Part shown: one piece after another, positions 1 through 64,000 of the stretch
Layout of the letters: each line of letters starts with the position of its first letter
Position numbering within the stretch: the stretch's first letter is position 1
IMG/VR virus record: IMGVR_UViG_3300017917_001996
Location: 62,001-126,000 of that record
Reading direction: 5' to 3' (one strand)
DNA length: 64,000 nt
Translations under genes and position numbers: made by a program
Notes under the pieces: generated by a model
Database searches by the model: none
Told to the model about the DNA's origin: nothing
What the model saw: the letters and a program-made list of their open reading frames with translations, nothing else

Positions 1-1
1 T

Positions 2-73
2 GGTGTATTTAAATCCGATCCTGCTGTGCGTAACGAGTTTATGAACATTGTTAATGCTTGTAAAACAAAATAA
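2..73 (+). CDS. folE: GTP cyclohydrolase I, C-terminal end (gene starts before the window)
   Basis: Frame 2 reads GVFKSDPAVRNEFMNIVNACKTK*, matching the FolE C-terminal G.F..D...R.EF motif; queD and queE lie downstream. Confidence 0.75.
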   Translation, partial: GVFKSDPAVRNEFMNIVNACKTK

Positions 74-74
74 G

Positions 75-680
75 TTATCTACCTAAAAACTTATAATCGT
101 ATCTCTTTTTAAGTAGATACGGTGTAGTGTTAAAATGTCGTGATGCGGCTCCTATAGTAGGAAAGGTTATGCCTTCGACTACTATAGGGCGAACATTAGG
201 ATTGTTATTATTTTGACTCATCCTTTTTCGCTGTGCTGGATCTTTCATTGGATTGTTTTCTACCATGCGTTTACGAACTTGTTCAATAATTTCTGGTGTA
301 GAAAAAATGTTATCTTTCCCTCTTTTGTAAGATCCTCGGGCTTTACGAGTAGCAGACATCTTAACATACGATTCCGGAGTGCAGTATATTTGTGGGGTTG
401 GACACTTGGAAGTATCATACTTGGCATTAAACAATTTATAGGCATACATCATTCTGTATCGGTTTGCACCCTTAACCATTTCAATTAACAGTCTATGACA
501 TACTCTGTGTTCTTTGTAGGTAAGCACCACAAGATTACTCGGATCATCTGTGCCGCCAAATGACCGTGGAATGATGTGATGCGTTTGAAATCCATCATTT
601 CGTTCTTTAAGGTGATTACGCTGAATAGAACGATTGATTATTCTATAATAAACCTTGGTGTATTTGTTATCTAAAAACAT
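75..680 (-). mobile_element. Free-standing HNH homing endonuclease
   Basis: HHIIPRSFGGTDDPSNLVVLTYKEHRVCH is an HNH motif; basic C-terminal DNA-binding region; opposite strand to neighbours; TAAATA late-promoter motif on the - strand at 715-720. Confidence 0.85.
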
Positions 681-741
681 TGACTCTTCCTATATGATAT
701 GTTAAACTTAAATATATTTATCAAAATGGATGTTGTGACAA

Positions 742-855
742 ATGAATAAACTTACACAAACCACTGTACTGCACGGCGCATTCCGTACTGATCCAAGCGT
801 TAAAAAAGAGTTTATGGACAATATTAAGCTACAGCAAGACTGGGCTCCACGTTAA
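742..855 (+). pseudogene. folE: Orphan second folE 3' fragment
   Basis: Reads MNKLTQTTVLHGAFRTDPSVKKEFMDNIKLQQDWAPR*, a FolE C-terminus distinct from the one at 2-73; not in the ORF track; no Shine-Dalgarno evident. Confidence 0.7.
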
Positions 856-871
856 TTAGAAAGGACTTAAC

Positions 872-1549
872 ATGACCGCTATTGTTTATCGAGGTGCTGC
901 TGCTATTAACCAAGCCATGGGCCGTGTCTATGGACACATGGCTGCGGCTATTTTTACCAGCATGGTTATTAGTTATCTAGTAGGAACTTCCGCTGCATTG
1001 ATGGAATTTTTCTTTACTGGATTTACCAAGTGGGTTGTAATCTTTGCACCCTTGGCATTTATATTTTTAGTTCCTATTTTGCTCAATGCAGGACTTCCTA
1101 AAATCGGTAAGGTGCTGACCTTGCACGCCTTTGCTGGCCTTATGGGCTTGAGCTTTGCCACTATCTTTGCAGTCTACACCATGGGCAGTATTGTTAGTGC
1201 ATTTATGAGTGGTGCCGTGTTGTTTGGGGTTATGAGCTTGTATGGTTACTTTACCAAGCAGAGCCTAGACAGCCTTGGCAAGTATTTGCTAGTAGGCCTA
1301 ATTGCAATTATCATTGCCAGCATTATCAATATCTTTGTTGGCAGCACTGTAGCACAAATGGTAATCAGCGCCATTGCTATTCTTATCTTCCTGGGCCTTA
1401 CTGCCTACGATACACAACAAATTAGAGAAATGGTAATGACTGACTCCGACGACAGTGTTGAGATTTCTGGTGCGCTAACTTTGTATCTGGATTTCATTAA
1501 CTTGTTCCTGAGTCTGCTGCAACTATTCGGAAATAAAAAGGATGATTAA
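872..1549 (+). CDS. Bax inhibitor-1/YccA family membrane protein
   Basis: About seven hydrophobic segments; GLTAYDTQ and GALTLYLDFINLFLSLLQL motifs typical of BI-1/YccA; SD AAGGA. Confidence 0.9.
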   Translation: MTAIVYRGAAAINQAMGRVYGHMAAAIFTSMVISYLVGTSAALMEFFFTGFTKWVVIFAPLAFIFLVPILLNAGLPKIGKVLTLHAFAGLMGLSFATIFAVYTMGSIVSAFMSGAVLFGVMSLYGYFTKQSLDSLGKYLLVGLIAIIIASIINIFVGSTVAQMVISAIAILIFLGLTAYDTQQIREMVMTDSDDSVEISGALTLYLDFINLFLSLLQLFGNKKDD

Positions 1550-1551
1550 AA

Positions 1552-1764
1552 ATGACTAAAAATAAACCAGCGATTAACAAGATCAGCGACAAGCTAACCA
1601 AAGTTGGCGATTCATTTACAGTAACCATGTATGACAATGGTTTTATGTTTGAGATCGGCGGACGTAACGAAAACGACGACTGGTCAAATGCCCGTTTGAT
1701 TTGCTCTAACCTAGACGATCTTGTTACACTAATAATGGAAGCTATCGAAGCTGAAAGAGATTAA
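1552..1764 (+). CDS. Hypothetical protein
   Basis: 70-aa ORF tightly packed in the operon. Confidence 0.7.
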   Translation: MTKNKPAINKISDKLTKVGDSFTVTMYDNGFMFEIGGRNENDDWSNARLICSNLDDLVTLIMEAIEAERD

Positions 1765-1766
1765 CT

Positions 1767-2186
1767 ATGGCACTTTGGACTATATGCCCATCTGAAACAT
1801 ATCGAGCTGTAACCGAAATACAGCTATGGAAAAAATTTGATTACGAGTTAATCAGAGAAGAAACATACGATTGGGCTGAGTTTGAAGTTAATTCAGATAC
1901 CGAACCCATGGTTAACTTAAAAAACGATTACGGTTATAAAGTTAACCATGATCCAAACTATAGTTGGAGTTTAACACAATTAGTGCAAACAAGACCCGAA
2001 CCAACTATTAAATGGACGTATCCAGCCAGCATGTCCGAAGGGCAAGTTTATAACTTAAAAAATCTAATTGAACAAAATGGTTATGTTGGATTAGATTCCG
2101 AAGGTTGGGAACTAGTTAACACAGATTTTTGGTTCTGGGGACCTTTGAGTATTGCACAGGCTGTTAACAATCCACCAGGAGAATAA
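1767..2186 (+). CDS. Hypothetical protein (paralogue of 2189-2617)
   Basis: Shares W..I..E / IREE..W / D.....LKN..G / GW...T..W..GPL pattern with the next ORF. Confidence 0.75.
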   Translation: MALWTICPSETYRAVTEIQLWKKFDYELIREETYDWAEFEVNSDTEPMVNLKNDYGYKVNHDPNYSWSLTQLVQTRPEPTIKWTYPASMSEGQVYNLKNLIEQNGYVGLDSEGWELVNTDFWFWGPLSIAQAVNNPPGE

Positions 2187-2188
2187 AC

Positions 2189-2617
2189 TTGGCCACTTGG
2201 AAAATTTCAAACTATCACAAAAAGAACGCCGTTGAACGTCAGTACTGGCACAAAGACGGTAAAACGATAATTCGCGAAGAAGGGTTTCGCTGGGGGACCT
2301 GGTATTGCGAAAGTGATACTAAGCCCGATGTTGACTTAAAGAACCCCGACGGTTTCGAAGTTAGTTGGACTGAAGATTACGAATGGGAAATGGAAATGAT
2401 GGACGATGGTTGCTGGGGCAACCTAGAAGCCGGAAAAAACACTACCGATGAAGACCTAGAAGAATTCGAGTCAGCGTGGGAAGAAGACAGTTACGAAGGC
2501 GTCGAAGCATTGGGTTGGACTAATGACGATACTGAGTATTGGTTGTACGGTCCTTTAGAATTAACTAACGTGGATACCGGCGAATCATGGAATGGAGATG
2601 ATAATGACAACAACTAA
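2189..2617 (+). CDS. Acidic hypothetical protein (paralogue of 1767-2186)
   Basis: Starts TTG; same motif pattern as the previous ORF; D/E-rich. Confidence 0.75.
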   Translation: MATWKISNYHKKNAVERQYWHKDGKTIIREEGFRWGTWYCESDTKPDVDLKNPDGFEVSWTEDYEWEMEMMDDGCWGNLEAGKNTTDEDLEEFESAWEEDSYEGVEALGWTNDDTEYWLYGPLELTNVDTGESWNGDDNDNN

Positions 2618-2891
2618 AAAGAAATCAACAACTACCAAGACAGCAAAAGTCAGCAACGAAACATGGCCTAAAGTGGTCAAGGGTAGTCACTTAACTGTTA
2701 CTACACACGAAGACGGCCGCACTGAACTTGAATGGGACGATGAACAACTGTTAAAAGAAGTTCAAGAAGCCATTGCTAGTGTAAAACCAGTTAAGCCAGC
2801 AGTAAAAGCTAAATCAGTTAAAAAGGTTCCAGAAGCAATGAAGCGTAAGGAAACTAAACCCAAAGCTGCTACTAAGAAAGCTAAATCATGA
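2604..2891 (+). CDS. Lys/Ala-rich basic protein, possibly DNA-binding
   Basis: ATG 2604 with GGAG SD; C-terminus VKPVKPAVKAKSVKK...KPKAATKKAKS resembles histone H1-like tails. Confidence 0.6.
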   Translation: MTTTKKKSTTTKTAKVSNETWPKVVKGSHLTVTTHEDGRTELEWDDEQLLKEVQEAIASVKPVKPAVKAKSVKKVPEAMKRKETKPKAATKKAKS

Positions 2892-3358
2892 AATGGTTCT
2901 TAAATACATTAGAACGCCTAGGGCGCAAACGTATTGTAATGGACAGGATTAACAATGAACCTTATTTGGAACGCTATTATCTATTCCTCAAGGACCGAAC
3001 ATGGTTTCCCTTTAATGTGTTCCTTCATCGGTTTCTTAAGTCAGATCCCGATGATGTGCATGATCATCCATGGCCTTACGCTACTTTAATTCTTAAAGGT
3101 GGCTACTGGGAATGGATTCCACAGTTTAATAGTCAAGGAGAAAAAATTGGCGAAATCGCAAAATGGCGCGGGGCGGGAAGTTTTCGTACTTGTGGCGCTA
3201 CTAGCTATCATCGTATTGAGCTTGATCCTAGCATAGAGTGTTGGACATTGTTTATGCCAGGGCCGCAACGTCGAGAATGGGGATTCCTGGTCAATAATAA
3301 ATGGGTACAACACGAACAGTACCTAGAATCGAGAAAACATGTATATAACTCTAACTAA
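2888..3358 (+). CDS. Cupin-fold (RmlC-like) protein
   Basis: DDVHDHPW...ILKGGYWE...YHRIEL...WTLF metal-binding cupin motifs. Confidence 0.75.
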   Translation: MKWFLNTLERLGRKRIVMDRINNEPYLERYYLFLKDRTWFPFNVFLHRFLKSDPDDVHDHPWPYATLILKGGYWEWIPQFNSQGEKIGEIAKWRGAGSFRTCGATSYHRIELDPSIECWTLFMPGPQRREWGFLVNNKWVQHEQYLESRKHVYNSN

Positions 3359-3575
3359 TGCTACCGAACAACATCGCGGTAATAAAATTGCTATCAATGC
3401 TGATTTAATTGCCACAGTGCATAGTAAATTTCTTACTAACAATGATGGCATCATTGAAAACATAACTTATATCTTTTGTCCGCCGCACGGTACATGGGAA
3501 GTAAGCGAACCACTAGAAACTGTTGTAGGTATCTTAAATGGTTTTGATAACAAGACTCAGACCGATAGTGCTTGA
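3339..3575 (+). CDS. Hypothetical protein, weak FlbD/SwrD-like pattern
   Basis: I.LT...I.INADLI..V...V.E.LETVV pattern recalls FlbD family proteins; by eye only. Confidence 0.45.
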   Translation: MYITLTNATEQHRGNKIAINADLIATVHSKFLTNNDGIIENITYIFCPPHGTWEVSEPLETVVGILNGFDNKTQTDSA

Positions 3576-3846
3576 GATTAGGGGGCTAACCGATGAGATG
3601 ATCCAGTGGTATCGTTCCATCGGTGGTAAGTCCTTTACTCAAGAACATTGGGACTATCGCGGCAATCGAAAAGAATTAACCTTTGTTGGTTACGGCAATG
3701 GTAAATACTGTCACTATCGCAAAGATGGTACTGGTGGTGTTCGACTACACTTCAACGAAGAAGATGCAAAAATAGCAACCATGTTTATATTGCAATTTCC
3801 AGATGAAGTCGAAGCTCATAATATGGTTAAAGAACACTTTGAATAA
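3538..3846 (+). CDS. Hypothetical protein
   Basis: Open frame filling the operon gap; true start uncertain. Confidence 0.6.
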   Translation: MVLITRLRPIVLEIRGLTDEMIQWYRSIGGKSFTQEHWDYRGNRKELTFVGYGNGKYCHYRKDGTGGVRLHFNEEDAKIATMFILQFPDEVEAHNMVKEHFE

Positions 3847-3881
3847 GCGGCAACACCCCGCTAATTATAATAAATAAACGT

Positions 3882-4439
3882 ATGAAGAAACTCTATCTAT
3901 ACGTTAAACAACACAAAGTAACTGGGTTAAAATATTTTGGTATGACTGCTACAAAAGATCCATATGTGTACACCGGCTCTGGAAAATACTGGAGAAGACA
4001 CCTTAAAATTTACGGCAAAGATATAGATACGGTCAACGTCTGGGAGTTTACAGATCCGTTAGCTTGCGAAAAATTTGCACTAGATTTTTCGGAAAAAAAT
4101 AAAATCGTTGAATCATCAGATTGGGCAAATTTAAGGCCAGAAAACGGAAAAGACGGAAAGGTGCCTGGTAGTCCGGGCATGAAAAAGGAAAAAAATCCAA
4201 ACTGGGGCAAAATTAAAGAGCAAAATTCGTTTTATGGTAAAAAGCACACATCAGAGACCATTGAACTGTACAGACAACAAAAATTAGGGGGCAATAATCC
4301 TCGTGCTAAAAAAGTCACTACACCGTCAGGCAAATACAATTGTCTAAACGATGCAGCCAAGGCAGAATGTATTAATAGAGATACCCTCAGATCTAAATTA
4401 AACAATAATTTTCCTGGCTATCATTGGGGATGGCTCTAA
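3882..4439 (+). mobile_element. Free-standing GIY-YIG (Seg-like) homing endonuclease
   Basis: LYLYVKQHKVTGLKYFG...Y.GSG.YW N-terminus; NUMOD3-like NPNWGK / NSFYGKKHTSETI repeats; own TAAATA motif at 3871-3876. Confidence 0.85.
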
Positions 4440-4518
4440 ATATATAAAGCGGTCTTTTGGCATCATTCCCGCTATATAAACTCTGCTGCCTATGCTACAA
4501 TAGCCTAGGAGGACAAAA
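4437..4518 (+). promoter_or_regulatory. Late promoter plus structured queD leader (pseudoknot / anti-SD hairpin)
   Basis: TAAATA 4437-4442; stem AGCGG 4448-4452 / CCGCT 4469-4473; GGCA 4459-4462 / TGCC 4487-4490; hairpin 4489-4509 overlapping SD AGGAGG 4507-4512. Confidence 0.55.
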
Positions 4519-5016
4519 ATGCAACCTGTAGTTTACAAATATACTAGCACAAAAGAATACCACGATGCGTTTCCTTGTGCATATCGCCAATGGCGTGCTG
4601 ATAGTCACTGCAACCTAATTCACGGTTACAGTTTTAGCATGAAGTTTTACTTTGGCACCAACGATTTAGACATTCGTAATTGGGCCGCTGACTATGGCGG
4701 TCTTAAAGAACTCAAGAAAATTTTAGAAGATCAATTTGATCATACCTTGATTGTGGCACAAGACGATCCAGAGATGGAAACATTTAAACTGCTACAAGAA
4801 AAGAAAATGGCCAAGATTGTTGTACTACCACGTCTAGGCTGCGAAGGTCTTAGCGACATGCTGTACAAATTTGTCAATGGTGTTTACATTCCACAGTACT
4901 GGGGACCAGGCGAAGCAGAACGTCTATGGTGCTACCGTGTAGAAGTACGTGAAACACAGGCCAATATGGCTTTCCGCGAAGGACATCGCGAGTGGAATGA
5001 GGATTTATTTGCATGA
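4519..5016 (+). CDS. queD: 6-carboxy-5,6,7,8-tetrahydropterin synthase
   Basis: C..R.W...SHC..IHGYS and DHT..V motifs plus C-terminal V.V.ET of the PTPS/QueD family. Confidence 0.9.
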   Translation: MQPVVYKYTSTKEYHDAFPCAYRQWRADSHCNLIHGYSFSMKFYFGTNDLDIRNWAADYGGLKELKKILEDQFDHTLIVAQDDPEMETFKLLQEKKMAKIVVLPRLGCEGLSDMLYKFVNGVYIPQYWGPGEAERLWCYRVEVRETQANMAFREGHREWNEDLFA

Positions 5017-5351
5017 GCAAACTAAGATATAATATCAATAATATCGGCGGCGAAATTATCAAAGATAACGAAACCTATGTGCTACAAGACAATAAACTGC
5101 TAAAAGATCTTGTAGTCAGTAGCACATTCCTAAAGCCTAATCAAAGCACACGAGGTCACAACCATCCCGGTCAAGAAGAAGTTTATTATTTTGTTTCCGG
5201 ATCAGGTCGTATGCAGATTGACGATGAGGTCTTTGATGTAAAAGACGGTAGTGTCGTGCTGATACCCGATGGAGTGTTTCATAGGGTTTTTAACCCAACC
5301 GAAAAGCCATTGTACTTTGTCTGTGTATTTAACGGTCAGAGAAACCATTGA
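5013..5351 (+). CDS. Cupin_2 domain protein
   Basis: GHNHPGQEEVYYFVSGSG...LIPDGVFHRVFN cupin motifs. Confidence 0.85.
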   Translation: MSKLRYNINNIGGEIIKDNETYVLQDNKLLKDLVVSSTFLKPNQSTRGHNHPGQEEVYYFVSGSGRMQIDDEVFDVKDGSVVLIPDGVFHRVFNPTEKPLYFVCVFNGQRNH

Positions 5352-5376
5352 CTCTGTATTTCAAACATTCTATAAT
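5348..5376 (+). promoter_or_regulatory. Sigma70-type promoter, probably leaderless
   Basis: TTGACT-N17-TATAAT; ATG at 5383 follows the -10 after 6 nt. Confidence 0.8.
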
Positions 5377-5382
5377 ATCAAA

Positions 5383-5673
5383 ATGAATAATAAACAAAAT
5401 GAAATTCTTTTAATTACACAAGAGGAGTGCGCCGAGGTAACACAGGCTATTAGCAAGTGTTACCGATTCGGCTTAGACAATTACAAGCCTGGCAAACCAA
5501 AAACTAATAGAGAACACCTAGCCGAAGAGTTAGGAGATCTTCTAGCCATGGTCACACTGTGTCATGACTTTGGTCTAGTAGACTTTCACGAAGTCATGAC
5601 AGCCAAGGATGCTAAACTAGAAAAGCTACGTCAATGGTCAAATATTTTCAAGGTCGAAAATGAGCAAAATTAA
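5383..5673 (+). CDS. MazG-like nucleotide pyrophosphohydrolase
   Basis: QEECAEV...EELGDLLAM acidic motifs of the MazG/NTP-PPase fold; start reassigned to ATG 5383 after the promoter. Confidence 0.75.
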   Translation: MNNKQNEILLITQEECAEVTQAISKCYRFGLDNYKPGKPKTNREHLAEELGDLLAMVTLCHDFGLVDFHEVMTAKDAKLEKLRQWSNIFKVENEQN

Positions 5674-6517
5674 AATCGCAGAACTGTTTTACAGTATTCA
5701 AGGCGAAGGACGTTACATGGGCGTCCCTAGTGTGTTCTTACGCACATTTGGTTGTAACTTTACCTGTTCAGGCTTTGGTATGCCTGCTGGTGAAAAGAGC
5801 GCCGAGGTAAATGAAATTGTTTCAAGGGCACATTACTTCAAGGACTACAAAGAACTACCTTTGGTGTCTACAGGATGCGACAGCTACGCCAGTTGGCATC
5901 CTGCATTTAAAGATTTAAGCCCTATGCTAACTTCTGACGCTATTGTAGATCGCATCATGGAAATTATTCCATACAACGAGTGGCGCGACGAACATCTCGT
6001 AATCACAGGCGGTGAACCATTACTAGGTTGGCAACGTGCTTACCCAGATATGCTTGATCATCCTAAAATGCAAAGTCTAAAAGAAATTACCTTTGAGACC
6101 AATGGCACTCAAGAACTTAGTAAAGAGTTTAGACAATATCTTTTGAACTGGACCCTGGGCCGCAAGGATCGTGGATATCAAGCACTTACATTTAGTGTCA
6201 GCGCAAAGTTGCCTTGCAGTGGCGAAACTTGGGAAGATGCTATTAGACCCGACATTGTGTTAAGTTATCAGGATGTCGGTCATACCTATCTTAAATTTGT
6301 TGTAGCTACAGAACAAGATGTTGCCGACGCACTCCGTGCTACTGAAGAATTTCGCAGTGCAGGCTTCAACGGTAATGTATATCTAATGCCAGTTGGTGGC
6401 GTTGAAAGCGTGTACTCTCTAAACAACAGAGCGGTTGCCTTGCTAGCCATGAAGCACGGTCTACGCTATAGTGATAGACTTCAGGTTCCGCTTTTTAAGA
6501 ACGAGTGGGGAACTTAA
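5660..6517 (+). CDS. queE: 7-carboxy-7-deazaguanine synthase (radical SAM)
   Basis: ELFYSIQGEG...PSVFLR.FGCN, ITGGEPLL, FETNGT, S.RLQV.L motifs; cysteines spaced CX3CX36C. Confidence 0.9.
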   Translation: MSKIKIAELFYSIQGEGRYMGVPSVFLRTFGCNFTCSGFGMPAGEKSAEVNEIVSRAHYFKDYKELPLVSTGCDSYASWHPAFKDLSPMLTSDAIVDRIMEIIPYNEWRDEHLVITGGEPLLGWQRAYPDMLDHPKMQSLKEITFETNGTQELSKEFRQYLLNWTLGRKDRGYQALTFSVSAKLPCSGETWEDAIRPDIVLSYQDVGHTYLKFVVATEQDVADALRATEEFRSAGFNGNVYLMPVGGVESVYSLNNRAVALLAMKHGLRYSDRLQVPLFKNEWGT

Positions 6518-7056
6518 TGAACTTTTTCTATTACGATCTTTTCTCACCTGAAGATTGTAAAGCTATGTCGGACGAAATGTTTATGCTATATAAACACAAT
6601 CGTCTAGCCAAGGACGAAACTGTTTATACCAGCGGATCTATGGGTGCTTTTAATTTAAATTCAACCTTTGCACATTTACCAAGGATTGAAAAAAGAATTA
6701 AAAGCAATTACGGCGACAACATTAAGTTTGAAAATACATTTAGTAGAATATATCAAAACGGTAACGATTTAAAAATACACACCGACAGGCCCGGGCTTGA
6801 TATTACACTGAGTGCCTGTTTGTACACTAACCTTGATCAAGACTGGCCAATTTATGTTTCAAATGATACTGTAGACGGCATCTGGGATAACGTTGTTGAT
6901 CCTGATATATACAAACGCGACTATAAAGTTTATTCAACACCCGTAGGCACAGGTGTTGCCTGCTTGGGTACCAGATCGCCGCATTGGCGCGATACTTTAG
7001 TTTGCCGCAACGACCAATATGTGGTACAAGTTTTCTATCACTGGTCATTTACATAA
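6517..7056 (+). CDS. 2OG-Fe(II) oxygenase superfamily protein
   Basis: F.RIY..G..L..HTDR (HxD) and distal HWR motif; ATG overlaps the queE stop (TAATG). Confidence 0.75.
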   Translation: MNFFYYDLFSPEDCKAMSDEMFMLYKHNRLAKDETVYTSGSMGAFNLNSTFAHLPRIEKRIKSNYGDNIKFENTFSRIYQNGNDLKIHTDRPGLDITLSACLYTNLDQDWPIYVSNDTVDGIWDNVVDPDIYKRDYKVYSTPVGTGVACLGTRSPHWRDTLVCRNDQYVVQVFYHWSFT

Positions 7057-7066
7057 AGAGACTACT

Positions 7067-7459
7067 ATGTTTGATAAATTAAAAAACCTACTAGGTACTA
7101 AAAAAGAAGAAGTTGTTGCACCTCCTGTAGAAAAGAAGGAACGCAAGCCTCGCAAGGTTAAAACTGCCAAAGAAATAGCTACCGAGAATGGTGAGCCTTG
7201 GGTTGACATCGTCAGTGTAGAACTAGATCCGGAAAACATTGGCAACGGTGCATTTGAACTAGACTGGAACGACAAGTTTATTGCCAAATTAGTACGTGCT
7301 GGCTACAAAGGTAAAACGGATCAACAAATTGTGGACCAATGGTTCCAGGATGTTTGCCGAAATGTAGTACTCGAAACATTCGAGCAAGAGCAAGCAGATC
7401 CAGATCGCAGACAACTAAATCGTCGCCGTTTGGACAACGATCGAACAGAATTTAGTTGA
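7067..7459 (+). CDS. Hypothetical phage protein
   Basis: ATG 7067 in frame with the track ORF; globular GEPWV...FELDWN...L...GY core. Confidence 0.7.
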   Translation: MFDKLKNLLGTKKEEVVAPPVEKKERKPRKVKTAKEIATENGEPWVDIVSVELDPENIGNGAFELDWNDKFIAKLVRAGYKGKTDQQIVDQWFQDVCRNVVLETFEQEQADPDRRQLNRRRLDNDRTEFS

Positions 7460-7484
7460 CCAGGCGGTCATTATATGCTAATAT
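7456..7484 (+). promoter_or_regulatory. Sigma70-type promoter (extended -10), probably leaderless
   Basis: TTGACC-N17-TAATAT with TG at -15/-14; ATG 7491 follows after 6 nt; TGACC-N4-GGTCA inverted repeat over the -35. Confidence 0.7.
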
Positions 7485-7490
7485 AATGAC

Positions 7491-8483
7491 ATGACTACAT
7501 ATCTACTCATTGACCTTACAAATACATACTTTCGTGCTAGACATGCTGCACACCGCGCCAGCACTAGCGAAGAAAAGGTTGCGTTTGCTATTCACGTTAC
7601 TCTAGCCAGCATTAATAAATGTTGGCGCGATCAACGTGCTGATCATGTAATCTTCTGCCTAGAAGGTCGTAGCTGGCGTAAGGACTTTTATAAGCCTTAC
7701 AAAGCAAATCGCAGTGAAGCCCGAGCTGCTCTCACCGAGTCGGAACAAATCGAAGATAAATTGTTCTGGGAAGGCCTCGATGACCTCAAAGCGTTCCTTA
7801 ACGAAAAAACAAACTGCACAGTACTTCGGCACGCCGAGCTTGAAGCAGACGATCTTATTGCTGGGTGGATTCAAAGTCATCCCAACGACCAACACATTAT
7901 CATCAGCAGTGACAGCGACTTCCACCAACTGTTGGCCGCTAATGTAAGACAATATAACGGTGTAGCAGACGAACTGCACACACTAGAAGGCATCCTCGAC
8001 AAAAAAGGCCGGCCTGTTATTGATAAGAAAACCAAAGAGCCCAAGAAGATTCCTAACCCTGAATGGATCTTGTTTGAGAAATGTATGCGTGGCGATGCCA
8101 GCGACAATGTGTTTAGTGCATATCCAGGTGTGCGTACCAAAGGCACTAAAAACAAAGTTGGTCTTGAAGAAGCATTTGCTGATCGTGCCCGTCGTGGCTT
8201 CGCTTGGAACAATCTCATGCTACAGCGTTGGACCGATCACGACGGTAAAGAACATCGTGTACTCGATGACTACGAGCGCAATCGTATCCTTGTTGACCTC
8301 AGCGCACAGCCCGATGACATCAAGATTAAAATTGCAGAAACTATTTCCGAAAACAGTGTAACCAAGAACAAGCCAATGATTGGCGCACAGTTTCTAAAGT
8401 TCTGCGGTCGGCATGATTTAAACAAACTCAGCGAACAATCGCAAAACTTTGCTGAAATCTTTTCCGCAAGCTATAAGGCTTAA
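7491..8483 (+). CDS. rnh: T4 RNase H-like 5'-3' exonuclease (FEN/PIN family)
   Basis: LLID..N, EG.SWRK..Y..YKANR, EADDLIA, ISSDSDF.QL, GD.SDN acidic motifs. Confidence 0.9.
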   Translation: MTTYLLIDLTNTYFRARHAAHRASTSEEKVAFAIHVTLASINKCWRDQRADHVIFCLEGRSWRKDFYKPYKANRSEARAALTESEQIEDKLFWEGLDDLKAFLNEKTNCTVLRHAELEADDLIAGWIQSHPNDQHIIISSDSDFHQLLAANVRQYNGVADELHTLEGILDKKGRPVIDKKTKEPKKIPNPEWILFEKCMRGDASDNVFSAYPGVRTKGTKNKVGLEEAFADRARRGFAWNNLMLQRWTDHDGKEHRVLDDYERNRILVDLSAQPDDIKIKIAETISENSVTKNKPMIGAQFLKFCGRHDLNKLSEQSQNFAEIFSASYKA

Positions 8484-8484
8484 T

Positions 8485-8715
8485 ATGGGATTTACAACAA
8501 TAGAGAACCCTGTCCGTGCATTAAAACCAGGTGACCCTGAATTTACTATCAGCAACGGAATTGTGGTTACACCTCGTGCAGGTTTCCAGGTTAACTCACA
8601 GTGCCCAAAAGAATACATGTCTATTCTTGCCGAATGTTTTAACAATGAATGGGTTATACCAGTAGCATACGTAACAGAAAAAGAATATCTATGGATGAAC
8701 TTAGGATCAAAATGA
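8485..8715 (+). CDS. Hypothetical protein
   Basis: ATG 2 nt after the rnh stop; ends in an ATGA overlap with the next gene. Confidence 0.65.
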   Translation: MGFTTIENPVRALKPGDPEFTISNGIVVTPRAGFQVNSQCPKEYMSILAECFNNEWVIPVAYVTEKEYLWMNLGSK

Positions 8716-9158
8716 CACAGCAAGCTCGCCCTGTTGTTAAAAATAAATTTTGGATAGTCGAAGAAGACGGTCGTAAGGTTGGCACTATTCAAGCGGTGCC
8801 CGACGGCGTTGTATATGTACACGGGCAAACTAGAGAAAAGTTTTCCACGTTTAAACTGTTAAGCAAAAAATATAATATTGCTCTGGGCAAGGCAGATCGT
8901 AAAACAAAGAACAGCGGAAATACTATTTACGACTATCCTTGCGAAGGTCCTGTCTATAATCCTATATACGATCTAAAACTTAAACTGCCACTGTATACTA
9001 AAGAAACTAAAAGTAAGAGCTATTATTGTGCTGGCTACTATCAAGTCAAGCTAGAAGATTCATCTTGGGTTACAATGTTTTGCCCTAAGAAAATTATTCT
9101 AACAAGACACGAATACCGAGGTCCTTTTAAGACAAAAGATTGTCAAAATTCGCATTAA
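8712..9158 (+). CDS. Hypothetical phage protein
   Basis: ATGA overlap start; P...NKFWIVE and SKS.YCAGYY motifs. Confidence 0.7.
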   Translation: MTQQARPVVKNKFWIVEEDGRKVGTIQAVPDGVVYVHGQTREKFSTFKLLSKKYNIALGKADRKTKNSGNTIYDYPCEGPVYNPIYDLKLKLPLYTKETKSKSYYCAGYYQVKLEDSSWVTMFCPKKIILTRHEYRGPFKTKDCQNSH

Positions 9159-9202
9159 CTACGCATAAATAAAATACATGAACAAAGATCAAAGGACACG
9201 CC

Positions 9203-9496
9203 ATGAGCAGACCTAAGCCAGTGGTTATACTAGAAAATTTAAATAAGTCAAACTATAAGTGCGATCAAGTGTTAGCCAGCGAAGGTATCTGGGCTGTGTA
9301 TTATGATGGCAAACCTGTTAATTTAAAAACACAAAACATTCTGGTTAATTACCCTGGACCAAAATATCGTAAGGTTAGTTTCAGTAACCCCGGTCATGCA
9401 ATCAGTTTGGCCAAAAAACTGAACACACAGTTTAAAACAGACAAATTTACTGTTGTCTTACTCAATCAAGGATCAACTGTTTATCCGGGTGCATAA
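9203..9496 (+). CDS. Hypothetical phage protein
   Basis: Preceded by TAAATA (9166-9171) and AAGGA SD. Confidence 0.7.
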   Translation: MSRPKPVVILENLNKSNYKCDQVLASEGIWAVYYDGKPVNLKTQNILVNYPGPKYRKVSFSNPGHAISLAKKLNTQFKTDKFTVVLLNQGSTVYPGA

Positions 9497-9876
9497 TGAG
9501 CAAGGACAGTCCAATTGACCAGCTAGGTTGGACTCAAAAATTTATCGAATCTTCGGGCCGTACCGCTGACGGCCTTTTTGCTGAACGTCTACGTAAAAGC
9601 TGGTGGCATAATCCCCTTAACACTAGCAGTATGCGTCTAAGTAACCAAGGCGCAAATTATGCTACCATCCATGCAAAAATTCACTACTATTCGCATGATC
9701 TATCCTCGGTAATCATGCCTAAAACACTCCTACAGTTAGAAAAAATCCTAGAGTACCCCTACTACATATCACAAATTAAGAAGATAATTGTATTCGACGA
9801 GCGAACTAGCTTGACCCTTACTCTGTACGACAACGATCTCCAAAGTTTCTTGGACAATGTACAGAAGTTTAACTGA
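9496..9876 (+). CDS. Hypothetical protein
   Basis: TAATG overlap with the preceding gene. Confidence 0.7.
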   Translation: MSKDSPIDQLGWTQKFIESSGRTADGLFAERLRKSWWHNPLNTSSMRLSNQGANYATIHAKIHYYSHDLSSVIMPKTLLQLEKILEYPYYISQIKKIIVFDERTSLTLTLYDNDLQSFLDNVQKFN

Positions 9877-9949
9877 TTTGTAACAATCATCGTGGTAAAT
9901 ACTATTAGTAGAAACCATGAGTATCTACGTACATACAGAGGATCACACA

Positions 9950-10135
9950 ATGCTATTCGCACATATTGTTAATTTCATTTATAAACTATTCAGCAAGACT
10001 GAAAAAACATACGGCTCAGACTTAGAGCGCTACATTACTAGTAAAAACCCACAAAGCACATATGACGTTGAATATTGGGCTCGTCGCTTTGACGATGGTA
10101 TTACAAATAAACGCACTGCAGGGTGGCCACTATGA
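9950..10135 (+). CDS. Small protein, DUF3563-like
   Basis: ATG 9950 with AGAGGA SD; RYITS...YDVEYW resembles the AYL/DLE pattern of DUF3563. Confidence 0.45.
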   Translation: MLFAHIVNFIYKLFSKTEKTYGSDLERYITSKNPQSTYDVEYWARRFDDGITNKRTAGWPL

Positions 10136-10224
10136 TCAAAGAATTTTTAAAAGCTGTTTGGAATTTTCTAGTAGAATTAGGTAAGCATCGATATAAAAAA
10201 TCTTCAAGATACGGTTGGTATTAA
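10132..10224 (+). CDS. 30-aa peptide, not in ORF track
   Basis: MIKEFLKAVWNFLVELGKHRYKKSSRYGWY*; ATGA overlap upstream and stop abutting the GNAT ATG imply translational coupling. Confidence 0.55.
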   Translation: MIKEFLKAVWNFLVELGKHRYKKSSRYGWY

Positions 10225-10791
10225 ATGCATCCAATATTCAGACTACCAGACTCTGAATTCCATCGCTACAAAACACATTTACTAAGCCTCGACGACGAAA
10301 GCAAACTGCTTCGTTTTGGCTATCAAATTAAAACTGAAACAATTCTAGATCTGTCTAAGAGATGGGCACAGAGTCCTGACAAAAATATTATCTTTGGTAT
10401 TGAGAATGATGATCTTGAACTAGTTGGTGTTGGCCATATATGCTTAGATGGCGAAGAACCCGAACTGGCATTCAGTGTACTCAAAGAATATCAAAATCAA
10501 GGTATGGGTTCTGCTCTAATGTCTCGTTGCGTTGAGTGGTGCCGTAACAGAGACATTAAAACTGGCACCATGGTTTGTCTAAGTACCAATGTCGCAATCA
10601 AAAAACTAGCATCCAGACACGGAATATTAGTACGCGACGGTACAGAGACACAAGCAGAAATAAAGATACCAGATGCCAGCATGTCCAGCATCGTTGGAGA
10701 AATAGTCAACGACAATCTAGGCAAGCTATCGCACATTGGCAAAGCTCAAAGAAAATTTGCCGAAATAATGGGATTTCCTTTGCGTTTCTAA
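10225..10791 (+). CDS. GNAT family N-acetyltransferase
   Basis: HLLSLD...LRFG N-terminus; ELAFSVL..YQNQGMGSAL acetyl-CoA-binding motif A. Confidence 0.85.
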   Translation: MHPIFRLPDSEFHRYKTHLLSLDDESKLLRFGYQIKTETILDLSKRWAQSPDKNIIFGIENDDLELVGVGHICLDGEEPELAFSVLKEYQNQGMGSALMSRCVEWCRNRDIKTGTMVCLSTNVAIKKLASRHGILVRDGTETQAEIKIPDASMSSIVGEIVNDNLGKLSHIGKAQRKFAEIMGFPLRF

Positions 10792-10838
10792 GCAAAAGAG
10801 ATATATAATATAGTAACATACACACACAGGAGGATATT

Positions 10839-11048
10839 ATGTTCACACCAGAAACAATCATTGACACTATTCAGAGCTCTAAGCGTACCTTTACCAATAT
10901 GGTAATCAAGGACGAAACACTTAACAAAGTAGCTCACAACTATATCGATTCCCAAAGCCAATTTGCTAAAATGTTAGTGACTAACTTCACTACCATGACA
11001 AAGTACGGCATGGATCAACTTACCGAAAAACTCTTTTTCAAGAAGTAA
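10839..11048 (+). CDS. Phasin-like small helical protein
   Basis: ID..Q..K..F......L......ID.Q..FAK amphipathic pattern resembling betaproteobacterial phasins; strong SD. Confidence 0.5.
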   Translation: MFTPETIIDTIQSSKRTFTNMVIKDETLNKVAHNYIDSQSQFAKMLVTNFTTMTKYGMDQLTEKLFFKK

Positions 11049-11082
11049 TCTTTACACAATCACACACACAGGAAAAAACAAA

Positions 11083-11361
11083 ATGAACGACAAATTCACA
11101 GAAATGAAAACACCAGAAGTTAAATTCAATAAAAACGGTTACGAAATTCGCACAGACATTCTTGCTATGGCCAAGGATCTAGTTAGTCAAGATTTTGCTG
11201 TTAAATTCCAAGGTTGGGAATTAACCGCAGAGCGCGACGAGAAAACTGGACAAATTGTTAGCAAAGTTACAATGCCCGAGTTTCCGGGACTAGACAAGGT
11301 TCTAGAAACCGCAGAAAAAATGTATGCTTTTGTTAACTCAGGAGCAAGCACTAAAAAGTAA
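11083..11361 (+). CDS. Hypothetical phage protein
   Basis: KNGYEIRTDILAMAKD...VLETAEKMYAFV; followed by a terminator. Confidence 0.7.
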   Translation: MNDKFTEMKTPEVKFNKNGYEIRTDILAMAKDLVSQDFAVKFQGWELTAERDEKTGQIVSKVTMPEFPGLDKVLETAEKMYAFVNSGASTKK

Positions 11362-11383
11362 TACCCAAGTATTACATTTTTCA

Positions 11384-11405
11384 AAGGGCCTCAGGGCCCT
11401 TTTTT
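11384..11405 (+). terminator. Intrinsic terminator
   Basis: AAAGGGCC-TCAG-GGCCCTTT followed by a T run. Confidence 0.8.
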
Positions 11406-11433
11406 GTTGTGTAAATACAACAAAGAAAAACGG

Positions 11434-11462
11434 TTGACCTGGGGTGTCCGTTTTGCTATAAT
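11434..11462 (+). promoter_or_regulatory. Sigma70-type early promoter
   Basis: TTGACC-N17-TATAAT with TG extension; -35 bracketed by AAAACGG/CCGTTTT. Confidence 0.85.
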
Positions 11463-11494
11463 ACATACATAGCGTAAACAAACAGGAGAACGCA

Positions 11495-11701
11495 ATGGGT
11501 TTCGAAGCTGTGGTTCTGGACAAGGTTGCAAAGATCGTCAAAGCAGATAATCGTGCAGAATTTTTCTGCGGTTCGCTGTGCGTGATTTGCAATAGTGCTG
11601 ATGCCAAGAAAATCCTGCGTAAACTGAGCAAGGACTACAACAATAAAGTCCAGATGAGCCCTGACGGATCCTACGGTTATATCTTTGATTTTGTTGCATA
11701 A
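11495..11701 (+). CDS. Hypothetical early protein
   Basis: AGGAG SD directly after the promoter. Confidence 0.7.
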   Translation: MGFEAVVLDKVAKIVKADNRAEFFCGSLCVICNSADAKKILRKLSKDYNNKVQMSPDGSYGYIFDFVA

Positions 11702-11709
11702 GGAAAAAC

Positions 11710-11955
11710 ATGCTTACTCCAGAAAAACTTAATACTTTAGTTACACTAAAGCCACAAGATATTACTTCTTTGTTAAAAGAAAATCGTTATCCGCATCAGG
11801 ATTTTGCTTCAGCAAAATTCCTAGGTGTTACCAACGGCTGGCAATTTTGCTATAGCGTGGTTACCAACGACAAAGACAAAAACGTAGGTAAGGTATTCCT
11901 TACTTACAACCATGTCAACGGCGGCATTGTTGCAGAGTATCAAAAAAACGGTTGA
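11710..11955 (+). CDS. Hypothetical early protein
   Basis: AAGGA SD; operon packing. Confidence 0.65.
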   Translation: MLTPEKLNTLVTLKPQDITSLLKENRYPHQDFASAKFLGVTNGWQFCYSVVTNDKDKNVGKVFLTYNHVNGGIVAEYQKNG

Positions 11956-11981
11956 CCGTGTAACCGTTTTTCGGTTATAAT
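11952..11981 (+). promoter_or_regulatory. Sigma70-type early promoter
   Basis: TTGACC-N18-TATAAT; perfect 10-bp inverted repeat AAAAACGGTT/AACCGTTTTT; leader similar to that of the 11434 promoter. Confidence 0.8.
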
Positions 11982-12012
11982 ATACACATAGCGCAACAAA
12001 ACAGGAGCTAAC

Positions 12013-12255
12013 ATGAAGGTGTATCGTTTCAAGCAAACCTCGAAGTTTCGTGTAATCGTTGGTTCTGCATGTTTCTATGCCACTGCCCGACAGATTCGGT
12101 CTGGTGTAGGTGACCTTACTCAATGCAATGCCGCTACCCAAAAGGCCTTGGATGCTCTGGAATACACTCGTTCAGGCGAAGGTGTTGCTGACCAGTGTGC
12201 CGTGGGTATTGCTGGTACTTGGGAAGGTTTGCAAGTTCAACTCAACGTGGCTTAA
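12013..12255 (+). CDS. Hypothetical early protein
   Basis: AGGAG SD after the promoter. Confidence 0.7.
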   Translation: MKVYRFKQTSKFRVIVGSACFYATARQIRSGVGDLTQCNAATQKALDALEYTRSGEGVADQCAVGIAGTWEGLQVQLNVA

Positions 12256-12269
12256 TTAAGGAGACCGAA

Positions 12270-12545
12270 ATGGCTACTATTCAAGAAGTCAACTCTGCCA
12301 TCATGTTTGGTGATTTTAATAACGACCAGCTGAACAGTATCATCAGTGCCATTAAGTATCGTCGAAGCCAAATGGCCAAACAGGCTAAACATACCTTCCG
12401 TGTCGGCTCTAAGGTTAAATTCTACTCCGACAAGCGAGGTCAAACCTATGTAGGCACCGTTGAAAAAATGGCAATCAAATTTGCTACCATCAACACCGGC
12501 ATGGGCCTCTGGAAGGTTCCTGCTAACATGCTGGAAGCCGCATAA
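12270..12545 (+). CDS. Hypothetical early protein
   Basis: AAGGAG SD before ATG 12270; SH3/KOW-like C-terminal strand pattern. Confidence 0.7.
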   Translation: MATIQEVNSAIMFGDFNNDQLNSIISAIKYRRSQMAKQAKHTFRVGSKVKFYSDKRGQTYVGTVEKMAIKFATINTGMGLWKVPANMLEAA

Positions 12546-12568
12546 AAACAACACCAGTAACCCTACAC

Positions 12569-12597
12569 TTGCAAGGGTTATTGGTTCTCTGTATAAT
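12569..12597 (+). promoter_or_regulatory. Sigma70-type early promoter
   Basis: TTGCAA-N17-TATAAT; -35 sits in the loop of a 12-bp inverted repeat 12553-12585. Confidence 0.8.
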
Positions 12598-12625
12598 ACA
12601 TTCACACACTAACTGAAAGGCAATC

Positions 12626-13729
12626 ATGGCTACAACCATTTCCGAAAATCGTACCGTAACTGCAACCGAAGCCCGGCGCAGTCTTATTCGTTGTTTCAAA
12701 CACCAGCGTCCAGTATTCCTGTGGGGCCCTCCTGGTATTGGCAAATCTGAATTGGTTGCTGGCATTGCCGAAGACCTTGGCGGGCACATGATCGACCTGC
12801 GTTTGGCACAAATGGATCCTACAGACATTCGTGGTATTCCGTTCTATAACAAAGACACTGGCAAAATGGATTGGGCTCCGCCAGTTGATTTGCCCGATGA
12901 AGAATTTGCAAGTCAGTACCCCGTTGTGGTTCTGTTCTTGGACGAAATGAACAGTGCGGCTCCTGCTGTTCAGGCTGTAGCATATCAGCTGATCCTGAAC
13001 CGCCGTGTTGGCAAGTATAAACTGCCTGACAACGTGGTTATGGTTGCCGCAGGTAACCGTGAAAGCGACAAAGGCGTTACTTATCGTATGCCTAGCCCGC
13101 TGGCAAACCGTTTCATTCACCTTGAAATGCGTGTTGACTTTGACTCTTGGCAGACTTGGGCTGTGAACAATCGTGTACACAAAGACGTTGTTGGTTATCT
13201 GAGCTTTGCCAAACAAGACCTGTTTGACTTTGATCCGCGTTCTAGCTCGCGTTCGTTTGCTACACCTCGTTCGTGGACCTTTGTCAGCGAACTGCTCGAC
13301 GACGATAGTGGTACTGACACTAACACCGTGGATTTGATTGCAGGTGCAGTTGGCGAAGGTCTTGCTGTTAAGTTTATGGCTCATCGCAAGGTTGCAGGTC
13401 AAATGCCTGAGCCTAGCGAAGTGCTCAAAGGTAAGGTCACTGAACTCAAGATCAAAGAAGTCAGTGCTATGTACTCCTTGACCATTAGCCTGTGCTACGA
13501 ACTCAAGGAAGCCTACGACAAAGCCGAAGGTAAGATGGACGACTGGAACAAGATGGCTGACAACTTCTTCCGTTTCATCATGGATAACTTTACCACTGAA
13601 CTGGTAGTTATGGCAAGTCGTATTGCAATTACCACTTACGGCATTCCGTTTGTGCCAGGCAAGCTCAAGACGTTTGATGAGTTCCACAAACGATTTGGCA
13701 AGTACGTGGTTGCGGCTGTGTCCAAATAA
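12626..13729 (+). CDS. MoxR-like AAA+ ATPase
   Basis: Walker A GPPGIGKS, Walker B LFLDEMN, VAAGNR, PLANRF, TPRSW. Confidence 0.9.
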   Translation: MATTISENRTVTATEARRSLIRCFKHQRPVFLWGPPGIGKSELVAGIAEDLGGHMIDLRLAQMDPTDIRGIPFYNKDTGKMDWAPPVDLPDEEFASQYPVVVLFLDEMNSAAPAVQAVAYQLILNRRVGKYKLPDNVVMVAAGNRESDKGVTYRMPSPLANRFIHLEMRVDFDSWQTWAVNNRVHKDVVGYLSFAKQDLFDFDPRSSSRSFATPRSWTFVSELLDDDSGTDTNTVDLIAGAVGEGLAVKFMAHRKVAGQMPEPSEVLKGKVTELKIKEVSAMYSLTISLCYELKEAYDKAEGKMDDWNKMADNFFRFIMDNFTTELVVMASRIAITTYGIPFVPGKLKTFDEFHKRFGKYVVAAVSK

Positions 13730-13730
13730 C

Positions 13731-13778
13731 AACAAGAGGCTTCGGCCTCTTGTTCGTTTAGCCCAAATGTCTTATAAT
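13731..13778 (+). promoter_or_regulatory. UUCG hairpin overlapping a sigma70-type promoter
   Basis: AACAAGAGGC-TTCG-GCCTCTTGTT perfect stem; TTGTTC(13750)-N17-TATAAT(13773). Confidence 0.7.
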
Positions 13779-13803
13779 AACTACAAACACACAGAAAGCC
13801 ATT

Positions 13804-15063
13804 ATGACTGATACTACTCTTTCTTCTAAAGAAAAATCCAAGACAGTTACCGACCCTCGCGTTGACAATGCGGCTCGTGAGAAACTAATCACTGCCCGCG
13901 TTGGCTTGCTGATCCGTGCAGGCTTCTTTGGTAACTTGGCTACTCGTCTCAAGTTGATTAACGCAGACGAGTGGTGCCCTACTGCGGCCACAGACGGCCG
14001 CACCTTTTGGTACAATAGCCAATTCATTAACCGTATGAGCCTTAAGGAATGTGAATTCCTGTTTGGCCACGAAGTGTTGCACGTTGTTTACGACCACCTA
14101 GGTCGTCGCGGCGATCGTGATCCTGTACTCAGTAACATTGCCGCAGACTATTGTGTAAACAGTGATCTCATTGACCATAACATTGGCCAAAAGATTACCA
14201 CTGTGCCCATTTTGTATGATCGTAAATATCGTGGCTGGAGCTACGAAGAAGTCTACGACGACTTGTACAAAAACGCCAAGAAAATCAACATGCAGGAACT
14301 TGTCAAACAACTGTTGGACGAGCACTTGGAAGGTGAAGGCGAGGGCGAAGGTGACGGTGAGGAAGTAGACGGTAGCGGCAAGGGTCGTCCGCGTCTAAGC
14401 AAGGAAGACCAAAAGGCACTACGCGACGAGATCAAGGATGCTATCCTGCAGGCTGCACAGGCGTGTGGTACAGGCGACTTACCTGCAGGCGTTCAGCGCA
14501 TGATCAAGGACCTTACCGAAAGTGTCATTGATTGGCGTGAACTGCTATTGCAACAAATCCAGAGCACCATTAAGAACGACTTTAGTTGGAACCGTCCTAA
14601 CCGTCGTGCTTGGCACATGGATGCAGTACTGCCTGGTATGAAGCCCGGCGAGACTGTGGACTTGTGCATTGCCATTGACACTTCGGGCAGTATCGGTAAC
14701 GAAGAACTCAAGATCTTCTTGAGCGAGATCAAGGGCATCATGGATAGCTACGATGACTACAAGATTCAAGTGTGGAGTTTTGACACTGATGTCTACAACC
14801 TGCAGGAATTTACTCAAGACAACATGAAAGACATTCTTGAGTACGAACCCAAGGGCGGTGGTGGCACAGACTTCATGGCTAACTGGGAATTCATGAAAAC
14901 AAACGGCATTGAACCCAAGAAGTTTGTTATGTTCACTGATGGTTATCCATTTGGTAGCTGGGGTGACGAAAACTACTGCGATACTGTGTTCATCATTAAA
15001 GGTAACCCCGGTGCCAAGCCTCCATTTGGTATTTGGGCACACTACGAGGATGCTAAAAAATGA
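13804..15063 (+). CDS. Putative metallopeptidase (HExxH) plus vWA domain protein (DUF2201-like)
   Basis: TAATDG, HEVLH, C-terminal MIDAS-type IDTSGS, GGGGTDF and FTDG motifs; usual partner of MoxR ATPases. Confidence 0.85.
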   Translation: MTDTTLSSKEKSKTVTDPRVDNAAREKLITARVGLLIRAGFFGNLATRLKLINADEWCPTAATDGRTFWYNSQFINRMSLKECEFLFGHEVLHVVYDHLGRRGDRDPVLSNIAADYCVNSDLIDHNIGQKITTVPILYDRKYRGWSYEEVYDDLYKNAKKINMQELVKQLLDEHLEGEGEGEGDGEEVDGSGKGRPRLSKEDQKALRDEIKDAILQAAQACGTGDLPAGVQRMIKDLTESVIDWRELLLQQIQSTIKNDFSWNRPNRRAWHMDAVLPGMKPGETVDLCIAIDTSGSIGNEELKIFLSEIKGIMDSYDDYKIQVWSFDTDVYNLQEFTQDNMKDILEYEPKGGGGTDFMANWEFMKTNGIEPKKFVMFTDGYPFGSWGDENYCDTVFIIKGNPGAKPPFGIWAHYEDAKK

Positions 15064-15134
15064 TTCACTATAGTGAATGGCCACACTACATTGTGTGGCG
15101 ACTTAAACAACTTTTTAAGCGAAAGAAATCATGA
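15060..15134 (+). CDS. 24-aa peptide, not in ORF track
   Basis: MIHYSEWPHYIVWRLKQLFKRKKS*; ATGA overlaps at both ends. Confidence 0.45.
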   Translation: MIHYSEWPHYIVWRLKQLFKRKKS

Positions 15135-15400
15135 AGATCGTTGATCCTGCTTCAATTAAAAAACTCAAGAATGCACGTGAGACTATTGCCGAGCTTCAAG
15201 CTCGCCTAGTACAGTGTGAAACATACCTAGATGATCTTGCCCGGTGTGCTGAGATTTGTATGATAACTAATCAGTTCCACTTGATGGGTTCATTTGTTGA
15301 AACTGCCAATGAGTATCTTAAGGATCGACTGGATCTAATTGAACTTAGCGAACGTGGCCCAGGTCTCGACAAGGAAAATATTACAATTGTCGAAAATTAA
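15131..15400 (+). CDS. Hypothetical protein
   Basis: Coiled-coil-like 89-aa ORF. Confidence 0.65.
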   Translation: MKIVDPASIKKLKNARETIAELQARLVQCETYLDDLARCAEICMITNQFHLMGSFVETANEYLKDRLDLIELSERGPGLDKENITIVEN

Positions 15401-15662
15401 ATTCGAACCCAATCCGCTCAATGTCCATAATCTTAGGATTATGGACTTTTGTCCACCTCATTTTTATGCTGTGGACTTTAACTTGAGCTGCCCATCTAAA
15501 CAGTTATCAGATTGGATTTATGTAAACCTTTCTGGGCGTTACTACATCGGTGAAGTAGCTGAAGGACGTAATTTACATCATAGAGCTGCCTTTGAGATTC
15601 ATAGCGAAGCTAGTTATTTTGCATTATCACTTCCTGATATTAATAAATTTTTGCCGAGATAA
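15387..15662 (+). CDS. Hypothetical phage protein
   Basis: In-frame TTG 15387 with AAGGA upstream; PNPLNVH...PPHF...FE..SEASYF.L motifs. Confidence 0.6.
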   Translation: MSKIKFEPNPLNVHNLRIMDFCPPHFYAVDFNLSCPSKQLSDWIYVNLSGRYYIGEVAEGRNLHHRAAFEIHSEASYFALSLPDINKFLPR

Positions 15663-15697
15663 ACTACAGCATTAAATATATCTAGAATGGAGATATA

Positions 15698-15958
15698 TTG
15701 ATGTCTGAAATTTCAAATAACACACAATCAGAACAGGCTGCTTCCGATTCACAAGAAAAGCCGAATCTAACATTACAAGATCTTAGCATGATGGTGCAGA
15801 TCCTACAAGTAGGAACGTCACGTGGTGCTTGGAAAGCCGATGAACTATCAAGTGTGGGCGGTTTATATGATCGCATTACAGCCTTTTTGACAGCAGCAGG
15901 AGTAGCAACAAAAAAGGACGCTAACGAAGAACAACCCGAAGACGGTAACAAAGAATAA
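15698..15958 (+). CDS. Hypothetical phage protein
   Basis: GGAG SD; L..QDL.....I....SRGA....EL..VG..Y core. Confidence 0.7.
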   Translation: MMSEISNNTQSEQAASDSQEKPNLTLQDLSMMVQILQVGTSRGAWKADELSSVGGLYDRITAFLTAAGVATKKDANEEQPEDGNKE

Positions 15959-15972
15959 TCAAGGAGGCTGAC

Positions 15973-16659
15973 ATGTTAAAACATGTAGGTAAACATAACG
16001 ACAAAAAGGTAGTAGTACTATTTAGAGAGGTACCAGGCGAAGAACATATGTGCTTGGTTTCCTATAGCGATTTGCTACCAAGACTGTACCACGATGCAGT
16101 CATGAAAGTATTAGAAAGTCCAGTTGGGCAACAAGCCCAAAACTTTTCAGATGCTCTATATAGAAATTACATGCCTGATGGACGTAATTGCCTAGAAGCA
16201 TTGCACAGAGATGGACTTATCAAGAAAGTTCCTACTAATCAAATTTTAGTAACACCAACACCAGCTAGCTCAGTTCGTTTAGATGAATTAAACAACATTC
16301 TTAACGAAATGGCCAAAGGCGAAGAAGCTATCAAGCGTCTAGCTGAATTAGACTCTGCCAAAGGTATGACTGGTAAGAAAAGACCGGAACAACTTCAAGA
16401 AGTTGGCGCTCCAGTAAATACTCGTTCCAAAGCTGCACCACTACCACAAAGCACAGCGGCCGCTTTAAACGAAGTGTTAAGTGATTCCGATCTTGCACAG
16501 GATCGTGTACGCCAAGCTGAACAAATGAAGCAAAACGCTACACAATTACTGCAAGAAGCTGAAAGACTTTTAGCTGAGGCTAAACAACTAGATCCTAAAG
16601 TTAAAACAAATGCCGGTACAACCAAGAAAAAAGCCCAAGCAAAAGTTAAAGCGGATTAA
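15973..16659 (+). CDS. Hypothetical phage protein
   Basis: AAGGAGG SD; LKHVG N-terminus; coiled-coil C-terminus. Confidence 0.75.
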   Translation: MLKHVGKHNDKKVVVLFREVPGEEHMCLVSYSDLLPRLYHDAVMKVLESPVGQQAQNFSDALYRNYMPDGRNCLEALHRDGLIKKVPTNQILVTPTPASSVRLDELNNILNEMAKGEEAIKRLAELDSAKGMTGKKRPEQLQEVGAPVNTRSKAAPLPQSTAAALNEVLSDSDLAQDRVRQAEQMKQNATQLLQEAERLLAEAKQLDPKVKTNAGTTKKKAQAKVKAD

Positions 16660-16951
16660 TGTTTCGGCCCGCAGCCAGTGGAAAGAAATACTTAAAGACG
16701 TTGAGAAAAAAGAAATACCGATTCATTTACTACAGTCCATGGATGTCAATCTTATCGATGGCACTGTAGTAAACATCGATATTAAAGAACTTTTAAGCAG
16801 CGGTCACGATCCGGATGACATTGAACAGATGCTTGACTTGAAATTAAAGTCATTAGATCATATAATAGACGATGTAGACTTCTACGTCAGTATTGATGAT
16901 GTTGTCAAAACTGTTCAACCAATAACCGATCAAATTTTGAAAGACTTATGA
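16610..16951 (+). CDS. Hypothetical phage protein
   Basis: Open frame between neighbours; start uncertain; ATGA overlap with thyX. Confidence 0.6.
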   Translation: MPVQPRKKPKQKLKRINVSARSQWKEILKDVEKKEIPIHLLQSMDVNLIDGTVVNIDIKELLSSGHDPDDIEQMLDLKLKSLDHIIDDVDFYVSIDDVVKTVQPITDQILKDL

Positions 16952-17616
16952 AAGTTAAACTTGTCTCTTACAGTCAACCCACTAACGAATTTGAGACCTT
17001 GGGAGTCAACGACGCCCAAGAACTCATTGCCTACTGTGCAAGGGTCTCAAACCCAAGTAATCAAATCAACACCGAAACTTCAGACAAGCTCATCCGGTAT
17101 CTCGTTAAACACGCACACTGGAGTCCGTTGGAAATGGTTTCAGCTTGCATGGAAATCACAACGACAAGAGATATTGCCCGGCAAATACTGCGCCACCGAA
17201 GTTTCAGTTTCCAAGAGTTTAGCCAACGTTACGCTGATCCTACAAAGGATCTCAGCTTTGTTACCCGAGAAGCCAGACTCCAAGACCACAAGAATAGACA
17301 AAACAGTATAGAGACCGATGATGCTGAACTTCAGCAACGTTGGGCTGCTATGCAAAAACGAGTTGTTGACGAAGCTGCTTATGCCTATAAGTGGGCCATT
17401 GACAACGGTATTGCCAAAGAGCAAGCTCGTGCTGTGTTGCCCGAAGGTCTAATCGAAAGCCGACTATACATGAACGGCACACTACGTAGTTGGATTCATT
17501 TCATTGAACTGCGTTCAGGTAATGGTACACAAAAAGAGCACATGGAAGTCGCTCGTGCTTGTGCAGAAGCCATTGCTGCTATCTTCCCAATGGCACAAGA
17601 ATACGTACATCAGTGA
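16948..17616 (+). CDS. thyX: FAD-dependent thymidylate synthase
   Basis: HWSPLEM, RQILRHRSFSFQEFSQRY (RHRX7S motif), ARAVLPEG, NGT.RSW.HF..LR. Confidence 0.95.
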   Translation: MKVKLVSYSQPTNEFETLGVNDAQELIAYCARVSNPSNQINTETSDKLIRYLVKHAHWSPLEMVSACMEITTTRDIARQILRHRSFSFQEFSQRYADPTKDLSFVTREARLQDHKNRQNSIETDDAELQQRWAAMQKRVVDEAAYAYKWAIDNGIAKEQARAVLPEGLIESRLYMNGTLRSWIHFIELRSGNGTQKEHMEVARACAEAIAAIFPMAQEYVHQ

Positions 17617-17852
17617 AAGTAACTGTTCACGAGTTTTATCTCGGTGACGGCGTAGACGATCCAGAAATCTACGCCGCTCAACCTATTTACGAATGGCAGC
17701 AAACTGAAAAAGGTAAATGGGTAATGGAGAATGCCTTAGATGCACCCTACTGGTGCAGGGTAATCGATTATTCTAGCTACAGAATAAAATACAGAATAGT
17801 TGCAGAGCTCACTGATCGAGATGCAACTTATTTCTGTTTACGCTGGAAATAA
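17613..17852 (+). CDS. Hypothetical phage protein
   Basis: GTGA overlap with the thyX stop; V.DPEIYAAQPIYEWQQTEKGKW motif. Confidence 0.65.
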   Translation: MKVTVHEFYLGDGVDDPEIYAAQPIYEWQQTEKGKWVMENALDAPYWCRVIDYSSYRIKYRIVAELTDRDATYFCLRWK

Positions 17853-17857
17853 CAGTA

Positions 17858-20800
17858 TTAGAAGAAGCCGCCTGCGCCTCCGTCGTAATATATAGGAGGA
17901 GATCCTATATTCTTATAGACTACATTGCCTACTGTTGCGCCCGTACCGCGCCTTCTAATAGTCACAGTTACATCTAGATAACCATCTGGGCAGGTTACTG
18001 AATATCCTTTTGCTCCGTTACCTTTTACGCTTACCCATACATTTTCTGAGATGTTTGAAGTGTATGTACCTTTGCCACTACCGTTGCTTGGTGCTGATGA
18101 TACAAACTTAATATCAAACCATTCACCTGTACCAGGCAACGAAGCTCCAACAATCCAAGTTGTTATAGTTCCGTTAATAGTACAAGTTCCATCTCCGTAA
18201 AATGTAACACCCGACGGCGAATCTTGAGTAGCTGGCATGCTAACTGTTATAAATGCAGATGCATCGTTAAACCCGGGTACCAAACTTAGACTCGGTGCAG
18301 TCAAGGATGTTGTCCAATATACAGATATTCCGCCCCCAGAACCACTGGTTGCAACGTTAGTTGACCACGATCCAAGTGCCATCACTCCTACGCCGCCCTT
18401 AGACATAGCATATCCATATTGATCAGAGAAACGAGAATTAGAGAATACCGAACCAGGTGTTGCAGGAATAATTTTTTCTATGTATTCATTCCATGTATTC
18501 CAGGTCAAACCAGTGTTTCTAAAATTAGTGCCTGCATCGCCACCGGATGCCATGGACCCACCATCCGGACCACCAACACCACCAACACCACCATTACCGC
18601 CACCGCCGCCGCCGCCGGCACCGTCGCCGCTCCAGTCTTGACCATCTAACGATGTAGTTAAATTAAGTCCAGTAGCTAATTGTGCATGGGCAGCACCGTT
18701 TTGTAAGTTAGCTTTTCCACCGCCGCCACCCCCGCCGCCGGCAATTGCCATGTTAATAACAGTAGGTGCAGTAGGTGCGGCAGTATCGTTATAGGATGCT
18801 GCAATTTCTGCTGCTGTTCTAGCCACATTAAAGAGTCTAACTTCTCCGATGTACCCTTGGAATCCTTGGCTAACGCCCGGACGGCCACCAATACAGAACG
18901 GTCTACCATCGACTCTGGATATACGACTTAAACCAGTTCTGGTCCAGGCTAATGCGCCGTTAATGTATATACGCATTTCTGTGCCTGCAATCGAAACTGC
19001 TACATGTGTAGGAGTGTTTAACGGTACGATTGCAGTACTAGAGTCAGATCCAGATCCAGCCGATCCCATCCATCCGCCACCGGGTAAGCTAGTGTCGGTA
19101 CCGCCGCCCCAATCTGTGGCAACTATAACTTTACCATTGCTCATAACTGCTACTTCATATTCACTGTCTTTATTAACAATGATTCCGCCATAAGTTGCAT
19201 CTGTACCTGCACCAGTTCTATACACCCATGCTTCAATCGTAAAGTTACTGTTAACGTTCTTAACTAATTGTAATTTAGAAGAATCTGGAGTGGATATATA
19301 AGTACCTGTAGAGAATATTGCTGCAGGAATCTGTGTAGTTGGAATCCTGGCAAAAGAGATTCCTGCACCATTTGTCATAGTAGCAGGATCTGCTGCTACA
19401 TCGGTAGCGGTACTTGTTGCAGTATTCATTTGAATTCTAGCAACTAATCCGTTTAGATCAGCAGATGATCCTACAACACAGTAAAGAGAAGATGCGCCGC
19501 CGCCTGCGCCGCCGGGGCCAGAACCGCCAGAACCTCCGGGTTTTCCACCTCTTCCTCCAGACGCCGATGCAACTAAAACGTTTGTACCCGAAACTGTTGC
19601 CAATCCAAATCCTCTTCCTCCAGGTTCAGATATTGCACCTGCACCTGAGAAAACCGACCCACCAATTCCGGGTGCGCCAACACCGCCTCTAAGGATTTTA
19701 GGCCCGGATGTTGCAGGAAGTCGTACAATACCTTCAATGTAATTGCCAGGTCCGCCAGAACCTCCTGCACTTGCTGCCATTTGCCAGGTAGTAAATACTA
19801 GTCCGTCGGGACCGTAAATTTGTAGTGCAACACCAGCATTACCACCAGTATCAGTGCAACTTACAAACAATGTATGAACTCCAGCTTGTAATTGTAAAGA
19901 GCCAGTTGAGTTAGTTCTATAATCGTTCCATGTGCGTTGAGGGCCACCGTCGATTGTAAAATATCCATTATTGTCTGTAGCAAATAAAAATGTGTGAGTT
20001 CCGGGTACCGGCGACCAAAATGGAACTGTAAAGGTAAATGGATTTCCAGGGCCCCTTACTGCCGATGCATTCATTTCAGCAGTCCAGTATCGGTCTGTGT
20101 TAGTAGAAAATCCAAGTCCAGAATTTCCTCCACCGTCGGTGCCAGCACCACTGCCTCCTGCACCAGTCATTTTAAAAGCAACCCAGACTGGGTCAGCTGG
20201 CATATTTGCAATAGTTCCGACTATACCAGGAACAGTTAGTACACCAGTTCCAGTTTGAATAATCGATGTATCGTTAATAGTGATTGTCTTAGTAACAGTT
20301 GGCGTAACTGCCGACAGTGTAACGTTAAATGATTCTGTACCTTCTGTGGCCGCATCAGCAGTGACGTCAACTGTCACAGATGCAGTATTATTGTTAATAA
20401 CAAAAGTTCCTTCGAATCTATTTGCTGCTACGTTCCAAATAAGACCCGACGATGTCATGTCACTGTTATTAATTCCTGTTCCAGAAATTGTAAATGGTAC
20501 TTGTGTACCGTTAGACACGTTGGTTGTAGTTAATGTAATCGTTACACTAGTGCCTTCGTTAGCTGAGTTGACGCTAGACGATAACGTATAACCGGGGTTA
20601 TTCGAAGAATCAAAGATTCTAAAAGAGGTACTAACAGTAGGAGTAATATTGTTTAATGTAAGAGTTAATGTCTCTGTGCCTTCTGTCAAACGATCTTCAG
20701 AGGTTGTTAATGACAATGTAGCTTCACCATTGGCTCCGACTACAAAATTTCCTGTTAAAGGAGCATTGCTAATATCAGCACCGTTTACTCCTGTAATAGT

Positions 20801-22600
20801 ATAAGGAACCTGTGTGCCAGCGGCTACGTTAGATGTAGTTAACTTGATTACAATTACATCACTGTTTTCAATTGCTACAACTTTCCCATCCCAAGCAGCA
20901 GCTTCAGGAGAGTTTCGAATTGCTGTAGAAACAGCCGATAAAGTCATTGCTCCACTGTTTATGTTGTCATCCCATCCTGCTAATCCACTAGGCTCAGCAT
21001 TGCGTCCTAAATATTGTCTATAGTAACTATTGATGGTAATCTTTTGTGCAGTATTAATATAAGACGTATTAAAGTTAGGAATCGAATATGTTAATGCATA
21101 GCTAGGTGTAGGCGCTTTTGACGTATCTTCGATTTGCACAGACACGCTAACTGATGGTGTTCTTCCATCTAACGTCAACGTCAATGTTTCTATACCTTCA
21201 GTTAGTTGATCAGCTGTAGCATTTAAACTTAGTGTTGTTTGTGCAGTACCGTTTGCGCTAACGTTAAAATTGCCAGTTAAGGGTTCGCCACCGATGTCCG
21301 AGCTACTAATTCCGGTAATTGTGTAAGGAACTAATGTACCGGCAGCTACGTTGGTAGTAGTCAGAGTGATAGTAACACTAGATCCTTCGTTTATTTTTGG
21401 TGCACTTGCACCCAATGCATATGCAACTTGTAATGGTGCAGTAGATGTATCATTGATGGTTACTACCGCGCTAACTGTTGGCGTTACATTACTAAGTGTA
21501 AGCCTAAACGTTTCCGGTCCTTCGGCAGCAGCATCGGCTGACACGTTCAATACGACCGAATTAGTGTTATTGTTAACTGTAAAAGAATCGGTCAAAAATG
21601 CACCACCTAAGTCAGCCGGTGTAATTCCAGTTCCTGAAATAACGTAAGGAACTACAGTACCGTTTGATACGTTAGTGGTGGTTAGAGTAATAGTAACTGT
21701 GCCACCTTCGTTAACTGTCGAGGAACTTGCACTTAACGAATAAGTTGGAGCATTGACCGATAATGATGTATCTCTAATAGTAACCGATTGACTAACTATA
21801 GGTGTAACATTATCTAATGTTAGTGTTAATGTCTCTACACCTTCAGTGGTTAAATCGTTAGCTGCGGTAACTGCTACTACGGCTGTACCAGTGGCACCAA
21901 TGGTAAAACTACCAGTCAATGGCATGCCAATGTCGTTAGACGAAACCCCAGTAATTGTGTAAGGAACCTGTGTCCCTCTTAATACATTAGTTGTTACTAG
22001 AGTAAATGTAACACTTCCGCCTTCGTCAATGGCACTAAGGTTTGTGCTTAAGGAGTATGTAGGAGCGAGTACAGGGCTTTCTGAAGTGTCGTTAATGATC
22101 ACAGAAACTGCAGATGTTGGGTTAACGTTATCTAAGGTTAACGTTAATGTTTCAAACCCTTCTGTAAATGTATCCGCAGTGATATTTAAACTTAACGACG
22201 CTGTTCCTGTTCCGGAAATAGTAAAATTACCAGTCAACGATGCTCCGCCAATATCTGCGCTACTAATTCCTGTGATGGTATACGGAACTAACGTTCCAGC
22301 TGATACGTTAGTAGTTGTTAATACAATGTTTACACTACTTCCTTCGTCGACTGCGGTTTTGTTTGCAGCCAGTGTGTACGTCGGTAACGGACTAGACACG
22401 CTAGTATCAAATACTGTAACTACGCCAGTAGATGCTACAACGTTCCCAGTAACGCTACCTTTTCTAAGTTTAGCAACAAATTTTTCTGTACCTTCAAACG
22501 TACCGTCGGCGACTATAGTTTTAGTAAACTGAGCCGATTTTTGTTGTATAGTGACATTACCGGATAAACCAATTGGAATTAGATCTGATGAATTAAGCAT
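17858..22600 (-). CDS. Large tail fibre/adhesin-like protein (Calx-beta-like repeats, DUF4214-like insert, polyglycine region, LamG-like domain)
   Basis: About six ~100-aa repeats Y.L......V.EG.SV.ITLTTTNV..GT.VPYTI.G...AD...TEG.ET..LTL; FTIEAWVY...FQGYIGEVR LamG pattern; Gly-rich tracts. Confidence 0.8.
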   Translation of the reverse strand: MLNSSDLIPIGLSGNVTIQQKSAQFTKTIVADGTFEGTEKFVAKLRKGSVTGNVVASTGVVTVFDTSVSSPLPTYTLAANKTAVDEGSSVNIVLTTTNVSAGTLVPYTITGISSADIGGASLTGNFTISGTGTASLSLNITADTFTEGFETLTLTLDNVNPTSAVSVIINDTSESPVLAPTYSLSTNLSAIDEGGSVTFTLVTTNVLRGTQVPYTITGVSSNDIGMPLTGSFTIGATGTAVVAVTAANDLTTEGVETLTLTLDNVTPIVSQSVTIRDTSLSVNAPTYSLSASSSTVNEGGTVTITLTTTNVSNGTVVPYVISGTGITPADLGGAFLTDSFTVNNNTNSVVLNVSADAAAEGPETFRLTLSNVTPTVSAVVTINDTSTAPLQVAYALGASAPKINEGSSVTITLTTTNVAAGTLVPYTITGISSSDIGGEPLTGNFNVSANGTAQTTLSLNATADQLTEGIETLTLTLDGRTPSVSVSVQIEDTSKAPTPSYALTYSIPNFNTSYINTAQKITINSYYRQYLGRNAEPSGLAGWDDNINSGAMTLSAVSTAIRNSPEAAAWDGKVVAIENSDVIVIKLTTSNVAAGTQVPYTITGVNGADISNAPLTGNFVVGANGEATLSLTTSEDRLTEGTETLTLTLNNITPTVSTSFRIFDSSNNPGYTLSSSVNSANEGTSVTITLTTTNVSNGTQVPFTISGTGINNSDMTSSGLIWNVAANRFEGTFVINNNTASVTVDVTADAATEGTESFNVTLSAVTPTVTKTITINDTSIIQTGTGVLTVPGIVGTIANMPADPVWVAFKMTGAGGSGAGTDGGGNSGLGFSTNTDRYWTAEMNASAVRGPGNPFTFTVPFWSPVPGTHTFLFATDNNGYFTIDGGPQRTWNDYRTNSTGSLQLQAGVHTLFVSCTDTGGNAGVALQIYGPDGLVFTTWQMAASAGGSGGPGNYIEGIVRLPATSGPKILRGGVGAPGIGGSVFSGAGAISEPGGRGFGLATVSGTNVLVASASGGRGGKPGGSGGSGPGGAGGGASSLYCVVGSSADLNGLVARIQMNTATSTATDVAADPATMTNGAGISFARIPTTQIPAAIFSTGTYISTPDSSKLQLVKNVNSNFTIEAWVYRTGAGTDATYGGIIVNKDSEYEVAVMSNGKVIVATDWGGGTDTSLPGGGWMGSAGSGSDSSTAIVPLNTPTHVAVSIAGTEMRIYINGALAWTRTGLSRISRVDGRPFCIGGRPGVSQGFQGYIGEVRLFNVARTAAEIAASYNDTAAPTAPTVINMAIAGGGGGGGGKANLQNGAAHAQLATGLNLTTSLDGQDWSGDGAGGGGGGGNGGVGGVGGPDGGSMASGGDAGTNFRNTGLTWNTWNEYIEKIIPATPGSVFSNSRFSDQYGYAMSKGGVGVMALGSWSTNVATSGSGGGISVYWTTSLTAPSLSLVPGFNDASAFITVSMPATQDSPSGVTFYGDGTCTINGTITTWIVGASLPGTGEWFDIKFVSSAPSNGSGKGTYTSNISENVWVSVKGNGAKGYSVTCPDGYLDVTVTIRRRGTGATVGNVVYKNIGSPPIYYDGGAGGFF

Positions 22601-22628
22601 AGTATATTATTTATTCAGAAAAACCACC

Positions 22629-25600
22629 TTATTCGGAACATATAATCTCAATCCACTGTTCAACTGTAGGTTTATTGGTTAAGTAAATTCTAAGATTAAA
22701 ATCAAATGTTCCCATATATGGTTGGTTAAAAGTTATTTGTATGTACCCAATTCCGTTAGAACCAATTCGGAAATTCCTAGATGACGGGAACGTAACCCCT
22801 CCTGGTATATAGTTATTGTAATTGTCAGATCCAACACTAAACGGAACTAGTGTTCCTGCAGGAACGTTGGTCGTCTTTAACCAAATATCAAATGTAGTAT
22901 CTCCAAACGGAATATCTACCCAATCCTTATCAACTTGGAATACGTAGGTTGCTGCAGGAGTTGGTGCAGGCACTGGAGTGGGCACTGGAGAAGGTACTGG
23001 AGAAGGTACCGGAGTAGGCACTGGAGAAGGCGGCGGAGGCGGAGGCGGTGGTGGTGATGACCACCCTATATTAAGACGCCATATGTACTCTTCACTTGGG
23101 TCGGTCCTACCGTTCCAGAAAAGTCTAAGAGACGCTGATTCAGTTTCTCTCTTATCAGACCATAACGCTGCTGTCCATGCAGTTACAATCTGCTGACCAG
23201 CAAGATATGTTTTTATACTCCAAACTGGTGTCCCAGAACTAGTTGTTGACGCAACACTTATTGCTCGTCCATCAGTATTAATGTCAATCTGTCCGTCGTA
23301 CCAATTGCCTCTGTCAATATACCTTCTATTTAAATTTTTATCTGTGTATTGAATTTCCCAAGAACCGTCGGTCCTGAATACTACATATGTAAAGACAAGT
23401 ATTCCACCACCGTTATAACCAACCAATTCGTTGTCAGGGAAAGTGTTATAGTAATATGTAGTAGCCATTGCTGGCTTGACCAGCGGAAATATATATGCTG
23501 ATGGTGCAATTAATCGAGATCTACCTAGTGCATCGGTAACTTTAATAGTAAATGTAGTAGTACCTTTACCTTTAGTTAAGCCTCCAATACTAACCGTGTC
23601 TTGCGTAACCTGTGTTAAAGTCCAACCAGGCAAGGTTCCATACAGCAATGAGAAATTATATGGTGCAGTTCCTCCTGATGCAGTTATTGTGGTTATGAAA
23701 TTAAAACCGCTAGTTACATCTCTAAACAACTTTTTAATTCTTTGTGCATGAGTTAATGTGTTATCACCTGGTGCACCAACGTATAAAGCATTAATTGCAA
23801 CAGAATACGATTCTTCTCCGGTATCTCCATACCGATCGGTTACTATTACCTTAAAGCTAGCAGATCCCGGATAAGAGTCAGTACTTAACTCGGCTGGTGT
23901 GCCTGATAGTAATCCAGTATTAGACATTGATAGCCCAGCTGGCAAAGGTGTTGCTGAATCTATGTTATATGTATATGGTGCTGCACCACCGGCTGCTGAA
24001 AATTGTACGCTATATGGTGATTGTACCCAGAGGTCAGGAATAGTATACGGCTTTACCTCAATTGGAGCAGTATCAAACGATATCGTGTATTGCTGCGATC
24101 CTGTAAAGTTGTGTACATCCTTAGCAGTTATTGTAAATGTAGCAGGATCTTTAGATGTTGGGACTCCAGTTAATGTAGACCCGTTAAAGGTAAACCCAGC
24201 TGGAAGAGTTCCTGCTGTAACTGTAAACGTATATGGGGTGGCACCACCCGATGCTGTGAATATTTGTGTATACGATTCTCCTACAACACCATCATTTAAA
24301 GTTTCAGGAGAAATTGTAATTTCAGGTGCAGTAATAGTAAAATTATATGTGCAATACCCAGACAAACCCTGGGAATCTCTGGCACGATAAATCACAGCAC
24401 GGTTAGTTACAGGTGTAGTAGGTAATCCAGCTACAGTAGCATTAGCAGCAAAGAAAGTAAGACCAGTTGGCAGTGTTCCGCTTACTTGGGTCCATGTATA
24501 CGGACCAGTTCCGTTACTAACTGATAAGGTATAGCTAAATGAGCTATATGCTGCTGCTGGTTCTGGATCCCCAGCATCTAATATTAATTCTCCATCGCAT
24601 CCTGAAGTAGGTGTTTTTGCAGTATCGTTGATGCTTACGTTGCCGTAAGTGGCTACTAAAGTGCCTCTTGGATATTCTAACCAAACGTTTGCAAACTCAA
24701 CTGTTTCTGTAATGTAATCAGCATTGACTCTTACTTCGATTGATCCAGTACGATTAACTATACTAATTTCATCTGTTGAATAGTATATGTCCTGTGCGTC
24801 GGTGTTTTTTGGTGCTCCAAAAATTAAATATGCACTAACCGATGTATTCAACGATGCAGGCGCACTAACGTCAAATGTTAGCATATCCCCTTCGTCAACA
24901 AACACTGGCGCAGGCCCTTTACCTCTTAAAGCAATTTGCCAGACGTTTGATAATACTGACAAGGAATAGGACTTTGTTCCCGAATTAGTATTGTTGTCAA
25001 TGGCTTCGACGCTAAAACTATGAATTCCTGTTGTAGTAGGAGTTCCTGACAAATAACCTTGTTGATTTAATGTCAAGCCCGGAGGTAACGTATCAACTAC
25101 ATTAAACACATATGGTGCTACGCCACCAGTAGCAGTTAATTGTTCCGAATATTCTGTACCCTTAATTGCAGCTTCTAATGAATCTGGCTCAATGGTAATA
25201 TTGACCGCAGCGATTCCGATGGTATAGGTAGCATCGGTACTATTACCATTACTGTCAACTACTTTGATCTTAAACACCGACGACTGAACCACTGTTGGCG
25301 TTCCAGTAATTTTATTTCCTACTAAACTTAAACCCATTGGTAAAGTGCCTGTTAGTAGACTATATGTGTAAGGCCCGATACCTCCAGTGACAGACAATGT
25401 CTGTTCGTAAGGTGTATTTTTTAACCCGCCCGGTAATGTGGCAGGATTTAATGTTAAATCTACAGTTGTTACTTGTAAAGAAAAGTTTTGCTGTCCTGAA
25501 TTAGTGTTACTATCAACAGCTTTAACTGTAAACAAGAATGTGCCAACTTCTGTAGTAGTACCAGATAATGCACCTGAACTAGAACTCAATGAAATACCCG

Positions 25601-26600
25601 TTGGCAGTCTACCTGAAGTTAATGTATATGTATACGGTGCAGTACCACCAGCAGCAGAAATATTGCCACCAGTATAACCAACTCTGACTAACACAACAGG
25701 TAATGTCAATGGTGACAAAGTTATATCGATAGTTTCAATGCTTAGATTGTATGACTTCAATCCAAAGTTTCCGTACTGGTCAGTTACTTTTACTGTAAAA
25801 TCTGCTCTACCATCAACTGTAGGGGTTCCAGAAATTAAACCCGAACTAGACATGGACATACCAGTTGGTAAACTACCGGAATAAAATGTAAACGTATAAG
25901 GCGCAGTACCACCGGATGCAACTAATTGCAAAGGAGGATATGCTCGGTTTATTATGCCGTTTGGCGTAGACAATGGTTGTATTGCAACTACTACAGCAAC
26001 TATGGTAATAGAATACTCTTTAAGTCCTACGTCCATGTTTGCATCTGTAGCTGAGATACCAAACGTTGTGGATCCAACCGATGTTGGGGTTCCAGATATA
26101 ATACCAGTTGGAGATATTGTCAAACCTGCAGGTAGTACACCATAAACTAAATTATATGTATAAGGCCCTTGTCCACCGGATGCACTAATCTGTGTAGAAG
26201 TATAAGGGGTGTTAATACTTCCACTAGGTAATGTTGCAGGTGTAATATTAATCGGTACCGTTGAATCCTCAATGGTCCAGAACATGTCTGTATCATCTAA
26301 GTCGGGTGAAGTTATACTAAATGTAATTGTTTCACCTTCATTGTATGTAGGCTTGTCTGTTACAATTGAATAAGGGACCGAACTACCACCATAGAAATTG
26401 CTAATTGCTAAAGCACCTGTTTTAGGTATCGGAGTTTCAATGTTCAATGGATAACCTACTCTGTCGCTGCTAACGTAACCCGAAGGAGCACCGGCATAGT
26501 ACTCACTAAAGTTAGTCGGTGCTTCGCCGCCGTACTCAGCTTCAATATTACTTAGAGTAAGTAATGTGTAAGGGTTAGTTGTCCAAAACGGTAAACTCAT
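22629..26600 (-). CDS. Tail fibre/adhesin-like protein with putative Ig (He_PIG-like) repeats
   Basis: About eight repeats P..LP.......Y...L.A.GG.APYTF....G.LP.GL.L...G.ISGTPT; Pro-rich linker near the C-terminus. Confidence 0.8.
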   Translation of the reverse strand: MSLPFWTTNPYTLLTLSNIEAEYGGEAPTNFSEYYAGAPSGYVSSDRVGYPLNIETPIPKTGALAISNFYGGSSVPYSIVTDKPTYNEGETITFSITSPDLDDTDMFWTIEDSTVPINITPATLPSGSINTPYTSTQISASGGQGPYTYNLVYGVLPAGLTISPTGIISGTPTSVGSTTFGISATDANMDVGLKEYSITIVAVVVAIQPLSTPNGIINRAYPPLQLVASGGTAPYTFTFYSGSLPTGMSMSSSGLISGTPTVDGRADFTVKVTDQYGNFGLKSYNLSIETIDITLSPLTLPVVLVRVGYTGGNISAAGGTAPYTYTLTSGRLPTGISLSSSSGALSGTTTEVGTFLFTVKAVDSNTNSGQQNFSLQVTTVDLTLNPATLPGGLKNTPYEQTLSVTGGIGPYTYSLLTGTLPMGLSLVGNKITGTPTVVQSSVFKIKVVDSNGNSTDATYTIGIAAVNITIEPDSLEAAIKGTEYSEQLTATGGVAPYVFNVVDTLPPGLTLNQQGYLSGTPTTTGIHSFSVEAIDNNTNSGTKSYSLSVLSNVWQIALRGKGPAPVFVDEGDMLTFDVSAPASLNTSVSAYLIFGAPKNTDAQDIYYSTDEISIVNRTGSIEVRVNADYITETVEFANVWLEYPRGTLVATYGNVSINDTAKTPTSGCDGELILDAGDPEPAAAYSSFSYTLSVSNGTGPYTWTQVSGTLPTGLTFFAANATVAGLPTTPVTNRAVIYRARDSQGLSGYCTYNFTITAPEITISPETLNDGVVGESYTQIFTASGGATPYTFTVTAGTLPAGFTFNGSTLTGVPTSKDPATFTITAKDVHNFTGSQQYTISFDTAPIEVKPYTIPDLWVQSPYSVQFSAAGGAAPYTYNIDSATPLPAGLSMSNTGLLSGTPAELSTDSYPGSASFKVIVTDRYGDTGEESYSVAINALYVGAPGDNTLTHAQRIKKLFRDVTSGFNFITTITASGGTAPYNFSLLYGTLPGWTLTQVTQDTVSIGGLTKGKGTTTFTIKVTDALGRSRLIAPSAYIFPLVKPAMATTYYYNTFPDNELVGYNGGGILVFTYVVFRTDGSWEIQYTDKNLNRRYIDRGNWYDGQIDINTDGRAISVASTTSSGTPVWSIKTYLAGQQIVTAWTAALWSDKRETESASLRLFWNGRTDPSEEYIWRLNIGWSSPPPPPPPPPSPVPTPVPSPVPSPVPTPVPAPTPAATYVFQVDKDWVDIPFGDTTFDIWLKTTNVPAGTLVPFSVGSDNYNNYIPGGVTFPSSRNFRIGSNGIGYIQITFNQPYMGTFDFNLRIYLTNKPTVEQWIEIICSE
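22965..23058 (-). repeat. Pro-rich coding tandem repeat
   Basis: Imperfect 12-nt units encoding (P-S/T-P-V)n after a poly-Pro run. Confidence 0.8.
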
Positions 26601-26605
26601 TTTAA

Positions 26606-29600
26606 TTATGCTTTAATCAATTTAATATTATCTAGATACAAACTTGCCCCAAGTGCCTGGCCGCCCGATGCATCATAACTTCCGCTAACGAAAATAAATC
26701 TATAAGTTCCTAGGTCTCCTGAAGAAAATGTTTTAGTAACTTTAGTCCAAGATGTAGTTGATCCATTAGAATCTAAAAGTATAATAGTCTTGCCATTAGT
26801 TTCATCTAGTAAGTACGCAAACACATCGAAGTCGTCGTCGCCGCCTTCGGCCTTCCACCAGAATTCGGCTGTATCCCCAACTGCAACACTAATCAGACTA
26901 TCACTGATAACATAAGGGCCTCTTAATATACCATAAGGTGCAGTAGTGTTTCCGCTGGTACTTTGTAAGCGCAAAACGTTGCTTCCATCGCCCCCTGGTG
27001 ATCCTGCCACAAACGAATATTGATATGTTGCTGTTCCGCTAGGTGCATCACCGTATGGTGTCGGTGCGCTTCTCGGACTAGGTGTAGGATCATTAGGAGT
27101 TGGATAACCTAAAATTGTACTGAATCCACTTAGTCGCACTGATTGCAAATATATCTTCCAACCAGGAATTTGCACAGTTGTACCAGACTGTGAAACAGGC
27201 GTAGTTGTTTCAAAAGTTCCGTTGGTAAATGTTGGTACAACAGGTATTGCTGTAACTGTGACTGTATAACTTCTTGTATGCCCAGTTGCATTAAACGTAA
27301 AGTTATATGTATATACTCCTGCACCACTTGCAGAGAAATCTATGTTTACAAATGTAAAACTTCCACTAGAGTCTAGTGTACCGCTGCCACTGGCTGCTGC
27401 TGCTGCGCCAGACCCAGTATAACTGAAAGTTGTATTAGGCACGCCATTTGCAATAACAACGTTGATAGGTACCGCTGTAGTTGTAGTTGCAGGTCCAGTG
27501 ATTGTCTCATTAACTGTTAAACTGGTATCGGCAATTGTAACTGCTGATGCAGTTGCTACAACAGTACCACTTAGCGAACCTACACGCAATTCTATCGTTA
27601 CAGTTTCGCTGCCTTCAGTTGACAAATCATTTTTTAATTTAAGATTCAAAGATCCAGCTTGGCTATTAATAGTTACTGTGCCGCTGCTAGTATTTTGATC
27701 AAAGTCGCTAGCGGCTGACGTTCCAACATTTTTCCAGTATATTACAGTACCGTCAACAATCGAAGTTGTTGCTATATTCCAGATAATAGTGTCACCTTCG
27801 TTTGCTGTTGATTTATTAGGAGTAATTGTAAACGTCTGTAAATCCGATATCGTGACTGTTGGTGCTGTTGCCAACGACGGACCAGTTGATGAACCAAATC
27901 TTAAACTTAGTAAAATGGTTCTAGTATTTGGAGAACTTAATACCCCGCCGTTAGCTGCAATATTTCGGGTAATTGTTCCTGCATTATTTGTAATTGTTAC
28001 AGTTCCAGATTGCACACTGTCGGTAAAATCGGAAACTGTCGACGTACCAGATGTAACCCAATATAGAACTGTACCATCTGATACGTTAGTCGTACTAAGT
28101 TGATATGCAACTGCTTGACCTTCATAGACTGTAATTTTGTCTGGTGTAATTGTATAGGTTGCACTGCTGACAGTATAGGTAGGTGCATCTGACAGAATTA
28201 ATGCGCCAGTCGATGAAAATAGCTTTACAGTAGATGACCATGAGCCACCGCCCAGTGCATCTGTACCACCTGTTGTAGGTGCAGTGTAATTCTTTGTACC
28301 AGATGTAAAGTATTGTGTGTTGTCGTTGGTCGTTACGCTGTTAAATCTTTCAATTTTAACATATGACCCAGCTGGAGGATTTATTGTATCCCATCTCAGC
28401 ATTACTGTTGCGCCCCTTGGAGAAATGCTAGGTGTAATGTTAGCTGTAAAACTCGGTGTCATTGACGTATCATTGACATTAACTCTACCGTATGTTACTT
28501 TTCTTGTTCCACGAGGATACTCAACCCAGACATCAAAATACTCAGATCCTTCTGTTAAGGCATCTGCAACAATTTGCATCGTTGCTACTCCAACACCGTT
28601 GGTAATTACAATTTGATCATTGGTTCGACTTATGTCTGCACTTGTTGTAGTTGCCGGATTTCCTACACTCAAATACGCCACTAAATCAGCTGGTTGTGTC
28701 TCCGGAGACAGCACTCTAAATGTTAAGGTTGTTCCTTCATTGATTGACACTGGAGCAGGACCGTGTGTATCTAACGTTATAGTCCACTGGTCGGAAAGAA
28801 TTTTTAAATTGTATGCCCTAGTAGCTTCGTTACCGTTAACGTCGACTACTTTAACACCGACGTTTTGCAGACCTGAATCAACTGGAGTACCAGATAGTAG
28901 GCCAGCTGCTGATAAAGTTAGGCCAGCTGGAATAGAATCCAGGACCGACCATGTATAAGGTGCTTGTCCACCAGTGGCGCTTAATTGCTGACTGTAAGAA
29001 AAATTCTGTTTAGCGTTTTCTAATGTTCCAGGATTAATTGTAATAACTACCGGATCAACCCGTAAAAAATAGTCTCTACTTCCTGTGTTTGTTGATATAT
29101 CTGTAGCAGTAACTTTAAAGAGAACATTTCCTGCGATTAAAGGTCTTCCGGTAATAGTACCGTTTGAATTTAAAGTTAAACCCAAAGGCAAGCTACCCGA
29201 AGTTAACGTGTAAACGTACGAACCATCACCGCCTGTGGCTGTTAAAGTTTGAGAATAAGGAACACGATGTGGTGCTGGTGCTAACGGATATGGGTTAACT
29301 ATTATTTCCGGAGTAAGAACAGTCAAATTATAATTTCTAAACCCAGTATTATATTCAGCATCGGTGGCTATAATGTTGAATAGGTAACCACCGACACCAG
29401 TTGTTGCTCCAGAAATTCTACCCTCTGGCGATAATGTCATGCCCGGAGGTAGCGACCCGCTGCCTATTCTAAACGAATAAGGAGCAACACCATTACTCGC
29501 TGTTATTGTTGCATTATACGGTCTGCCTCGGTTAGCAGTAAGAAGCTGTGCAGGACTTAAAGCTAACTCAATGGTTACATCTTCAATAGTCCAGAACAGT

Positions 29601-29920
29601 GTTGCATTGTCGCGGTCTGGTGCAGTTATACTAAAGGTGACTATTTCGCCTTCGTTGTAAGTTTGCTTGTCAGGATTAATAGCATAAGGAACTTGACTAG
29701 CACCATAAAAGCTACTTATAGAAATAACATTGCCAGCTGTTGGAATTGGTGTTTCAACACCAAAGGGGTATCCTACTCTATCAAAGCTAACATACCCGTT
29801 AGAATCCTGTGTTCTATAGTAATCACTAATTTCTGCCGGTATATTACCTTCGAATTCAGTTTTAATATTAGCAACTGTTAGTGGAGTATACGGGCCAACT
29901 GACCAAACTGGTAAAGTCAC
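26606..29920 (-). CDS. Tail fibre/adhesin-like protein (Ig and Calx-beta-like repeats, C-terminal jelly-roll-like domain)
   Basis: GTG start; first ~110 aa align with the N-terminus of 22629-26600. Confidence 0.8.
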   Translation of the reverse strand: MTLPVWSVGPYTPLTVANIKTEFEGNIPAEISDYYRTQDSNGYVSFDRVGYPFGVETPIPTAGNVISISSFYGASQVPYAINPDKQTYNEGEIVTFSITAPDRDNATLFWTIEDVTIELALSPAQLLTANRGRPYNATITASNGVAPYSFRIGSGSLPPGMTLSPEGRISGATTGVGGYLFNIIATDAEYNTGFRNYNLTVLTPEIIVNPYPLAPAPHRVPYSQTLTATGGDGSYVYTLTSGSLPLGLTLNSNGTITGRPLIAGNVLFKVTATDISTNTGSRDYFLRVDPVVITINPGTLENAKQNFSYSQQLSATGGQAPYTWSVLDSIPAGLTLSAAGLLSGTPVDSGLQNVGVKVVDVNGNEATRAYNLKILSDQWTITLDTHGPAPVSINEGTTLTFRVLSPETQPADLVAYLSVGNPATTTSADISRTNDQIVITNGVGVATMQIVADALTEGSEYFDVWVEYPRGTRKVTYGRVNVNDTSMTPSFTANITPSISPRGATVMLRWDTINPPAGSYVKIERFNSVTTNDNTQYFTSGTKNYTAPTTGGTDALGGGSWSSTVKLFSSTGALILSDAPTYTVSSATYTITPDKITVYEGQAVAYQLSTTNVSDGTVLYWVTSGTSTVSDFTDSVQSGTVTITNNAGTITRNIAANGGVLSSPNTRTILLSLRFGSSTGPSLATAPTVTISDLQTFTITPNKSTANEGDTIIWNIATTSIVDGTVIYWKNVGTSAASDFDQNTSSGTVTINSQAGSLNLKLKNDLSTEGSETVTIELRVGSLSGTVVATASAVTIADTSLTVNETITGPATTTTAVPINVVIANGVPNTTFSYTGSGAAAAASGSGTLDSSGSFTFVNIDFSASGAGVYTYNFTFNATGHTRSYTVTVTAIPVVPTFTNGTFETTTPVSQSGTTVQIPGWKIYLQSVRLSGFSTILGYPTPNDPTPSPRSAPTPYGDAPSGTATYQYSFVAGSPGGDGSNVLRLQSTSGNTTAPYGILRGPYVISDSLISVAVGDTAEFWWKAEGGDDDFDVFAYLLDETNGKTIILLDSNGSTTSWTKVTKTFSSGDLGTYRFIFVSGSYDASGGQALGASLYLDNIKLIKA

Positions 29921-29942
29921 GTTTGTTTCCTAGTCGTTAATA

Positions 29943-31157
29943 TTAAGCTGCTTTGAGACTATCAATTTCCTTTTTCAGATCCTTGATTGCTTCAATTAGT
30001 AATGGTACAAGTTTTTCGTAACGAACTGCCAAATAACCGTTATCTCTAGTAGTAACTGCTTCTGGTTGAACTTGTTGAACTTGCTGAGCAATAACGCCAG
30101 GTTCTCTAACTGTCGGATCCTTGTCTTCTGCTAGCTCATTCCAATTGAATGTAACCCCATCAAGAGACATCACTTTAGCGATTGCATTGTCAATGGTCTG
30201 AATATTGGTTTTTAAATGTTTGTCAGATGTGTAATAAGCAACTACGTCGCCGTTGGCTCTAATAGTACCACCAGCAGTAATATTGTTTACTACAGTAACG
30301 TTACCTTGACATTCTACTGTTTTATCTCCAAGGATGCTCATTGACGTCACAGGAGTAGTAGTACCTACCGAAGTAGTCTGGAAAACTATCTTAGTACCGT
30401 TGGCTCCTTGCGCCCATGCCTCAGTGGCTTGGAAAGAAATAGAAGCCTTGTTAGTTGTATAGCCATCGCCGTTGAAACCTTGTGCACCAATGACGCCTAG
30501 GTGATCGTTGGCGTTTACTGATTGAATAGCAGAACTAGTTCCGTTTGCTCTTCTAAGTGCTACCACGGATGTGTTATTAACACTATAATTACCAGCTGCA
30601 ACTGTACCACCATAAGAATCTAGTAGTACTGTCTGGCCTGACCCGTTATTGCTGTGTACGTGTATTGTAGTATTGCTGTTAGGTGATGCAGGTTGCACCG
30701 TAGTATTCGGTCCTGCGTTAATTACTAACTTAGAACTAGCTTCGAGTACGCCTAAACCAAAGTTACCTGTACTAGGCGTAAAAACTAAGCCTTTAGTAGC
30801 CGACACTTTAACAGTCGGAAAGCCCGAGCTTTGTGCAACAAAAGTAATATAGTGTGGTGCGGCTGTAACGTTGTCATTTAAAATAGTCGGCTTGCTAGTT
30901 GATACCCAAGCACTGGCATTCCAAACTTTTAGTTCTTTGGTACCAGTATCAAACCATAGTTGTCCAGTCAATGGACTCGACGGACTCGAGTCGTTAGCAA
31001 AATGCTCTACTATACGAACAAAGTTTTCGTTTACGTATTCACCGTAACCAGAATAATTCTTACCGACTAGTGCAATCGATGTTGTAGTCAAATCGGCTTG
31101 CCCATCCTCAACGATGGTTAGCGTATTACCGTTTGACAAATTTATTGTATATGCCAT
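29943..31157 (-). CDS. Tail fibre with C-terminal intramolecular chaperone (peptidase S74)
   Basis: YTSDKHLKTNI...GVIAQQV....PEAV.......LAVRYEKLVPLLIEAIKDL coiled-coil end. Confidence 0.9.
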   Translation of the reverse strand: MAYTINLSNGNTLTIVEDGQADLTTTSIALVGKNYSGYGEYVNENFVRIVEHFANDSSPSSPLTGQLWFDTGTKELKVWNASAWVSTSKPTILNDNVTAAPHYITFVAQSSGFPTVKVSATKGLVFTPSTGNFGLGVLEASSKLVINAGPNTTVQPASPNSNTTIHVHSNNGSGQTVLLDSYGGTVAAGNYSVNNTSVVALRRANGTSSAIQSVNANDHLGVIGAQGFNGDGYTTNKASISFQATEAWAQGANGTKIVFQTTSVGTTTPVTSMSILGDKTVECQGNVTVVNNITAGGTIRANGDVVAYYTSDKHLKTNIQTIDNAIAKVMSLDGVTFNWNELAEDKDPTVREPGVIAQQVQQVQPEAVTTRDNGYLAVRYEKLVPLLIEAIKDLKKEIDSLKAA

Positions 31158-31199
31158 GAATCTTTAACTCCAATATTAATATTTACTCATTTAAACAGT

Positions 31200-31826
31200 T
31201 TAACCAATACCCGTTAAGTTAGTTAGGGATTGAATACGGATTGTGTATTCGATTTGAATTAGCCTGTTAAGACTTTTTTGTACTGGATGAAACACAACAT
31301 GAGTTAAAAGTTTTCCTGAGCCGGCACCTGCTGGGCTCCATGCTTTAATTCCTAGCTCATCAAAAAGAAACGAATTTTCTGTATATGGTGCATTATCAAA
31401 TGCTAACTGGGTTGGTGGCTCACCGTAATCAAGTAAGCAAGTAATTAGAACATCAGTATAAACTGTACCCGGAATATGTCTAATTTCAATTTTGTTACGC
31501 AACGGATCGGGATTATTTTCACTGTTATCGTCAACAATTTTATAGTATGTAGGATTATACAAATCTGCATTCTGTGTGTTGACGTTAGGCGGAAGATAGT
31601 TGATAATTCCGGTTGGATCTATATTTGTTCCGCCGTTACCAAAGTGCATTTCATAAATGTAATTTGTTTTCTTATTTGCTAGGCTGTAGGCTAGTGCCTC
31701 ACTCATATTTTCAAAATGAATAGCATTCTTTTTATCAACCAACACAATATGGTTTTCTGGATCAGTAACGTCCAGAATCTTAACCATTCCGATCATGTTT
31801 GGGTTTAATGTCTCTTGTGTTTGCAT
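31200..31826 (-). CDS. Virion structural protein (baseplate/tail associated)
   Basis: Inside the structural module; KKNAIHFENMS...FDELG...THVVFHPVQKSLNR.IQI.YT pattern. Confidence 0.7.
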   Translation of the reverse strand: MQTQETLNPNMIGMVKILDVTDPENHIVLVDKKNAIHFENMSEALAYSLANKKTNYIYEMHFGNGGTNIDPTGIINYLPPNVNTQNADLYNPTYYKIVDDNSENNPDPLRNKIEIRHIPGTVYTDVLITCLLDYGEPPTQLAFDNAPYTENSFLFDELGIKAWSPAGAGSGKLLTHVVFHPVQKSLNRLIQIEYTIRIQSLTNLTGIG

Positions 31827-31827
31827 G

Positions 31828-31986
31828 TTAATCGCGCCCTTGCACTAGTATTTCTCCTGACTCAGGGTCAAATATCTTTAAAAATCCTTGAACTACCGTG
31901 CCAGATTTTTCATCTGGTTTTGGTAGTTTATTTTCAGACTCGTTTGTATTTTTTCCATCTGAATCGATGTTATCATTATTTATCAT
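31828..31986 (-). CDS. Small hypothetical virion-module protein
   Basis: ATG 31986; C-terminal GFLKIFDPESGEILV. Confidence 0.6.
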   Translation of the reverse strand: MINNDNIDSDGKNTNESENKLPKPDEKSGTVVQGFLKIFDPESGEILVQGRD

Positions 31987-32002
31987 AAAAATTACCCCGG
32001 TT

Positions 32003-35000
32003 TTAATCAGTACTTGGCGTATTTCCACCTTCAACCATAGTGCCTGCAGAATGCACAATTGGTGCGCCAGTGCCGCCTGTTCCTCGTCTTATATTACTTA
32101 AGACGTTAGTAGAAATCTTAGCAGAATATTCTATCCTTTCGCCATTTACGTAAATGACGCCAGGTGTCGACGGTGATACCGGAGTTATTAGTACAGAACC
32201 GTCATCGACAGTAATAGTTGTGTCATTGATATTTAAATCTTGAGATAAAACAGTTCTGACGTTGGCTGCTACTACCACTTTGCTTCTGTCTTCTGCCATA
32301 CTGACAAATACTCGGTAACCTCCAACTACAACATTAGATTCATTTTTACGAATCATTCTTAGATTTAACGAATCAAAAACTGATCCAGGTAACAATTCTT
32401 GAGGTGAGTGGCTTAGTATTTCGCTTACAAATGCACCACCATTAATTGTTATATCTTCGGATGATATACCGCCGGCGCCACCGAATGCACTGGCACCAAT
32501 TGCAATTACTAATTTACCGGTACCTGTACCTGCTGCGGTTGCAGTAAAAATTACACCAAGTGTATTTTCTGGTGCACCCATGGCTACAAAGTTAGTATTA
32601 CCTAGTGTAGTAATAATGTACTTTTCGCCGACTGTAATCAAGTTTGGTGCGATAGTTTCGCCATTAAATGCACCCCCAGAAATAATAGAATCAATGTCAA
32701 CCGATGCAACAACATTAGCCTGCGGGTTGTCCAAACCGTCGATTAAACGATTTAAAATCTTAGGAACCATTGTTGCAGTCGGCTGATAGTAGGCCATAAT
32801 CCTGTCATTGGCATTATCAAAACTGCTAGACGATACAGGAGTCCACTTTGAAGGATCAAAATATACACTAGCCGCAATACCAATGCCTGTGTTATTCTTA
32901 TAACCCATGCCTTGATAACTTACATAACTTCCTGCACTGTATGCAGTATTGGATTGCCAATCTGTTACTGCACTGGTATATTGAACTCGGTCGAATCTAA
33001 TAACAGTTTTAACTTTACGAATCTTACCGTTATACAGTCTTGGCGAACCGATAGCGTTTCTAACATTAGTCAAAGATACTGTTGTTATATTGCTACTAAT
33101 AATATTACCGGTTACGTTGCTGGTTATATTGCTGTATACGTTAGCCGTCAAATTGGCATACTTACTCATTGGTGTATAGCCAGTTCCTGATATATTAACA
33201 ATCGGTGTATTGATATACCCGCTGCCAGTGTTAGTAACAGTTATTCTGTTAATACTACCATCAATTGAACTAATAGCAGCCTCAGCAGTTGCACCACTAC
33301 CGGTTGTGTCTGTGCTAATAATTGAAATATCAGGATTGTTTAAATGTCCTTTGCTGCGTTCAGCTATTTCTATACTAGCAACTTCATATGTATAATTGTT
33401 TGCCCAATCACGATACTTTGGATTAGTTGCCAACAATGTTGAGTCAATCGATAAGTCACCGCTAGGACTACGGAAACGTTCAAGATCGCTATCATAGTAT
33501 GGCGGTAAATCAAAGTCAGATACAGCAGCACCAGATGTTTCATCAGTTGCTGAATAGTTTAAATTGTACTCTCTAATCTTTGTTCTATATGGCTTGACTT
33601 CGTCGATATATTGTCTGTACAACTCTTGTTGATCTTTAATAAATGACGACGATTGTATCAATCCTTCAAACTTATGTGCAATAGATACAAAGCTAGTCTT
33701 AAAGATCCAGTCAACATATTTTTGTTCAGCTAAAATGTATTCAATTATTGCGAACAAGAACTTGTTGTAAAAGTTAGCTAAATCTTTGACAAATATATCT
33801 TCTTTGATTCCTTTAAGGATGTATCGTAACTCAATGGTAGAACCTAGGTCAAAGGGTCCAGAGTCAAAGCTATAAAAATCGTAGCCTTTTTTGTTATACA
33901 ACGAGTCGTTTAACTGTATTGTACCATCTTGTAAGCCAACAAGTTTTAGCTTACCTGCACGGTATTGGTATAGTTCAAATAAGTTGCCGCCATTATTACG
34001 AACTTTAACTACATCGTTAATAGACAATGGTAATGTGTATGTTTGATAAAAACTGTCAACGGTATAATTAATTTTGGTTTTACTGCTAAAACCTTTTTCG
34101 TACCAATCAACTTTTCTCCAGTAATTAGTAACGTCAAAAACTTGTACCTTAACCAAGGTAGCTGTACTATCAGCGTTCTTTTCGTAGACACTCCAGTAAT
34201 CATTGTAATTAGCGTCAGTAGCAACAAAAATTCTTCTTGGATAGCACAATCCAGTTCCTGTACCAGCAGCACTGGCAGTAAATACTGTACCTGGATTATT
34301 ATTAGCTGCACCTAGTGTCACAAAATTAGTAGTACCCGCTGATATGATAATATATTTCTTACCAGGAATTAACGCATTAGCTGCTAACTCTGGTACATAG
34401 TCAAGTTGAATATAGTTATCAACGTTGTAATCATACTCGCTTTCCGTTGGTGGAGTACTAGCGGCGTAAAAATTGTCAGAGTAAACAATTTCTTTGTTGA
34501 CAATTCTGCTAGTAATAGGGTATTGAATTAAGACCGAGTTAATGTAATCGACTACACTCTTAACTGCTTTTAATCTATCGATGATCAGAGTTTGTCTAGG
34601 CTGCTTACTCAAACCCAAACGATCCTTAGGCAGAAGACTTGGATCAGGAACCTTGTTGCCGCTGATATCTGCTCCAATTAAACTGTCAATTAGTTTTTCT
34701 TCAATTCTAGGATTTAGGATACTCTTGGAATTGCCTTCCTGGAATAACTCAAATTCACTGTGAATGATATCTTCGTTGACTTTTAATTTGTAATCAATAT
34801 GCAATGCTGTGTTAGTTCCAGATAAGAACTGTCCACAATTATAAAGCATAACGCTGTTGTCTTTTAAGACTGCAACATAAGATATTCCTTGCGACACCGG
34901 AGACTTGATCATTCCTGCAATAGTGTATGCACTGTGGGTCTTAGACCTCAAGGTTACTTCGGACCTTCCAGCAACCCAGTAGCAGTAACGAGTCTTAATT

Positions 35001-38000
35001 ACTCCAGTTCTAGGATCAACACGATTTAAAGTTACATATGCGGTATCATTTGCATATTTAGGTGTTCCTTGTTGGCCCGACGATACATAAGCCGAGGGCA
35101 GGACATCGGTGATAACCCACTCATAAACTTCAACTGTACTTCCTGGGAACATCTCTCCCCAATGCTTAATTCGGTACTCAAGGCTATCTTGTTCATAATC
35201 AACATAGCGAAGATTATCGACATCCCACCAGATGGTACCTTGTTGTTTTTCACCCCAATGGGATTCTAATTCAATTAAGAACTCAGTTGAAGAGCCATTA
35301 TTATATTTGGCTGGATCTATGCTAGATATAAAATCAATGTCAGCTAATGCAGTGCCTAGTATTTTTCCTTTAGCAGGGTCAATTATGTCTAGTCTTTCAA
35401 GTATTACCTTGTCTACATTATTGTAAAGGTACATACTTCCAACTGATGCTAAATCAACTTTAGGTTCTTGGTTGCGTTGAACATTCCATGTTGTGCCATT
35501 GGACAGCACATAGGTAACCGGCGGAGTACCTAAACCAGGAACTACATTGTTTACAGTCTCAGAAATTGGACCATAATATGTAGGACCAATAACATACGGA
35601 TAGACTGGGTTGTCATTGTTGTCAACAGTAACAAAATATGCATATGTACCTTCTGGATAATCTGGTGTTACGCAGAATCTTCCGTTGTGTTGATCTAGAG
35701 TACCACTACCATCAACAAACATATAATCCTGTATAAACATACCCATTGGGTATTGTATAAAGTTACAAGACTCAACAACTCTATAGCTAGAGTTCTTAAA
35801 TCTATAACTAGATCTCATTTTGATAACAGGACTGTTCTTGTTTCCTTTTATTGCATAACCATAAGGACCGTAAATTGGATATCCATCGTTAGCAAAACCT
35901 AATATCTTGCTGTGCCCGTCTGGATGGCGTAATGATCCAGCAAGGTATTTTATTTCTTCGATTTCAGCTGTACCTGGTTTGTCTACAGTTGTTCCAATAC
36001 CTGTTTCCCATGCATTTTCAAATGTAAAGCTATTATAGGAATACATGCCAGATTCTGACAGAATCCCGCCGGCAGCATCCTTGTCTAATACACCATAATT
36101 AGAGTAAACTAAATTGTAATCATAGTCAGAGATTAACAAATAGTCACCAGGAGCGTACCCAGACACGCTAGGCGCTGTAACTGGAACGCCATTGAGCCAA
36201 TAACCGGTAATACCTGTTGCTGCTACTTCGGTTACCGCAGGAATGTCCTTGCCACCATTTAATGGCCAAATTCTATTATAGTGCTGATCCACTGCTGAAC
36301 TTACAGTTTTACCGTGTGTATGGTAAGGTGCGCCAGTTGTGCGAATGTTTATAGAACCGTTTTTAATTCCCCATGCACTGTGGCGGCCGCTGTAATTACC
36401 CAATGTACCTCTAACATAACTGTACACTGCCCAACGACCGTCTTCAGTTGTGTCAACCCAGGCAAAGTCTCCAGTATTTCTTGGTAGCTTGGTATAGTCA
36501 GCATCCCTGTCAGTGACAGTTGCATAACGGCAAGGTTCGAAGATAAACATTTCACCTGAAGATTGTATACTTCCAGTGGTGTCAAGTACGTTGGCTAATG
36601 CCAAGGTAATAAATGCGACAACAGTATTGTATTCTTCAGTGTTAACTACTTGATAGAAACCATTGAAATTACTATCAAAGTTTCTTATAGCAAATACGTC
36701 TCCAATTTGTAAACCATGATCGTACTTGAATGTCAACTTAATTTTATTATCAAGCGCATATTCTAATAGTATCAATTCGTTGTCAGTTGCTCGTGCTTGA
36801 TATACTTGCCAATCTTCATTGAAATCTTTAGCTGCCCATAGTTTGTATCCATCATCTAGAGATGATAAAATATTGCTTCCAATTTCAGAGTACTTTGATA
36901 TATCAAAGATTGTGCCATCTATATCGTTGTAATTAACATAGCCTGCTGTCTTTATATCAGTTTCTGTTTCTTTTAAAGAATTACGATTAATGAATATCGG
37001 AGCACGGTAATTTAAAGGATTGTTTATTAACTGATTAGGCTTAATCGTATTCACCGTATCATTGGAGTCGTCGTCGTAGTTTAACAACTTAAATGCAGAT
37101 GGATTAGCTTTAAACTTGGCCTCATCAAGTATCAGGTCGATACTTTGGTTTGACCTCAAAGCTCCATATTCGCCTACACGAACTGCCCATTCTTCATACA
37201 TCTCAACAGAGCTCTTAACATTATCAAAGTATCTTCCGAACAGTGCAGTTGTTGAATTTTTTGTTCCTTTTTCTTTGATATAACCTTGATAAAACTTAAC
37301 TTGTGTTGTTTGATCCATTCCTAGATTTTCTAAGAATGGTCTATTCCTAAATCCGATCAGACCGGTACTAAACTTTCCAAAGTCTTCGTCAAGAGAAACG
37401 CTGTCTACGTTGTAGACTTCTTCAAATTTCTGAGCATTGTGTGCAAAATTGGGGCTTAGACCAGAATCAATCTTCCTGTCTAGGATACTCCAGTTATCGA
37501 AGTTGAATGCAGTTGTTCCTGCAATGTCTTGAATAGCTGTGTAATTCTTATCTTTGTATCTAACAATATCACCCTTGATATAGTCTTGGTTTTGTTTCCA
37601 GTCGTCGACTTTACCAGTATTGTAGATAAAGCCAGGCGGCTCTAGTCCGCCTTGCCAATCAGTAGTTTTGTTGCCAATAAGTTTAATACGATATTGTCTT
37701 GTACCCAACTCTGGCTTGTAAAGAATATCGTTAAACACTGTAACATTATCAAAAATTAGTACATGTTCTTTCTGAACAAGCTCAAGTTCTGCAAGTGCAA
37801 TAGTCTGCCCTGACACTACTGTTACTGTTGTTAAATTAGTTTCTCTGTTAACACTAATTTCATTTAACGGAATAACGTTAAAGTTAGGTCCAAGAATCTT
37901 TGAACGCTGTGTTTGATTGGTAATTTGATCAACTACAAAGGTTTCATTGAAGAATAGAATTGAATTACTAGCTGGACTTAGTACAACTATATTTCCTTCT

Positions 38001-41000
38001 CTCCAGCCTTGCTCAGACCATGTTAAGAATTCTTTAGCACTCAGTGTCCAATCTAATACATGTGTTAGCTCAGGACTATATTGATTAAAAACAAACCCTT
38101 GGCTTACTAGATAACGCTGATAACCTATTAGGAAATCAACAACCTGTTGTTTATTAGTAAACTCATAGCCATACGGAACAACAATTTTTTCAGATCTGTA
38201 ATTTTCAAAAATTACTGCGTCTGAGTCTGCTGACTGAATGGTATAATATGACCCATTAAACTCGCTAGGAATAACTGTAAAGAACGGATTCTTTAAATCG
38301 TATCCAGATATCGAATACCCTGTCGCCGTTTTTTCAACAATAACTGCACTGTAGGTAGCCTTGGTAACTGCTATTCCATTGTTCAAGTGAACCAGGTAGT
38401 TCTCGTCGGGTATGATAACAGAAGTATTTGTACTGCCTGGACTAAACTGTTCAACTAGAGCAGTTAAGTATTTCTTGTCGGTATAACCTGCAATTTTATA
38501 TCCTAGTTTGATTTCGTTATTATCTAAAAGTCCGCGAATCTTCTCAACTGCATCGACACCTAGGTTAGTTAGATAACCATGTATCCAATTGATATAGCCT
38601 AAGGAACGATTAATCTCTCCATTAATTGTTTCACCATTTATTGTAATACGCTTACCGTTAGGACGTAGTTTTGAATCTTTGATTAGGTAAGAGTCTGTAT
38701 CGGTGTCTTTATAGTACGATGTAGTATCAAACAACAAGCCAAAATACATTGCTGGCTTCATTAAAGCCATGGCACGCTGTACTGCAAAAGGAAATTCGCT
38801 GGTCCTTCTCCAAGCCTCTTCAACTGGTCCATTATCACCAATAACAAAGTTTTGACTAAACTTTGTTCCATTGAAACTTCTTACTAAACGTGCACCAGGA
38901 GGCGGTAGTAAATTACCCAAACCGTCTACTGGAATAATATTTTTTAAACCTGGGCGCTTGAATCTATTGTCTACCGCATTGTTACCGAAGTTAAAACCAT
39001 TTTCTAAATCTGTCCACAATACAGTGTTGTTAGATTTATAAGGTGCTATACCGTATCTAGTTTCCCACCATGTAGGCTTTTCAGTAAAACCTAACATCTC
39101 CCATGGGTGTGTATGAGGACGATCGGTGTCGTATATGTACTTGTAAATACCTCTCCAATGTCCTAGCAATGGCTCGTCATTAATAGTATCGTCGGTTTGA
39201 TTGTAATTCCAAGTAAACTGATCATTAGATAAGAAGTAAGGATTCTTTGTAAATGACAACTGATTATTACCGGCCCACTTTAAGAATTCACCGGTTAAAA
39301 TCTGATTGTACTCTCTAATAGAATATTCAGTGGTACGGAACTTTCCAGGTATTACTGAATGTATATCAAATAAATCTTTATTGTATTGTATCTTGATGTT
39401 GTTGTATATTCTTGTTTCTAATTCTAGTAGATAATTATCTCTTAGATCATTAAACACTGGAGTTAAGCTACCGTCATGACCCTGTATTACCTGTACAGGG
39501 TTTCTATATGTGTTGTCAGTAAATATCTCAGGAACAAACTTAGGATATAAACCTAACTTGGTTGGTGTTTCAGGAACATAATTACCATCAGTATCTAGAT
39601 AACCTTTTACAGTTAAAATGTCTCCAGTGGCAACAGTTAATGAACTAGACAGTTGGATAGTAGGAGTTGTAGGTCCAATACTGTAATCTTTACCAAGAGT
39701 TAATAGCTTCTTGTTTAGATAAACTGATATAGCTTTACTGGTTTTCTTACCTGGGTATATATCAATGCCAATTTCAGTAAATATCTCATTGATGTAGTGT
39801 GTTTTATTTGATGAATTAAGTATCTTAAATTCTTCAACTACATAATTCTTACCCCATGGTAACATGTCACTGTAGAACCATGGGAATGAAATATTCTTAA
39901 CTGCATTAATCGACGATAAAATAGTTTCAATGCCCGAAGAAGGATCTTCTGGATCTAGTTCGGACATTGAAACACATAATTCTAAAAATTTATTCTTAAA
40001 CTTTTGATATTCACGTCGTGCAAAATCTAGACTGTTAATAAAATTAACCTGAGGATCATTTAAAAATAATGCTGTATTAACCAAAGTTGCAGAATGCTGC
40101 AATAACGTACCGGCTCCAAATTTTCCTATATCTCGAGAATTATTTTTTCCTAATGGCGCACCAACTAGATTATTTGTGTTGTTTAAAATCCTAGACCAAT
40201 GGTTTTGCATTTGGCCTAGTGTTACTGCATTAATTAAAATATTTTGAGGATTTAATTCAAGATTAAGTGGTATATTGTAGTAACCTAAGCTGCTCGTCTG
40301 TTTACTGTAGATAATAATGTCAATATCATCCCCAGTTTCCAGTACTGTATCAATATATATTGCTTTAAGAACCCCAACAGTTCTAATCTCTATTAGAGAA
40401 TCGTCAACAATTTTATTGTTAACATAAACTTTAAGATTTGGTTGATCAATCTCGTCGGCTGGTAAAACATCAATTTCAAAATAATTTGTTACACCATCGA
40501 ATGTGTGTTTAATGTGTTGATATTGTTTTGTTTGTTCAGTAACCTTGGGCCAGACACTGGTTTTAACATATGTTTCTCTAGAAACATTGTGCTGTAAGTA
40601 ACCAGTTAATATTTGTTTCGATTCAAAAAGATATGGTTTGTATGTAAATGAGTCTGTATCGAAGTAATTAGTAAAGTTAATATCTGCAAATGAATTACCA
40701 GTATTACTGTATTTTAAAGAAAATCCTAAAATAGAATCAACAGCCGATGTACCTCTAGTATAGCCAAACACTTTGCAACCAGCAAAGGTTGTCTTTGGGT
40801 ACGACGATTCATTACCAAAGCTAATACCTTGGTCGTCAACGACATCAAACAAAGGATCTTGGTTAGCACCAGATTTCCATTGAGACTGTACCCAATTTGA
40901 GCCATTAAACCAATAACTCTTTTTAGCATTAGCTCCAGAATTAATTACTACAGAATCGTAACTAACTGCTGTTTTATGCTCTGTGATAATTATACGAGGA

Positions 41001-43210
41001 CGATTAAATTTAAAACCAGCTGTAATGTAGTTAAATGTAGCAGGTTGTTCTAGTGTCAGTGTATTATTGTTAAGAATATTTTTTACTTTACCAATAAACA
41101 ATCCTTGCAGAGTATATAGCACAGTACCGGGCTCAATTTGTTGAACAAATGATGTCTTTGGATATTGAGCTGCTAGTGTACCATCAACTACTTCGTTGCT
41201 GCCATTTCTGACTGTAATGATACCAGTACCGGTTGCATCAAAAACTGTAGTTGTAGTCTGGTCAATAAATTCTATTTTATAAACTTTTGATCTCACTACT
41301 GGATCAGAATCTGATGGGAATACTACTAACTGCCCTTCTTTGATACCTAAATTTTTAATGGCAGCATCAGCGGGATTACGGTTAGTTAACAAATCAAATG
41401 CGTCTGCAATCGGTGTTGTTCCGATTCTATCATAGCAGCGATCGATAATACCTAAGAACACTCTTCCGTGATTAAACAACTGAATGTCTGGATCAAATTC
41501 AATGATAGGACGACGTGCACGATTTTCTGCAACAATTTCGGGTACAGTTTTGGTATACTCTGCTGTTTTGAGTAAGACATCAATGTGTATCCAACGATTT
41601 AATCTAGACCATGCGTTTAAATCCTTGGATGCACGGTGCATAACAATATACTCAGGTTTAACACTACCGAAGATTGGTTCATCCCACGGCCCTTGGTCAA
41701 ATCCTATTGTGTCCCAAGGAACTGAACTTTCTGGTAATTCACTTTCAATGGGAATTAATAAAGAGAAGTCAACCAACTTAATGCTTTTACCGACGCCCTC
41801 AACAATGTAAGATTTGTTATGATACGAGCTAGGAGTTACAGTGTTGTCGAATTGAACCTTCATGCCATTAGAGAAGACGACTCCGCTAGGACTTGTGTAG
41901 GAAGTTTTGCCTACAATATCAGCATCGACGTTAATTCTATTACCAGGAGAATCAACAATGTGAAGTTTTCCAACAAACTTTGAGTCAGAACCGTCGGTGT
42001 AGTACAAAACAGAAAGAGGAGCAGTAATTTGTCTTGCTGACTCAAACTGTCCCGAAGAGTTTTTAAAAAATTCATTGCCAGCATTAACAGTTCCGTGGAT
42101 GCTGCGAATTCTTGTACTAACAGCAATGTCGACTACAAATTCAAAACGAATACGTGGTGTTCTGTATGTGCCGTTATATAGAGAACTATCTTCAACAATT
42201 TTTACTTTCCAAATTCCTCTTCTTAGCGCATCAGGAACATAACTACCAGAATAATAAGTCCAATCGGCATTGGCGTTGCTAGAGTTTACAAAAACAATAA
42301 ACTCACCTTCAGGAAATCTTGTAGATCCATCGATGTCGTTTAATAGTTGAGCATGTTGAGGATTTGCAGAGTTACGTCGAGGATCGTCATTGGCTAAAGA
42401 TGGTGCCCATATACGACCGTCTAACGACGAAAATGTATCGTTGACTGCATAATGAATATAGTCAATTAGAGGATTTTTTAGATAATGATCTTGTGCATCG
42501 CGCTCGGGTACAGTAAATGAGATAATACCTTGCGTAGCACCGTTGTTAGTAACACCAAAAATATCTCTAGTAGAGACGGTTGGAGAATATTGTTTTTTAC
42601 CACTGGTTCCAGGTTCTGTTTGAATCCAAAACCCACCTGTTTGTAGAACTGAAAAGTAATATGTTGCGCCACGAACTAAGGTTAGGTCAGGGTTATCTAC
42701 AGTACCGGTTAAATCAGTCCTATAGCCATTGGTACTGCGTCCAATGGTATATACTTCGTTATTATTAGGTGTACCGGCAGTAATAGTAATTGTTGCCGGG
42801 CCGTTTGGCATCCAGTAGTACTGAGAGAAATTTGAGAGTTTGTCAAGGTCGATACAAGGATCGTAATTATAGTAGTCAGCCTTAAACAAACGGTCATGGT
42901 TAGACTTAATACCGCCGTAGTACTCAACCTTATTAATCAGATCTTTATAATCAACATATAAATTAACAACATTGTTATTTTCAACAACAACAGCAGGTTC
43001 AAGTTGATAATTTTGTCTATCGTCGGTGGGCTCGATAAGATAATTGTCACTTGCACTATATGCAGTAGAAAATTTTCTTCCCACAAAACCATTTATTTTA
43101 GTCAGCGATGGCTCGCTAATTAATTGGTCTAGCGTAACATTTAGAAACTTTTTGTTAGTTTCTGATCTAAAAATTTCTGGAAGAAAATTGATTGTCTTTC
43201 TAATGGCCAT
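32003..43210 (-). CDS. Giant baseplate wedge-type structural protein (3735 aa) with an inserted YHYH-like domain
   Basis: Follows the gp6-like gene, at the position of T4 gp7; internal HSKILGFANDGYPIYGPYG and LDQHNGRFCVTPDYPEGTYAYF motifs. Confidence 0.75.
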   Translation of the reverse strand: MAIRKTINFLPEIFRSETNKKFLNVTLDQLISEPSLTKINGFVGRKFSTAYSASDNYLIEPTDDRQNYQLEPAVVVENNNVVNLYVDYKDLINKVEYYGGIKSNHDRLFKADYYNYDPCIDLDKLSNFSQYYWMPNGPATITITAGTPNNNEVYTIGRSTNGYRTDLTGTVDNPDLTLVRGATYYFSVLQTGGFWIQTEPGTSGKKQYSPTVSTRDIFGVTNNGATQGIISFTVPERDAQDHYLKNPLIDYIHYAVNDTFSSLDGRIWAPSLANDDPRRNSANPQHAQLLNDIDGSTRFPEGEFIVFVNSSNANADWTYYSGSYVPDALRRGIWKVKIVEDSSLYNGTYRTPRIRFEFVVDIAVSTRIRSIHGTVNAGNEFFKNSSGQFESARQITAPLSVLYYTDGSDSKFVGKLHIVDSPGNRINVDADIVGKTSYTSPSGVVFSNGMKVQFDNTVTPSSYHNKSYIVEGVGKSIKLVDFSLLIPIESELPESSVPWDTIGFDQGPWDEPIFGSVKPEYIVMHRASKDLNAWSRLNRWIHIDVLLKTAEYTKTVPEIVAENRARRPIIEFDPDIQLFNHGRVFLGIIDRCYDRIGTTPIADAFDLLTNRNPADAAIKNLGIKEGQLVVFPSDSDPVVRSKVYKIEFIDQTTTTVFDATGTGIITVRNGSNEVVDGTLAAQYPKTSFVQQIEPGTVLYTLQGLFIGKVKNILNNNTLTLEQPATFNYITAGFKFNRPRIIITEHKTAVSYDSVVINSGANAKKSYWFNGSNWVQSQWKSGANQDPLFDVVDDQGISFGNESSYPKTTFAGCKVFGYTRGTSAVDSILGFSLKYSNTGNSFADINFTNYFDTDSFTYKPYLFESKQILTGYLQHNVSRETYVKTSVWPKVTEQTKQYQHIKHTFDGVTNYFEIDVLPADEIDQPNLKVYVNNKIVDDSLIEIRTVGVLKAIYIDTVLETGDDIDIIIYSKQTSSLGYYNIPLNLELNPQNILINAVTLGQMQNHWSRILNNTNNLVGAPLGKNNSRDIGKFGAGTLLQHSATLVNTALFLNDPQVNFINSLDFARREYQKFKNKFLELCVSMSELDPEDPSSGIETILSSINAVKNISFPWFYSDMLPWGKNYVVEEFKILNSSNKTHYINEIFTEIGIDIYPGKKTSKAISVYLNKKLLTLGKDYSIGPTTPTIQLSSSLTVATGDILTVKGYLDTDGNYVPETPTKLGLYPKFVPEIFTDNTYRNPVQVIQGHDGSLTPVFNDLRDNYLLELETRIYNNIKIQYNKDLFDIHSVIPGKFRTTEYSIREYNQILTGEFLKWAGNNQLSFTKNPYFLSNDQFTWNYNQTDDTINDEPLLGHWRGIYKYIYDTDRPHTHPWEMLGFTEKPTWWETRYGIAPYKSNNTVLWTDLENGFNFGNNAVDNRFKRPGLKNIIPVDGLGNLLPPPGARLVRSFNGTKFSQNFVIGDNGPVEEAWRRTSEFPFAVQRAMALMKPAMYFGLLFDTTSYYKDTDTDSYLIKDSKLRPNGKRITINGETINGEINRSLGYINWIHGYLTNLGVDAVEKIRGLLDNNEIKLGYKIAGYTDKKYLTALVEQFSPGSTNTSVIIPDENYLVHLNNGIAVTKATYSAVIVEKTATGYSISGYDLKNPFFTVIPSEFNGSYYTIQSADSDAVIFENYRSEKIVVPYGYEFTNKQQVVDFLIGYQRYLVSQGFVFNQYSPELTHVLDWTLSAKEFLTWSEQGWREGNIVVLSPASNSILFFNETFVVDQITNQTQRSKILGPNFNVIPLNEISVNRETNLTTVTVVSGQTIALAELELVQKEHVLIFDNVTVFNDILYKPELGTRQYRIKLIGNKTTDWQGGLEPPGFIYNTGKVDDWKQNQDYIKGDIVRYKDKNYTAIQDIAGTTAFNFDNWSILDRKIDSGLSPNFAHNAQKFEEVYNVDSVSLDEDFGKFSTGLIGFRNRPFLENLGMDQTTQVKFYQGYIKEKGTKNSTTALFGRYFDNVKSSVEMYEEWAVRVGEYGALRSNQSIDLILDEAKFKANPSAFKLLNYDDDSNDTVNTIKPNQLINNPLNYRAPIFINRNSLKETETDIKTAGYVNYNDIDGTIFDISKYSEIGSNILSSLDDGYKLWAAKDFNEDWQVYQARATDNELILLEYALDNKIKLTFKYDHGLQIGDVFAIRNFDSNFNGFYQVVNTEEYNTVVAFITLALANVLDTTGSIQSSGEMFIFEPCRYATVTDRDADYTKLPRNTGDFAWVDTTEDGRWAVYSYVRGTLGNYSGRHSAWGIKNGSINIRTTGAPYHTHGKTVSSAVDQHYNRIWPLNGGKDIPAVTEVAATGITGYWLNGVPVTAPSVSGYAPGDYLLISDYDYNLVYSNYGVLDKDAAGGILSESGMYSYNSFTFENAWETGIGTTVDKPGTAEIEEIKYLAGSLRHPDGHSKILGFANDGYPIYGPYGYAIKGNKNSPVIKMRSSYRFKNSSYRVVESCNFIQYPMGMFIQDYMFVDGSGTLDQHNGRFCVTPDYPEGTYAYFVTVDNNDNPVYPYVIGPTYYGPISETVNNVVPGLGTPPVTYVLSNGTTWNVQRNQEPKVDLASVGSMYLYNNVDKVILERLDIIDPAKGKILGTALADIDFISSIDPAKYNNGSSTEFLIELESHWGEKQQGTIWWDVDNLRYVDYEQDSLEYRIKHWGEMFPGSTVEVYEWVITDVLPSAYVSSGQQGTPKYANDTAYVTLNRVDPRTGVIKTRYCYWVAGRSEVTLRSKTHSAYTIAGMIKSPVSQGISYVAVLKDNSVMLYNCGQFLSGTNTALHIDYKLKVNEDIIHSEFELFQEGNSKSILNPRIEEKLIDSLIGADISGNKVPDPSLLPKDRLGLSKQPRQTLIIDRLKAVKSVVDYINSVLIQYPITSRIVNKEIVYSDNFYAASTPPTESEYDYNVDNYIQLDYVPELAANALIPGKKYIIISAGTTNFVTLGAANNNPGTVFTASAAGTGTGLCYPRRIFVATDANYNDYWSVYEKNADSTATLVKVQVFDVTNYWRKVDWYEKGFSSKTKINYTVDSFYQTYTLPLSINDVVKVRNNGGNLFELYQYRAGKLKLVGLQDGTIQLNDSLYNKKGYDFYSFDSGPFDLGSTIELRYILKGIKEDIFVKDLANFYNKFLFAIIEYILAEQKYVDWIFKTSFVSIAHKFEGLIQSSSFIKDQQELYRQYIDEVKPYRTKIREYNLNYSATDETSGAAVSDFDLPPYYDSDLERFRSPSGDLSIDSTLLATNPKYRDWANNYTYEVASIEIAERSKGHLNNPDISIISTDTTGSGATAEAAISSIDGSINRITVTNTGSGYINTPIVNISGTGYTPMSKYANLTANVYSNITSNVTGNIISSNITTVSLTNVRNAIGSPRLYNGKIRKVKTVIRFDRVQYTSAVTDWQSNTAYSAGSYVSYQGMGYKNNTGIGIAASVYFDPSKWTPVSSSSFDNANDRIMAYYQPTATMVPKILNRLIDGLDNPQANVVASVDIDSIISGGAFNGETIAPNLITVGEKYIITTLGNTNFVAMGAPENTLGVIFTATAAGTGTGKLVIAIGASAFGGAGGISSEDITINGGAFVSEILSHSPQELLPGSVFDSLNLRMIRKNESNVVVGGYRVFVSMAEDRSKVVVAANVRTVLSQDLNINDTTITVDDGSVLITPVSPSTPGVIYVNGERIEYSAKISTNVLSNIRRGTGGTGAPIVHSAGTMVEGGNTPSTD

Positions 43211-43220
43211 TGTTAACCTT

Positions 43221-46200
43221 TTACTTTACTGTTACTAACCCTTGATTAATTTGGCTGGCAGTAATTGCCGAAATAATTTCTACGTTATCTACCGTTGCAG
43301 CACTAATGATAATTTCGTTTGGTTCAGAATTAATTTGCTGTAAATTTCCAAAAGAGATTGTACTGTCCTTAGGAACAATAATAATGCTGGCAATATTTGG
43401 ACTTAGCACTTTATGTAGGTATGCTGCTAGTTCACTGAAATAGAAGCTTTCACCAAAGTCCCAATTTGTTATATCGAAATATGTGTTAATAGCGTTAACC
43501 ACCGATGTTTTAATGTCGGCGTCACTGATGTTGAGATTAGGATTCTTAACTACCTTGAATGTAGCTTGTAAGTTGTTTGCAGCTTTATCGCCAAAAATTG
43601 GCTTATAAGATGCACTATGGAAAACAATACTATCACTGATTGCTTTAATATTGTTTAGGTCACTAAATTCTAATGCCAGCTCGTTGCTGGTAGGCATGGC
43701 AGGCTCCGGGATTGTATTTGTTGTGTCTGCAATCCACAATCTATAACTTTCATTATATTCCGATGTTAGCATATAGATGTCAATAATATTACTTATATTA
43801 GGATCAACTCGGCGAGTATTCGGACTATTGTGTCTGTACTGGTAATATAAATCTCGACGTCCTGTATAAGCAATATACCTTTCTAAAGGTCCGACAATTG
43901 TTTTTCCTGAATCGTCCTGACCGACCGAGTAAAATGTATTTTCTCCAAAAGCGTAATAAACTTGCCCAACAAGTAAAGAATTTTTGTTACCTAATAATGC
44001 GGCTTTGGAAGGGAAGTGCGACAGAATTGCGCCATCCTCAACCAGTACTAAGTTAAAGAATTTATTGTAGCCCGATGTTGCCACAGACTTAAAGAATATT
44101 TTCTTAAATGGTCCGTTAATGGCTGGATTAATCAAGTACTCAAATACCTTAGGATCATCTGGTACACCGTCGTCGTCGGAATCAGCATAGGTAACATAAA
44201 TTCTTGTGTTATCTACATATCCATCATTATCAACTACCTGCTTGTAGACATGCCATGTGCAATCCTTGCCCAATGGATCTGAATTATCAGGTTTCGAATT
44301 AGACTTCAAAACTTTAATTTGATCCTTAATAACTGTAGCCGTCTTGCTGTCATAGATTTTTAAAGATTTATCAAAGTAGAATGTCGTTTCAATAGGGCTG
44401 TGGAATACGAATTCGATACCACGGTAGGTTACTAGATAGTCATTGACGTTATTTCTAAATTCAAATTTAACCATCCAATCTTGTGTTAGATCGTTAACAA
44501 ACTCCCAACTCTGTGAAGTACCATCATAATACAATCCAAAGTTTTCATAACTAGAAACTCGTCCAGCCATAGTCAGTACATATCCTGAACTAAAGTTGTT
44601 TTTGTAAACAGGAACAATTGTTTCTAGTAGCGCACCGGTTGGTACAATGCTGTTTAAAACTACAGGACCCGATCCGTTAGTAAAGTTACCAACACCGTTG
44701 TTTGTACCGTCACCATATACTTGCATAACTGCGGCATAGAAGTCGATACGATCGGACGAAGTTCTTGGCTTGCCCGGAACTAGTGTATTTGATGCATTAA
44801 AATAGTATCCTGGTGGTGCTGCAAATTTTAGTACAGCACCCGGTCGGATGTATCTTGTATTTGTAGTTGACGACATTGACACCGAAAGCGGTGCATTATT
44901 TCTTACAAAGTAACCTGTTGCGCTGTTATTACCAGTTGTACTCAAGTTCCATAGCGGAACTTCTAAAGCTGTACCCGACCCAACACCAATGTTTGTACCG
45001 GCAGCAGTTGCTTGGAAGTATGTTCCTTCTTTGTTTTCAGCTGCACCAATCTGTGTAAAGTCTGTAAGGTCAACAGACGTAATAAGATAGTATCTTCCTA
45101 CAATAAATCCGCCGGCGCTAACAACGCTAGACAAAGGAGGCACTGTTTCTACATTGCTATAATAGTAGTGCATCATTTCTTTGCTAGCAAGAATGTCGTT
45201 AATTACATTGTTATATAGAACTTTTTGTATGTCGTTAGTATTGTTAAATTTAAAATTAAAAGATCTAACATATTCGTTACGATATAGAACACCGTCTTGC
45301 CCAAATATATTTGTGCTGGAATATTTGCCAGTAGTGTCTAATACGTCAAGGTAGCGACTTAGTCCTGCACTGGTACGATTAATACTCTTAGCTTTAACAA
45401 TCTTACTAAAACTAGTATAAGGCAAGATGTTGTAATCTTCGCCTGTGATCATTCTGTTTTGTGTGTAGTATTGTTGCGGAGCTTTTTGTCTGATATCATC
45501 AGCAGTTTCTCTAGCAGCCGCATTGGTAACTGTATAACGTAGGCTAGCACGGAAAGTAATTGTTTCAGTCCTATTATCTCTACTAGTGTAATTAAAAGAT
45601 ACTGTAATAGAACGCATTTCCTCTGGAGTAACTTTGTAACTAAACCCGTTAGAAGTGCGATGGTACAATCTAAAATTACCTTGAGGGACGTTAGAATAGG
45701 ATCCGTCGCCGAATGCTAAACTAATCTGGTCAGCAGCTCTGGTATTGATTTGGTACAAATCACGTTCTTCTACTGTGTTGTAGATAACGTTAATGCCAGC
45801 TGTAGAAGGAACAGGAGTCCATAGGTTCTTTGTAGAACCGTTGCTGTTCAAACTGTACAGCCATACGTCTGTGTTGTTAATGTTGTTAACGTTAATATCA
45901 ACAACTTTGTTTGGTGTTGCTTCATTAATAACAAAATCAGAACTAGCTAGTTCTCCTTGCTTAAAATAGAAGAAGTATCCTGTATTATTGCTAGCATTAC
46001 CATTATTATCATTGCGGTATAAGAAATTAAATGGTTTGCTAAAGTTAGGTGGAACTTCATAAACATAGGACTTACCTATGCTGCTAGCACTGACAATTTC
46101 AAAATTAGTTTTTCTATTTTCAATGGTAGTTTCAAATCTGAACACAGGAACAATGTTAGGAAGTACGTTAAGACTGTACTCGTCGTTTCTAATTCCATTG

Positions 46201-46736
46201 ATAACCTGACTGTTGCCAGGCTTGCCAACCATTTGATTACTAATCAATGACGAATTGATAATTGTGGTAAATTGCTCAAGCCAGTTTTCGTTGGCTGGAT
46301 CATCCCAGAGAACTGTAGTATTGCTTAAATTAATACCATCACTGTCAAATAGATTTTCTGTAGTTGAAACACTATCAATCTTTAAGAACCCACTAGCAGG
46401 AATGCTCCTCTTAGGATTGTAACTGATTAGTTTGGCTAATTTTAAAATACTATCACGACGTTCAGCAGTATCTAAAAAGTTTTCTCGTGCGTTTAGGTCT
46501 GTTCTAAATGCTAGGTTTTGGCCAAGGAAGGCAATTAAGTCAATAAGTGCAATGAATTCACTACTTTCGGTAAAGTCGTTGAAGTCTTCTGGGTAGTAGA
46601 GCTTGATATAATCTATCATGCTCTTACGCAGAGTTTCAAAATCGTAGGTGGTGAAGTCGGCTTCTCTGAAAGTTTGATAAACTTTCTTCCAGTTTTCTGC
46701 GGCTAGTAAGCCTGTTTGTCGTGAAATAATTGCCAT
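43221..46736 (-). CDS. gp6: Baseplate wedge subunit, gp6-like
   Basis: DF..YDFETLR, ENFLDTA..R.SI..LAKLISY.PKR, ET...IR..AP..Y..QNR.IT.EDY motifs. Confidence 0.85.
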   Translation of the reverse strand: MAIISRQTGLLAAENWKKVYQTFREADFTTYDFETLRKSMIDYIKLYYPEDFNDFTESSEFIALIDLIAFLGQNLAFRTDLNARENFLDTAERRDSILKLAKLISYNPKRSIPASGFLKIDSVSTTENLFDSDGINLSNTTVLWDDPANENWLEQFTTIINSSLISNQMVGKPGNSQVINGIRNDEYSLNVLPNIVPVFRFETTIENRKTNFEIVSASSIGKSYVYEVPPNFSKPFNFLYRNDNNGNASNNTGYFFYFKQGELASSDFVINEATPNKVVDINVNNINNTDVWLYSLNSNGSTKNLWTPVPSTAGINVIYNTVEERDLYQINTRAADQISLAFGDGSYSNVPQGNFRLYHRTSNGFSYKVTPEEMRSITVSFNYTSRDNRTETITFRASLRYTVTNAAARETADDIRQKAPQQYYTQNRMITGEDYNILPYTSFSKIVKAKSINRTSAGLSRYLDVLDTTGKYSSTNIFGQDGVLYRNEYVRSFNFKFNNTNDIQKVLYNNVINDILASKEMMHYYYSNVETVPPLSSVVSAGGFIVGRYYLITSVDLTDFTQIGAAENKEGTYFQATAAGTNIGVGSGTALEVPLWNLSTTGNNSATGYFVRNNAPLSVSMSSTTNTRYIRPGAVLKFAAPPGYYFNASNTLVPGKPRTSSDRIDFYAAVMQVYGDGTNNGVGNFTNGSGPVVLNSIVPTGALLETIVPVYKNNFSSGYVLTMAGRVSSYENFGLYYDGTSQSWEFVNDLTQDWMVKFEFRNNVNDYLVTYRGIEFVFHSPIETTFYFDKSLKIYDSKTATVIKDQIKVLKSNSKPDNSDPLGKDCTWHVYKQVVDNDGYVDNTRIYVTYADSDDDGVPDDPKVFEYLINPAINGPFKKIFFKSVATSGYNKFFNLVLVEDGAILSHFPSKAALLGNKNSLLVGQVYYAFGENTFYSVGQDDSGKTIVGPLERYIAYTGRRDLYYQYRHNSPNTRRVDPNISNIIDIYMLTSEYNESYRLWIADTTNTIPEPAMPTSNELALEFSDLNNIKAISDSIVFHSASYKPIFGDKAANNLQATFKVVKNPNLNISDADIKTSVVNAINTYFDITNWDFGESFYFSELAAYLHKVLSPNIASIIIVPKDSTISFGNLQQINSEPNEIIISAATVDNVEIISAITASQINQGLVTVK

Positions 46737-46790
46737 AGCAAATCAACTAATTTATGTATTTATTGCCTTAAAATATGACTAGATAATGCA

Positions 46791-47165
46791 TCAAGCCACA
46801 GTAAGAGCCCTGGTAGTCCTGTCAAATTGTAATCGCAATGCCTGTGACTGGTTAGTCAGTACATATCTCAATTCCAATTCAATTTGTATTCCGTGATCCA
46901 ATTCAGTAATTGTAACGTTGTCAGCAATTATCCTTGGATCATAATTTACAATAGTCTTAATATCTTCAGTAATTAACTCTCTGACATTGTCAGACATTTG
47001 TTCAAAAAGTAAATCCCAGATAATTGTGCCAAATTTTGGATTCATTAGCTTTTCACCTTTACGAATTGAAAAGTGATTAAAGAGGTCTTGGCAAACTAAC
47101 TCAAAGTCAGTTAACCTGAATTTGCGTTGGCGATTGTATGTACTGAATCCAGAATATGTAACCAT
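46791..47165 (-). CDS. gp25: Baseplate wedge subunit, gp25-like
   Basis: DL.NHF.IRKGEKLMNP.FG..IWD.LFE...DPR motif. Confidence 0.9.
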   Translation of the reverse strand: MVTYSGFSTYNRQRKFRLTDFELVCQDLFNHFSIRKGEKLMNPKFGTIIWDLLFEQMSDNVRELITEDIKTIVNYDPRIIADNVTITELDHGIQIELELRYVLTNQSQALRLQFDRTTRALTVA

Positions 47166-47173
47166 AGTAATAT

Positions 47174-49300
47174 TTAACCTTTCTTAGATAGCACATCAAC
47201 TGCGTATCGACCTTGGTTGAAGTAAGTGGTTCCTGTGGTGCCATTAGCATCAGCACCACCACCAGTGACTCTCCATCTGGTTGCTCCACCTGCACCTAAT
47301 AGGTGACTGGTTGCTAACATGCCTGCAACTGTACTAGAATCGTCGCCGGCTCTAATTCCACCAGTTTTTGTTAGTGTAGAATAATTATTCTGTAATAAGT
47401 TGTCCATGGCTTTTTCTTGCACCGAACCATTATTTAAGAAATCGGACTTAGATGTAATTCCGTCCTTACCAGTCCAACTACTTGGGTACTGTAGTGCAGA
47501 AGTTCCATACTTGGCATACGCATCAGGTTTGATATATCCTTGATCAACTAGTGCAGCAGATCCAAATTGGTATTTGCCAATGTAGTTTCCGTTTCTAGCT
47601 TCAACCGCATCATATTTAAATCCACTTTCACTGTAACCTAGTTGTGTCTTAAGTGCTTTAGTTTCATCCGTAGATAGAGAACCTACACCAGTCGATGGAG
47701 TAGGATTATCTGCACGATTTAAATAGCTCGGATCAACTGGACGCTTAACACTTTGCCCAGCTGCATTATTGATTCCTGTGCTTTCTCCAGTACCAAAAGT
47801 TGTGTTAGGTGTACCTGTACCAATTGCTCCTCCACCAGAAACAACTTGTCTAGTTTCTCCCCCAGCTGCACCGCTAGCGCCAGCGCCAGCACCTTGTTTG
47901 TCTGACTTAGAACGGGGCCACGGTTCATGTGTCGGAACAATCTTAACAATACTCTTAATTTTACCCGACGACGACTTCCATTTTTGCCCATTTTTTTCGG
48001 CATCAGGAAAGTTATTTGTTTTCATGTCGCTTGGTTTATTAACTGTAGGACCTTTACCTGAGTTAAGTTTAATTTTTGTTCCGTAAAGAGTTAAATCGCC
48101 GCCAGCATTAAAACTACTTGCATTCTTAGCATCTAGATTAATTTTACCCTGGCTACCAATGGCAACGTCGCCACCATAGATAGTTGTTACTTTTCCACTG
48201 ACCAATTTGGTAGTGTCACTTTCTACGTTAAATGCTTTCTTGGATTTAAAGTTTATGCCGGCATCAGCCTGTACATTAAACTCTTTTTCTGTATAAAAGT
48301 TAAAACCTTTTTTGGCTCGAAAACTAACACTTTCTTCACTGTACACATGCAAGTTTCCTGACCCAGTCATTTCCAACCAAACTTTACCTGAGCTGTTAGC
48401 AATGTAAATTATTCCCTCTGAGTCGTTCATCATTATTTGATGACCACCAGCAGTGCGGAAGCGCATTAATTGGTTTTCGCCTTGATAATCGCCATCGTCC
48501 ATGACAAATGTATGTCCACCTTGACGACCGTAGACTTCTAGATTTTTTGTAGTGATCTCGTCACCGGATGGTTGCTCCGGTTCTGTTAAAGGGCGTCCGG
48601 GAGTACTAATTCCAAATACTGCACTAGGACTTTCACGTTGACTACTACTAGTTATTACACCTCTAACTTTATCTTTGTCCAGACCTTGATTGCCAAGTAT
48701 CTTTACTTGATATTCATGTAAAGGTTTCTTTTCTTTATAAAACTCAGCGAACGTTGATTCTTTACCTGTGTTTTCGTTAAACTCAACTACCGGATACGGA
48801 TTACCAGATTCAAAAATTTCACTGGCTGCACTATCTTCTATGTTTGACGAATCAATGTCCTTGCTTGCAGCAATAGCAGGAACCATGTGTTGCCCGAGTT
48901 GATTGGGAACACAGGCAAACCAAAATCCTCGCATTGGGTCGCCAGCAATAAATGTACAAATAACAAAGTTATCAACGTCTGGCGGCGTAAACCACATACC
49001 GTAGGTATGTCTAACAGATTTAAAATCGTTGTCTTTGTTTAGGTTTCCTTTGTCATCAGACGACTGACTAGAGCTTCCAAAGAAGGGGCTAGCATAGTGT
49101 ACTGTACGCCATGAATGTGGATCATCTTCACTACCGCCAAGATCAGAGATCCAAACCTCAAGACGACCAGATCTTAATGTATCAAGGTTATTTTTAATTT
49201 TTCCAATGTAAGGACCTGAATCAAGCCTAAGCCCAGGCGAATCCTCTCGTCTAACGAATAAGGGTAATTTTCGACCAATTCTTTTATCGCTGTTTGACAT
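47174..49300 (-). CDS. gp5: Baseplate hub/spike protein, gp5-like, with C-terminal lysozyme-like domain
   Basis: OB-fold GRL.V...W..V.YASPFFG...YGMW, GH...M.D beta-helix; C-terminal ESG...Y.GKYQFG lysozyme-fold pattern. Confidence 0.8.
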   Translation of the reverse strand: MSNSDKRIGRKLPLFVRREDSPGLRLDSGPYIGKIKNNLDTLRSGRLEVWISDLGGSEDDPHSWRTVHYASPFFGSSSQSSDDKGNLNKDNDFKSVRHTYGMWFTPPDVDNFVICTFIAGDPMRGFWFACVPNQLGQHMVPAIAASKDIDSSNIEDSAASEIFESGNPYPVVEFNENTGKESTFAEFYKEKKPLHEYQVKILGNQGLDKDKVRGVITSSSQRESPSAVFGISTPGRPLTEPEQPSGDEITTKNLEVYGRQGGHTFVMDDGDYQGENQLMRFRTAGGHQIMMNDSEGIIYIANSSGKVWLEMTGSGNLHVYSEESVSFRAKKGFNFYTEKEFNVQADAGINFKSKKAFNVESDTTKLVSGKVTTIYGGDVAIGSQGKINLDAKNASSFNAGGDLTLYGTKIKLNSGKGPTVNKPSDMKTNNFPDAEKNGQKWKSSSGKIKSIVKIVPTHEPWPRSKSDKQGAGAGASGAAGGETRQVVSGGGAIGTGTPNTTFGTGESTGINNAAGQSVKRPVDPSYLNRADNPTPSTGVGSLSTDETKALKTQLGYSESGFKYDAVEARNGNYIGKYQFGSAALVDQGYIKPDAYAKYGTSALQYPSSWTGKDGITSKSDFLNNGSVQEKAMDNLLQNNYSTLTKTGGIRAGDDSSTVAGMLATSHLLGAGGATRWRVTGGGADANGTTGTTYFNQGRYAVDVLSKKG

Positions 49301-49305
49301 TATTA

Positions 49306-51831
49306 TTATCCACGGAAGAATGTAGTTTCATCAGCTTGACTTTGTAGTGCTGCATCAATGTCATCTTGTATTTGTTTCAAATTATTGAAATAATCTTCGC
49401 CGTCAGACGACTCTATTACTGGATTGTATCTTTCTCCAGTTTCTGTGTTAATTCTTAAATTAGAAAGAGACCCATCTTCTTCGTAAAGAGCAGCACTATC
49501 TCTACCAGGTATTATTTCACCAAATTCCATTTGTCTCATTGACTCGTCTGATACATCTGCTTCTGCTTCAGTCCGACTATCGGAATTTTCATATTCATTT
49601 CTATAAGAATCAGACGACACGTTTGCAGATCCGTCAGCGTTCTGTTCCATTAATCGAATCATATCTAAAATCTGTGTAAACTGTCCACGTTCAAAAGAAT
49701 TTTCCACAGCGATTATTTTGTAGATACCAGAGAACTCGCTGTTTGGATAATCTTCGGTATTATATCTTCCTGTGCTGTCATCAATATCTGATAGCGATTT
49801 AAAACTCAATTTTGCAAATATTTCACTGGCGTCCATTGGAATACTACTGCCTAGGTCTGAATAATAATCATCCTGTTTGATTAAATCAGGATCACCAGTG
49901 ATCTTGAGCTTAACGTTGATCATGTCGCCACGACTATTTGACATAATAGATTGGTAAAGATCGTTTGATGCTGTAGTTTTAACATCGTTTTTTCCAACTG
50001 TATCTGTACCTACGGTAGTCTGATTCGGATGATATTTAACTTGTAGGACTGCCAATTTATTGTTTGGTGCAGCATCGTTGCCGCCACCTTTGTCCTCTTC
50101 AGGCGGAGTCGCATTAACTTCATCTTTTTCAAATCTTGCTGCATTAGCTGTCATTGCTGTGTAGAACATAGCATCAAATTCAATGTTAAGATCAAGTATT
50201 GCGTGATTTTTTCCAGTGAACATATAGAAGTATTCTTTTTCCCACGACTGCGGAACACCACGCATAGCAGCAGGAAATCTGGTATTATAGTATGAGAACT
50301 TTTTGATATGATATTTGAATGTCTTCTGATAGACCTTTCGTTTATTATCAAATTCACCTATCTTAATTTCTGGAATTATTTTATAAAACTTAATAGGCTC
50401 ATTACTAATTGGGCTCGATTTTGCAGGATTAACCTGCTCAGAAATGTACTTGCTATTTCTAAGAGCCATGTTAATCACATCAATGATAGATGTACCAGCA
50501 TTGATTGCAATCGATTGTTTGTCTAAGGTTACGTCAACAGGTTTGCCTCCTCGTTTGGCCCGCAAGCCGTGTGCCATTTTAGCTTTCTCGTTAAAGTTTG
50601 TAGCCATCGGCGTCGACCTAACGTTATTTGTCTTTGACGTTACTAAATCAGATTCGGCGATTTCGCTGTCAATTTCAAATTCGTATACATCTGCGTGTTC
50701 TTGGTGACCAGCTTTTTTTAATTGTAATTGGTAACTGTTCAACGCCGCAGCATAGCTGCCAACTTTAAATGCTACAGACTTAGCATCTCTTTCTTGTTGA
50801 TCAAGTGCACGATATTCAGATGTACTCTCGGGTTGATCTCTTGCATCCAAACGGTTCCTATTCCTTGATGCTTGTTTTTCGTCGATAAAGTATTGTTGCT
50901 GTGCTGTAATAGTATCAGCTTCGCCGGCAGCAGACGAATCTGATTTAAAGAATTCACTGAGTTTACCTGCCACAACTTCTAAGAATGCAGGAGAACTACC
51001 CACTGTCTCATGGAATGCCTGATGGTTGTAAGGTACTGCACTAAATCTATATTCCGATCCACGTGTTGATGCTTTAATATTACAAGCAATTAATTTGATA
51101 GGAATATATTTTGTATGGCCTTCAATTTGCACAGGTACCCCTGATTCGTTGTTACCATAAAAATCAATCTGCAACATAAATGGCATTTGATTCCAGTTAC
51201 GTGCATTTTCCTCCGTAGCAACTTTTAGCAATCTATCAAGTAGCGTTATACCGTAAGGTTCTATTATAGTAAAACTAACATCAATTGCGTTGCTTCCCCT
51301 GTTCCTAGAGTTATACCCAATTATGGTAGTAAACTTAAGATTTTCAAAGAAAAAGTCTTCTTGAAAATTTGCACGTCGGGCAAATCCCGATGAGTCACGT
51401 CGACCAGCACTGGCAATTAATACGTTACTTCCTGGGTTGTATGTGCCGCCGCCTGCAAGGCTATTATAGGTAGATATAGGAATAATATGTAAACTTAAGC
51501 CGTATGTATAATTTACATAATCGTCTAACGGATTGCCTCTAGTTTGACCGCCACCTGCACCGCCACCTATTCTTGGTGCAGTAATGACCATTTCGCCCAT
51601 GTCGTCAACGTTGTCATTATTACCAAATTCTGCCCAAGAGTCCACAGCTTCAGGAAGTTCAGTATCATTATCAGTTGGTAAATCGATTCGACGTGGGTCA
51701 GTTTCAGCAAACTGGCGGCGTGCCGCTTCGGCTATAGCTCCATCTAGATCGCCAAACTCGTCATATGTGCCTTGAGTTTGATATGCAGTATCTGATTCGT
51801 TGGCACCGACAACTTTTCTAAACTCTGCCAT
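49306..51831 (-). CDS. Baseplate hub protein (gp27-like)
   Basis: Between the gp53- and gp5-like genes; F.I.EPYG..LL.RL and I.GDPD..KQ...F.GIY.I..VEN.F..GQFTQ.L motifs. Confidence 0.65.
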   Translation of the reverse strand: MAEFRKVVGANESDTAYQTQGTYDEFGDLDGAIAEAARRQFAETDPRRIDLPTDNDTELPEAVDSWAEFGNNDNVDDMGEMVITAPRIGGGAGGGQTRGNPLDDYVNYTYGLSLHIIPISTYNSLAGGGTYNPGSNVLIASAGRRDSSGFARRANFQEDFFFENLKFTTIIGYNSRNRGSNAIDVSFTIIEPYGITLLDRLLKVATEENARNWNQMPFMLQIDFYGNNESGVPVQIEGHTKYIPIKLIACNIKASTRGSEYRFSAVPYNHQAFHETVGSSPAFLEVVAGKLSEFFKSDSSAAGEADTITAQQQYFIDEKQASRNRNRLDARDQPESTSEYRALDQQERDAKSVAFKVGSYAAALNSYQLQLKKAGHQEHADVYEFEIDSEIAESDLVTSKTNNVRSTPMATNFNEKAKMAHGLRAKRGGKPVDVTLDKQSIAINAGTSIIDVINMALRNSKYISEQVNPAKSSPISNEPIKFYKIIPEIKIGEFDNKRKVYQKTFKYHIKKFSYYNTRFPAAMRGVPQSWEKEYFYMFTGKNHAILDLNIEFDAMFYTAMTANAARFEKDEVNATPPEEDKGGGNDAAPNNKLAVLQVKYHPNQTTVGTDTVGKNDVKTTASNDLYQSIMSNSRGDMINVKLKITGDPDLIKQDDYYSDLGSSIPMDASEIFAKLSFKSLSDIDDSTGRYNTEDYPNSEFSGIYKIIAVENSFERGQFTQILDMIRLMEQNADGSANVSSDSYRNEYENSDSRTEAEADVSDESMRQMEFGEIIPGRDSAALYEEDGSLSNLRINTETGERYNPVIESSDGEDYFNNLKQIQDDIDAALQSQADETTFFRG

Positions 51832-52133
51832 TATATTCCTAGATCAGTTATTAAGTTCTCTTTAGCAGGGATATAAATTACCTGCCCAGGATAAAAGTCA
51901 AAAATAGGATCCCTGATAACATTAGGATTTCTTGCAGCAAACACCCACCAGAGCGCAGCATTACCATATAAGTCCGCTGCCAATAAATCAGGACGGTACT
52001 TATAAGTTGGCGCAATAGTATGACGGATATCTAATGAATTTTTAGTTATAGTCCTATGCTCTAGTACATCCAAAAAGATACCAAAATTCTTAGTATTGTA
52101 ATAAGGACTATATTTGCTATATTGTGCGGCCAT
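51831..52133 (-). CDS. gp53: Baseplate wedge protein, gp53-like (LysM-type)
   Basis: RPDLLAADLYG...LWWVFA..N...DPIFDF..G..IYIP. Confidence 0.8.
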   Translation of the reverse strand: MAAQYSKYSPYYNTKNFGIFLDVLEHRTITKNSLDIRHTIAPTYKYRPDLLAADLYGNAALWWVFAARNPNVIRDPIFDFYPGQVIYIPAKENLITDLGI

Positions 52134-53018
52134 TTATAGGAATCCTCTATTAATTAAATCGCCTCTGCTAAAGCTACTAAGATTAAAATTGCCAGCAGCC
52201 CTTTTACTGTAAACCGGTTGCAACGAAACAGACAGCGTACTGGTCGTTGGTACTCTAGTAGACGAATTCGAATACGACGAATTACCAGGAGAATCCCAAC
52301 TACTAAACAATCTATCAGTAAAGTTCTCGTTATAGTTTCCAAACGTTGAACCATCGGATTGCCCAGTTAAAAAATCTTGCGAGTTTTGCGGACCGGTTTC
52401 GACATAGTCAACATCTTGCGGTAACGTATGACTAAATTGTGTAACCAAGCACGGAACGTGCGGAAAGTAATGTGTTCCATAACCGTCTAGATATACTATA
52501 GGTGGCGGATTACCTACGTTCTGGCCTGATCCAAAGAACATTTTTGTTGCGGATCTAAAGAAATAAATACAAGCCAGCAGGTAATTTGCTTCATTTCGAT
52601 TTTGTACAGTAAAGTCAGCGTTGATTTGTATTACTTGTACTTCACTGTTTTCATATGCATAAGCTGGATAGTTGCTATGTGTTAAACGTTGCGGAGTGTA
52701 GTTAGCCTGATGTGTTACCACTATCTGCGGAGTGTAAGGAAAAATTACACCTTGAGTTTGATTCAAAGGAGACATTACACCTGAATAGGATAATGCTTGT
52801 GCATTGGTGCTAACTTTAACACGCCAATCTTTACCAGGTACAGTACCAGAACCGCTGAAATTTATATTAGCGTTACCTAGCTCAGGAGACATAAATCTAG
52901 AACCACCGAATTGCAGGCCAGCAGATGCCAAACGTGCCATAGACGGGCTAAAGGTATTAACCACCGACGAAACAGCACGGTTTATCGAACCGCCAACGAT
53001 ATCATTAAGCCAAGACAT
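52134..53018 (-). CDS. Baseplate-tail tube junction protein (gp48/gp54-like)
   Basis: GVIFPYTP.I...THSNY, FFG...GNPPP.V.L.GYG...F..VP..VT.F...LP.DVDY motifs. Confidence 0.65.
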   Translation of the reverse strand: MSWLNDIVGGSINRAVSSVVNTFSPSMARLASAGLQFGGSRFMSPELGNANINFSGSGTVPGKDWRVKVSTNAQALSYSGVMSPLNQTQGVIFPYTPQIVVTHQANYTPQRLTHSNYPAYAYENSEVQVIQINADFTVQNRNEANYLLACIYFFRSATKMFFGSGQNVGNPPPIVYLDGYGTHYFPHVPCLVTQFSHTLPQDVDYVETGPQNSQDFLTGQSDGSTFGNYNENFTDRLFSSWDSPGNSSYSNSSTRVPTTSTLSVSLQPVYSKRAAGNFNLSSFSRGDLINRGFL

Positions 53019-53071
53019 ATAATACTCTCCAGTTATATATTTATGTCCATCAAAATATGCTATTTTAATCG

Positions 53072-53100
53072 TTGACTTTTGCTCAAAAATTTGTTACATT
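53072..53100 (+). promoter_or_regulatory. Sigma70-type promoter of the late sigma factor gene
   Basis: TTGACT-N17-TACATT with TG extension. Confidence 0.7.
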
Positions 53101-53121
53101 ACTCACTAAAGGGGAACTAAA

Positions 53122-53997
53122 ATTAAACACAACTATTTAAACAATAAGGATATACTCAAAGAGATACATCGCAGTAAAAATACCTATTGTGTTTACTCCA
53201 GCCCAGAGTATTCCGATTACGATCTTATCATCAATGACGTTTCTGCAATAACCGCCGAAGTAGTCAATCAAGCTCGAAATAATCGAGCAGAGCGTTTAGC
53301 CAAACTAGCACACGAGCAGGCTACTTCCGGCGGCGAAAAGCGAAAATTAGACGAATTTTATATTGATCCTGTTACTATCAAAGACTCAGAAATCATCTTC
53401 CGAGTAATGACCTGGGATCACGTACCCGTACAGCCTACCGTTAAAAAGGCCACAGATGTAGAAGTTGAAGATGAAATTCATACTGAATATGATATCGAAG
53501 ATGACGCAGTTAAGCTACCGACTGCTGCTGTCAAGTATGTTAAGTGTAATTTTCCTCCATTCCAACACTATAAATTCAACGAAGCAGGTAAGCTCGATTG
53601 CGTAGGCAAGAGCCACTGGAAGGGCCCATTGGACAGTGGAGAATGGTGCAGAGACCACGGTACAATGACCAAAACGTTAGCTACTATGTTTATGAAACTG
53701 TGTGAGCGTTATGCTACACGTAGCAACTGGCGTGGGTACACTTATAATGACGAAATGCGTAGCCAAGCTCTGCTACAGTTAAGTCAAATTGGTTTGCAGT
53801 TTGATGAATCTAAATCACAGAACCCATTTGCTTATTATACTGCTGCTATCACTAATAGTTTCACTCGTGTGCTAAACATCGAAAAACGTAATCAAAACCT
53901 ACGCGATGATATACTAGAAATGAATAACTTTAACCCAAGTTACACACGACAAGGACTAATGAGCGGAGCACATTACGGCGACGGAGACCACGATTAA
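53122..53997 (+). CDS. gp55: Late-transcription sigma factor, gp55-like; N-terminus extended to a non-canonical ATT start
   Basis: NYLNNKDILKEI N-terminal motif; KLCERYA.R.NWRGYTY.DEM and FDE.KSQNPFAYYT...NSF.R.L..EK motifs; frame open from 53110 with no in-frame ATG/GTG/TTG until 53407. Confidence 0.85.
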   Translation: MKHNYLNNKDILKEIHRSKNTYCVYSSPEYSDYDLIINDVSAITAEVVNQARNNRAERLAKLAHEQATSGGEKRKLDEFYIDPVTIKDSEIIFRVMTWDHVPVQPTVKKATDVEVEDEIHTEYDIEDDAVKLPTAAVKYVKCNFPPFQHYKFNEAGKLDCVGKSHWKGPLDSGEWCRDHGTMTKTLATMFMKLCERYATRSNWRGYTYNDEMRSQALLQLSQIGLQFDESKSQNPFAYYTAAITNSFTRVLNIEKRNQNLRDDILEMNNFNPSYTRQGLMSGAHYGDGDHD

Positions 53998-54010
53998 TCA
54001 ATCGTAATGA

Positions 54011-54040
54011 TAGACTTTAATTCAGGCACTTTGCTATACT
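54011..54040 (+). promoter_or_regulatory. Sigma70-type promoter (extended -10), probably leaderless
   Basis: TAGACT-N18-TATACT with TG extension; ATG 54047 follows after 6 nt. Confidence 0.65.
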
Positions 54041-54046
54041 CTACCT

Positions 54047-55063
54047 ATGAGTAATCTATTTAAAAAAGCTGCAATTTTTACTGATATTCACTTTGGACTA
54101 AAGTCAAACAGTCAGATTCACAATGAAGACTGTTTGGCTTTTGTAAAGTGGGCTTCAGCCAAGGCTCGGCAGGAAGGTTGCGAAACTGCTATATTTTTAG
54201 GTGATTGGCATAACAATAGATCTACAATAAATATTGTTACGCTAAATTACAGCCTACAAGCACTGGAACACCTAAATGCTAATTTTGATGTGGTTTATTT
54301 TATTCCTGGTAACCATGATTTGTATTATCGTGACAAGAGGGATATACAAAGCGTGGAGTGGGCAAGACATCTCGGAAACGTCCAAATCGTTAACAATTGG
54401 TTTGTCACTGATGATGTGGTCATTGCCCCTTGGCTTGTTGGCGACGATTATAAACGTATTCCTAAACTAACCGGCAAATACATGTTCGGGCACTTTGAGT
54501 TGCCCGGTTACATGATGAACGCCATGGTTGAAATGCCCGATCACGGAGAAGTTAAGAGAGAACACTTTACTAACTTTGAACATGTGTTTACAGGGCATTT
54601 CCACAAGAGACAAACTAAAAAGAACATTACCTACATTGGCAACTGCTTTCCGCACAACTATGCAGACGCAGGCGACGATGAGCGTGGACTAACTATCCTT
54701 GAATGGGGTAAGCCCGCAGTATATCATGCATGGCCCGATCAACCCGTTTATCGAGTTTACGATCTTAGTGCAATTTTAGATCGGCCCGACGAATTACTTA
54801 AACCCGGCGTACATGCTAGAGTTAACTTAGACATCGACATTAGCTACGAAGAAGCCAGCTTTATCCGTGAAACGTTTATGGAAAGCCATAAACTGCGAGA
54901 AATTAAATTAATTCCACGCCACAACACAGAAATCGATACATCAGCTACACAAGGCAATATTGCTTTCCAGAGCGTCGATCAAATTGTAAGTAATCAATTG
55001 ACTGGTATTACCAGCGATCATTACAATACTAAGCTATTGCTTGAAATTTATCAAAACCTATAA
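54047..55063 (+). CDS. gp47: Recombination endonuclease subunit (Mre11/SbcD-like)
   Basis: TDIHFG, LGDWH, GNHD, GHFE, GHFH phosphoesterase motifs. Confidence 0.92.
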   Translation: MSNLFKKAAIFTDIHFGLKSNSQIHNEDCLAFVKWASAKARQEGCETAIFLGDWHNNRSTINIVTLNYSLQALEHLNANFDVVYFIPGNHDLYYRDKRDIQSVEWARHLGNVQIVNNWFVTDDVVIAPWLVGDDYKRIPKLTGKYMFGHFELPGYMMNAMVEMPDHGEVKREHFTNFEHVFTGHFHKRQTKKNITYIGNCFPHNYADAGDDERGLTILEWGKPAVYHAWPDQPVYRVYDLSAILDRPDELLKPGVHARVNLDIDISYEEASFIRETFMESHKLREIKLIPRHNTEIDTSATQGNIAFQSVDQIVSNQLTGITSDHYNTKLLLEIYQNL

Positions 55064-56829
55064 TGATTCGAATTAAGTCAGTAACTGCTAAAAACTTTTT
55101 ATCTATTGGTAATGTAACACAGAGCGTTAGCCTAGATCGCACAGACCTAACACTGATTCTAGGTGAAAACTTAGACTTAGGTGGCGACGACTCTGGTGCT
55201 CGTAACGGTACAGGCAAGAGCGCATTGCTTAACATTGTAAGCTATGCCTTGTACGGCTCAGCATTAACCAACATCAAGAAAGACAACTTGATCAATCGTA
55301 CCAACGGTAAAAACATGTTGGTTACTATTGATTTTGAAAAAGATGGTGTCGACTACAAAATTGAGCGTGGACGCAAGCCTAACGTCATGCGCTTCTTTGT
55401 CGGCGATCAAGAACAAAAAGTCGAAGACGAAAGTCAAGGCGACAGCAGAGAAACACAGGCTGCTATTGAAAAGTTAATCAACATGAGTCACACAATGTTC
55501 AAACACATTGTGGCACTTAACACTTACACAGAGCCCTTCTTAAGTTTAAAAGCTAACGAGCAACGCGAAATCATTGAACAATTGCTAGGTATTACCCTAC
55601 TCAGTGAAAAAGCAGAATCGCTTAAAGAGAGAATACGTGTAAGCAAGGACGGTATTCAACAAGAAGAATTCCGTATTCGTGCTATCATCGATGCTAACAA
55701 ACGCATCGAAGATCAGATCTCTGCACTAAAGCGCAGACAAACACTGTGGCAAACTAAACATCAAGAAGACTGTGAGCAGTTAAGTTTAGCCTACGATCAA
55801 CTTAATCAAATTGATATTGAGCAAGAGCTAGCTGCACATCGTGCCTTGACTGAATACAGCGAAAAATACAAACAAATCAAAGACTTAAACAGTTGGATTA
55901 AACGTTGTGAGCTAGACCAGCAGCGTGAACTTAAACTAATTGATCAACTTAAATCCGAAATTGCAAGTTTAGAAAATCACACCTGTCATAGTTGTGGACA
56001 AGCATTTCACGATGATAAACAAGAAAAACTATTGGCAGATAAGCGTAAACAACTACAAGAAGCTGCTTTACAAGCACTAGCTACAGATACGCAACTGCAA
56101 GAGCACACAGAGGCCCTAGCATTGTTAGGTGAGCTAGGCGCACAACCGCAGGTCTTCTACGATAAAGAAAGCGATGCTGTTGAACATCGTGCTACTTTGT
56201 CTAACTTGCAACAACAGTTAGCTACCAAGCGAGCCGAACAAGATCCTTATGCAGAACAGATCGAAGAAATGACTAAAACTGCATTGGAAGAAATTAATTA
56301 CGATCGTATCAATGAATTAACTAAACTCAAGGATCACGAAGAATTCTTACTTAAACTTTTAACCAACAAAGACAGTTTTATTCGTAAAAAGATCATTGAT
56401 CAAAACCTAAGTTACTTAAACTCAAGATTGAGTTACTATCTAGAAAAGATTGGATTACCACATCAAGTTGAATTCTTAAACGACTTGACTGTGAGTATCA
56501 CAGAATTAGGTAGAGACTTAGACTTTGATAACCTAAGCCGCGGTGAGCGCAACAGACTTATTTTAAGTTTGAGCTGGGCATTCCGCGATGTTTGGGAAAA
56601 CTTATATCAGAAAATTAATTTGTTGTTTGTTGACGAGCTTGTGGACTCTGGCCTAGATTCTAGTGGCATGGAAAGTTCATTGGCTATCCTTAAAAAGATT
56701 AGTCGCGACAGCAAGAAAAGCGTTTGGTTAGTAAGTCATAGAGACGAACTAGTTAGTCGTGTAGAAAACATATTGCGAGTTACTAAGAGCAATGGGTTTA
56801 CAACTTACGACACAGACGTAGAAAATTGA
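55063..56829 (+). CDS. gp46: Recombination ATPase subunit (Rad50/SbcC-like)
   Basis: GARNGTGKS Walker A, CHSC zinc hook, LSRGE signature, LFVDELVD Walker B, VSH. Confidence 0.92.
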   Translation: MIRIKSVTAKNFLSIGNVTQSVSLDRTDLTLILGENLDLGGDDSGARNGTGKSALLNIVSYALYGSALTNIKKDNLINRTNGKNMLVTIDFEKDGVDYKIERGRKPNVMRFFVGDQEQKVEDESQGDSRETQAAIEKLINMSHTMFKHIVALNTYTEPFLSLKANEQREIIEQLLGITLLSEKAESLKERIRVSKDGIQQEEFRIRAIIDANKRIEDQISALKRRQTLWQTKHQEDCEQLSLAYDQLNQIDIEQELAAHRALTEYSEKYKQIKDLNSWIKRCELDQQRELKLIDQLKSEIASLENHTCHSCGQAFHDDKQEKLLADKRKQLQEAALQALATDTQLQEHTEALALLGELGAQPQVFYDKESDAVEHRATLSNLQQQLATKRAEQDPYAEQIEEMTKTALEEINYDRINELTKLKDHEEFLLKLLTNKDSFIRKKIIDQNLSYLNSRLSYYLEKIGLPHQVEFLNDLTVSITELGRDLDFDNLSRGERNRLILSLSWAFRDVWENLYQKINLLFVDELVDSGLDSSGMESSLAILKKISRDSKKSVWLVSHRDELVSRVENILRVTKSNGFTTYDTDVEN

Positions 56830-56854
56830 CTCACAACAGGGACGAATATATAAT
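56826..56854 (+). promoter_or_regulatory. Sigma70-type promoter
   Basis: TTGACT-N17-TATAAT overlapping the gp46 stop codon. Confidence 0.8.
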
Positions 56855-56974
56855 ACTATAAAAATAAACATTACTAAGGTTTAACAACAAACCCACCCTG
56901 TTTTGTGAGTTTTTAAGAAATTTTATTAGGTATGTATAGAACTACTAAGTAACAAAGGATAAGTAAATTTTTCA

Positions 56975-57496
56975 ATGAGTGGATCAAAAAGTAAAACCAA
57001 AGGTAACAGCTGGGAGCGCACGATTGCTAAGTTTTTAACTGAGCAACACGGCGGTTCGTTTATACGAGCGCCTCATAGCGGAGCTTACATTGGTGGTACT
57101 AACTCCTTTAGAAAAGCTAGTTTGGATCAAAGCCAAATTAAAAGTTTTAAAGGAGACATTATTCCGCCTGAAACTTGGGTTCATTTTAATGCAGAAGCTA
57201 AAAATTATGCAGATTTCCCATTTCATCAACTTTATCAAGGTCCAGTGCCTATGCTAGAGAATTGGATTGAACAGCTACTTGATGTTGCCGACCCCGGTGA
57301 TCTCAACGTGCTGATCATGAAATTTAATCGCAAAGGCAGTTTTATAGCCACACAACCGACACCAAGTCTAACTCCAAATCCAAACCACTTTATTTACAAA
57401 TCCGAAAAATTTGGCACATGGTTAATTCAAGATTTCAAATCTTTCTGGCTCAACAATAAATCCCAAATCGAACTTTTAGCCACCAAGGCACAATAA
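56975..57496 (+). CDS. PD-(D/E)XK nuclease, Holliday-junction resolvase-like
   Basis: K.KGNSWER..A..L, GDII, AEAKN motifs. Confidence 0.7.
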   Translation: MSGSKSKTKGNSWERTIAKFLTEQHGGSFIRAPHSGAYIGGTNSFRKASLDQSQIKSFKGDIIPPETWVHFNAEAKNYADFPFHQLYQGPVPMLENWIEQLLDVADPGDLNVLIMKFNRKGSFIATQPTPSLTPNPNHFIYKSEKFGTWLIQDFKSFWLNNKSQIELLATKAQ

Positions 57497-57509
57497 CATC
57501 ATCGCTGCT

Positions 57510-57845
57510 ATGTTTGATCGAGGTACCTCGATCCCTATTGAGTGTGTGTGAAAGAACACCCGCAGACTTAGGTGCAGCACGGTAGGCACTAACGTAAGGT
57601 GCTAAATGATAGGAGCAATGTGAAAAAGATACAACTCCAGCGTATACCAGTTCGCTAACTAGGGCTGACTATACGTACCGTCGCAATCGAATCTAGAGTA
57701 GGGAGTACAGGGTGACCGCTTCCGTGTCCAAGGATAATCTCTTTTAGTTAGTGTGAGGAAAGCACTCAGATAATGTTCCCTTCACAGTTTGGCCTGTTGG
57801 GCCGAATTGTGATCTACATCTAGATAATATCGTTAAAAGAGTTAC
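57510..57845 (+). ncRNA. Candidate large structured non-coding RNA (family not recognised)
   Basis: No ORF in the track; nested helices including G-U pairs and a GUGA tetraloop consistent with the + strand. Confidence 0.5.
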
Positions 57846-57974
57846 AGTTAAAAAAACAATTAGATAGATTAAACAGATTAGCGAAGCAATCCATTGCTGA
57901 GCGATAGCGAAAGCAATAGACTAACGAAGTTAGTCTCGAAAAGAAGAGAACAAAGATAAATGAACTGCTATGAC

Positions 57975-58207
57975 TTAGAAGAAAGGCATTTTAGTTTCTT
58001 TAGTTGTTTCTAAGTTACTCTTAATGATCTCTGCGATAATCTCTCGCTCTGACCCACTCATGTCCATAATCTCTGAGTAAGTCAATCCTCCACGCATATA
58101 CCAACACATACGCAGTACTTCTTGTTTTAAGGCTTTTACATCTTTATCGTGAGCTTCTAAAAACTGCACGATCTCTGCGTCAGTTTTAAATGTTAAAAGC
58201 CTTTTGC
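57975..58207 (-). CDS. Baseplate hub assembly chaperone C-terminal part (gp51-like), probably reached by -1 frameshift from the gp26-like gene
   Basis: MCWYMRGG..Y.E...MS..ER..I motif; frame open back to the slippery site 58208-58214; only a GTG without evident SD internally. Confidence 0.6.
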
Positions 58208-59041
58208 GAAAAAATTTGCGTAATCAAAGGTTAAGTCGATGTCATAAGGAGTATGACATTCTTGGCAGCTCAGATGTAGTTGTTCGGGTTTAGCCTGTTC
58301 AACAAAACTAGAAATCTTAGCTTGCAACTGTTTGATAAAAGCAGATTCTGCATTTCGATAGAATTCATCAATATACTCTTGTTCGACTACACGAGTACCA
58401 TCACTCATTTCAATATACTCTGTGCTTTGTACGCAACTGTTAATTCCGTGTGTGTATAGTCGATTCATTGCAGCAGCTAGCTCTAAAGATTTCTTTTCTG
58501 CATCCATGTCGGCGTCGCTGAGTAAGTTTAAGATCTTTTGTTCTTCAAACTCGATCATATTAGTTTTGTTAACTGCAAAATAGTGTTGTGGTTTGAACTT
58601 AATTTTTAGATCACGATAAGCTAGTGGCTCATTATAATTTGGGCAGCTCAACTGTGCCAATGGATAACCCAAATCTACTTCGTGGGTGTTATCTTCGCCA
58701 CAGTGTGGGCATTTACTGTTAAAGCTCATGTTGTTGCCATAAGTTGCGATACGTATAGCAATCAAGATAGCATCAACATCAACGCTGGGCATTTGCCACG
58801 CATCCCGGACGTTTGGGCAACAGCTTTGAATTACATCAACAATGCCTTGTCCGTTGAGCAATGCATCGGGTGTTCTTAGTAATATTTCGTCTTTGGTACT
58901 CATTGGATATATGGGCAATTCTTGATTTGCTGGCATATCTAATGCACCGTCTACCCACCAACGGCCACCGCTAGGTAGTTTTAGATAGATAGCTGGCTGA
59001 CGAAAATGTCCAGCTAATGGGTTCGGACGCTGTAATTCCAT
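58193..59041 (-). CDS. gp26: Baseplate hub assembly chaperone, gp26-like
   Basis: NPL...FRQP..Y..LPS.G, YPM...DE....TPDALLNG, D.D..LIAIR.ATYG, CP.C and C..C motifs. Confidence 0.8.
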   Translation of the reverse strand: MELQRPNPLAGHFRQPAIYLKLPSGGRWWVDGALDMPANQELPIYPMSTKDEILLRTPDALLNGQGIVDVIQSCCPNVRDAWQMPSVDVDAILIAIRIATYGNNMSFNSKCPHCGEDNTHEVDLGYPLAQLSCPNYNEPLAYRDLKIKFKPQHYFAVNKTNMIEFEEQKILNLLSDADMDAEKKSLELAAAMNRLYTHGINSCVQSTEYIEMSDGTRVVEQEYIDEFYRNAESAFIKQLQAKISSFVEQAKPEQLHLSCQECHTPYDIDLTFDYANFFAKGF

Positions 59042-59052
59042 GATCGAATTCC

Positions 59053-59081
59053 TATAAATATAATTGAGTAAGTATATTTAT
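59053..59081. promoter_or_regulatory. Divergent pair of T4-type late promoters
   Basis: TATAAATA on + (59053-59060) and TAAATA on - (59075-59080). The same hexamer precedes many late genes: 9166, 9896, 22608(-), 31180(-), 46757(-), 47171(-), 53038(-), 61879, 63653, 63952. Confidence 0.75.
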
Positions 59082-59092
59082 CCGTAAAAAAC

Positions 59093-61855
59093 ATGGCCGA
59101 TATTGATTATGATTTATTAGCTGAAAAGCTAGCCGACGCAGTAGTTAAAGCTATGAACACATCTTCTGCGGCCAAAGACAGGGCCGCAATCTTAGACAAA
59201 GAAGACCGTGCTCGCGCTACTTCTATTGCAGAAACACTAAAATTAACCAAAGCAATCAAAGATGCAGGCAGTGCATCTTCGGCTTTTAAACGGGTACTGT
59301 TAAATCAACAAGCTAGTTATCTTGATGTAGAAAAGACTCTAGAGAAACTAGACGAAGAAATTGAAAACGATAAAGAAGCACTTAAAAAGCTAGGCGAAGC
59401 TGCCGATGGTGCAGCCGCTGCTTCTAAGCATTTTGAGCTACAGCAAAAAATACAAGATAGGGCACAACAGGCTGCTAATATAAAGTTAGCTAATTTCTAC
59501 AATGCGCTGTCTAATGCATCTTTAGGTGCAATTAAATTCTCCGATAGCATTGCAACATCTGCTTTTACAGCTGGCGGCTCGTTAGTTAAAGGATTAATGC
59601 GCGGCTCGTCAGCAGTCGAAACATCATCTGCTCTAATGAGCGCCGGCGTCGATTTGGCCAAGGACGCTGCAACAGGTGTTGCGTCAGCATTACAAGGACT
59701 TGGTACAGCCGCTTTAGTACTACCAGGTAAGTTCAAAGCCCTTGGAGTGGGCTTATTAGGATTAGGAACAGTAGTTGGATATACGTCTGATAAACTTGCA
59801 AAATTAGTCAAATTTGGTATAGACATACTTGGCGCTGAACTTGAAAAAACCATCGAAGCCTATAGGAAAACTAATCAAGCAGGTGCGTTATTTGCAGATG
59901 GCATGACAGGAATGCGTAATGCTGCTTACGAAGCCGGACTTACACTTAGCCAATTTGCTAACGTATTAACCAAAGCCAGTCCGGATTTAGCAGCAGTGGG
60001 TATGGGTGTTACCGAAGGCTCTAAGCGCATGGGCGGAGCTATTGCAGCTGGCGGCAGCGCAATGAAAAACCAATTACTAAACTTAGGATATTCGTTTGAA
60101 GAACAAGCAGGTTTAGTTGCTGAAACTATGGCCTTAATGCGCCAGTCCGGTGGACCACTAACAGCTAGTAATCAAGTTGTTGCACAAGAAACACTCAAGT
60201 ATGCAGAAAACTTACGTGTAATTAGTGCCATTACAGGTGAAGATGCAAGAAAGAAAGCTGATCAAGTACGTCAACAAGCTAACCAATTAGCCTTCCAACA
60301 AAAACTTGCAGGCATGGACGAAACACAAAGAATGGGTGTTATTAAAGCCATGCAAAACATGAGCGACCTAGAGCGTCGTAACTTCATGGACATGGTTAAC
60401 TTTGGTACTGTTATTAACAAAGAAGGTGCGGCTGCTGCGGCAATGAGTGGCGGACTTACTAATGCAGTTAACAGTTACTACCAAGCGTTTAGGTCTGGTA
60501 CTTTAGATGAACTTAGTGCAAGAAAGATTTCTGCACAAAACGCTGAACAACAGAAAAAAGATTATTTAGGACTTACTGATATTGCTACTGCACAAGCAGC
60601 CGGAATTGGTGGGCTAGCTGGCATGCTAGGTGAAATACTTGGTAGAGAACTAGAATATAGGAACAAAGCAACTGCTGAAGCTATTGCAGCCAGCGAACAA
60701 TTAGCAGCCAAACAAAAAGTAACCAACGATGGATTAACACAATCTGTTAATCAAACTGCAATTACAGTACAACAGTTGCAGATGGTCTTAGAAAAAGAAT
60801 TACTAGGATCAATATCGTTGTATGCAAACTCAGTTAAGGAAATGAATAAGTTAATCCTTACAGCGATTGAAGATCTAAGAAAATCGCAAGGTGCAGGTGG
60901 TGCTACCGCAGAAGAGCCTAGTTTGATAAAAAAGATAGGAAGAGAAGCCACAGGGTTAGCTACTGGCCTTGGGGCAGGTGCTTTAACATTATTGGGCGGC
61001 GGTGCTGCCACTATTGCAACTGGTGGTGCAGCAGCAATTCCAACAATATTAGGAACGGGTGCAGCAGCATACACAGGACGCGAGCTTGGATTAGAACTTT
61101 TTGATCGACTCGATGCATGGTTTGGTAAAAAAGAAGGTAAACGCAAAGGTGGAGTTGTCAGAGAAGGATCTAGTTCTGGCGTACTTGAAAAGCTACACCC
61201 ACCAGAGGCGGTGGTTCCTTTGCCAGATGGACGCAGCATACCTGTTACCATTAGCATGTTAAATTCTGCGTACAAAACTGATGTGCCAACACCGGATACA
61301 TCATTAGCAGATGCTTTTACTGATATAAGCGGTGCATTATCTGCAACAATTAAAGATTTGCGTTCAATGGCCGCTGATTTGTTTACCGGCGCAGCAGCAA
61401 CACTAAAATTAATCGGTGACCAACAAGCCAATGCATTACAAGATAGAACACCAAATGCTTTTGAAATGGTGCAGTTAAAAGAACTGACTGTTAGCCGTAC
61501 TATAAGCGAGTACCTAGAACCACAGCTAAATTCACTAGAGGTAAGCAAGAACATGCTAACTGAATTTAGACAAGGAATCGATACTAACCTAGCTGATCTT
61601 AAAGCAGAAGTTAAGAGATTAGCTGACGGGGCAGTTAAGCCTGCGGCACCCGAAGCGGAACCAAAGCCGCAATCAACAGCAGCAGAAGTTAACATAATTG
61701 TAGATCAACTCAGAGTCTCTAATAGAGATCTTAAAGAGACTTTGTTGGTACAAAATAAACTTCTAGAAGAAAGTGTAAAAACAATACAAGATTTATTAAG
61801 TGTATCCAGTGACACCCGAAATTACAGTCAAGCTATCGTACATAACACTCTATAA
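59093..61855 (+). CDS. Tail tape measure protein
   Basis: 920-aa Ala/Gly/Leu-rich helical protein; EKLHPPEAVVPLPDGRSIPV motif; between the hub chaperone and the portal. Confidence 0.8.
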   Translation: MADIDYDLLAEKLADAVVKAMNTSSAAKDRAAILDKEDRARATSIAETLKLTKAIKDAGSASSAFKRVLLNQQASYLDVEKTLEKLDEEIENDKEALKKLGEAADGAAAASKHFELQQKIQDRAQQAANIKLANFYNALSNASLGAIKFSDSIATSAFTAGGSLVKGLMRGSSAVETSSALMSAGVDLAKDAATGVASALQGLGTAALVLPGKFKALGVGLLGLGTVVGYTSDKLAKLVKFGIDILGAELEKTIEAYRKTNQAGALFADGMTGMRNAAYEAGLTLSQFANVLTKASPDLAAVGMGVTEGSKRMGGAIAAGGSAMKNQLLNLGYSFEEQAGLVAETMALMRQSGGPLTASNQVVAQETLKYAENLRVISAITGEDARKKADQVRQQANQLAFQQKLAGMDETQRMGVIKAMQNMSDLERRNFMDMVNFGTVINKEGAAAAAMSGGLTNAVNSYYQAFRSGTLDELSARKISAQNAEQQKKDYLGLTDIATAQAAGIGGLAGMLGEILGRELEYRNKATAEAIAASEQLAAKQKVTNDGLTQSVNQTAITVQQLQMVLEKELLGSISLYANSVKEMNKLILTAIEDLRKSQGAGGATAEEPSLIKKIGREATGLATGLGAGALTLLGGGAATIATGGAAAIPTILGTGAAAYTGRELGLELFDRLDAWFGKKEGKRKGGVVREGSSSGVLEKLHPPEAVVPLPDGRSIPVTISMLNSAYKTDVPTPDTSLADAFTDISGALSATIKDLRSMAADLFTGAAATLKLIGDQQANALQDRTPNAFEMVQLKELTVSRTISEYLEPQLNSLEVSKNMLTEFRQGIDTNLADLKAEVKRLADGAVKPAAPEAEPKPQSTAAEVNIIVDQLRVSNRDLKETLLVQNKLLEESVKTIQDLLSVSSDTRNYSQAIVHNTL

Positions 61856-61905
61856 AATTACAAGCGGGCACTGTCAAATAAATATACTTAATTAGAAAGA
61901 TCGCC

Positions 61906-63642
61906 ATGTCTTGGAAAAAATATTTTAAATCGCACAATGTAGCCAGCATAAGTCCGATTGGTTCTACGGTAATGCCGAGCCAAGCGCCTAGCTATCGCAA
62001 CTATCAAAGCTCGTTACCCGAAGTCTACATTGGGCATCCTAACCGTTTAGAGCGTTATAATCAGTACGAACAAATGGATATGGACAGCGAAGTTAACGCA
62101 GCTTTGGACATTTTAGCCGAATTTAGCAGCCAGCCCGAAGAGTCTACTGGTATGCCTTTTACTATCGATTATAAAGAAAAACCCACGGATACTGAAGTTG
62201 AGATAATCAAAGAACAGCTACAACAATGGATAACATTAAATGATCTAAAAAAGAGAATTTTCAAGATTGTGCGTAACACCCTAAAATATGGCGATCAGGT
62301 GTTTGTTCGCGATCCAGAAACATTCCAACTTTACTGGGTTGAAATGAGTAAAGTTGTTAAGATTATTGTTAACGAAGCCAAGGGCAAAGAGCCCGAGCAG
62401 TATATTGTTAAAGAAGTTGCTCCTAACTTACAGAATTTAACTGTTACGGCAGTTACTACATCTGACACCTATATGAACCATCCACAAGTTGGTGGCCCAA
62501 GCGGTGCTTATGTACAACCTAATGCACCTTTTGCTGGTGGTAGTCGCTTTACTCATGCACAAAATGAAACAGCAATTAATGCTGAACATATAGTTCATTT
62601 AAGCCTAACTGAAGGGTTAGACCTATTCTGGCCATTTGGTAATAGCGTATTAGAAAACATCTTTAAAGTATTCAAACAAAAAGAATTGCTTGAAGATGCT
62701 ATCATTATCTATCGTGTACAACGTGCTCCTGAGCGTAGAATCTTTAAGATTGATGTAGGTAACATGCCGAGTCACATGGCTATGGCTTATGTAGAACGCA
62801 TTAAAAATGAAATATGGCAACGCCGTATTCCTACACAAACAGGCGGCGGTGCTAACATGATGGATGCAACTTACAATCCGTTAAGCACCAACGAAGATTA
62901 CTTCTTTCCTGTAACAGCCGACGGACGAGGAAGTAGTGTAGACACACTACAGGGTGGAACAAATCTAGGCGAAATTACAGATTTACAATTCTTTACTAAC
63001 AAGTTATTCCGTGGTTTGCGTATTCCTAGCAGTTATTTGCCTACAGGCACAGATGATGGAACACAAGCAGTTAACGACGGGCGTGTAGGTACTGCACTTA
63101 TTCAAGAATGGCGCTTTAATCGCTATTGTATTCGTTTACAAAATATGATCTGCGGTAAACTAGACCAAGAGTTTAAGATGTTTATGCGTTGGAGAGGCAT
63201 TAACATTGATGGACAATTGTTTGAACTTAGGTTAAACGAACCGCAGAACTTTGCACAGTATCGTCAAACCGAAGTTGATGCAGCTAGAATTAGTACATAT
63301 GCACAATTAGAGCCTTTGCCTTACTTTAGTAAGCGTTTCTTAATGAAGCGTTATCTTGGTCTCAATGAGCAAGAGATGCAAGAAAACGAAGAAATGTGGC
63401 TAGAAGAGCAAGGCGAAACTAAGCCAGCAGACCAAATGGATGTTGGTCTAAGAAGCGTTGGAATTACACCTGGATCTATCAGTGGTGACCTATCGCAAGC
63501 TGAAGCATTACCAGCAGCTGGAGAAATGCCGCAGGGTGGTATGCCTGGCGAGATTGGTGCTCCAAGTGGAATGCCGGCTCCTGGTATTCAAGGTGGTGGC
63601 GCACCAGGCGGTATTCCAGCTGGCCCTACAGGCGTAATTTAA
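61906..63642 (+). CDS. gp20: Portal vertex protein
   Basis: EV..ALD..A, K.FKQ..LLEDA.IIYR..RAPERR.F.IDVGNMP, EDY.FP...GR...V.TL.GG.NLGEI.D..FF..KL..GL.IP.S motifs. Confidence 0.95.
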   Translation: MSWKKYFKSHNVASISPIGSTVMPSQAPSYRNYQSSLPEVYIGHPNRLERYNQYEQMDMDSEVNAALDILAEFSSQPEESTGMPFTIDYKEKPTDTEVEIIKEQLQQWITLNDLKKRIFKIVRNTLKYGDQVFVRDPETFQLYWVEMSKVVKIIVNEAKGKEPEQYIVKEVAPNLQNLTVTAVTTSDTYMNHPQVGGPSGAYVQPNAPFAGGSRFTHAQNETAINAEHIVHLSLTEGLDLFWPFGNSVLENIFKVFKQKELLEDAIIIYRVQRAPERRIFKIDVGNMPSHMAMAYVERIKNEIWQRRIPTQTGGGANMMDATYNPLSTNEDYFFPVTADGRGSSVDTLQGGTNLGEITDLQFFTNKLFRGLRIPSSYLPTGTDDGTQAVNDGRVGTALIQEWRFNRYCIRLQNMICGKLDQEFKMFMRWRGINIDGQLFELRLNEPQNFAQYRQTEVDAARISTYAQLEPLPYFSKRFLMKRYLGLNEQEMQENEEMWLEEQGETKPADQMDVGLRSVGITPGSISGDLSQAEALPAAGEMPQGGMPGEIGAPSGMPAPGIQGGGAPGGIPAGPTGVI

Positions 63643-63664
63643 TTGCCTTTGGTAAATACTTAAT

Positions 63665-63898
63665 ATGTTTCTTAACGAAGTTTTCCAGTCTACAGTCAAA
63701 GACCAGTACAGCACAGAAAAAGATGACAATTCTGTGCAAAAACTTTCTGACACTCGTAAGAGTAGGCTAACACTAGCTCAAATAAAACGCCTGCGTATTA
63801 TGAACGACATGCGTAAATTCGAACATCAAAAAGAGGTAGAAGGACTATCAAAACAGTATCGTCCAGCAGCACCTCCTGGCGCAATGCCAGGTCTATAA
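63665..63898 (+). CDS. Hypothetical head-module protein
   Basis: TAAATA promoter at 63653; D.RK.RLTL.QI..LR.M motif. Confidence 0.7.
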   Translation: MFLNEVFQSTVKDQYSTEKDDNSVQKLSDTRKSRLTLAQIKRLRIMNDMRKFEHQKEVEGLSKQYRPAAPPGAMPGL

Positions 63899-64000
63899 CC
63901 TCAAAATCATTCAAAAAACCACCATTTAACACATAATATTAAGATATTATGTAAATATTATTAAGCTAACACATAATTCTAAGGAGCTCCTATGAACAAA

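What the first reader, a model, noticed from the sequence alone, without database searches (positions are those of the whole stretch)
57510..57845. Candidate novel large structured ncRNA between the resolvase-like gene and the hub chaperones
Seen: the only long ORF-free gap in a gene-dense window, packed with nested helices. These include a perfect 18-bp palindrome GATCGAGGTACCTCGATC (57516-57533); ACGGTA (57589-57594)/TACCGT (57676-57681) closing a multibranch junction with GGCACT/GGTGCT, GGAG/CTCC and CGTATA/TATACG arms; GGGAG/CTTCC (57701-57723) capped by GG-GUGA-CC (GNRA); and CTCTTTTA (57739-57746)/TAAAAGAG (57834-57841) enclosing TGAG/CTCA, a 12-bp stem CACAGTTTGGCC/GGCCGAATTGTG and ATCTA/TAGAT. 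G-U pairs and the GNRA loop point to a + strand RNA, downstream of the promoter at 56826. I do not recognise it as tRNA, tmRNA, RNase P or a group I/II intron. Known: large phages carry big ncRNAs of unknown function (e.g. GOLLD, ROOL). Inference: a new multi-domain RNA, or a structured replication-origin transcript.
Basis: partly seen in the sequence, partly recalled or inferred. Interest (0 to 1): 0.8.

Follow-up and report, generated by a model that had tools for sequence, protein, structure and literature searches.

The report
New large structured jumbo-phage RNA
The gene-free gap holds a real RNA of about 430 nt with two pseudoknots, found in hundreds of uncultivated jumbo phages and probably in lab phages such as E. 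coli phage 121Q; it matches no catalogued RNA family and its function is unknown.

Summary
The finding holds. Window 57503-57937 (+ strand) encodes a non-coding, highly structured RNA. It is the longest ORF-free stretch in the window and shows no codon periodicity. It matches none of the 4227 Rfam 15 families, and ARAGORN finds no tRNA or tmRNA.

Homologues occur in all 240 loci retrieved with a 22-nt core motif, plus 44 of the 79 other loci found through the neighbouring gene. The RNA always lies between a gp46/SbcC-like gene upstream on the same strand and baseplate-hub genes downstream on the opposite strand.

On 98 sequences, three core hairpins are 99.1% paired (42-52% in slid controls), and 12 of 20 pairs show compensatory changes. 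Conserved G.U pairs fix the + strand. Two pseudoknots co-vary strongly.

The "GNRA" loop is in fact one strand of a pseudoknot.

The 3' part holds two co-evolving direct copies of one module and two mutually exclusive pairings, which suggests a switch. The partner of the repeated element is unknown.

Cultured Rak2-like phages (121Q, CBB, GAP32, BF) carry a conserved, unannotated, structured RNA at the same position. It is probably a distant homologue.

Function is unresolved. My best guess is a stable trans-acting RNA. Weak expression evidence exists.

The parts
56826..56854 (+). Sigma-70-type promoter TTGACT-17 nt-TATAAT upstream of the PDDEXK gene. It is the likely source of the transcript that runs into the RNA.
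   Evidence: Consensus scan, 11 of 12 matches. Function is inferred.
56975..57496 (+). Context gene: PDDEXK_15 endonuclease (173 aa). Its stop codon lies 7 nt before the RNA's first helix. It is not a constant neighbour of the RNA.
   Evidence: Pfam PF24608, E = 2e-22. Present upstream of the RNA in 58 of 165 viral loci and 16 of 120 metagenome loci.
57503..57937 (+). The whole conserved structured RNA, about 435 nt: domain I, domain II, domain III and 3' hairpins T1 and T2.
   Evidence: 74-81% nucleotide identity to 12 loci whose neighbouring protein is 70-76% identical. nhmmer and CM hits in 285 loci. No codon periodicity: 81/78/82 variable columns by phase. No Rfam match.
57504..57578 (+). 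Domain I. P1 (57504-08 with 57574-78) closes hairpin P2 (57516-33, the 18-nt palindrome) and P3/P3a (57534-72).
   Evidence: P1, P3 and P3a are 79-83% paired on 102 diverse sequences, with compensatory changes at every pair, against 16-61% in slid controls. P2 covaries in the 13 close relatives but varies in the wider family.
57579..57681 (+). Domain II. P4 (ACGGUA 57579-84 with UACCGU 57676-81) closes a four-way junction. Its arms are hairpins P4a (57585-603), P4b (57612-38) and P4c (57640-76).
   Evidence: P4b and inner P4c are 98-100% paired on 98 sequences, and 10 of their 12 pairs show compensatory changes. P4a is 73% paired, with 5 of 6 pairs compensatory. P4 itself is only moderately supported: 4 of 6 pairs are 79-96% paired.
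57680..57716 (+). Pseudoknot PK1. GUCGC (57680-84), just 3' of P4, pairs with the P6 loop plus its closing C (GUGAC, 57712-16).
   Evidence: All five positions pair in 89 of 108 sequences and four of five in 18 more. The mean is 4.81, against 3.95 +/- 0.065 when loops are shuffled among sequences. More than 10 distinct complementary combinations occur.
57695..57742 (+). P5. AGAG (57695-98) pairs with CUCU (57739-42), enclosing P6 and the variable hairpin H-B (57725-36).
   Evidence: 91-98% paired. The outer pair is A-U in 47, U-A in 38 and G-C in 5 sequences. MI-APC is 0.86-0.99.
57701..57723 (+). P6, the most conserved hairpin: GGGAGU-ACA-GG-GUGA-CC-GCUUCC. It is the core of the 22-nt search motif.
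   Evidence: 99-100% paired on 98 sequences, with G-C/A-U covariation and invariant G.U pairs. The motif GTAGGGRGTACMGGNNRACCGC retrieved at least 120 viral and at least 120 metagenome loci.
57655..57751 (+). Pseudoknot PK2. The P4c apical loop CUAACUA (57655-61) pairs with UAGUUAG (57745-51) in domain III.
   Evidence: 80-90% paired at all 7 positions on 98 CM-aligned sequences. Between 3 and 41 sequences per pair show compensatory changes. Slid controls give 26-52%.
57752..57786 (+). Module 1. A long hairpin made of P7 (UGUGA 57752-56 with UCACA 57782-86) and inner P8. Element h (ACUCAGAUAAUG, 57764-75) sits in its apical loop.
   Evidence: Per-sequence folding gives a median of 8 enclosing base pairs in 102 sequences. 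The stems differ between lineages but stay complementary.
57783..57811 (+). Hairpin H-D (CACAGUUUGGCC/GGCCGAAUUGUG). Its lower 4 bp use the same UCACA strand as P7, so the two pairings exclude each other.
   Evidence: The upper stem covaries with 4-5 pair types per position. Lower pairs: 57785-57809 is C-G in 36 and U-A in 30 sequences; 57787-57807 is A-U 49, C-G 16, G-U 14. In the thermodynamic MFE the strand pairs with copy 2 in 65 of 102 sequences and with copy 1 in 10 of 102.
57808..57829 (+). Module 2, a 3' direct copy of module 1's key parts: UGUGA (57808-12) and element k (AUCUAGAUAAUA, 57818-29). It is largely single-stranded.
   Evidence: Identity-type covariation between h and k: all three variable positions are identical in 190 of 205 distinct RNAs, against 28.5 +/- 4.8 after shuffling. 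MI is 0.8-1.1 bits.
57842..57892 (+). A/U-rich linker between domain III and the 3' hairpins. It is poorly conserved in sequence.
   Evidence: Alignment A1. GC is 0.33-0.39.
57893..57917 (+). Hairpin T1, with the conserved loop GAGCGAUAGCGAA.
   Evidence: The stem covaries. The loop motif is kept in distant members and occurs once in the window. T1 stays beside the RNA even where genes are inserted downstream.
57918..57936 (.). Hairpin T2 (AGACUAAC-GAA-GUUAGUCU). It marks the 3' end of the conserved block and looks like a terminator for the convergent minus-strand hub genes.
   Evidence: Two pairs covary, U-A/A-U and G-C/A-U, 7 sequences against 6. Terminator-like on the minus strand here and in L089.
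57975..58169 (-). Context: a conserved 64-aa gene followed by the 282-aa baseplate-hub gene (58193-59041, PF12322). They are the constant downstream neighbours and run convergent to the RNA.
   Evidence: tblastn finds them downstream on the opposite strand in every locus long enough to show them: 83/83 and 74/74 in the metagenome set. Pfam.

Best explanation
Window 57503-57937 encodes a + strand non-coding RNA of about 430 nt that belongs to a large family with no catalogue entry.

Shown:
- The RNA folds into three domains. Domain II is a four-way junction. Domain III is a three-way junction around the near-invariant P6 hairpin.
- Two pseudoknots lock the domains together. PK1 joins the P6 loop to the strand after P4. 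PK2 joins the P4c loop to domain III.
- The RNA is the last element of the rightward gp47/gp46 (SbcCD-like) recombination-nuclease transcription unit. It runs convergent to the baseplate-hub genes.
- Its 3' part holds two co-evolving copies of one module (UGUGA ... ACUC/AUCU-RGAURAWR). Both copies are complementary to the single strand UCACA, so two pairings exclude each other.

Inferred:
- The RNA is released from the operon transcript and kept as a stable, compactly folded RNA that acts in trans.
- The pseudoknotted body is a scaffold, possibly protein-bound.
- The duplicated 11-12-nt element is the specificity determinant. It is displayed once in a hairpin loop and once in the 3' tail, and it base-pairs with one nucleic-acid partner encoded elsewhere.
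- Competition between the two copies for the shared strand works as a conformational switch between the two presentations.

Cultured Rak2-like jumbo phages carry what is probably a distant homologue at the same genomic position. There it has its own promoter and terminator.
For: Reality and strand:
- The non-coding gap is as conserved as the neighbouring protein.
- RNAalifold on 13 close relatives gives 98 pairs, 34 of them compensatory.
- On 98 sequences the pairs are 99.1% formed, against 42-52% in slid controls. There are 239 compensatory cells against 43.5 in shuffles, and 0 of 500 shuffles reach the observed values.
- Invariant U.G and G.U pairs would be A.C mismatches on the other strand.
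- Fold z-score is -3.0 on the + strand and -1.0 on the - strand.
- There is no codon periodicity.

Pseudoknots.

Breadth and synteny. Only 6 hits fall in 185,579 reference genomes, and all are MAG contigs.

Not catalogued. No paper describing it was found.

Duplicated module and exclusive pairings.
- The three positions that vary between phages take all 8 combinations, yet match between the two copies in 93% of RNAs. This pattern fits base-pair specificity.

Expression (weak): one 227-nt metatranscriptome contig lies wholly inside the RNA (57599-57825, 4 differences). The adjacent CDS has no coverage.

Rak2-like counterpart:
- It sits at the same position, is conserved, and has a TGnTATAAT promoter and a hairpin followed by seven U.
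- RNAalifold gives 113 pairs, 55 compensatory, in 8 phages.
- The small model R2 hits the same aligned site in 5 of 8 phages; the best E-value is 0.035.
- nhmmer gives E = 0.012 at that site in XaC1.
- The PK1 analogue covaries there: GUUGC/GCAAC, GUUAC/GUAAC and GUUGU/ACAAC.
Against: - No partner complementary to the repeated element was found in the RNA, in 5-10 kb flanks of 91 loci, or in the 64-kb window. The proposed trans target is therefore hypothetical.
- Transcript ends, stability and processing are unknown. The expression evidence is a single contig of depth 2 and could be DNA carry-over.
- In the window's family there is no U-tract terminator on the + strand after T2. No dedicated promoter was seen directly upstream of the RNA.
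- Homology with the Rak2-like RNA rests on weak scores. Only one hit is near significance.
- The switch is inferred from covariation and thermodynamics only. In the largest clade the competition involves only about 2 shared nucleotides.
Confidence: 0.55

Rival explanations
1. The RNA is a large ribozyme or the RNA subunit of a ribonucleoprotein enzyme. The double-pseudoknotted core forms an active site. The two identical elements are two substrate or cleavage sites read by the same site, for example excision of the roughly 55-nt segment between them.
For: - Size, compaction by two pseudoknots, and near-invariant unpaired nucleotides in junctions (AAAUGAU, GAAAAAG, GUAGGG, the UAC bulge) resemble catalytic RNAs.
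- Two identical sites flank a conserved hairpin.
Against: - No similarity to any ribozyme model in Rfam.
- No internal guide complementary to the sites.
Confidence: 0.15
2. The element is a replication-origin transcript, a primer precursor like ColE1 RNA II or T4 oriE RNA. The alternative pairings control primer maturation. The two direct repeats are iteron-like sites for an initiator protein.
For: - One strand that can pair with either of two similar segments is the alpha/beta/gamma logic of ColE1 RNA II (established knowledge).
- Concerted evolution of direct repeats is typical of iterons.
- An A/T-rich stretch follows.
- The neighbours are recombination and replication genes, including RNase HI next to the gap in Phosso.
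- The cumulative GC-skew minimum of the window lies at 52-56 kb.
Against: - The elaborate conserved tertiary fold goes beyond what known primer RNAs need.
- The skew minimum coincides with the gene-strand switch at 53 kb, not with the RNA.
- There are only two repeats. Independent variation at three positions fits nucleic-acid pairing better than protein recognition.
- There is no direct evidence of initiation here.
Confidence: 0.12
3. The element is a cis-acting 3'-terminal part of the gp47/gp46 operon mRNA. It would act as a stabiliser against 3' exonucleases or as an insulator between convergent early and late transcription, without any trans function.
For: - It is always the last element of the rightward unit and abuts convergent genes.
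- In the window it starts 7 nt after a stop codon with no promoter of its own.
- T2 looks like a terminator for the opposing unit.
Against: - A simple hairpin would be enough for that role. About 340 nt of double-pseudoknotted, sequence-invariant core and a co-evolving repeat would not be expected.
- The upstream gene is freely replaced (PDDEXK, GIY-YIG homing endonuclease and others) while the RNA stays the same.
- The Rak2-like counterpart has its own promoter and terminator, and its upstream neighbour is on the other strand.
Confidence: 0.12
4. The element is not an RNA. It is a DNA-level element, such as protein-binding sites or cruciforms, or a decayed gene.
For: - The 18-nt perfect palindrome and the direct repeats could be DNA sites.
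Against: - Helices tolerate G.U but not A.C, on one strand only.
- Long-range pseudoknot covariation.
- No ORF or periodicity.
- The palindrome is not conserved as a palindrome outside close relatives.
Confidence: 0.03

Closest known systems
GOLLD and ROOL (large ornate RNAs of unknown function, often phage-associated)
   Same: - Several hundred nucleotides long.
- Multi-domain, pseudoknotted and strongly covarying.
- Encoded by phages or prophages.
- Function unknown.
   Different: - No match to their Rfam models, even at permissive thresholds.
- Smaller: about 430 nt against about 580-800 nt.
- Not next to tRNA genes.
- Fixed synteny between gp46 and the baseplate-hub genes.
- Whether it forms multimers is unknown.
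ColE1 RNA II primer precursor
   Same: - One strand can pair with an upstream or a downstream segment of similar sequence, giving two exclusive folds.
- Lies in a replication and recombination gene neighbourhood.
   Different: - No evidence of an origin, of RNase H processing or of an antisense regulator.
- Far more tertiary structure.
- No sequence relationship.
Phage P4 immunity RNA (seqA/seqB/seqC) and P1/P7 c4 antisense RNA
   Same: Direct repeats in one transcript evolve in concert because both pair with one short complementary sequence. A few nucleotides set the specificity between related phages. This comparison rests on my own knowledge of those systems, not on a tool result.
   Different: - In those systems the complementary partner lies within the same transcript. 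Here none was found in cis.
- Those RNAs are about 70 nt and simple.
Unannotated structured RNA of Rak2-like jumbo phages (121Q, CBB, GAP32, BF, XbC2, 7t3), found here
   Same: - Same genomic slot and strand.
- The stretch from the P4 3' strand to P6 aligns.
- The PK1 analogue covaries.
- A P5-like helix encloses two hairpins.
   Different: - Longer, about 500-620 nt.
- Own promoter and U-tract terminator.
- The remaining domains cannot be aligned.
- Homology scores are weak: best E-values 0.012-0.035.
- No h/k duplication was recognised.
Guide RNAs encoded beside nuclease genes (omega-RNA/HEARO of IscB and TnpB, IS110 bridge RNA)
   Same: In the window, a structured RNA lies immediately downstream of an endonuclease gene and carries short variable segments.
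   Different: - The linkage is not conserved: the PDDEXK gene is absent upstream in 211 of 285 loci.
- No IscB, TnpB or IS110 gene is present.
- No HEARO match in Rfam.

Membership tests
Any Rfam 15 family (4227 models, including RNase P, tmRNA, group I/II introns, 6S, GOLLD, ROOL, HEARO, OLE, raiA, riboswitches and small ribozymes) | Score at or above the family's gathering threshold. | tested here: not met
   - 0 matches in the 64-kb window.
- Only three junk hits with E above 1 in 57300-58200 at the permissive setting.
- 0 matches with E of 1 or less in six diverse family members.
tRNA / tmRNA | Cloverleaf, or tRNA-like domain plus tag reading frame. | tested here: not met
   ARAGORN finds none in the window.
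Group I / group II intron | Interrupts a host gene whose exons rejoin, and has a conserved catalytic core (P3-P9 with G-site, or domain V). | tested here: not met
   - It lies between complete genes. The upstream gene varies between loci.
- No Intron_gpI, Intron_gpII or D1-D4 hit.
Riboswitch / 5' leader | Lies upstream of a regulated gene on the same strand. | tested here: not met
   The next genes downstream are on the opposite strand in every locus.
Nuclease guide RNA (omega-RNA or bridge-RNA type) | Constant linkage to its effector gene. | tested here: not met
   A PDDEXK gene lies upstream in only 58 of 165 and 16 of 120 loci. In L089 a GIY-YIG SegE-like gene and an unknown ORF take its place.
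CRISPR mini-array / RNA anti-CRISPR | Identical full-length repeats separated by variable spacers. | tested here: not met
   Only the flanks of the two modules are identical. The 'spacer' is a conserved, covarying hairpin.
Protein-coding gene or small ORF | Conserved reading frame and third-position variation. | tested here: not met
   - Variable columns by phase: 81/78/82.
- No ORF of 60 aa or more.
- The h-to-k spacing is 49-63 nt with no preference for multiples of 3.
New family: gp46-hub intergenic RNA of jumbo phages (defined here) | P6 core motif, PK1 and PK2 complementarity, and position between a gp46-like gene (same strand) and hub genes (opposite strand). | tested here: met
   The window sequence has all of these. 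It scores 158.9 bits, E = 4e-29, with model R1, although it was one of R1's seed sequences.
ColE1 RNA II-like primer RNA | Alternative pairings of one strand. | tested here: met
   UCACA (57782-86) can pair with either UGUGA copy, and all three segments co-vary.
ColE1 RNA II-like primer RNA | Persistent RNA-DNA hybrid at an origin, RNase H cleavage and start of DNA synthesis. | not testable with these tools
   Needs infected-cell experiments or marker-frequency data.

The most novel reading that the evidence does not exclude
A new class of large RNA is a core, conserved component of T4-like jumbo phages, from freshwater and soil phages to coliphage 121Q. It would be either a new ribozyme/RNP or a programmable two-state RNA. 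Its duplicated 12-nt element would be a fast-evolving specificity code that pairs with a phage or host nucleic acid, for example to control replication, recombination or the early-to-late transition, or to discriminate between co-infecting relatives.
Probability: 0.3. Interest if true: 0.9.

Novelty: categorically new. Interest (0 to 1): 0.8.

Why it matters
Large, intricately folded RNAs without a known function are rare. Past examples turned out to be ribozymes, RNP cores or unprecedented RNA assemblies.

This one is abundant in environmental jumbo phages. A 22-nt exact motif reached the retrieval limit of two collections. Its genomic position is fixed while the neighbouring genes turn over. 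It also carries an unusual signature: two copies of one element that evolve in lock-step, together with mutually exclusive pairings.

A probable counterpart exists in culturable phages of E. coli, Pectobacterium, Cronobacter, Serratia and Salmonella. This makes the question directly testable by genetics, RNA-seq, structure probing and cryo-EM. These regions are currently unannotated, or annotated as tiny hypothetical ORFs, in dozens of GenBank records.

Tried and rejected
- Known families: Rfam at gathering and permissive thresholds on the window, on six relatives and on four cultured-phage loci; ARAGORN. Nothing found.
- BLASTN of the window RNA and of a member of the largest clade against 50,697 phage records: no match.
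- Guide RNA of the PDDEXK nuclease: rejected, because the linkage is not conserved.
- Helices CUCUUUUA/UAAAAGAG and AUCUA/UAGAU, RNAalifold's long-range AUCUAGA/UCUAGAU pairing, and the AGUG/CACU hairpin: not supported by the family.
- A cis partner for the repeated element h/k: MI against every column, and a per-sequence complement search. None found.
- A local or in-window trans partner: complements are not enriched.
- h/k as a promoter or genome-wide motif: AGATAAT is only two-fold enriched and has no shared context.
- Rolling-circle or coding concatemer (DRT2-like): spacing is not a multiple of 3.
- CsrA GGA sites, Cas12a-like repeat, K-turn, kissing-dimer palindrome: each fits only some sequences and was rejected by inspecting the alignments.
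- Homologue in PA5oct, Phosso or Atu_ph07: models R1 and R2 and a motif pattern found nothing credible. The four ncRNAs published for PA5oct lie elsewhere in that genome.
- One collection scan was wasted on a mistyped motif.
- A typed full structure including the pseudoknots was not submitted to the count of structure pairs, to avoid sending a long typed string. The pseudoknot statistics were computed in scripts instead.
Full report
**1. The observation**

The region was read directly. The one error is ACGGTA, which lies at 57579-57584 rather than 57589-57594.

The stretch 57497-57974 is the longest in the window without an ORF of 60 aa or more. A second such gap of 384 nt lies at 53023-53406, so this is the longest gap but not the only one.

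The promoter TTGACT-17-TATAAT at 56826-56854 matches the consensus at 11 of 12 positions.

As single-stranded RNA the + strand folds better than its shuffles (-132.8 kcal/mol, z = -3.0, 0 of 100 shuffles as good). The - strand does not (z = -1.0).

**2. Not a known RNA**

- Rfam 15 gives no match in the window at gathering thresholds.
- The permissive setting gives only three chance-level hits with E above 1.
- Six diverse relatives give nothing.
- ARAGORN finds no tRNA or tmRNA.
- Full-text searches found no description of it. The four ncRNAs reported for the related phage PA5oct lie elsewhere in that genome (PMC7318152). A survey of more than 10,000 viral candidate RNAs does not mention it in its main text (PMC10690425).

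**3. Context**

The flanking genes are a Metallophos SbcD-like gene, an SMC/AAA_23 SbcC (gp46)-like gene and a PDDEXK_15 endonuclease on the + strand. A 64-aa gene and a T4_baseplate (PF12322) hub gene follow on the - strand.

The closest cultured relatives by the gp46-like protein reach only 45-49% identity. They are PA5oct, Phosso, Atu_ph07 and the Rak2-like group. The window is therefore part of an uncultivated jumbo phage (IMG/VR contig of 250 kb).

**4. Relatives and conservation**

The PDDEXK protein retrieved 80 viral loci, one of which (L002) is the window itself. In the 12 closest loci the non-coding gap is 74-81% identical, while the neighbouring protein is 70-76% identical. Iterated nhmmer found the element in 45 of the 80 loci, always on the + strand.

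All 240 retrieved loci contain the whole element.

In 185,579 reference genomes the motif occurs only 6 times, all on MAG contigs. The RNA is therefore a phage RNA.

Synteny is constant. A gp46-like gene lies upstream on the same strand, 0.5-6 kb away. The 64-aa and hub genes lie downstream on the opposite strand, 11-2900 nt away.

The PDDEXK gene is upstream in only 74 of 285 loci. In L089 its place is taken by a SegE-like GIY-YIG homing endonuclease and an unknown ORF. The RNA is therefore not tied to the 'resolvase-like' gene.

**5. It is an RNA on the + strand, and non-coding**

- Variable columns show no three-base periodicity: 81/78/82.
- RNAalifold on 13 close sequences predicts 98 pairs, 34 of them with compensatory changes.
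- A covariance model (R1) of 57577-57752 recovers 98 of 100 non-redundant loci, with E from 1e-11 to 1e-33.
- On that alignment the three core hairpins are 99.1% paired, against 42-52% when partners are slid.
- Twelve of 20 pairs carry changes on both sides: 239 cells against 43.5 in shuffles. None of 500 shuffles reaches the observed values.
- Several pairs are invariant U.G or G.U. On the other strand these would be A.C mismatches.

**6. Architecture (window coordinates)**

- Domain I: P1 (57504-08 with 57574-78) closes the variable hairpin P2 (the palindrome) and P3/P3a.
- Domain II: P4 (57579-84 with 57676-81) closes hairpins P4a, P4b and P4c.
- Domain III: P5 (AGAG 57695-98 with CUCU 57739-42) encloses the near-invariant hairpin P6 (57701-23) and a variable hairpin H-B.

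Two pseudoknots tie these together.

- PK1: the five nucleotides after P4 (57680-84) pair with the P6 loop. All five pair in 89 of 108 sequences. The mean is 4.81 against 3.95 +/- 0.065 after shuffling, and more than ten complementary combinations occur.
- PK2: the P4c loop CUAACUA (57655-61) pairs with UAGUUAG (57745-51). It is 80-90% paired at all seven positions, with up to 41 compensatory sequences per pair. Slid controls give 26-52%.

- CUCUUUUA does not pair with UAAAAGAG. Its CUCU half belongs to P5, and the adjacent UAGUUAG belongs to PK2.
- AUCUA/UAGAU is not conserved.
- The GUGA 'GNRA' cap is a pseudoknot strand that reads UCAA, CUGA, AUGA and so on in relatives.

Two hairpins, T1 (with the conserved loop GAGCGAUAGCGAA) and T2, follow an A/U-rich linker. 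They stay beside the RNA even when genes are inserted downstream. The conserved block therefore ends near 57937.

**7. The unusual 3' part**

Mutual-information analysis found column pairs that co-vary by identity rather than by complementarity.

- Element h (57764-75, ACUCAGAUAAUG) and element k (57818-29, AUCUAGAUAAUA) lie 49-63 nt apart.
- Three positions vary between phages, and all eight combinations occur.
- These positions are the same in h and k in 190 of 205 distinct RNAs, against 28.5 +/- 4.8 when k is shuffled among sequences.
- The pentamer UGUGA occurs before each element (57752-56 and 57808-12). Both copies are complementary to UCACA (57782-86), and all three segments change together: UACGA/UUGUA, UGAC/GUCA.

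Per-sequence folding shows that copy 1 plus UCACA forms a long hairpin (P7/P8) with h in the apical loop. The median is 8 enclosing base pairs. Copy 2 extends hairpin H-D using the same strand. The two pairings exclude each other. The copy-2 form is more stable by about 5 kcal/mol on average.

No segment complementary to h/k was found in any of these places:

- the RNA itself
- 5-10 kb flanks of 91 loci
- the 64-kb window

The spacing is not a multiple of three. This part remains unexplained. The independence of the three positions suggests base-pairing with a single partner encoded elsewhere. A protein that reads both sites, as with iterons, is the alternative.

**8. Expression**

Only weak evidence is available. 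A metatranscriptome run holds one 227-nt contig that lies entirely inside the RNA (57599-57825, 4 differences, depth 2). It has no coverage of the adjacent PDDEXK gene. DNA carry-over cannot be excluded.

**9. Cultured phages**

Model R1 found nothing in PA5oct, Phosso, Serratia phage BF or Atu_ph07.

The same interval in these phages contains unannotated gaps next to a junction-resolvase gene. The BF gap folds well (z = -4.0).

BLASTN of the BF gap showed that it is conserved at 65-78% identity across 62 Rak2-like records. These include phages of Serratia, Erwinia, Yersinia, Pectobacterium, Xanthomonas, Cronobacter, Salmonella, Klebsiella and E. coli (121Q). Most are unannotated there, or annotated as tiny ORFs.

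An alignment of eight of them shows:

- a conserved TGnTATAAT promoter
- a hairpin followed by seven U
- 113 predicted pairs, 55 of them compensatory

A 53-position model of the window family's core (R2, from the P4 3' strand to P6) hits the same aligned position on the + strand in five of the eight phages. The E-values are XaC1 0.035, XbC2 0.76, ph0011 1.3, BF 2.9 and 121Q 3.4. nhmmer gives E = 0.012 at that site in XaC1.

The PK1 analogue co-varies there: GUUGC/GCAAC in five phages, GUUAC/GUAAC in CBB and GAP32, and GUUGU/ACAAC in XbC2 (read). A P5-like helix again encloses two hairpins.

I judge distant homology probable, at about 0.6, but not proven.

**10. How it most likely works**

Shown: a compact double-pseudoknotted RNA fold; its position at the end of the gp47/gp46 unit, convergent with the late hub genes; a duplicated module with exclusive pairings.

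Inferred: the RNA is cut from or terminated on the operon transcript and persists as a stable RNA acting in trans. Its body serves as a scaffold, and the duplicated element serves as a sequence-specific recognition site whose presentation is switched.

Rivals:

- A ribozyme or RNP enzyme.
- An origin or primer RNA with iteron-like repeats. The ColE1 RNA II analogy of one strand choosing between two similar partners is close.
- A purely cis-acting 3' stabiliser or insulator. The size, invariance and tertiary structure argue against this last option, as does the independent promoter and terminator of the Rak2-like counterpart.

**11. Novelty and verdict**

No catalogued family or described system matches. 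The nearest comparisons are other large phage-associated RNAs of unknown function (GOLLD, ROOL), to which it shows no similarity.

It is a real feature and a new RNA class. It is widespread and now has a probable handle in culturable phages. Function remains open.

Noticed in passing
L209:2903-3705 (Serratia phage BF), L331:1479-2264 (CBB), L332:1627-2462 (121Q), L333:1474-2241 (XbC2), L334, L335, L336, L337: Cultured Rak2-like jumbo phages have a conserved, mostly unannotated stretch of 750-840 nt between EndoVII and the baseplate-hub genes. It has its own TGnTATAAT promoter and a U-tract terminator, and RNAalifold gives 113 pairs, 55 of them compensatory. In some records it is annotated as several tiny hypothetical ORFs.
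   Followed up: yes
window 53019-53406: This is the second ORF-free gap (384-388 nt). It lies at the point where gene orientation switches from - to +, and it coincides with the minimum of cumulative GC skew in the window. It could be a divergent promoter region or an origin-like region.
   Followed up: no
L089:3889-4368: A SegE-like GIY-YIG homing-endonuclease gene (PF19835, E = 2e-33) sits between gp46 and the RNA in this relative. The interval upstream of the RNA is a hotspot for variable endonuclease cargo: PDDEXK here, and RusA or EndoVII in cultured relatives.
   Followed up: partly
L001:9867-10531 (PA5oct), L208:3760-4773 (Phosso): ORF-free gaps of 660-1015 nt lie next to a Holliday-junction resolvase gene in the same gp46-to-hub interval. 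Neither model found a homologue of the RNA there. Whether they hold an analogous RNA was not tested.
   Followed up: partly
window 57899-57911, and the same place in relatives: The loop of hairpin T1, GAGCGAUAGCGAA (family consensus roughly UGAGC-NNA-GCGAA), is conserved even in distant members. It occurs only once in the window. Its role is unknown.
   Followed up: partly
whole window: The heptamer AGATAAT, the core of the repeated element, occurs 24 times against 12.6 +/- 3.7 expected. The occurrences share no context.
   Followed up: partly
L203, L205 (MAG 'Haliscomenobacter sp. EUL_031', contigs of 148 and 183 kb) and four other MAG contigs: Contigs filed in bacterial MAGs carry this phage RNA motif. 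They are probably jumbo-phage contigs binned with bacterial genomes.
   Followed up: no
window 32003-43210 (- strand): A giant ORF of 3735 aa lies within a run of very large minus-strand ORFs (1104-1580 aa). They are presumably structural or tail-fibre-like proteins.
   Followed up: no
L209:2978-3035 (BF only): The 5' part of the BF RNA carries a direct repeat AGUAAAACCCUG, two copies about 42 nt apart. The other Rak2-like phages lack it.
   Followed up: no

What the first reader, a model, noticed from the sequence alone, without database searches (positions are those of the whole stretch)
57975..58230. Probable programmed -1 frameshift fusing gp26-like and gp51-like baseplate chaperones
Seen (- strand): the gp26-like gene ends GCA AAT TTT TTC GCA AAA GGC TTT TAA, containing the canonical X XXY YYZ heptamer T TTT TTC (58214-58208) four codons before its stop. 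A -1 slip gives ...NFF-RKRLLTFKTDAEIVQFLEAHDKDVKALKQEVLRMCWYMRGG..., running without a stop into the small downstream ORF, which has only a GTG and no evident SD. Known: tail-assembly chaperones of long-tailed phages (lambda G/GT type) are made as a short and a frameshift-extended form, encoded next to the tape measure gene; here the tape measure gene is the divergent neighbour. Inference: the T4-type gp26/gp51 pair of this lineage is a G/GT-like recoding system.
Basis: partly seen in the sequence, partly recalled or inferred. Interest (0 to 1): 0.75.

Follow-up and report, generated by a model that had tools for sequence, protein, structure and literature searches.

The report
Frameshifted tail chaperone gene, T4-like phage
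A jumbo T4-related phage from a pond metagenome very probably makes a short and a long form of its gp26/gp51-type tail assembly chaperone from one gene by a programmed -1 ribosomal slip at T TTT TTC. The principle was already published for T4-like phages in 2022, so this is a well-supported new example, not a new mechanism.

Summary
The gp26-like gene (58193..59041, - strand, Pfam PF12322) carries an in-frame T TTT TTC (58214..58208) 21 nt before its stop, and the -1 frame is open from there for 77 more codons to 57975.

The heptamer and the -1 extension are present in every relative examined: 24 jumbo-type loci, 80 of 80 cyanophage-type loci, KVP40 and a pelagiphage. Flanking codons vary freely. 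The -1 peptide is conserved from the slip site on (FF-RxRLL...), the 0-frame tail is not, and start codons are erratic or absent.

The trans-frame product is collinear with T4 gp51, and the short product corresponds to T4 gp26. Phages with in-frame long forms carry a second, short paralogue, as T4 does.

In the window's clade an 8-bp long-range RNA stem starts 6 nt after the heptamer and shows compensatory changes.

However, Vladimirov, Gautam and Davidson (Virology 2022), known to me only through two citing papers, already identified these genes as the tail assembly chaperones of T4-like phages, with polyT frameshift sites outside the T4 group.

Novelty: new member of a known kind. No trans-frame protein has been measured here.

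The parts
58193..59041 (-). Gene for the short form (TAC-N, T4 gp26 equivalent). 282 aa, with four conserved Cys (C111, C114, C259, C262) and an invariant C-terminal FF.
   Evidence: ORF list. Pfam PF12322 T4_baseplate, E 6.8e-15, 55.8 bits against a cut-off of 24.5. PHROG 150 'baseplate hub'. Alignments A1 and A6. AF2 model with pLDDT 84.9.
58208..58214 (-). Slippery heptamer T TTT TTC (X XXY YYZ in the 0 frame AAT TTT TTC), the proposed site of tandem -1 slippage of two tRNA-Phe.
   Evidence: Sequence. Invariant in phase and sequence in all relatives examined. Codon-usage control.
57975..58208 (-). -1 frame extension (TAC-C, equivalent of the gp51 C-terminal tail): 77 codons plus TAA. The trans-frame product is 278 + 77 = 355 aa.
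   Evidence: Conserved peptide from the slip site (A2 and A7). Profile search gave 536 hits, including in-frame fusions. hhalign to the T4 gp51 family.
57975..58169 (-). The conventional 'small ORF' (GTG start, 64 aa) that a gene caller would report. I read it as the 3' part of the extension, not as a gene of its own.
   Evidence: No SD-like motif and variable first start codons among relatives. Conserved -1 residues lie upstream of the GTG.
58194..58201 (-). 5' arm (GGCUUUUA) of a predicted long-range RNA stem. It starts 6 nt after the heptamer and overlaps the 0-frame stop codon.
   Evidence: RNAalifold on 10 clade members. Pair counts: 80 of 80 cells paired, 6 cells with changes on both sides, 0 of 500 shuffles as good, slid controls 35-70% paired. 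Window fold MFE -24.7, z -2.2.
58131..58138 (-). 3' arm (UAAAAGCC) of the same stem. The stem closes a domain of about 55 nt.
59093..61855 (+). Divergent neighbour: a 920-aa Ala/Gly-rich protein, the probable tape measure protein and presumed client of the chaperone.
   Evidence: Conserved synteny: a large divergent gene sits next to the gp26-like gene in RaK2, 121Q, BF, CBB, PA5oct and 6 clade members. The RaK2 homologue is annotated as similar to a tape measure protein. Atlas feature search: 67 of 100 nearest named clusters carry the minor-tail/tape-measure family PF10145, and others carry TMP families, score 0.93. No Pfam hit.

Best explanation
One gene gives two proteins.

Most ribosomes read the gp26-like gene to its TAA and release a 282-aa short form (TAC-N, the T4 gp26 equivalent). 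A minority pause with tRNA-Phe in the P site (UUU) and A site (UUC) of U UUU UUC. Both tRNAs slip back one base onto UUU UUU. Translation then continues in the -1 frame for 77 more codons and gives a 355-aa long form (TAC-NC, the T4 gp51 equivalent).

The pause is probably helped by an RNA stem whose 5' arm begins 6 nt after the heptamer.

By analogy with lambda G/GT and with what has been proposed for T4-like phages, the shared N-terminal domain would coat the tape measure protein encoded next door. The C-terminal extension would couple that complex to hub and tail-tube assembly. Neither form is expected to remain in the virion in stoichiometric amounts.

Shown here: the site, its phase, the open -1 frame, their conservation, homology of the parts to gp26 and gp51, and the covarying stem.

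Inferred: that slippage happens, its efficiency, and the chaperone activity.
For: 1. The heptamer in phase and an open -1 frame are found in every relative examined, across three deep clades, at protein identities down to 21%.
2. Nucleotide-level constraint. Seven different preceding codons all end in T, and the first Phe is always TTT. Other FF pairs in the same genes use all four codon combinations. T4-type gp26, which has no extension, reads GAG TTC TTT.
3. The -1 peptide is conserved from the first codon after the slip (FF-RxRLL..EPEEI..). The 0-frame tail varies from 1 to 11 codons in length and in sequence.
4. Independent initiation is implausible. The first ATG lies anywhere from codon 3 to codon 50. 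The PA5oct extension has no ATG, GTG or TTG at all. In L019 a -1 stop immediately precedes the heptamer. 14 of 18 jumbo-type and 43 of 57 cyanophage-type sequences have no start with an SD-like motif.
5. Natural in-frame versions exist. T4 gp51 is the PF12322 domain plus a tail. The fused profile aligns to the gp51 family from residue 64 to 344, straight through the shift site (E 2.3e-6). About 20 of the top 150 hits of the extension profile are 319-351-aa in-frame fusions.
6. Where the long form is in frame, a separate short paralogue sits beside it (L124 and L125), as in T4. So both forms are needed, and single-gene phages need the slip to make the long one. The window's genome has one PF12322 gene only.
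7. KVP40 and S-PM2 have the canonical order tube-like gene, gp26, -1 extension, large tail protein.
8. A covarying stem sits at stimulator spacing in the window's clade. In cyanophage-type loci the 50 nt downstream are more structured than other windows (median percentile 0.07).
9. Literature: TAC genes of T4-like phages with polyT slip sites, and separate short and long genes in the T4 group (Vladimirov et al. 2022, as described in PMC10885494 and PMC12846349). Sullivan et al. 2010 note that cyanophage and vibriophage gp51 lacks the first ~200 aa.
Against: - No protein, ribosome-profiling or reporter data exist for this phage, and none were available to me for any relative.
- U UUU UUC efficiency is unknown here.
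- The downstream structure is not universal. In the jumbo-type set as a whole the 50-nt window is not clearly more structured than background (median percentile 0.29). No single consensus exists among 44 cyanophage-type sequences.
- Several relatives have an ATG overlapping the stop (ATGA or TAATG), so coupled reinitiation could add a free small protein in those lineages.
- The gp26-like fold matches no solved tail assembly chaperone and no Pfam TAC family.
- Binding to the 920-aa neighbour could not be assessed (no answer).
- The extension-alone match to the gp51 family is modest (score 21.7, E 0.005; best of 30 shuffles 17.1).
Confidence: 0.85

Rival explanations
1. The downstream ORF is a separate small gene. 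It would be translated on its own from the GTG at 58169, or by termination-reinitiation at the gp26-like stop, and give a free ~64-aa gp51-like peptide, as current genome annotations assume.
For: GenBank records annotate a separate small ORF in Phosso, BF, 121Q, CBB, SCTP-2, XacN1, S-PM2 and KVP40. Several relatives have ATGA or TAATG overlaps at the stop. 30 of 57 cyanophage-type sequences have an ATG at codon 5 of the -1 ORF.
Against: - It does not explain the invariant, phased heptamer.
- It does not explain conservation of -1 residues upstream of any start codon.
- It does not explain extensions with no start codon at all (PA5oct) or with the first ATG at codon 32-50 (RaK2, RsoM2USA, L013, L019, L023).
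- RaK2, PA5oct and RsoM2USA annotators found no ORF to call.
- In-frame fusions occur in T4 and in the L124/L125 lineage.
Confidence: 0.08
2. The frame change is made by RNA polymerase, not by the ribosome. Transcriptional slippage on the T6 run would add one U to a fraction of mRNAs, which are then read conventionally into the extension.
For: The site is a homopolymer. Some relatives have longer runs: 10 T in RsoM2USA, 8 in XacN1 and in HTVC008M. In RM378, with a T7 run, the extension is in the +1 frame, which tandem -1 slippage cannot reach.
Against: Six U is short for productive slippage by bacterial RNA polymerase (general knowledge). The run is kept at exactly T6-C in nearly all of about 100 sequences and is not lengthened. 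A structure at ribosomal-stimulator spacing covaries. No RNA runs hold this sequence, so no direct test was possible.
Confidence: 0.05
3. The arrangement is a broken gene or an assembly error: a one-base deletion in a homopolymer split a gp51-like gene.
For: Homopolymer runs are error-prone. The window comes from a metagenome assembly.
Against: The same arrangement occurs in more than 100 independent sequences, including finished genomes of isolated, viable phages. The 0-frame stop position varies while the heptamer does not.
Confidence: 0.01

Closest known systems
Tail assembly chaperones of T4-like phages (TAC-N / TAC-NC; T4 gp26 and gp51). Vladimirov, Gautam and Davidson, Virology 2022, 566:9-15
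   Same: Same protein family (PF12322). The short form plus a long form with a C-terminal domain is the same logic. As citing papers describe it, there is a polyT slip site in TAC-N genes of T4-like groups outside the T4 group.
   Different: I could not read the paper, so I cannot say whether RaK2-like jumbo phages or this pond clade were covered. The covarying long-range stem and the tandem short-plus-long lineage L124/L125 may or may not be in it. In T4 itself the two forms are separate, divergently transcribed genes with a non-slippery GAG TTC TTT.
Phage lambda G / GT, and the conserved tail-gene frameshift of long-tailed phages (Xu, Hendrix and Duda 2004; review PMC5009743)
   Same: A -1 slip at an X XXY YYZ heptamer near the 3' end of a gene next to the tape measure gene gives a short and an extended protein in a fixed ratio (for the lambda description).
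   Different: No sequence or fold similarity to known chaperones of this kind. The protein is 282 aa with a four-Cys site, about twice the usual size. Here the gene is divergent from the tape-measure-like gene, not upstream of it on the same strand. The heptamer is T TTT TTC, not G GGA AAG.
Phage P2 E / E+E' (myovirus tail chaperone frameshift on a T-rich heptamer; recalled from memory, Christie et al. 2002)
   Same: Contractile-tailed phage, -1 slip on a run of T just before the stop, extension of similar relative size.
   Different: Unrelated proteins. I did not test the P2 comparison with any tool.
Cyanophage and vibriophage 'gp51' small ORFs (S-PM2p208, KVP40.0327; Sullivan et al. 2010, PMC3037559)
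   Same: Homologous -1 extension directly after a gp26 gene that ends xxT TTT TTC. It is known to resemble only the C-terminus of T4 gp51.
   Different: There it is annotated as an independent truncated gene. The extension of the window's clade is longer (77-79 against about 60-66 codons) and only distantly similar in sequence.

Membership tests
Pfam PF12322 T4_baseplate (T4 gp26 / gp51 family) | Match to the family HMM above the curated gathering score | tested here: met
   55.8 bits against a cut-off of 24.5, E 6.8e-15, covering residues 41-279 and profile positions 15-219 of 219. Six-frame search of the window's own genome gave 55.2 bits. T4 gp26 and gp51 both match the full model.
Pfam PF12322 T4_baseplate (T4 gp26 / gp51 family) | Shared predicted fold with other 'baseplate hub' proteins of large myoviruses | tested here: met
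   AF2 model with pLDDT 84.9. BFVD gave 73 hits at E <= 0.001, top TM 0.86-0.88, all of them baseplate hub or hub assembly proteins.
Frameshifted tail assembly chaperone pair (lambda G/GT type, Xu et al. 2004) | [quoted passage not shown] | tested here: met
   The -1 frame is open from 31 nt before the stop for 83 codons. The same holds in all relatives examined.
Frameshifted tail assembly chaperone pair (lambda G/GT type, Xu et al. 2004) | Conserved slippery sequence in the overlap | tested here: met
   T TTT TTC (or T TTT TTT) is in phase in all sequences. Codon-choice control.
Frameshifted tail assembly chaperone pair (lambda G/GT type, Xu et al. 2004) | Position between the tail tube gene and the tape measure gene, directly upstream of the latter on the same strand | tested here: not met
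   In the window the gene is divergent from the 920-aa tape-measure-like gene and no tube gene is adjacent. The canonical order is met in KVP40 and S-PM2.
Frameshifted tail assembly chaperone pair (lambda G/GT type, Xu et al. 2004) | Sequence or fold relationship to established chaperone families | tested here: not met
   No Pfam TAC family at E <= 0.1. Foldseek against PDB gave best E 0.05 and TM about 0.1. VIA-align wide gave Z <= 7.5 on a helical hairpin only.
Frameshifted tail assembly chaperone pair (lambda G/GT type, Xu et al. 2004) | Trans-frame protein is made, both forms are needed for tail assembly, and both are absent from virions | not testable with these tools
   No expression data. 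Indirect only: phages with an in-frame long form keep a separate short gene. T4 gp51 is required for assembly but absent from the particle (PMC3004832).
Frameshifted tail assembly chaperone pair (lambda G/GT type, Xu et al. 2004) | Binding of the common domain to the tape measure protein | tested here: inconclusive
   Complex prediction of tape-measure-like residues 1-700 with the 282-aa protein gave 'no answer', score 0.00.
T4 gp51 C-terminal domain (Pfam PF28602 in the precomputed annotations) | Homology of the -1 extension to the tail of gp51 beyond the PF12322 domain | tested here: inconclusive
   The PF28602 model is not in the local library. The fused profile against the gp51 family aligns through to gp51 residue 248 (E 2.3e-6). 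The extension alone scores 21.7, E 0.005, at the expected place, against a maximum of 17.1 in 30 shuffles. The KVP40 and cyanophage equivalents are accepted as gp51 C-terminal homologues.

The most novel reading that the evidence does not exclude
Two details may go beyond the 2022 description of chaperone genes in T4-like phages.

(a) In the window's clade the slip is stimulated by an unusual long-range element. An 8-bp stem begins 6 nt after the heptamer, contains the 0-frame stop codon, and closes a coding domain of about 55 nt. It is maintained by synonymous Leu changes paired with amino-acid changes 55 nt downstream.

(b) The choice between 'one gene plus frameshift' and 'two paralogous genes' has switched more than once: in the T4 group with divergent genes, and independently in the L124/L125 lineage with tandem genes. 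That would make this family a natural experiment on when recoding is replaced by duplication.
Probability: 0.45. Interest if true: 0.45.

Novelty: new member of a known kind. Interest (0 to 1): 0.35.

Why it matters
- **Annotation.** None of the GenBank records I opened, and no gene call in the metagenome contigs, marks the frameshift. Some call a 40-73-aa orphan ORF with an arbitrary start. Others (RaK2, PA5oct, RsoM2USA) call nothing. So the long chaperone form is missing from the proteomes of a whole group of jumbo phages, several of which are studied for therapy.
- **T4 biology.** The result supports the view that T4 is not an exception to the rule that long-tailed phages make a short and an extended tail chaperone. 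T4 encodes them as gp26 and gp51.
- **The 'truncated gp51' puzzle.** It explains why cyanophage and vibriophage 'gp51' appears to lack its first 200 residues.
- **Testable element.** The covarying stem gives a concrete element to test for control of the short-to-long ratio.

Tried and rejected
- DNA search of the 1.4-kb region against GenBank phages: no match. Relatives are only visible at the protein level.
I used single queries instead.
- Pfam and PHROG scans of the extension: nothing.
- PF28602 (gp51 C-terminal family): not in the local library.
- hhalign of the extension against single T4 gp51 or gp26 sequences: not significant. It became informative only with the gp51 family profile.
- RNAalifold on 44 cyanophage-type sequences: no common structure. 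Subclades have different local hairpins, seen by eye only.
- Fold searches against PDB and AlphaFold DB Swiss-Prot: no relative. The claim 'structurally a known tail chaperone' is therefore not supported.
- Complex prediction with the tape-measure-like protein: no answer.
- gp19 tube family (PF06841) in the window's genome: no match.
- Sequencing runs: only DNA metagenomes hold the sequence. Read laying was not used, and transcriptional slippage could not be checked.
- Pseudogene or assembly-error reading: rejected on conservation.
- T4-type late promoter as a shared feature: only one TATAAATA in the window, so no case can be made.
- The key prior paper could not be read. Its content is taken from two citing papers.

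Full report
**What is in the window.** On the - strand, an ORF at 58193..59041 encodes a 282-aa protein ending ...DYANFFAKGF, with codons GCA AAT TTT TTC GCA AAA GGC TTT TAA. The run T TTT TTC occupies 58214..58208 and is phased as X XXY YYZ. The -1 frame has no stop from 58223 down to the TAA at 57977..57975. After a slip it reads FF-RKRLLTFKTDAEIVQFLEAHDKDV... for 77 further codons. A conventional ORF finder sees only a 64-aa GTG ORF (57975..58169). The description given to me is accurate in every detail.

**What the proteins are.** The 282-aa protein matches Pfam PF12322 T4_baseplate well above threshold and PHROG 150 'baseplate hub'. The extension matches nothing in Pfam or PHROGs. The window lies in a 250-kb IMG/VR virus record from a pond metagenome. 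Its protein-level relatives are jumbo myoviruses: RaK2, 121Q/PBECO4, BF, CBB, GAP32, PA5oct, Atu_ph07, Phosso, RsoM2USA, SCTP-2 and XacN1, at 21-30% identity. Synteny is conserved. The portal gene and a large structural gene lie on one strand, and the gp26-like gene plus a short tail region lie divergently on the other.

**Conservation of the signal.**
- In all 10 GenBank relatives an in-frame T TTT TTC (T TTT TTT in two) lies 12-42 nt before the stop, and the -1 frame is open from there for 58-78 codons past the gene's stop.
- The same holds in IMG/VR relatives and in six more members of the window's own clade at 52-72% identity.
- It reaches much further. S-PM2, pelagiphage HTVC008M and vibriophage KVP40 have it.
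- All 80 cyanophage-type loci fetched with S-PM2 gp26 have xxT TTT TTC exactly 12 nt before the stop. There are 40 different 21-nt tails around an invariant heptamer.
- Across the sets, seven different codons precede the site and all end in T.
- Elsewhere in the same cyanophage-type genes, FF is written with all four codon combinations.
- T4-type gp26, which has no extension, keeps the FF motif but writes it GAG TTC TTT.

**Which frame is read.**
- Directly after the heptamer the -1 peptide is conserved (FF-R-x-R/x-L-L, then an EPEEI-like stretch, then YMRGG..Y..A..LS..ER). The 0-frame tail is 1 to 11 codons of unrelated sequence.
- Start codons do not behave like starts. The first ATG in the -1 ORF sits anywhere from codon 3 to codon 50.
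- PA5oct has no ATG, GTG or TTG in the whole extension.
- In L019 a -1 stop immediately precedes the heptamer.
- Most sequences have no start with an SD-like motif.
- Gene callers accordingly give the small ORF arbitrary lengths of 40-73 aa, or none at all.

**Relation to T4.** T4 gp26 (208 aa) and gp51 (249 aa) both match the full PF12322 model. They are therefore paralogues, and gp51 carries about 48 extra C-terminal residues. I built the predicted trans-frame products of 18 jumbo-type genes in a script and compared their profile with a 92-member gp51 family. The alignment runs from residue 64 to 344 of the fusion and from 43 to 248 of gp51, straight across the shift site (E 2.3e-6).

The extension alone aligns to gp51 222-248 with score 21.7 (E 0.005), above 30 column shuffles (maximum 17.1) and a reversed control (16.0). 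That is modest on its own. It agrees with the accepted similarity of the KVP40 and cyanophage small 'gp51' ORFs to the gp51 C-terminus (Sullivan et al. 2010). So the short product corresponds to gp26 and the trans-frame product to gp51.

**Natural in-frame fusions and paralogues.** A profile of eight extensions found 536 representatives at E <= 0.001 in 1.84 billion proteins. Most are small ORFs. About 20 of the best 150 are 319-351-aa proteins with the extension at their C-terminus. These are PF12322 proteins in which the junction reads ...SSF-RSRIL... with non-slippery codons.

In both contigs I looked at, such a long gene is immediately preceded by a second, short PF12322 gene of 294 or 297 aa that has lost the four cysteines. 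Three arrangements therefore exist:
- one gene plus a slip;
- tandem short and long genes;
- divergent short and long genes, as in T4.

The window's genome has a single PF12322 gene. This is the strongest indirect argument that both forms are needed and that single-gene phages obtain the long one by recoding.

**Context as a chaperone.** In KVP40 and S-PM2 the order is tube-like gene (PF06841 or PF23849), gp26, the -1 extension, then a large protein. In S-PM2 that protein is 1167 aa with a tail lysozyme domain and tape-measure PHROG hits. In KVP40 it is a 656-aa hypothetical protein. This is the classical tube - G - T - tape measure order.

In the window the presumed client is the divergent 920-aa protein. 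It has no Pfam hit. Its nearest named clusters by language-model features are tape measure and minor tail families at score 0.93, and the RaK2 homologue was annotated as tape-measure-like. A complex prediction gave no answer. The AF2 model of the 282-aa protein is confident (pLDDT 84.9) but has no relative among solved structures. Its relatives in BFVD are 'baseplate hub' proteins of many large myoviruses. A natural long form models with a confident helical C-terminal extension (pLDDT 89.6, helices 271-345).

**RNA signals.** For ten members of the window's clade, RNAalifold predicts one 8-bp stem, GGCUUUUA with UAAAAGCC (window 58201..58194 with 58138..58131). Its 5' arm starts 6 nt after the heptamer and includes the 0-frame stop.
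- All 80 cells are paired.
- Two pairs show changes on both sides, in 2 and 4 sequences. These are synonymous Leu changes in the 5' arm matched by amino-acid changes in the 3' arm.
- No shuffle of 500 reaches the observed pairing or covariation, and slid registers pair in only 35-70% of cells.
- The window's 110 nt fold at -24.7 kcal/mol (z -2.2).

Ten related sequences are few, so I treat this as a good lead and not as proof. In cyanophage-type loci the 50 nt after the site are more structured than random windows of the same loci (median percentile 0.07, 18 of 30 at or below 0.1). The hairpins differ between subclades, and no common structure is found. Across the jumbo-type set as a whole the signal is weak (median percentile 0.29).

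**What is already known.** My first searches for gp26, gp51 and frameshift found nothing relevant. The 2016 recoding review states that G-T frameshifting is conserved in long-tailed phages 'except T4'.

- PRFect summarises it as T4-like phages carrying one short gene and one longer fused gene instead of frameshifting.
- A 2025 paper cites it for polyT -1 slip signals in the TAC-N genes of T4-like phages.

I could not read the paper itself. The core interpretation is therefore published. What I cannot tell is whether the RaK2-like jumbo phages, this clade, the covarying stem or the tandem-paralogue lineage were included.

**Verdict.** The mechanism is a standard tandem -1 slip and has not been measured. 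The chaperone role is inferred from homology, synteny and the literature. This is a new, unannotated member of a known recoding family, so interest is moderate to low.

Noticed in passing
L033 (Rhodothermus phage RM378, NC_004735 about 25.9-26.6 kb): The gp26-like gene ends ...TCC TTT TTT TGG AAT AAG TTA TGA. The homologous extension (FFGISYDSEEELEK...) lies in the +1 frame, not the -1 frame, after a T7 run. This implies a different recoding event (+1 or -2 slip, or transcriptional slippage) or a homopolymer error in an old sequence.
   Followed up: no
L031 (Salmonella phage Vi01, NC_015296 about 46.8-47.7 kb): The gp26-like gene ends GAA ATT TTC ATT TAA, with no X XXY YYZ heptamer (A ATT TTC). 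Yet a -1 ORF with the extension motif (YSIFEISESMPW...) follows and is open for only 13 nt before the stop. The way the extension is expressed in Ackermannviridae may differ.
   Followed up: no
L124:411-1295 and L125:196-1089 (metagenome contigs): In the lineage with tandem short and long genes, the short paralogue has lost all four conserved cysteines. In L124 it still ends AAT TTT TTC, but the -1 frame closes after three codons. In L125 the site is GAC TTC TTT.
   Followed up: partly
L005 (Pseudomonas phage PA5oct, MK797984 about 77.6-77.9 kb): The 75-codon -1 extension contains no ATG, GTG or TTG and is not annotated. The published proteome of this therapy-candidate phage therefore lacks the long form.
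   Followed up: partly
L035:4357-7860 (S-PM2p209): The large protein downstream of gp26/gp51 in S-PM2 combines an N-terminal ADP-ribosyltransferase-like region (PF01129, E 1.3e-5, residues 66-218) with a phage tail lysozyme domain and tape-measure PHROG hits.
   Followed up: no
window 59053-59060 (+): The only TATAAATA (T4-type late promoter core) in the 64-kb window lies in the 51-nt divergent intergenic region, about 33 nt upstream of the 920-aa gene's ATG. Shuffles give 6.2 occurrences on average, so the motif is depleted overall.
   Followed up: partly
window 56975-57496 (+): A PDDEXK_15 / RusA-like endonuclease gene sits where RaK2, 121Q, BF and CBB have an endonuclease VII gene, between the chaperone locus and the gp46/gp47-like recombination nuclease genes (54047-56829).
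   Followed up: no
L048, L075-L079, L086, L108, L110, L112 (cyanophage-type IMG/VR loci): A second TTTTTTC-NNN-stop string occurs about 330 to 2,100 nt upstream of the main site in ten loci. I did not check strand, frame or gene, so it may be chance.
   Followed up: no
P0249 (hit of the extension profile): A 1164-aa protein made of about 20 tandem copies of a 55-aa unit scored E 1.5e-17 through 13 short stretches. This looks like a repeat artefact, not a relative.
   Followed up: no
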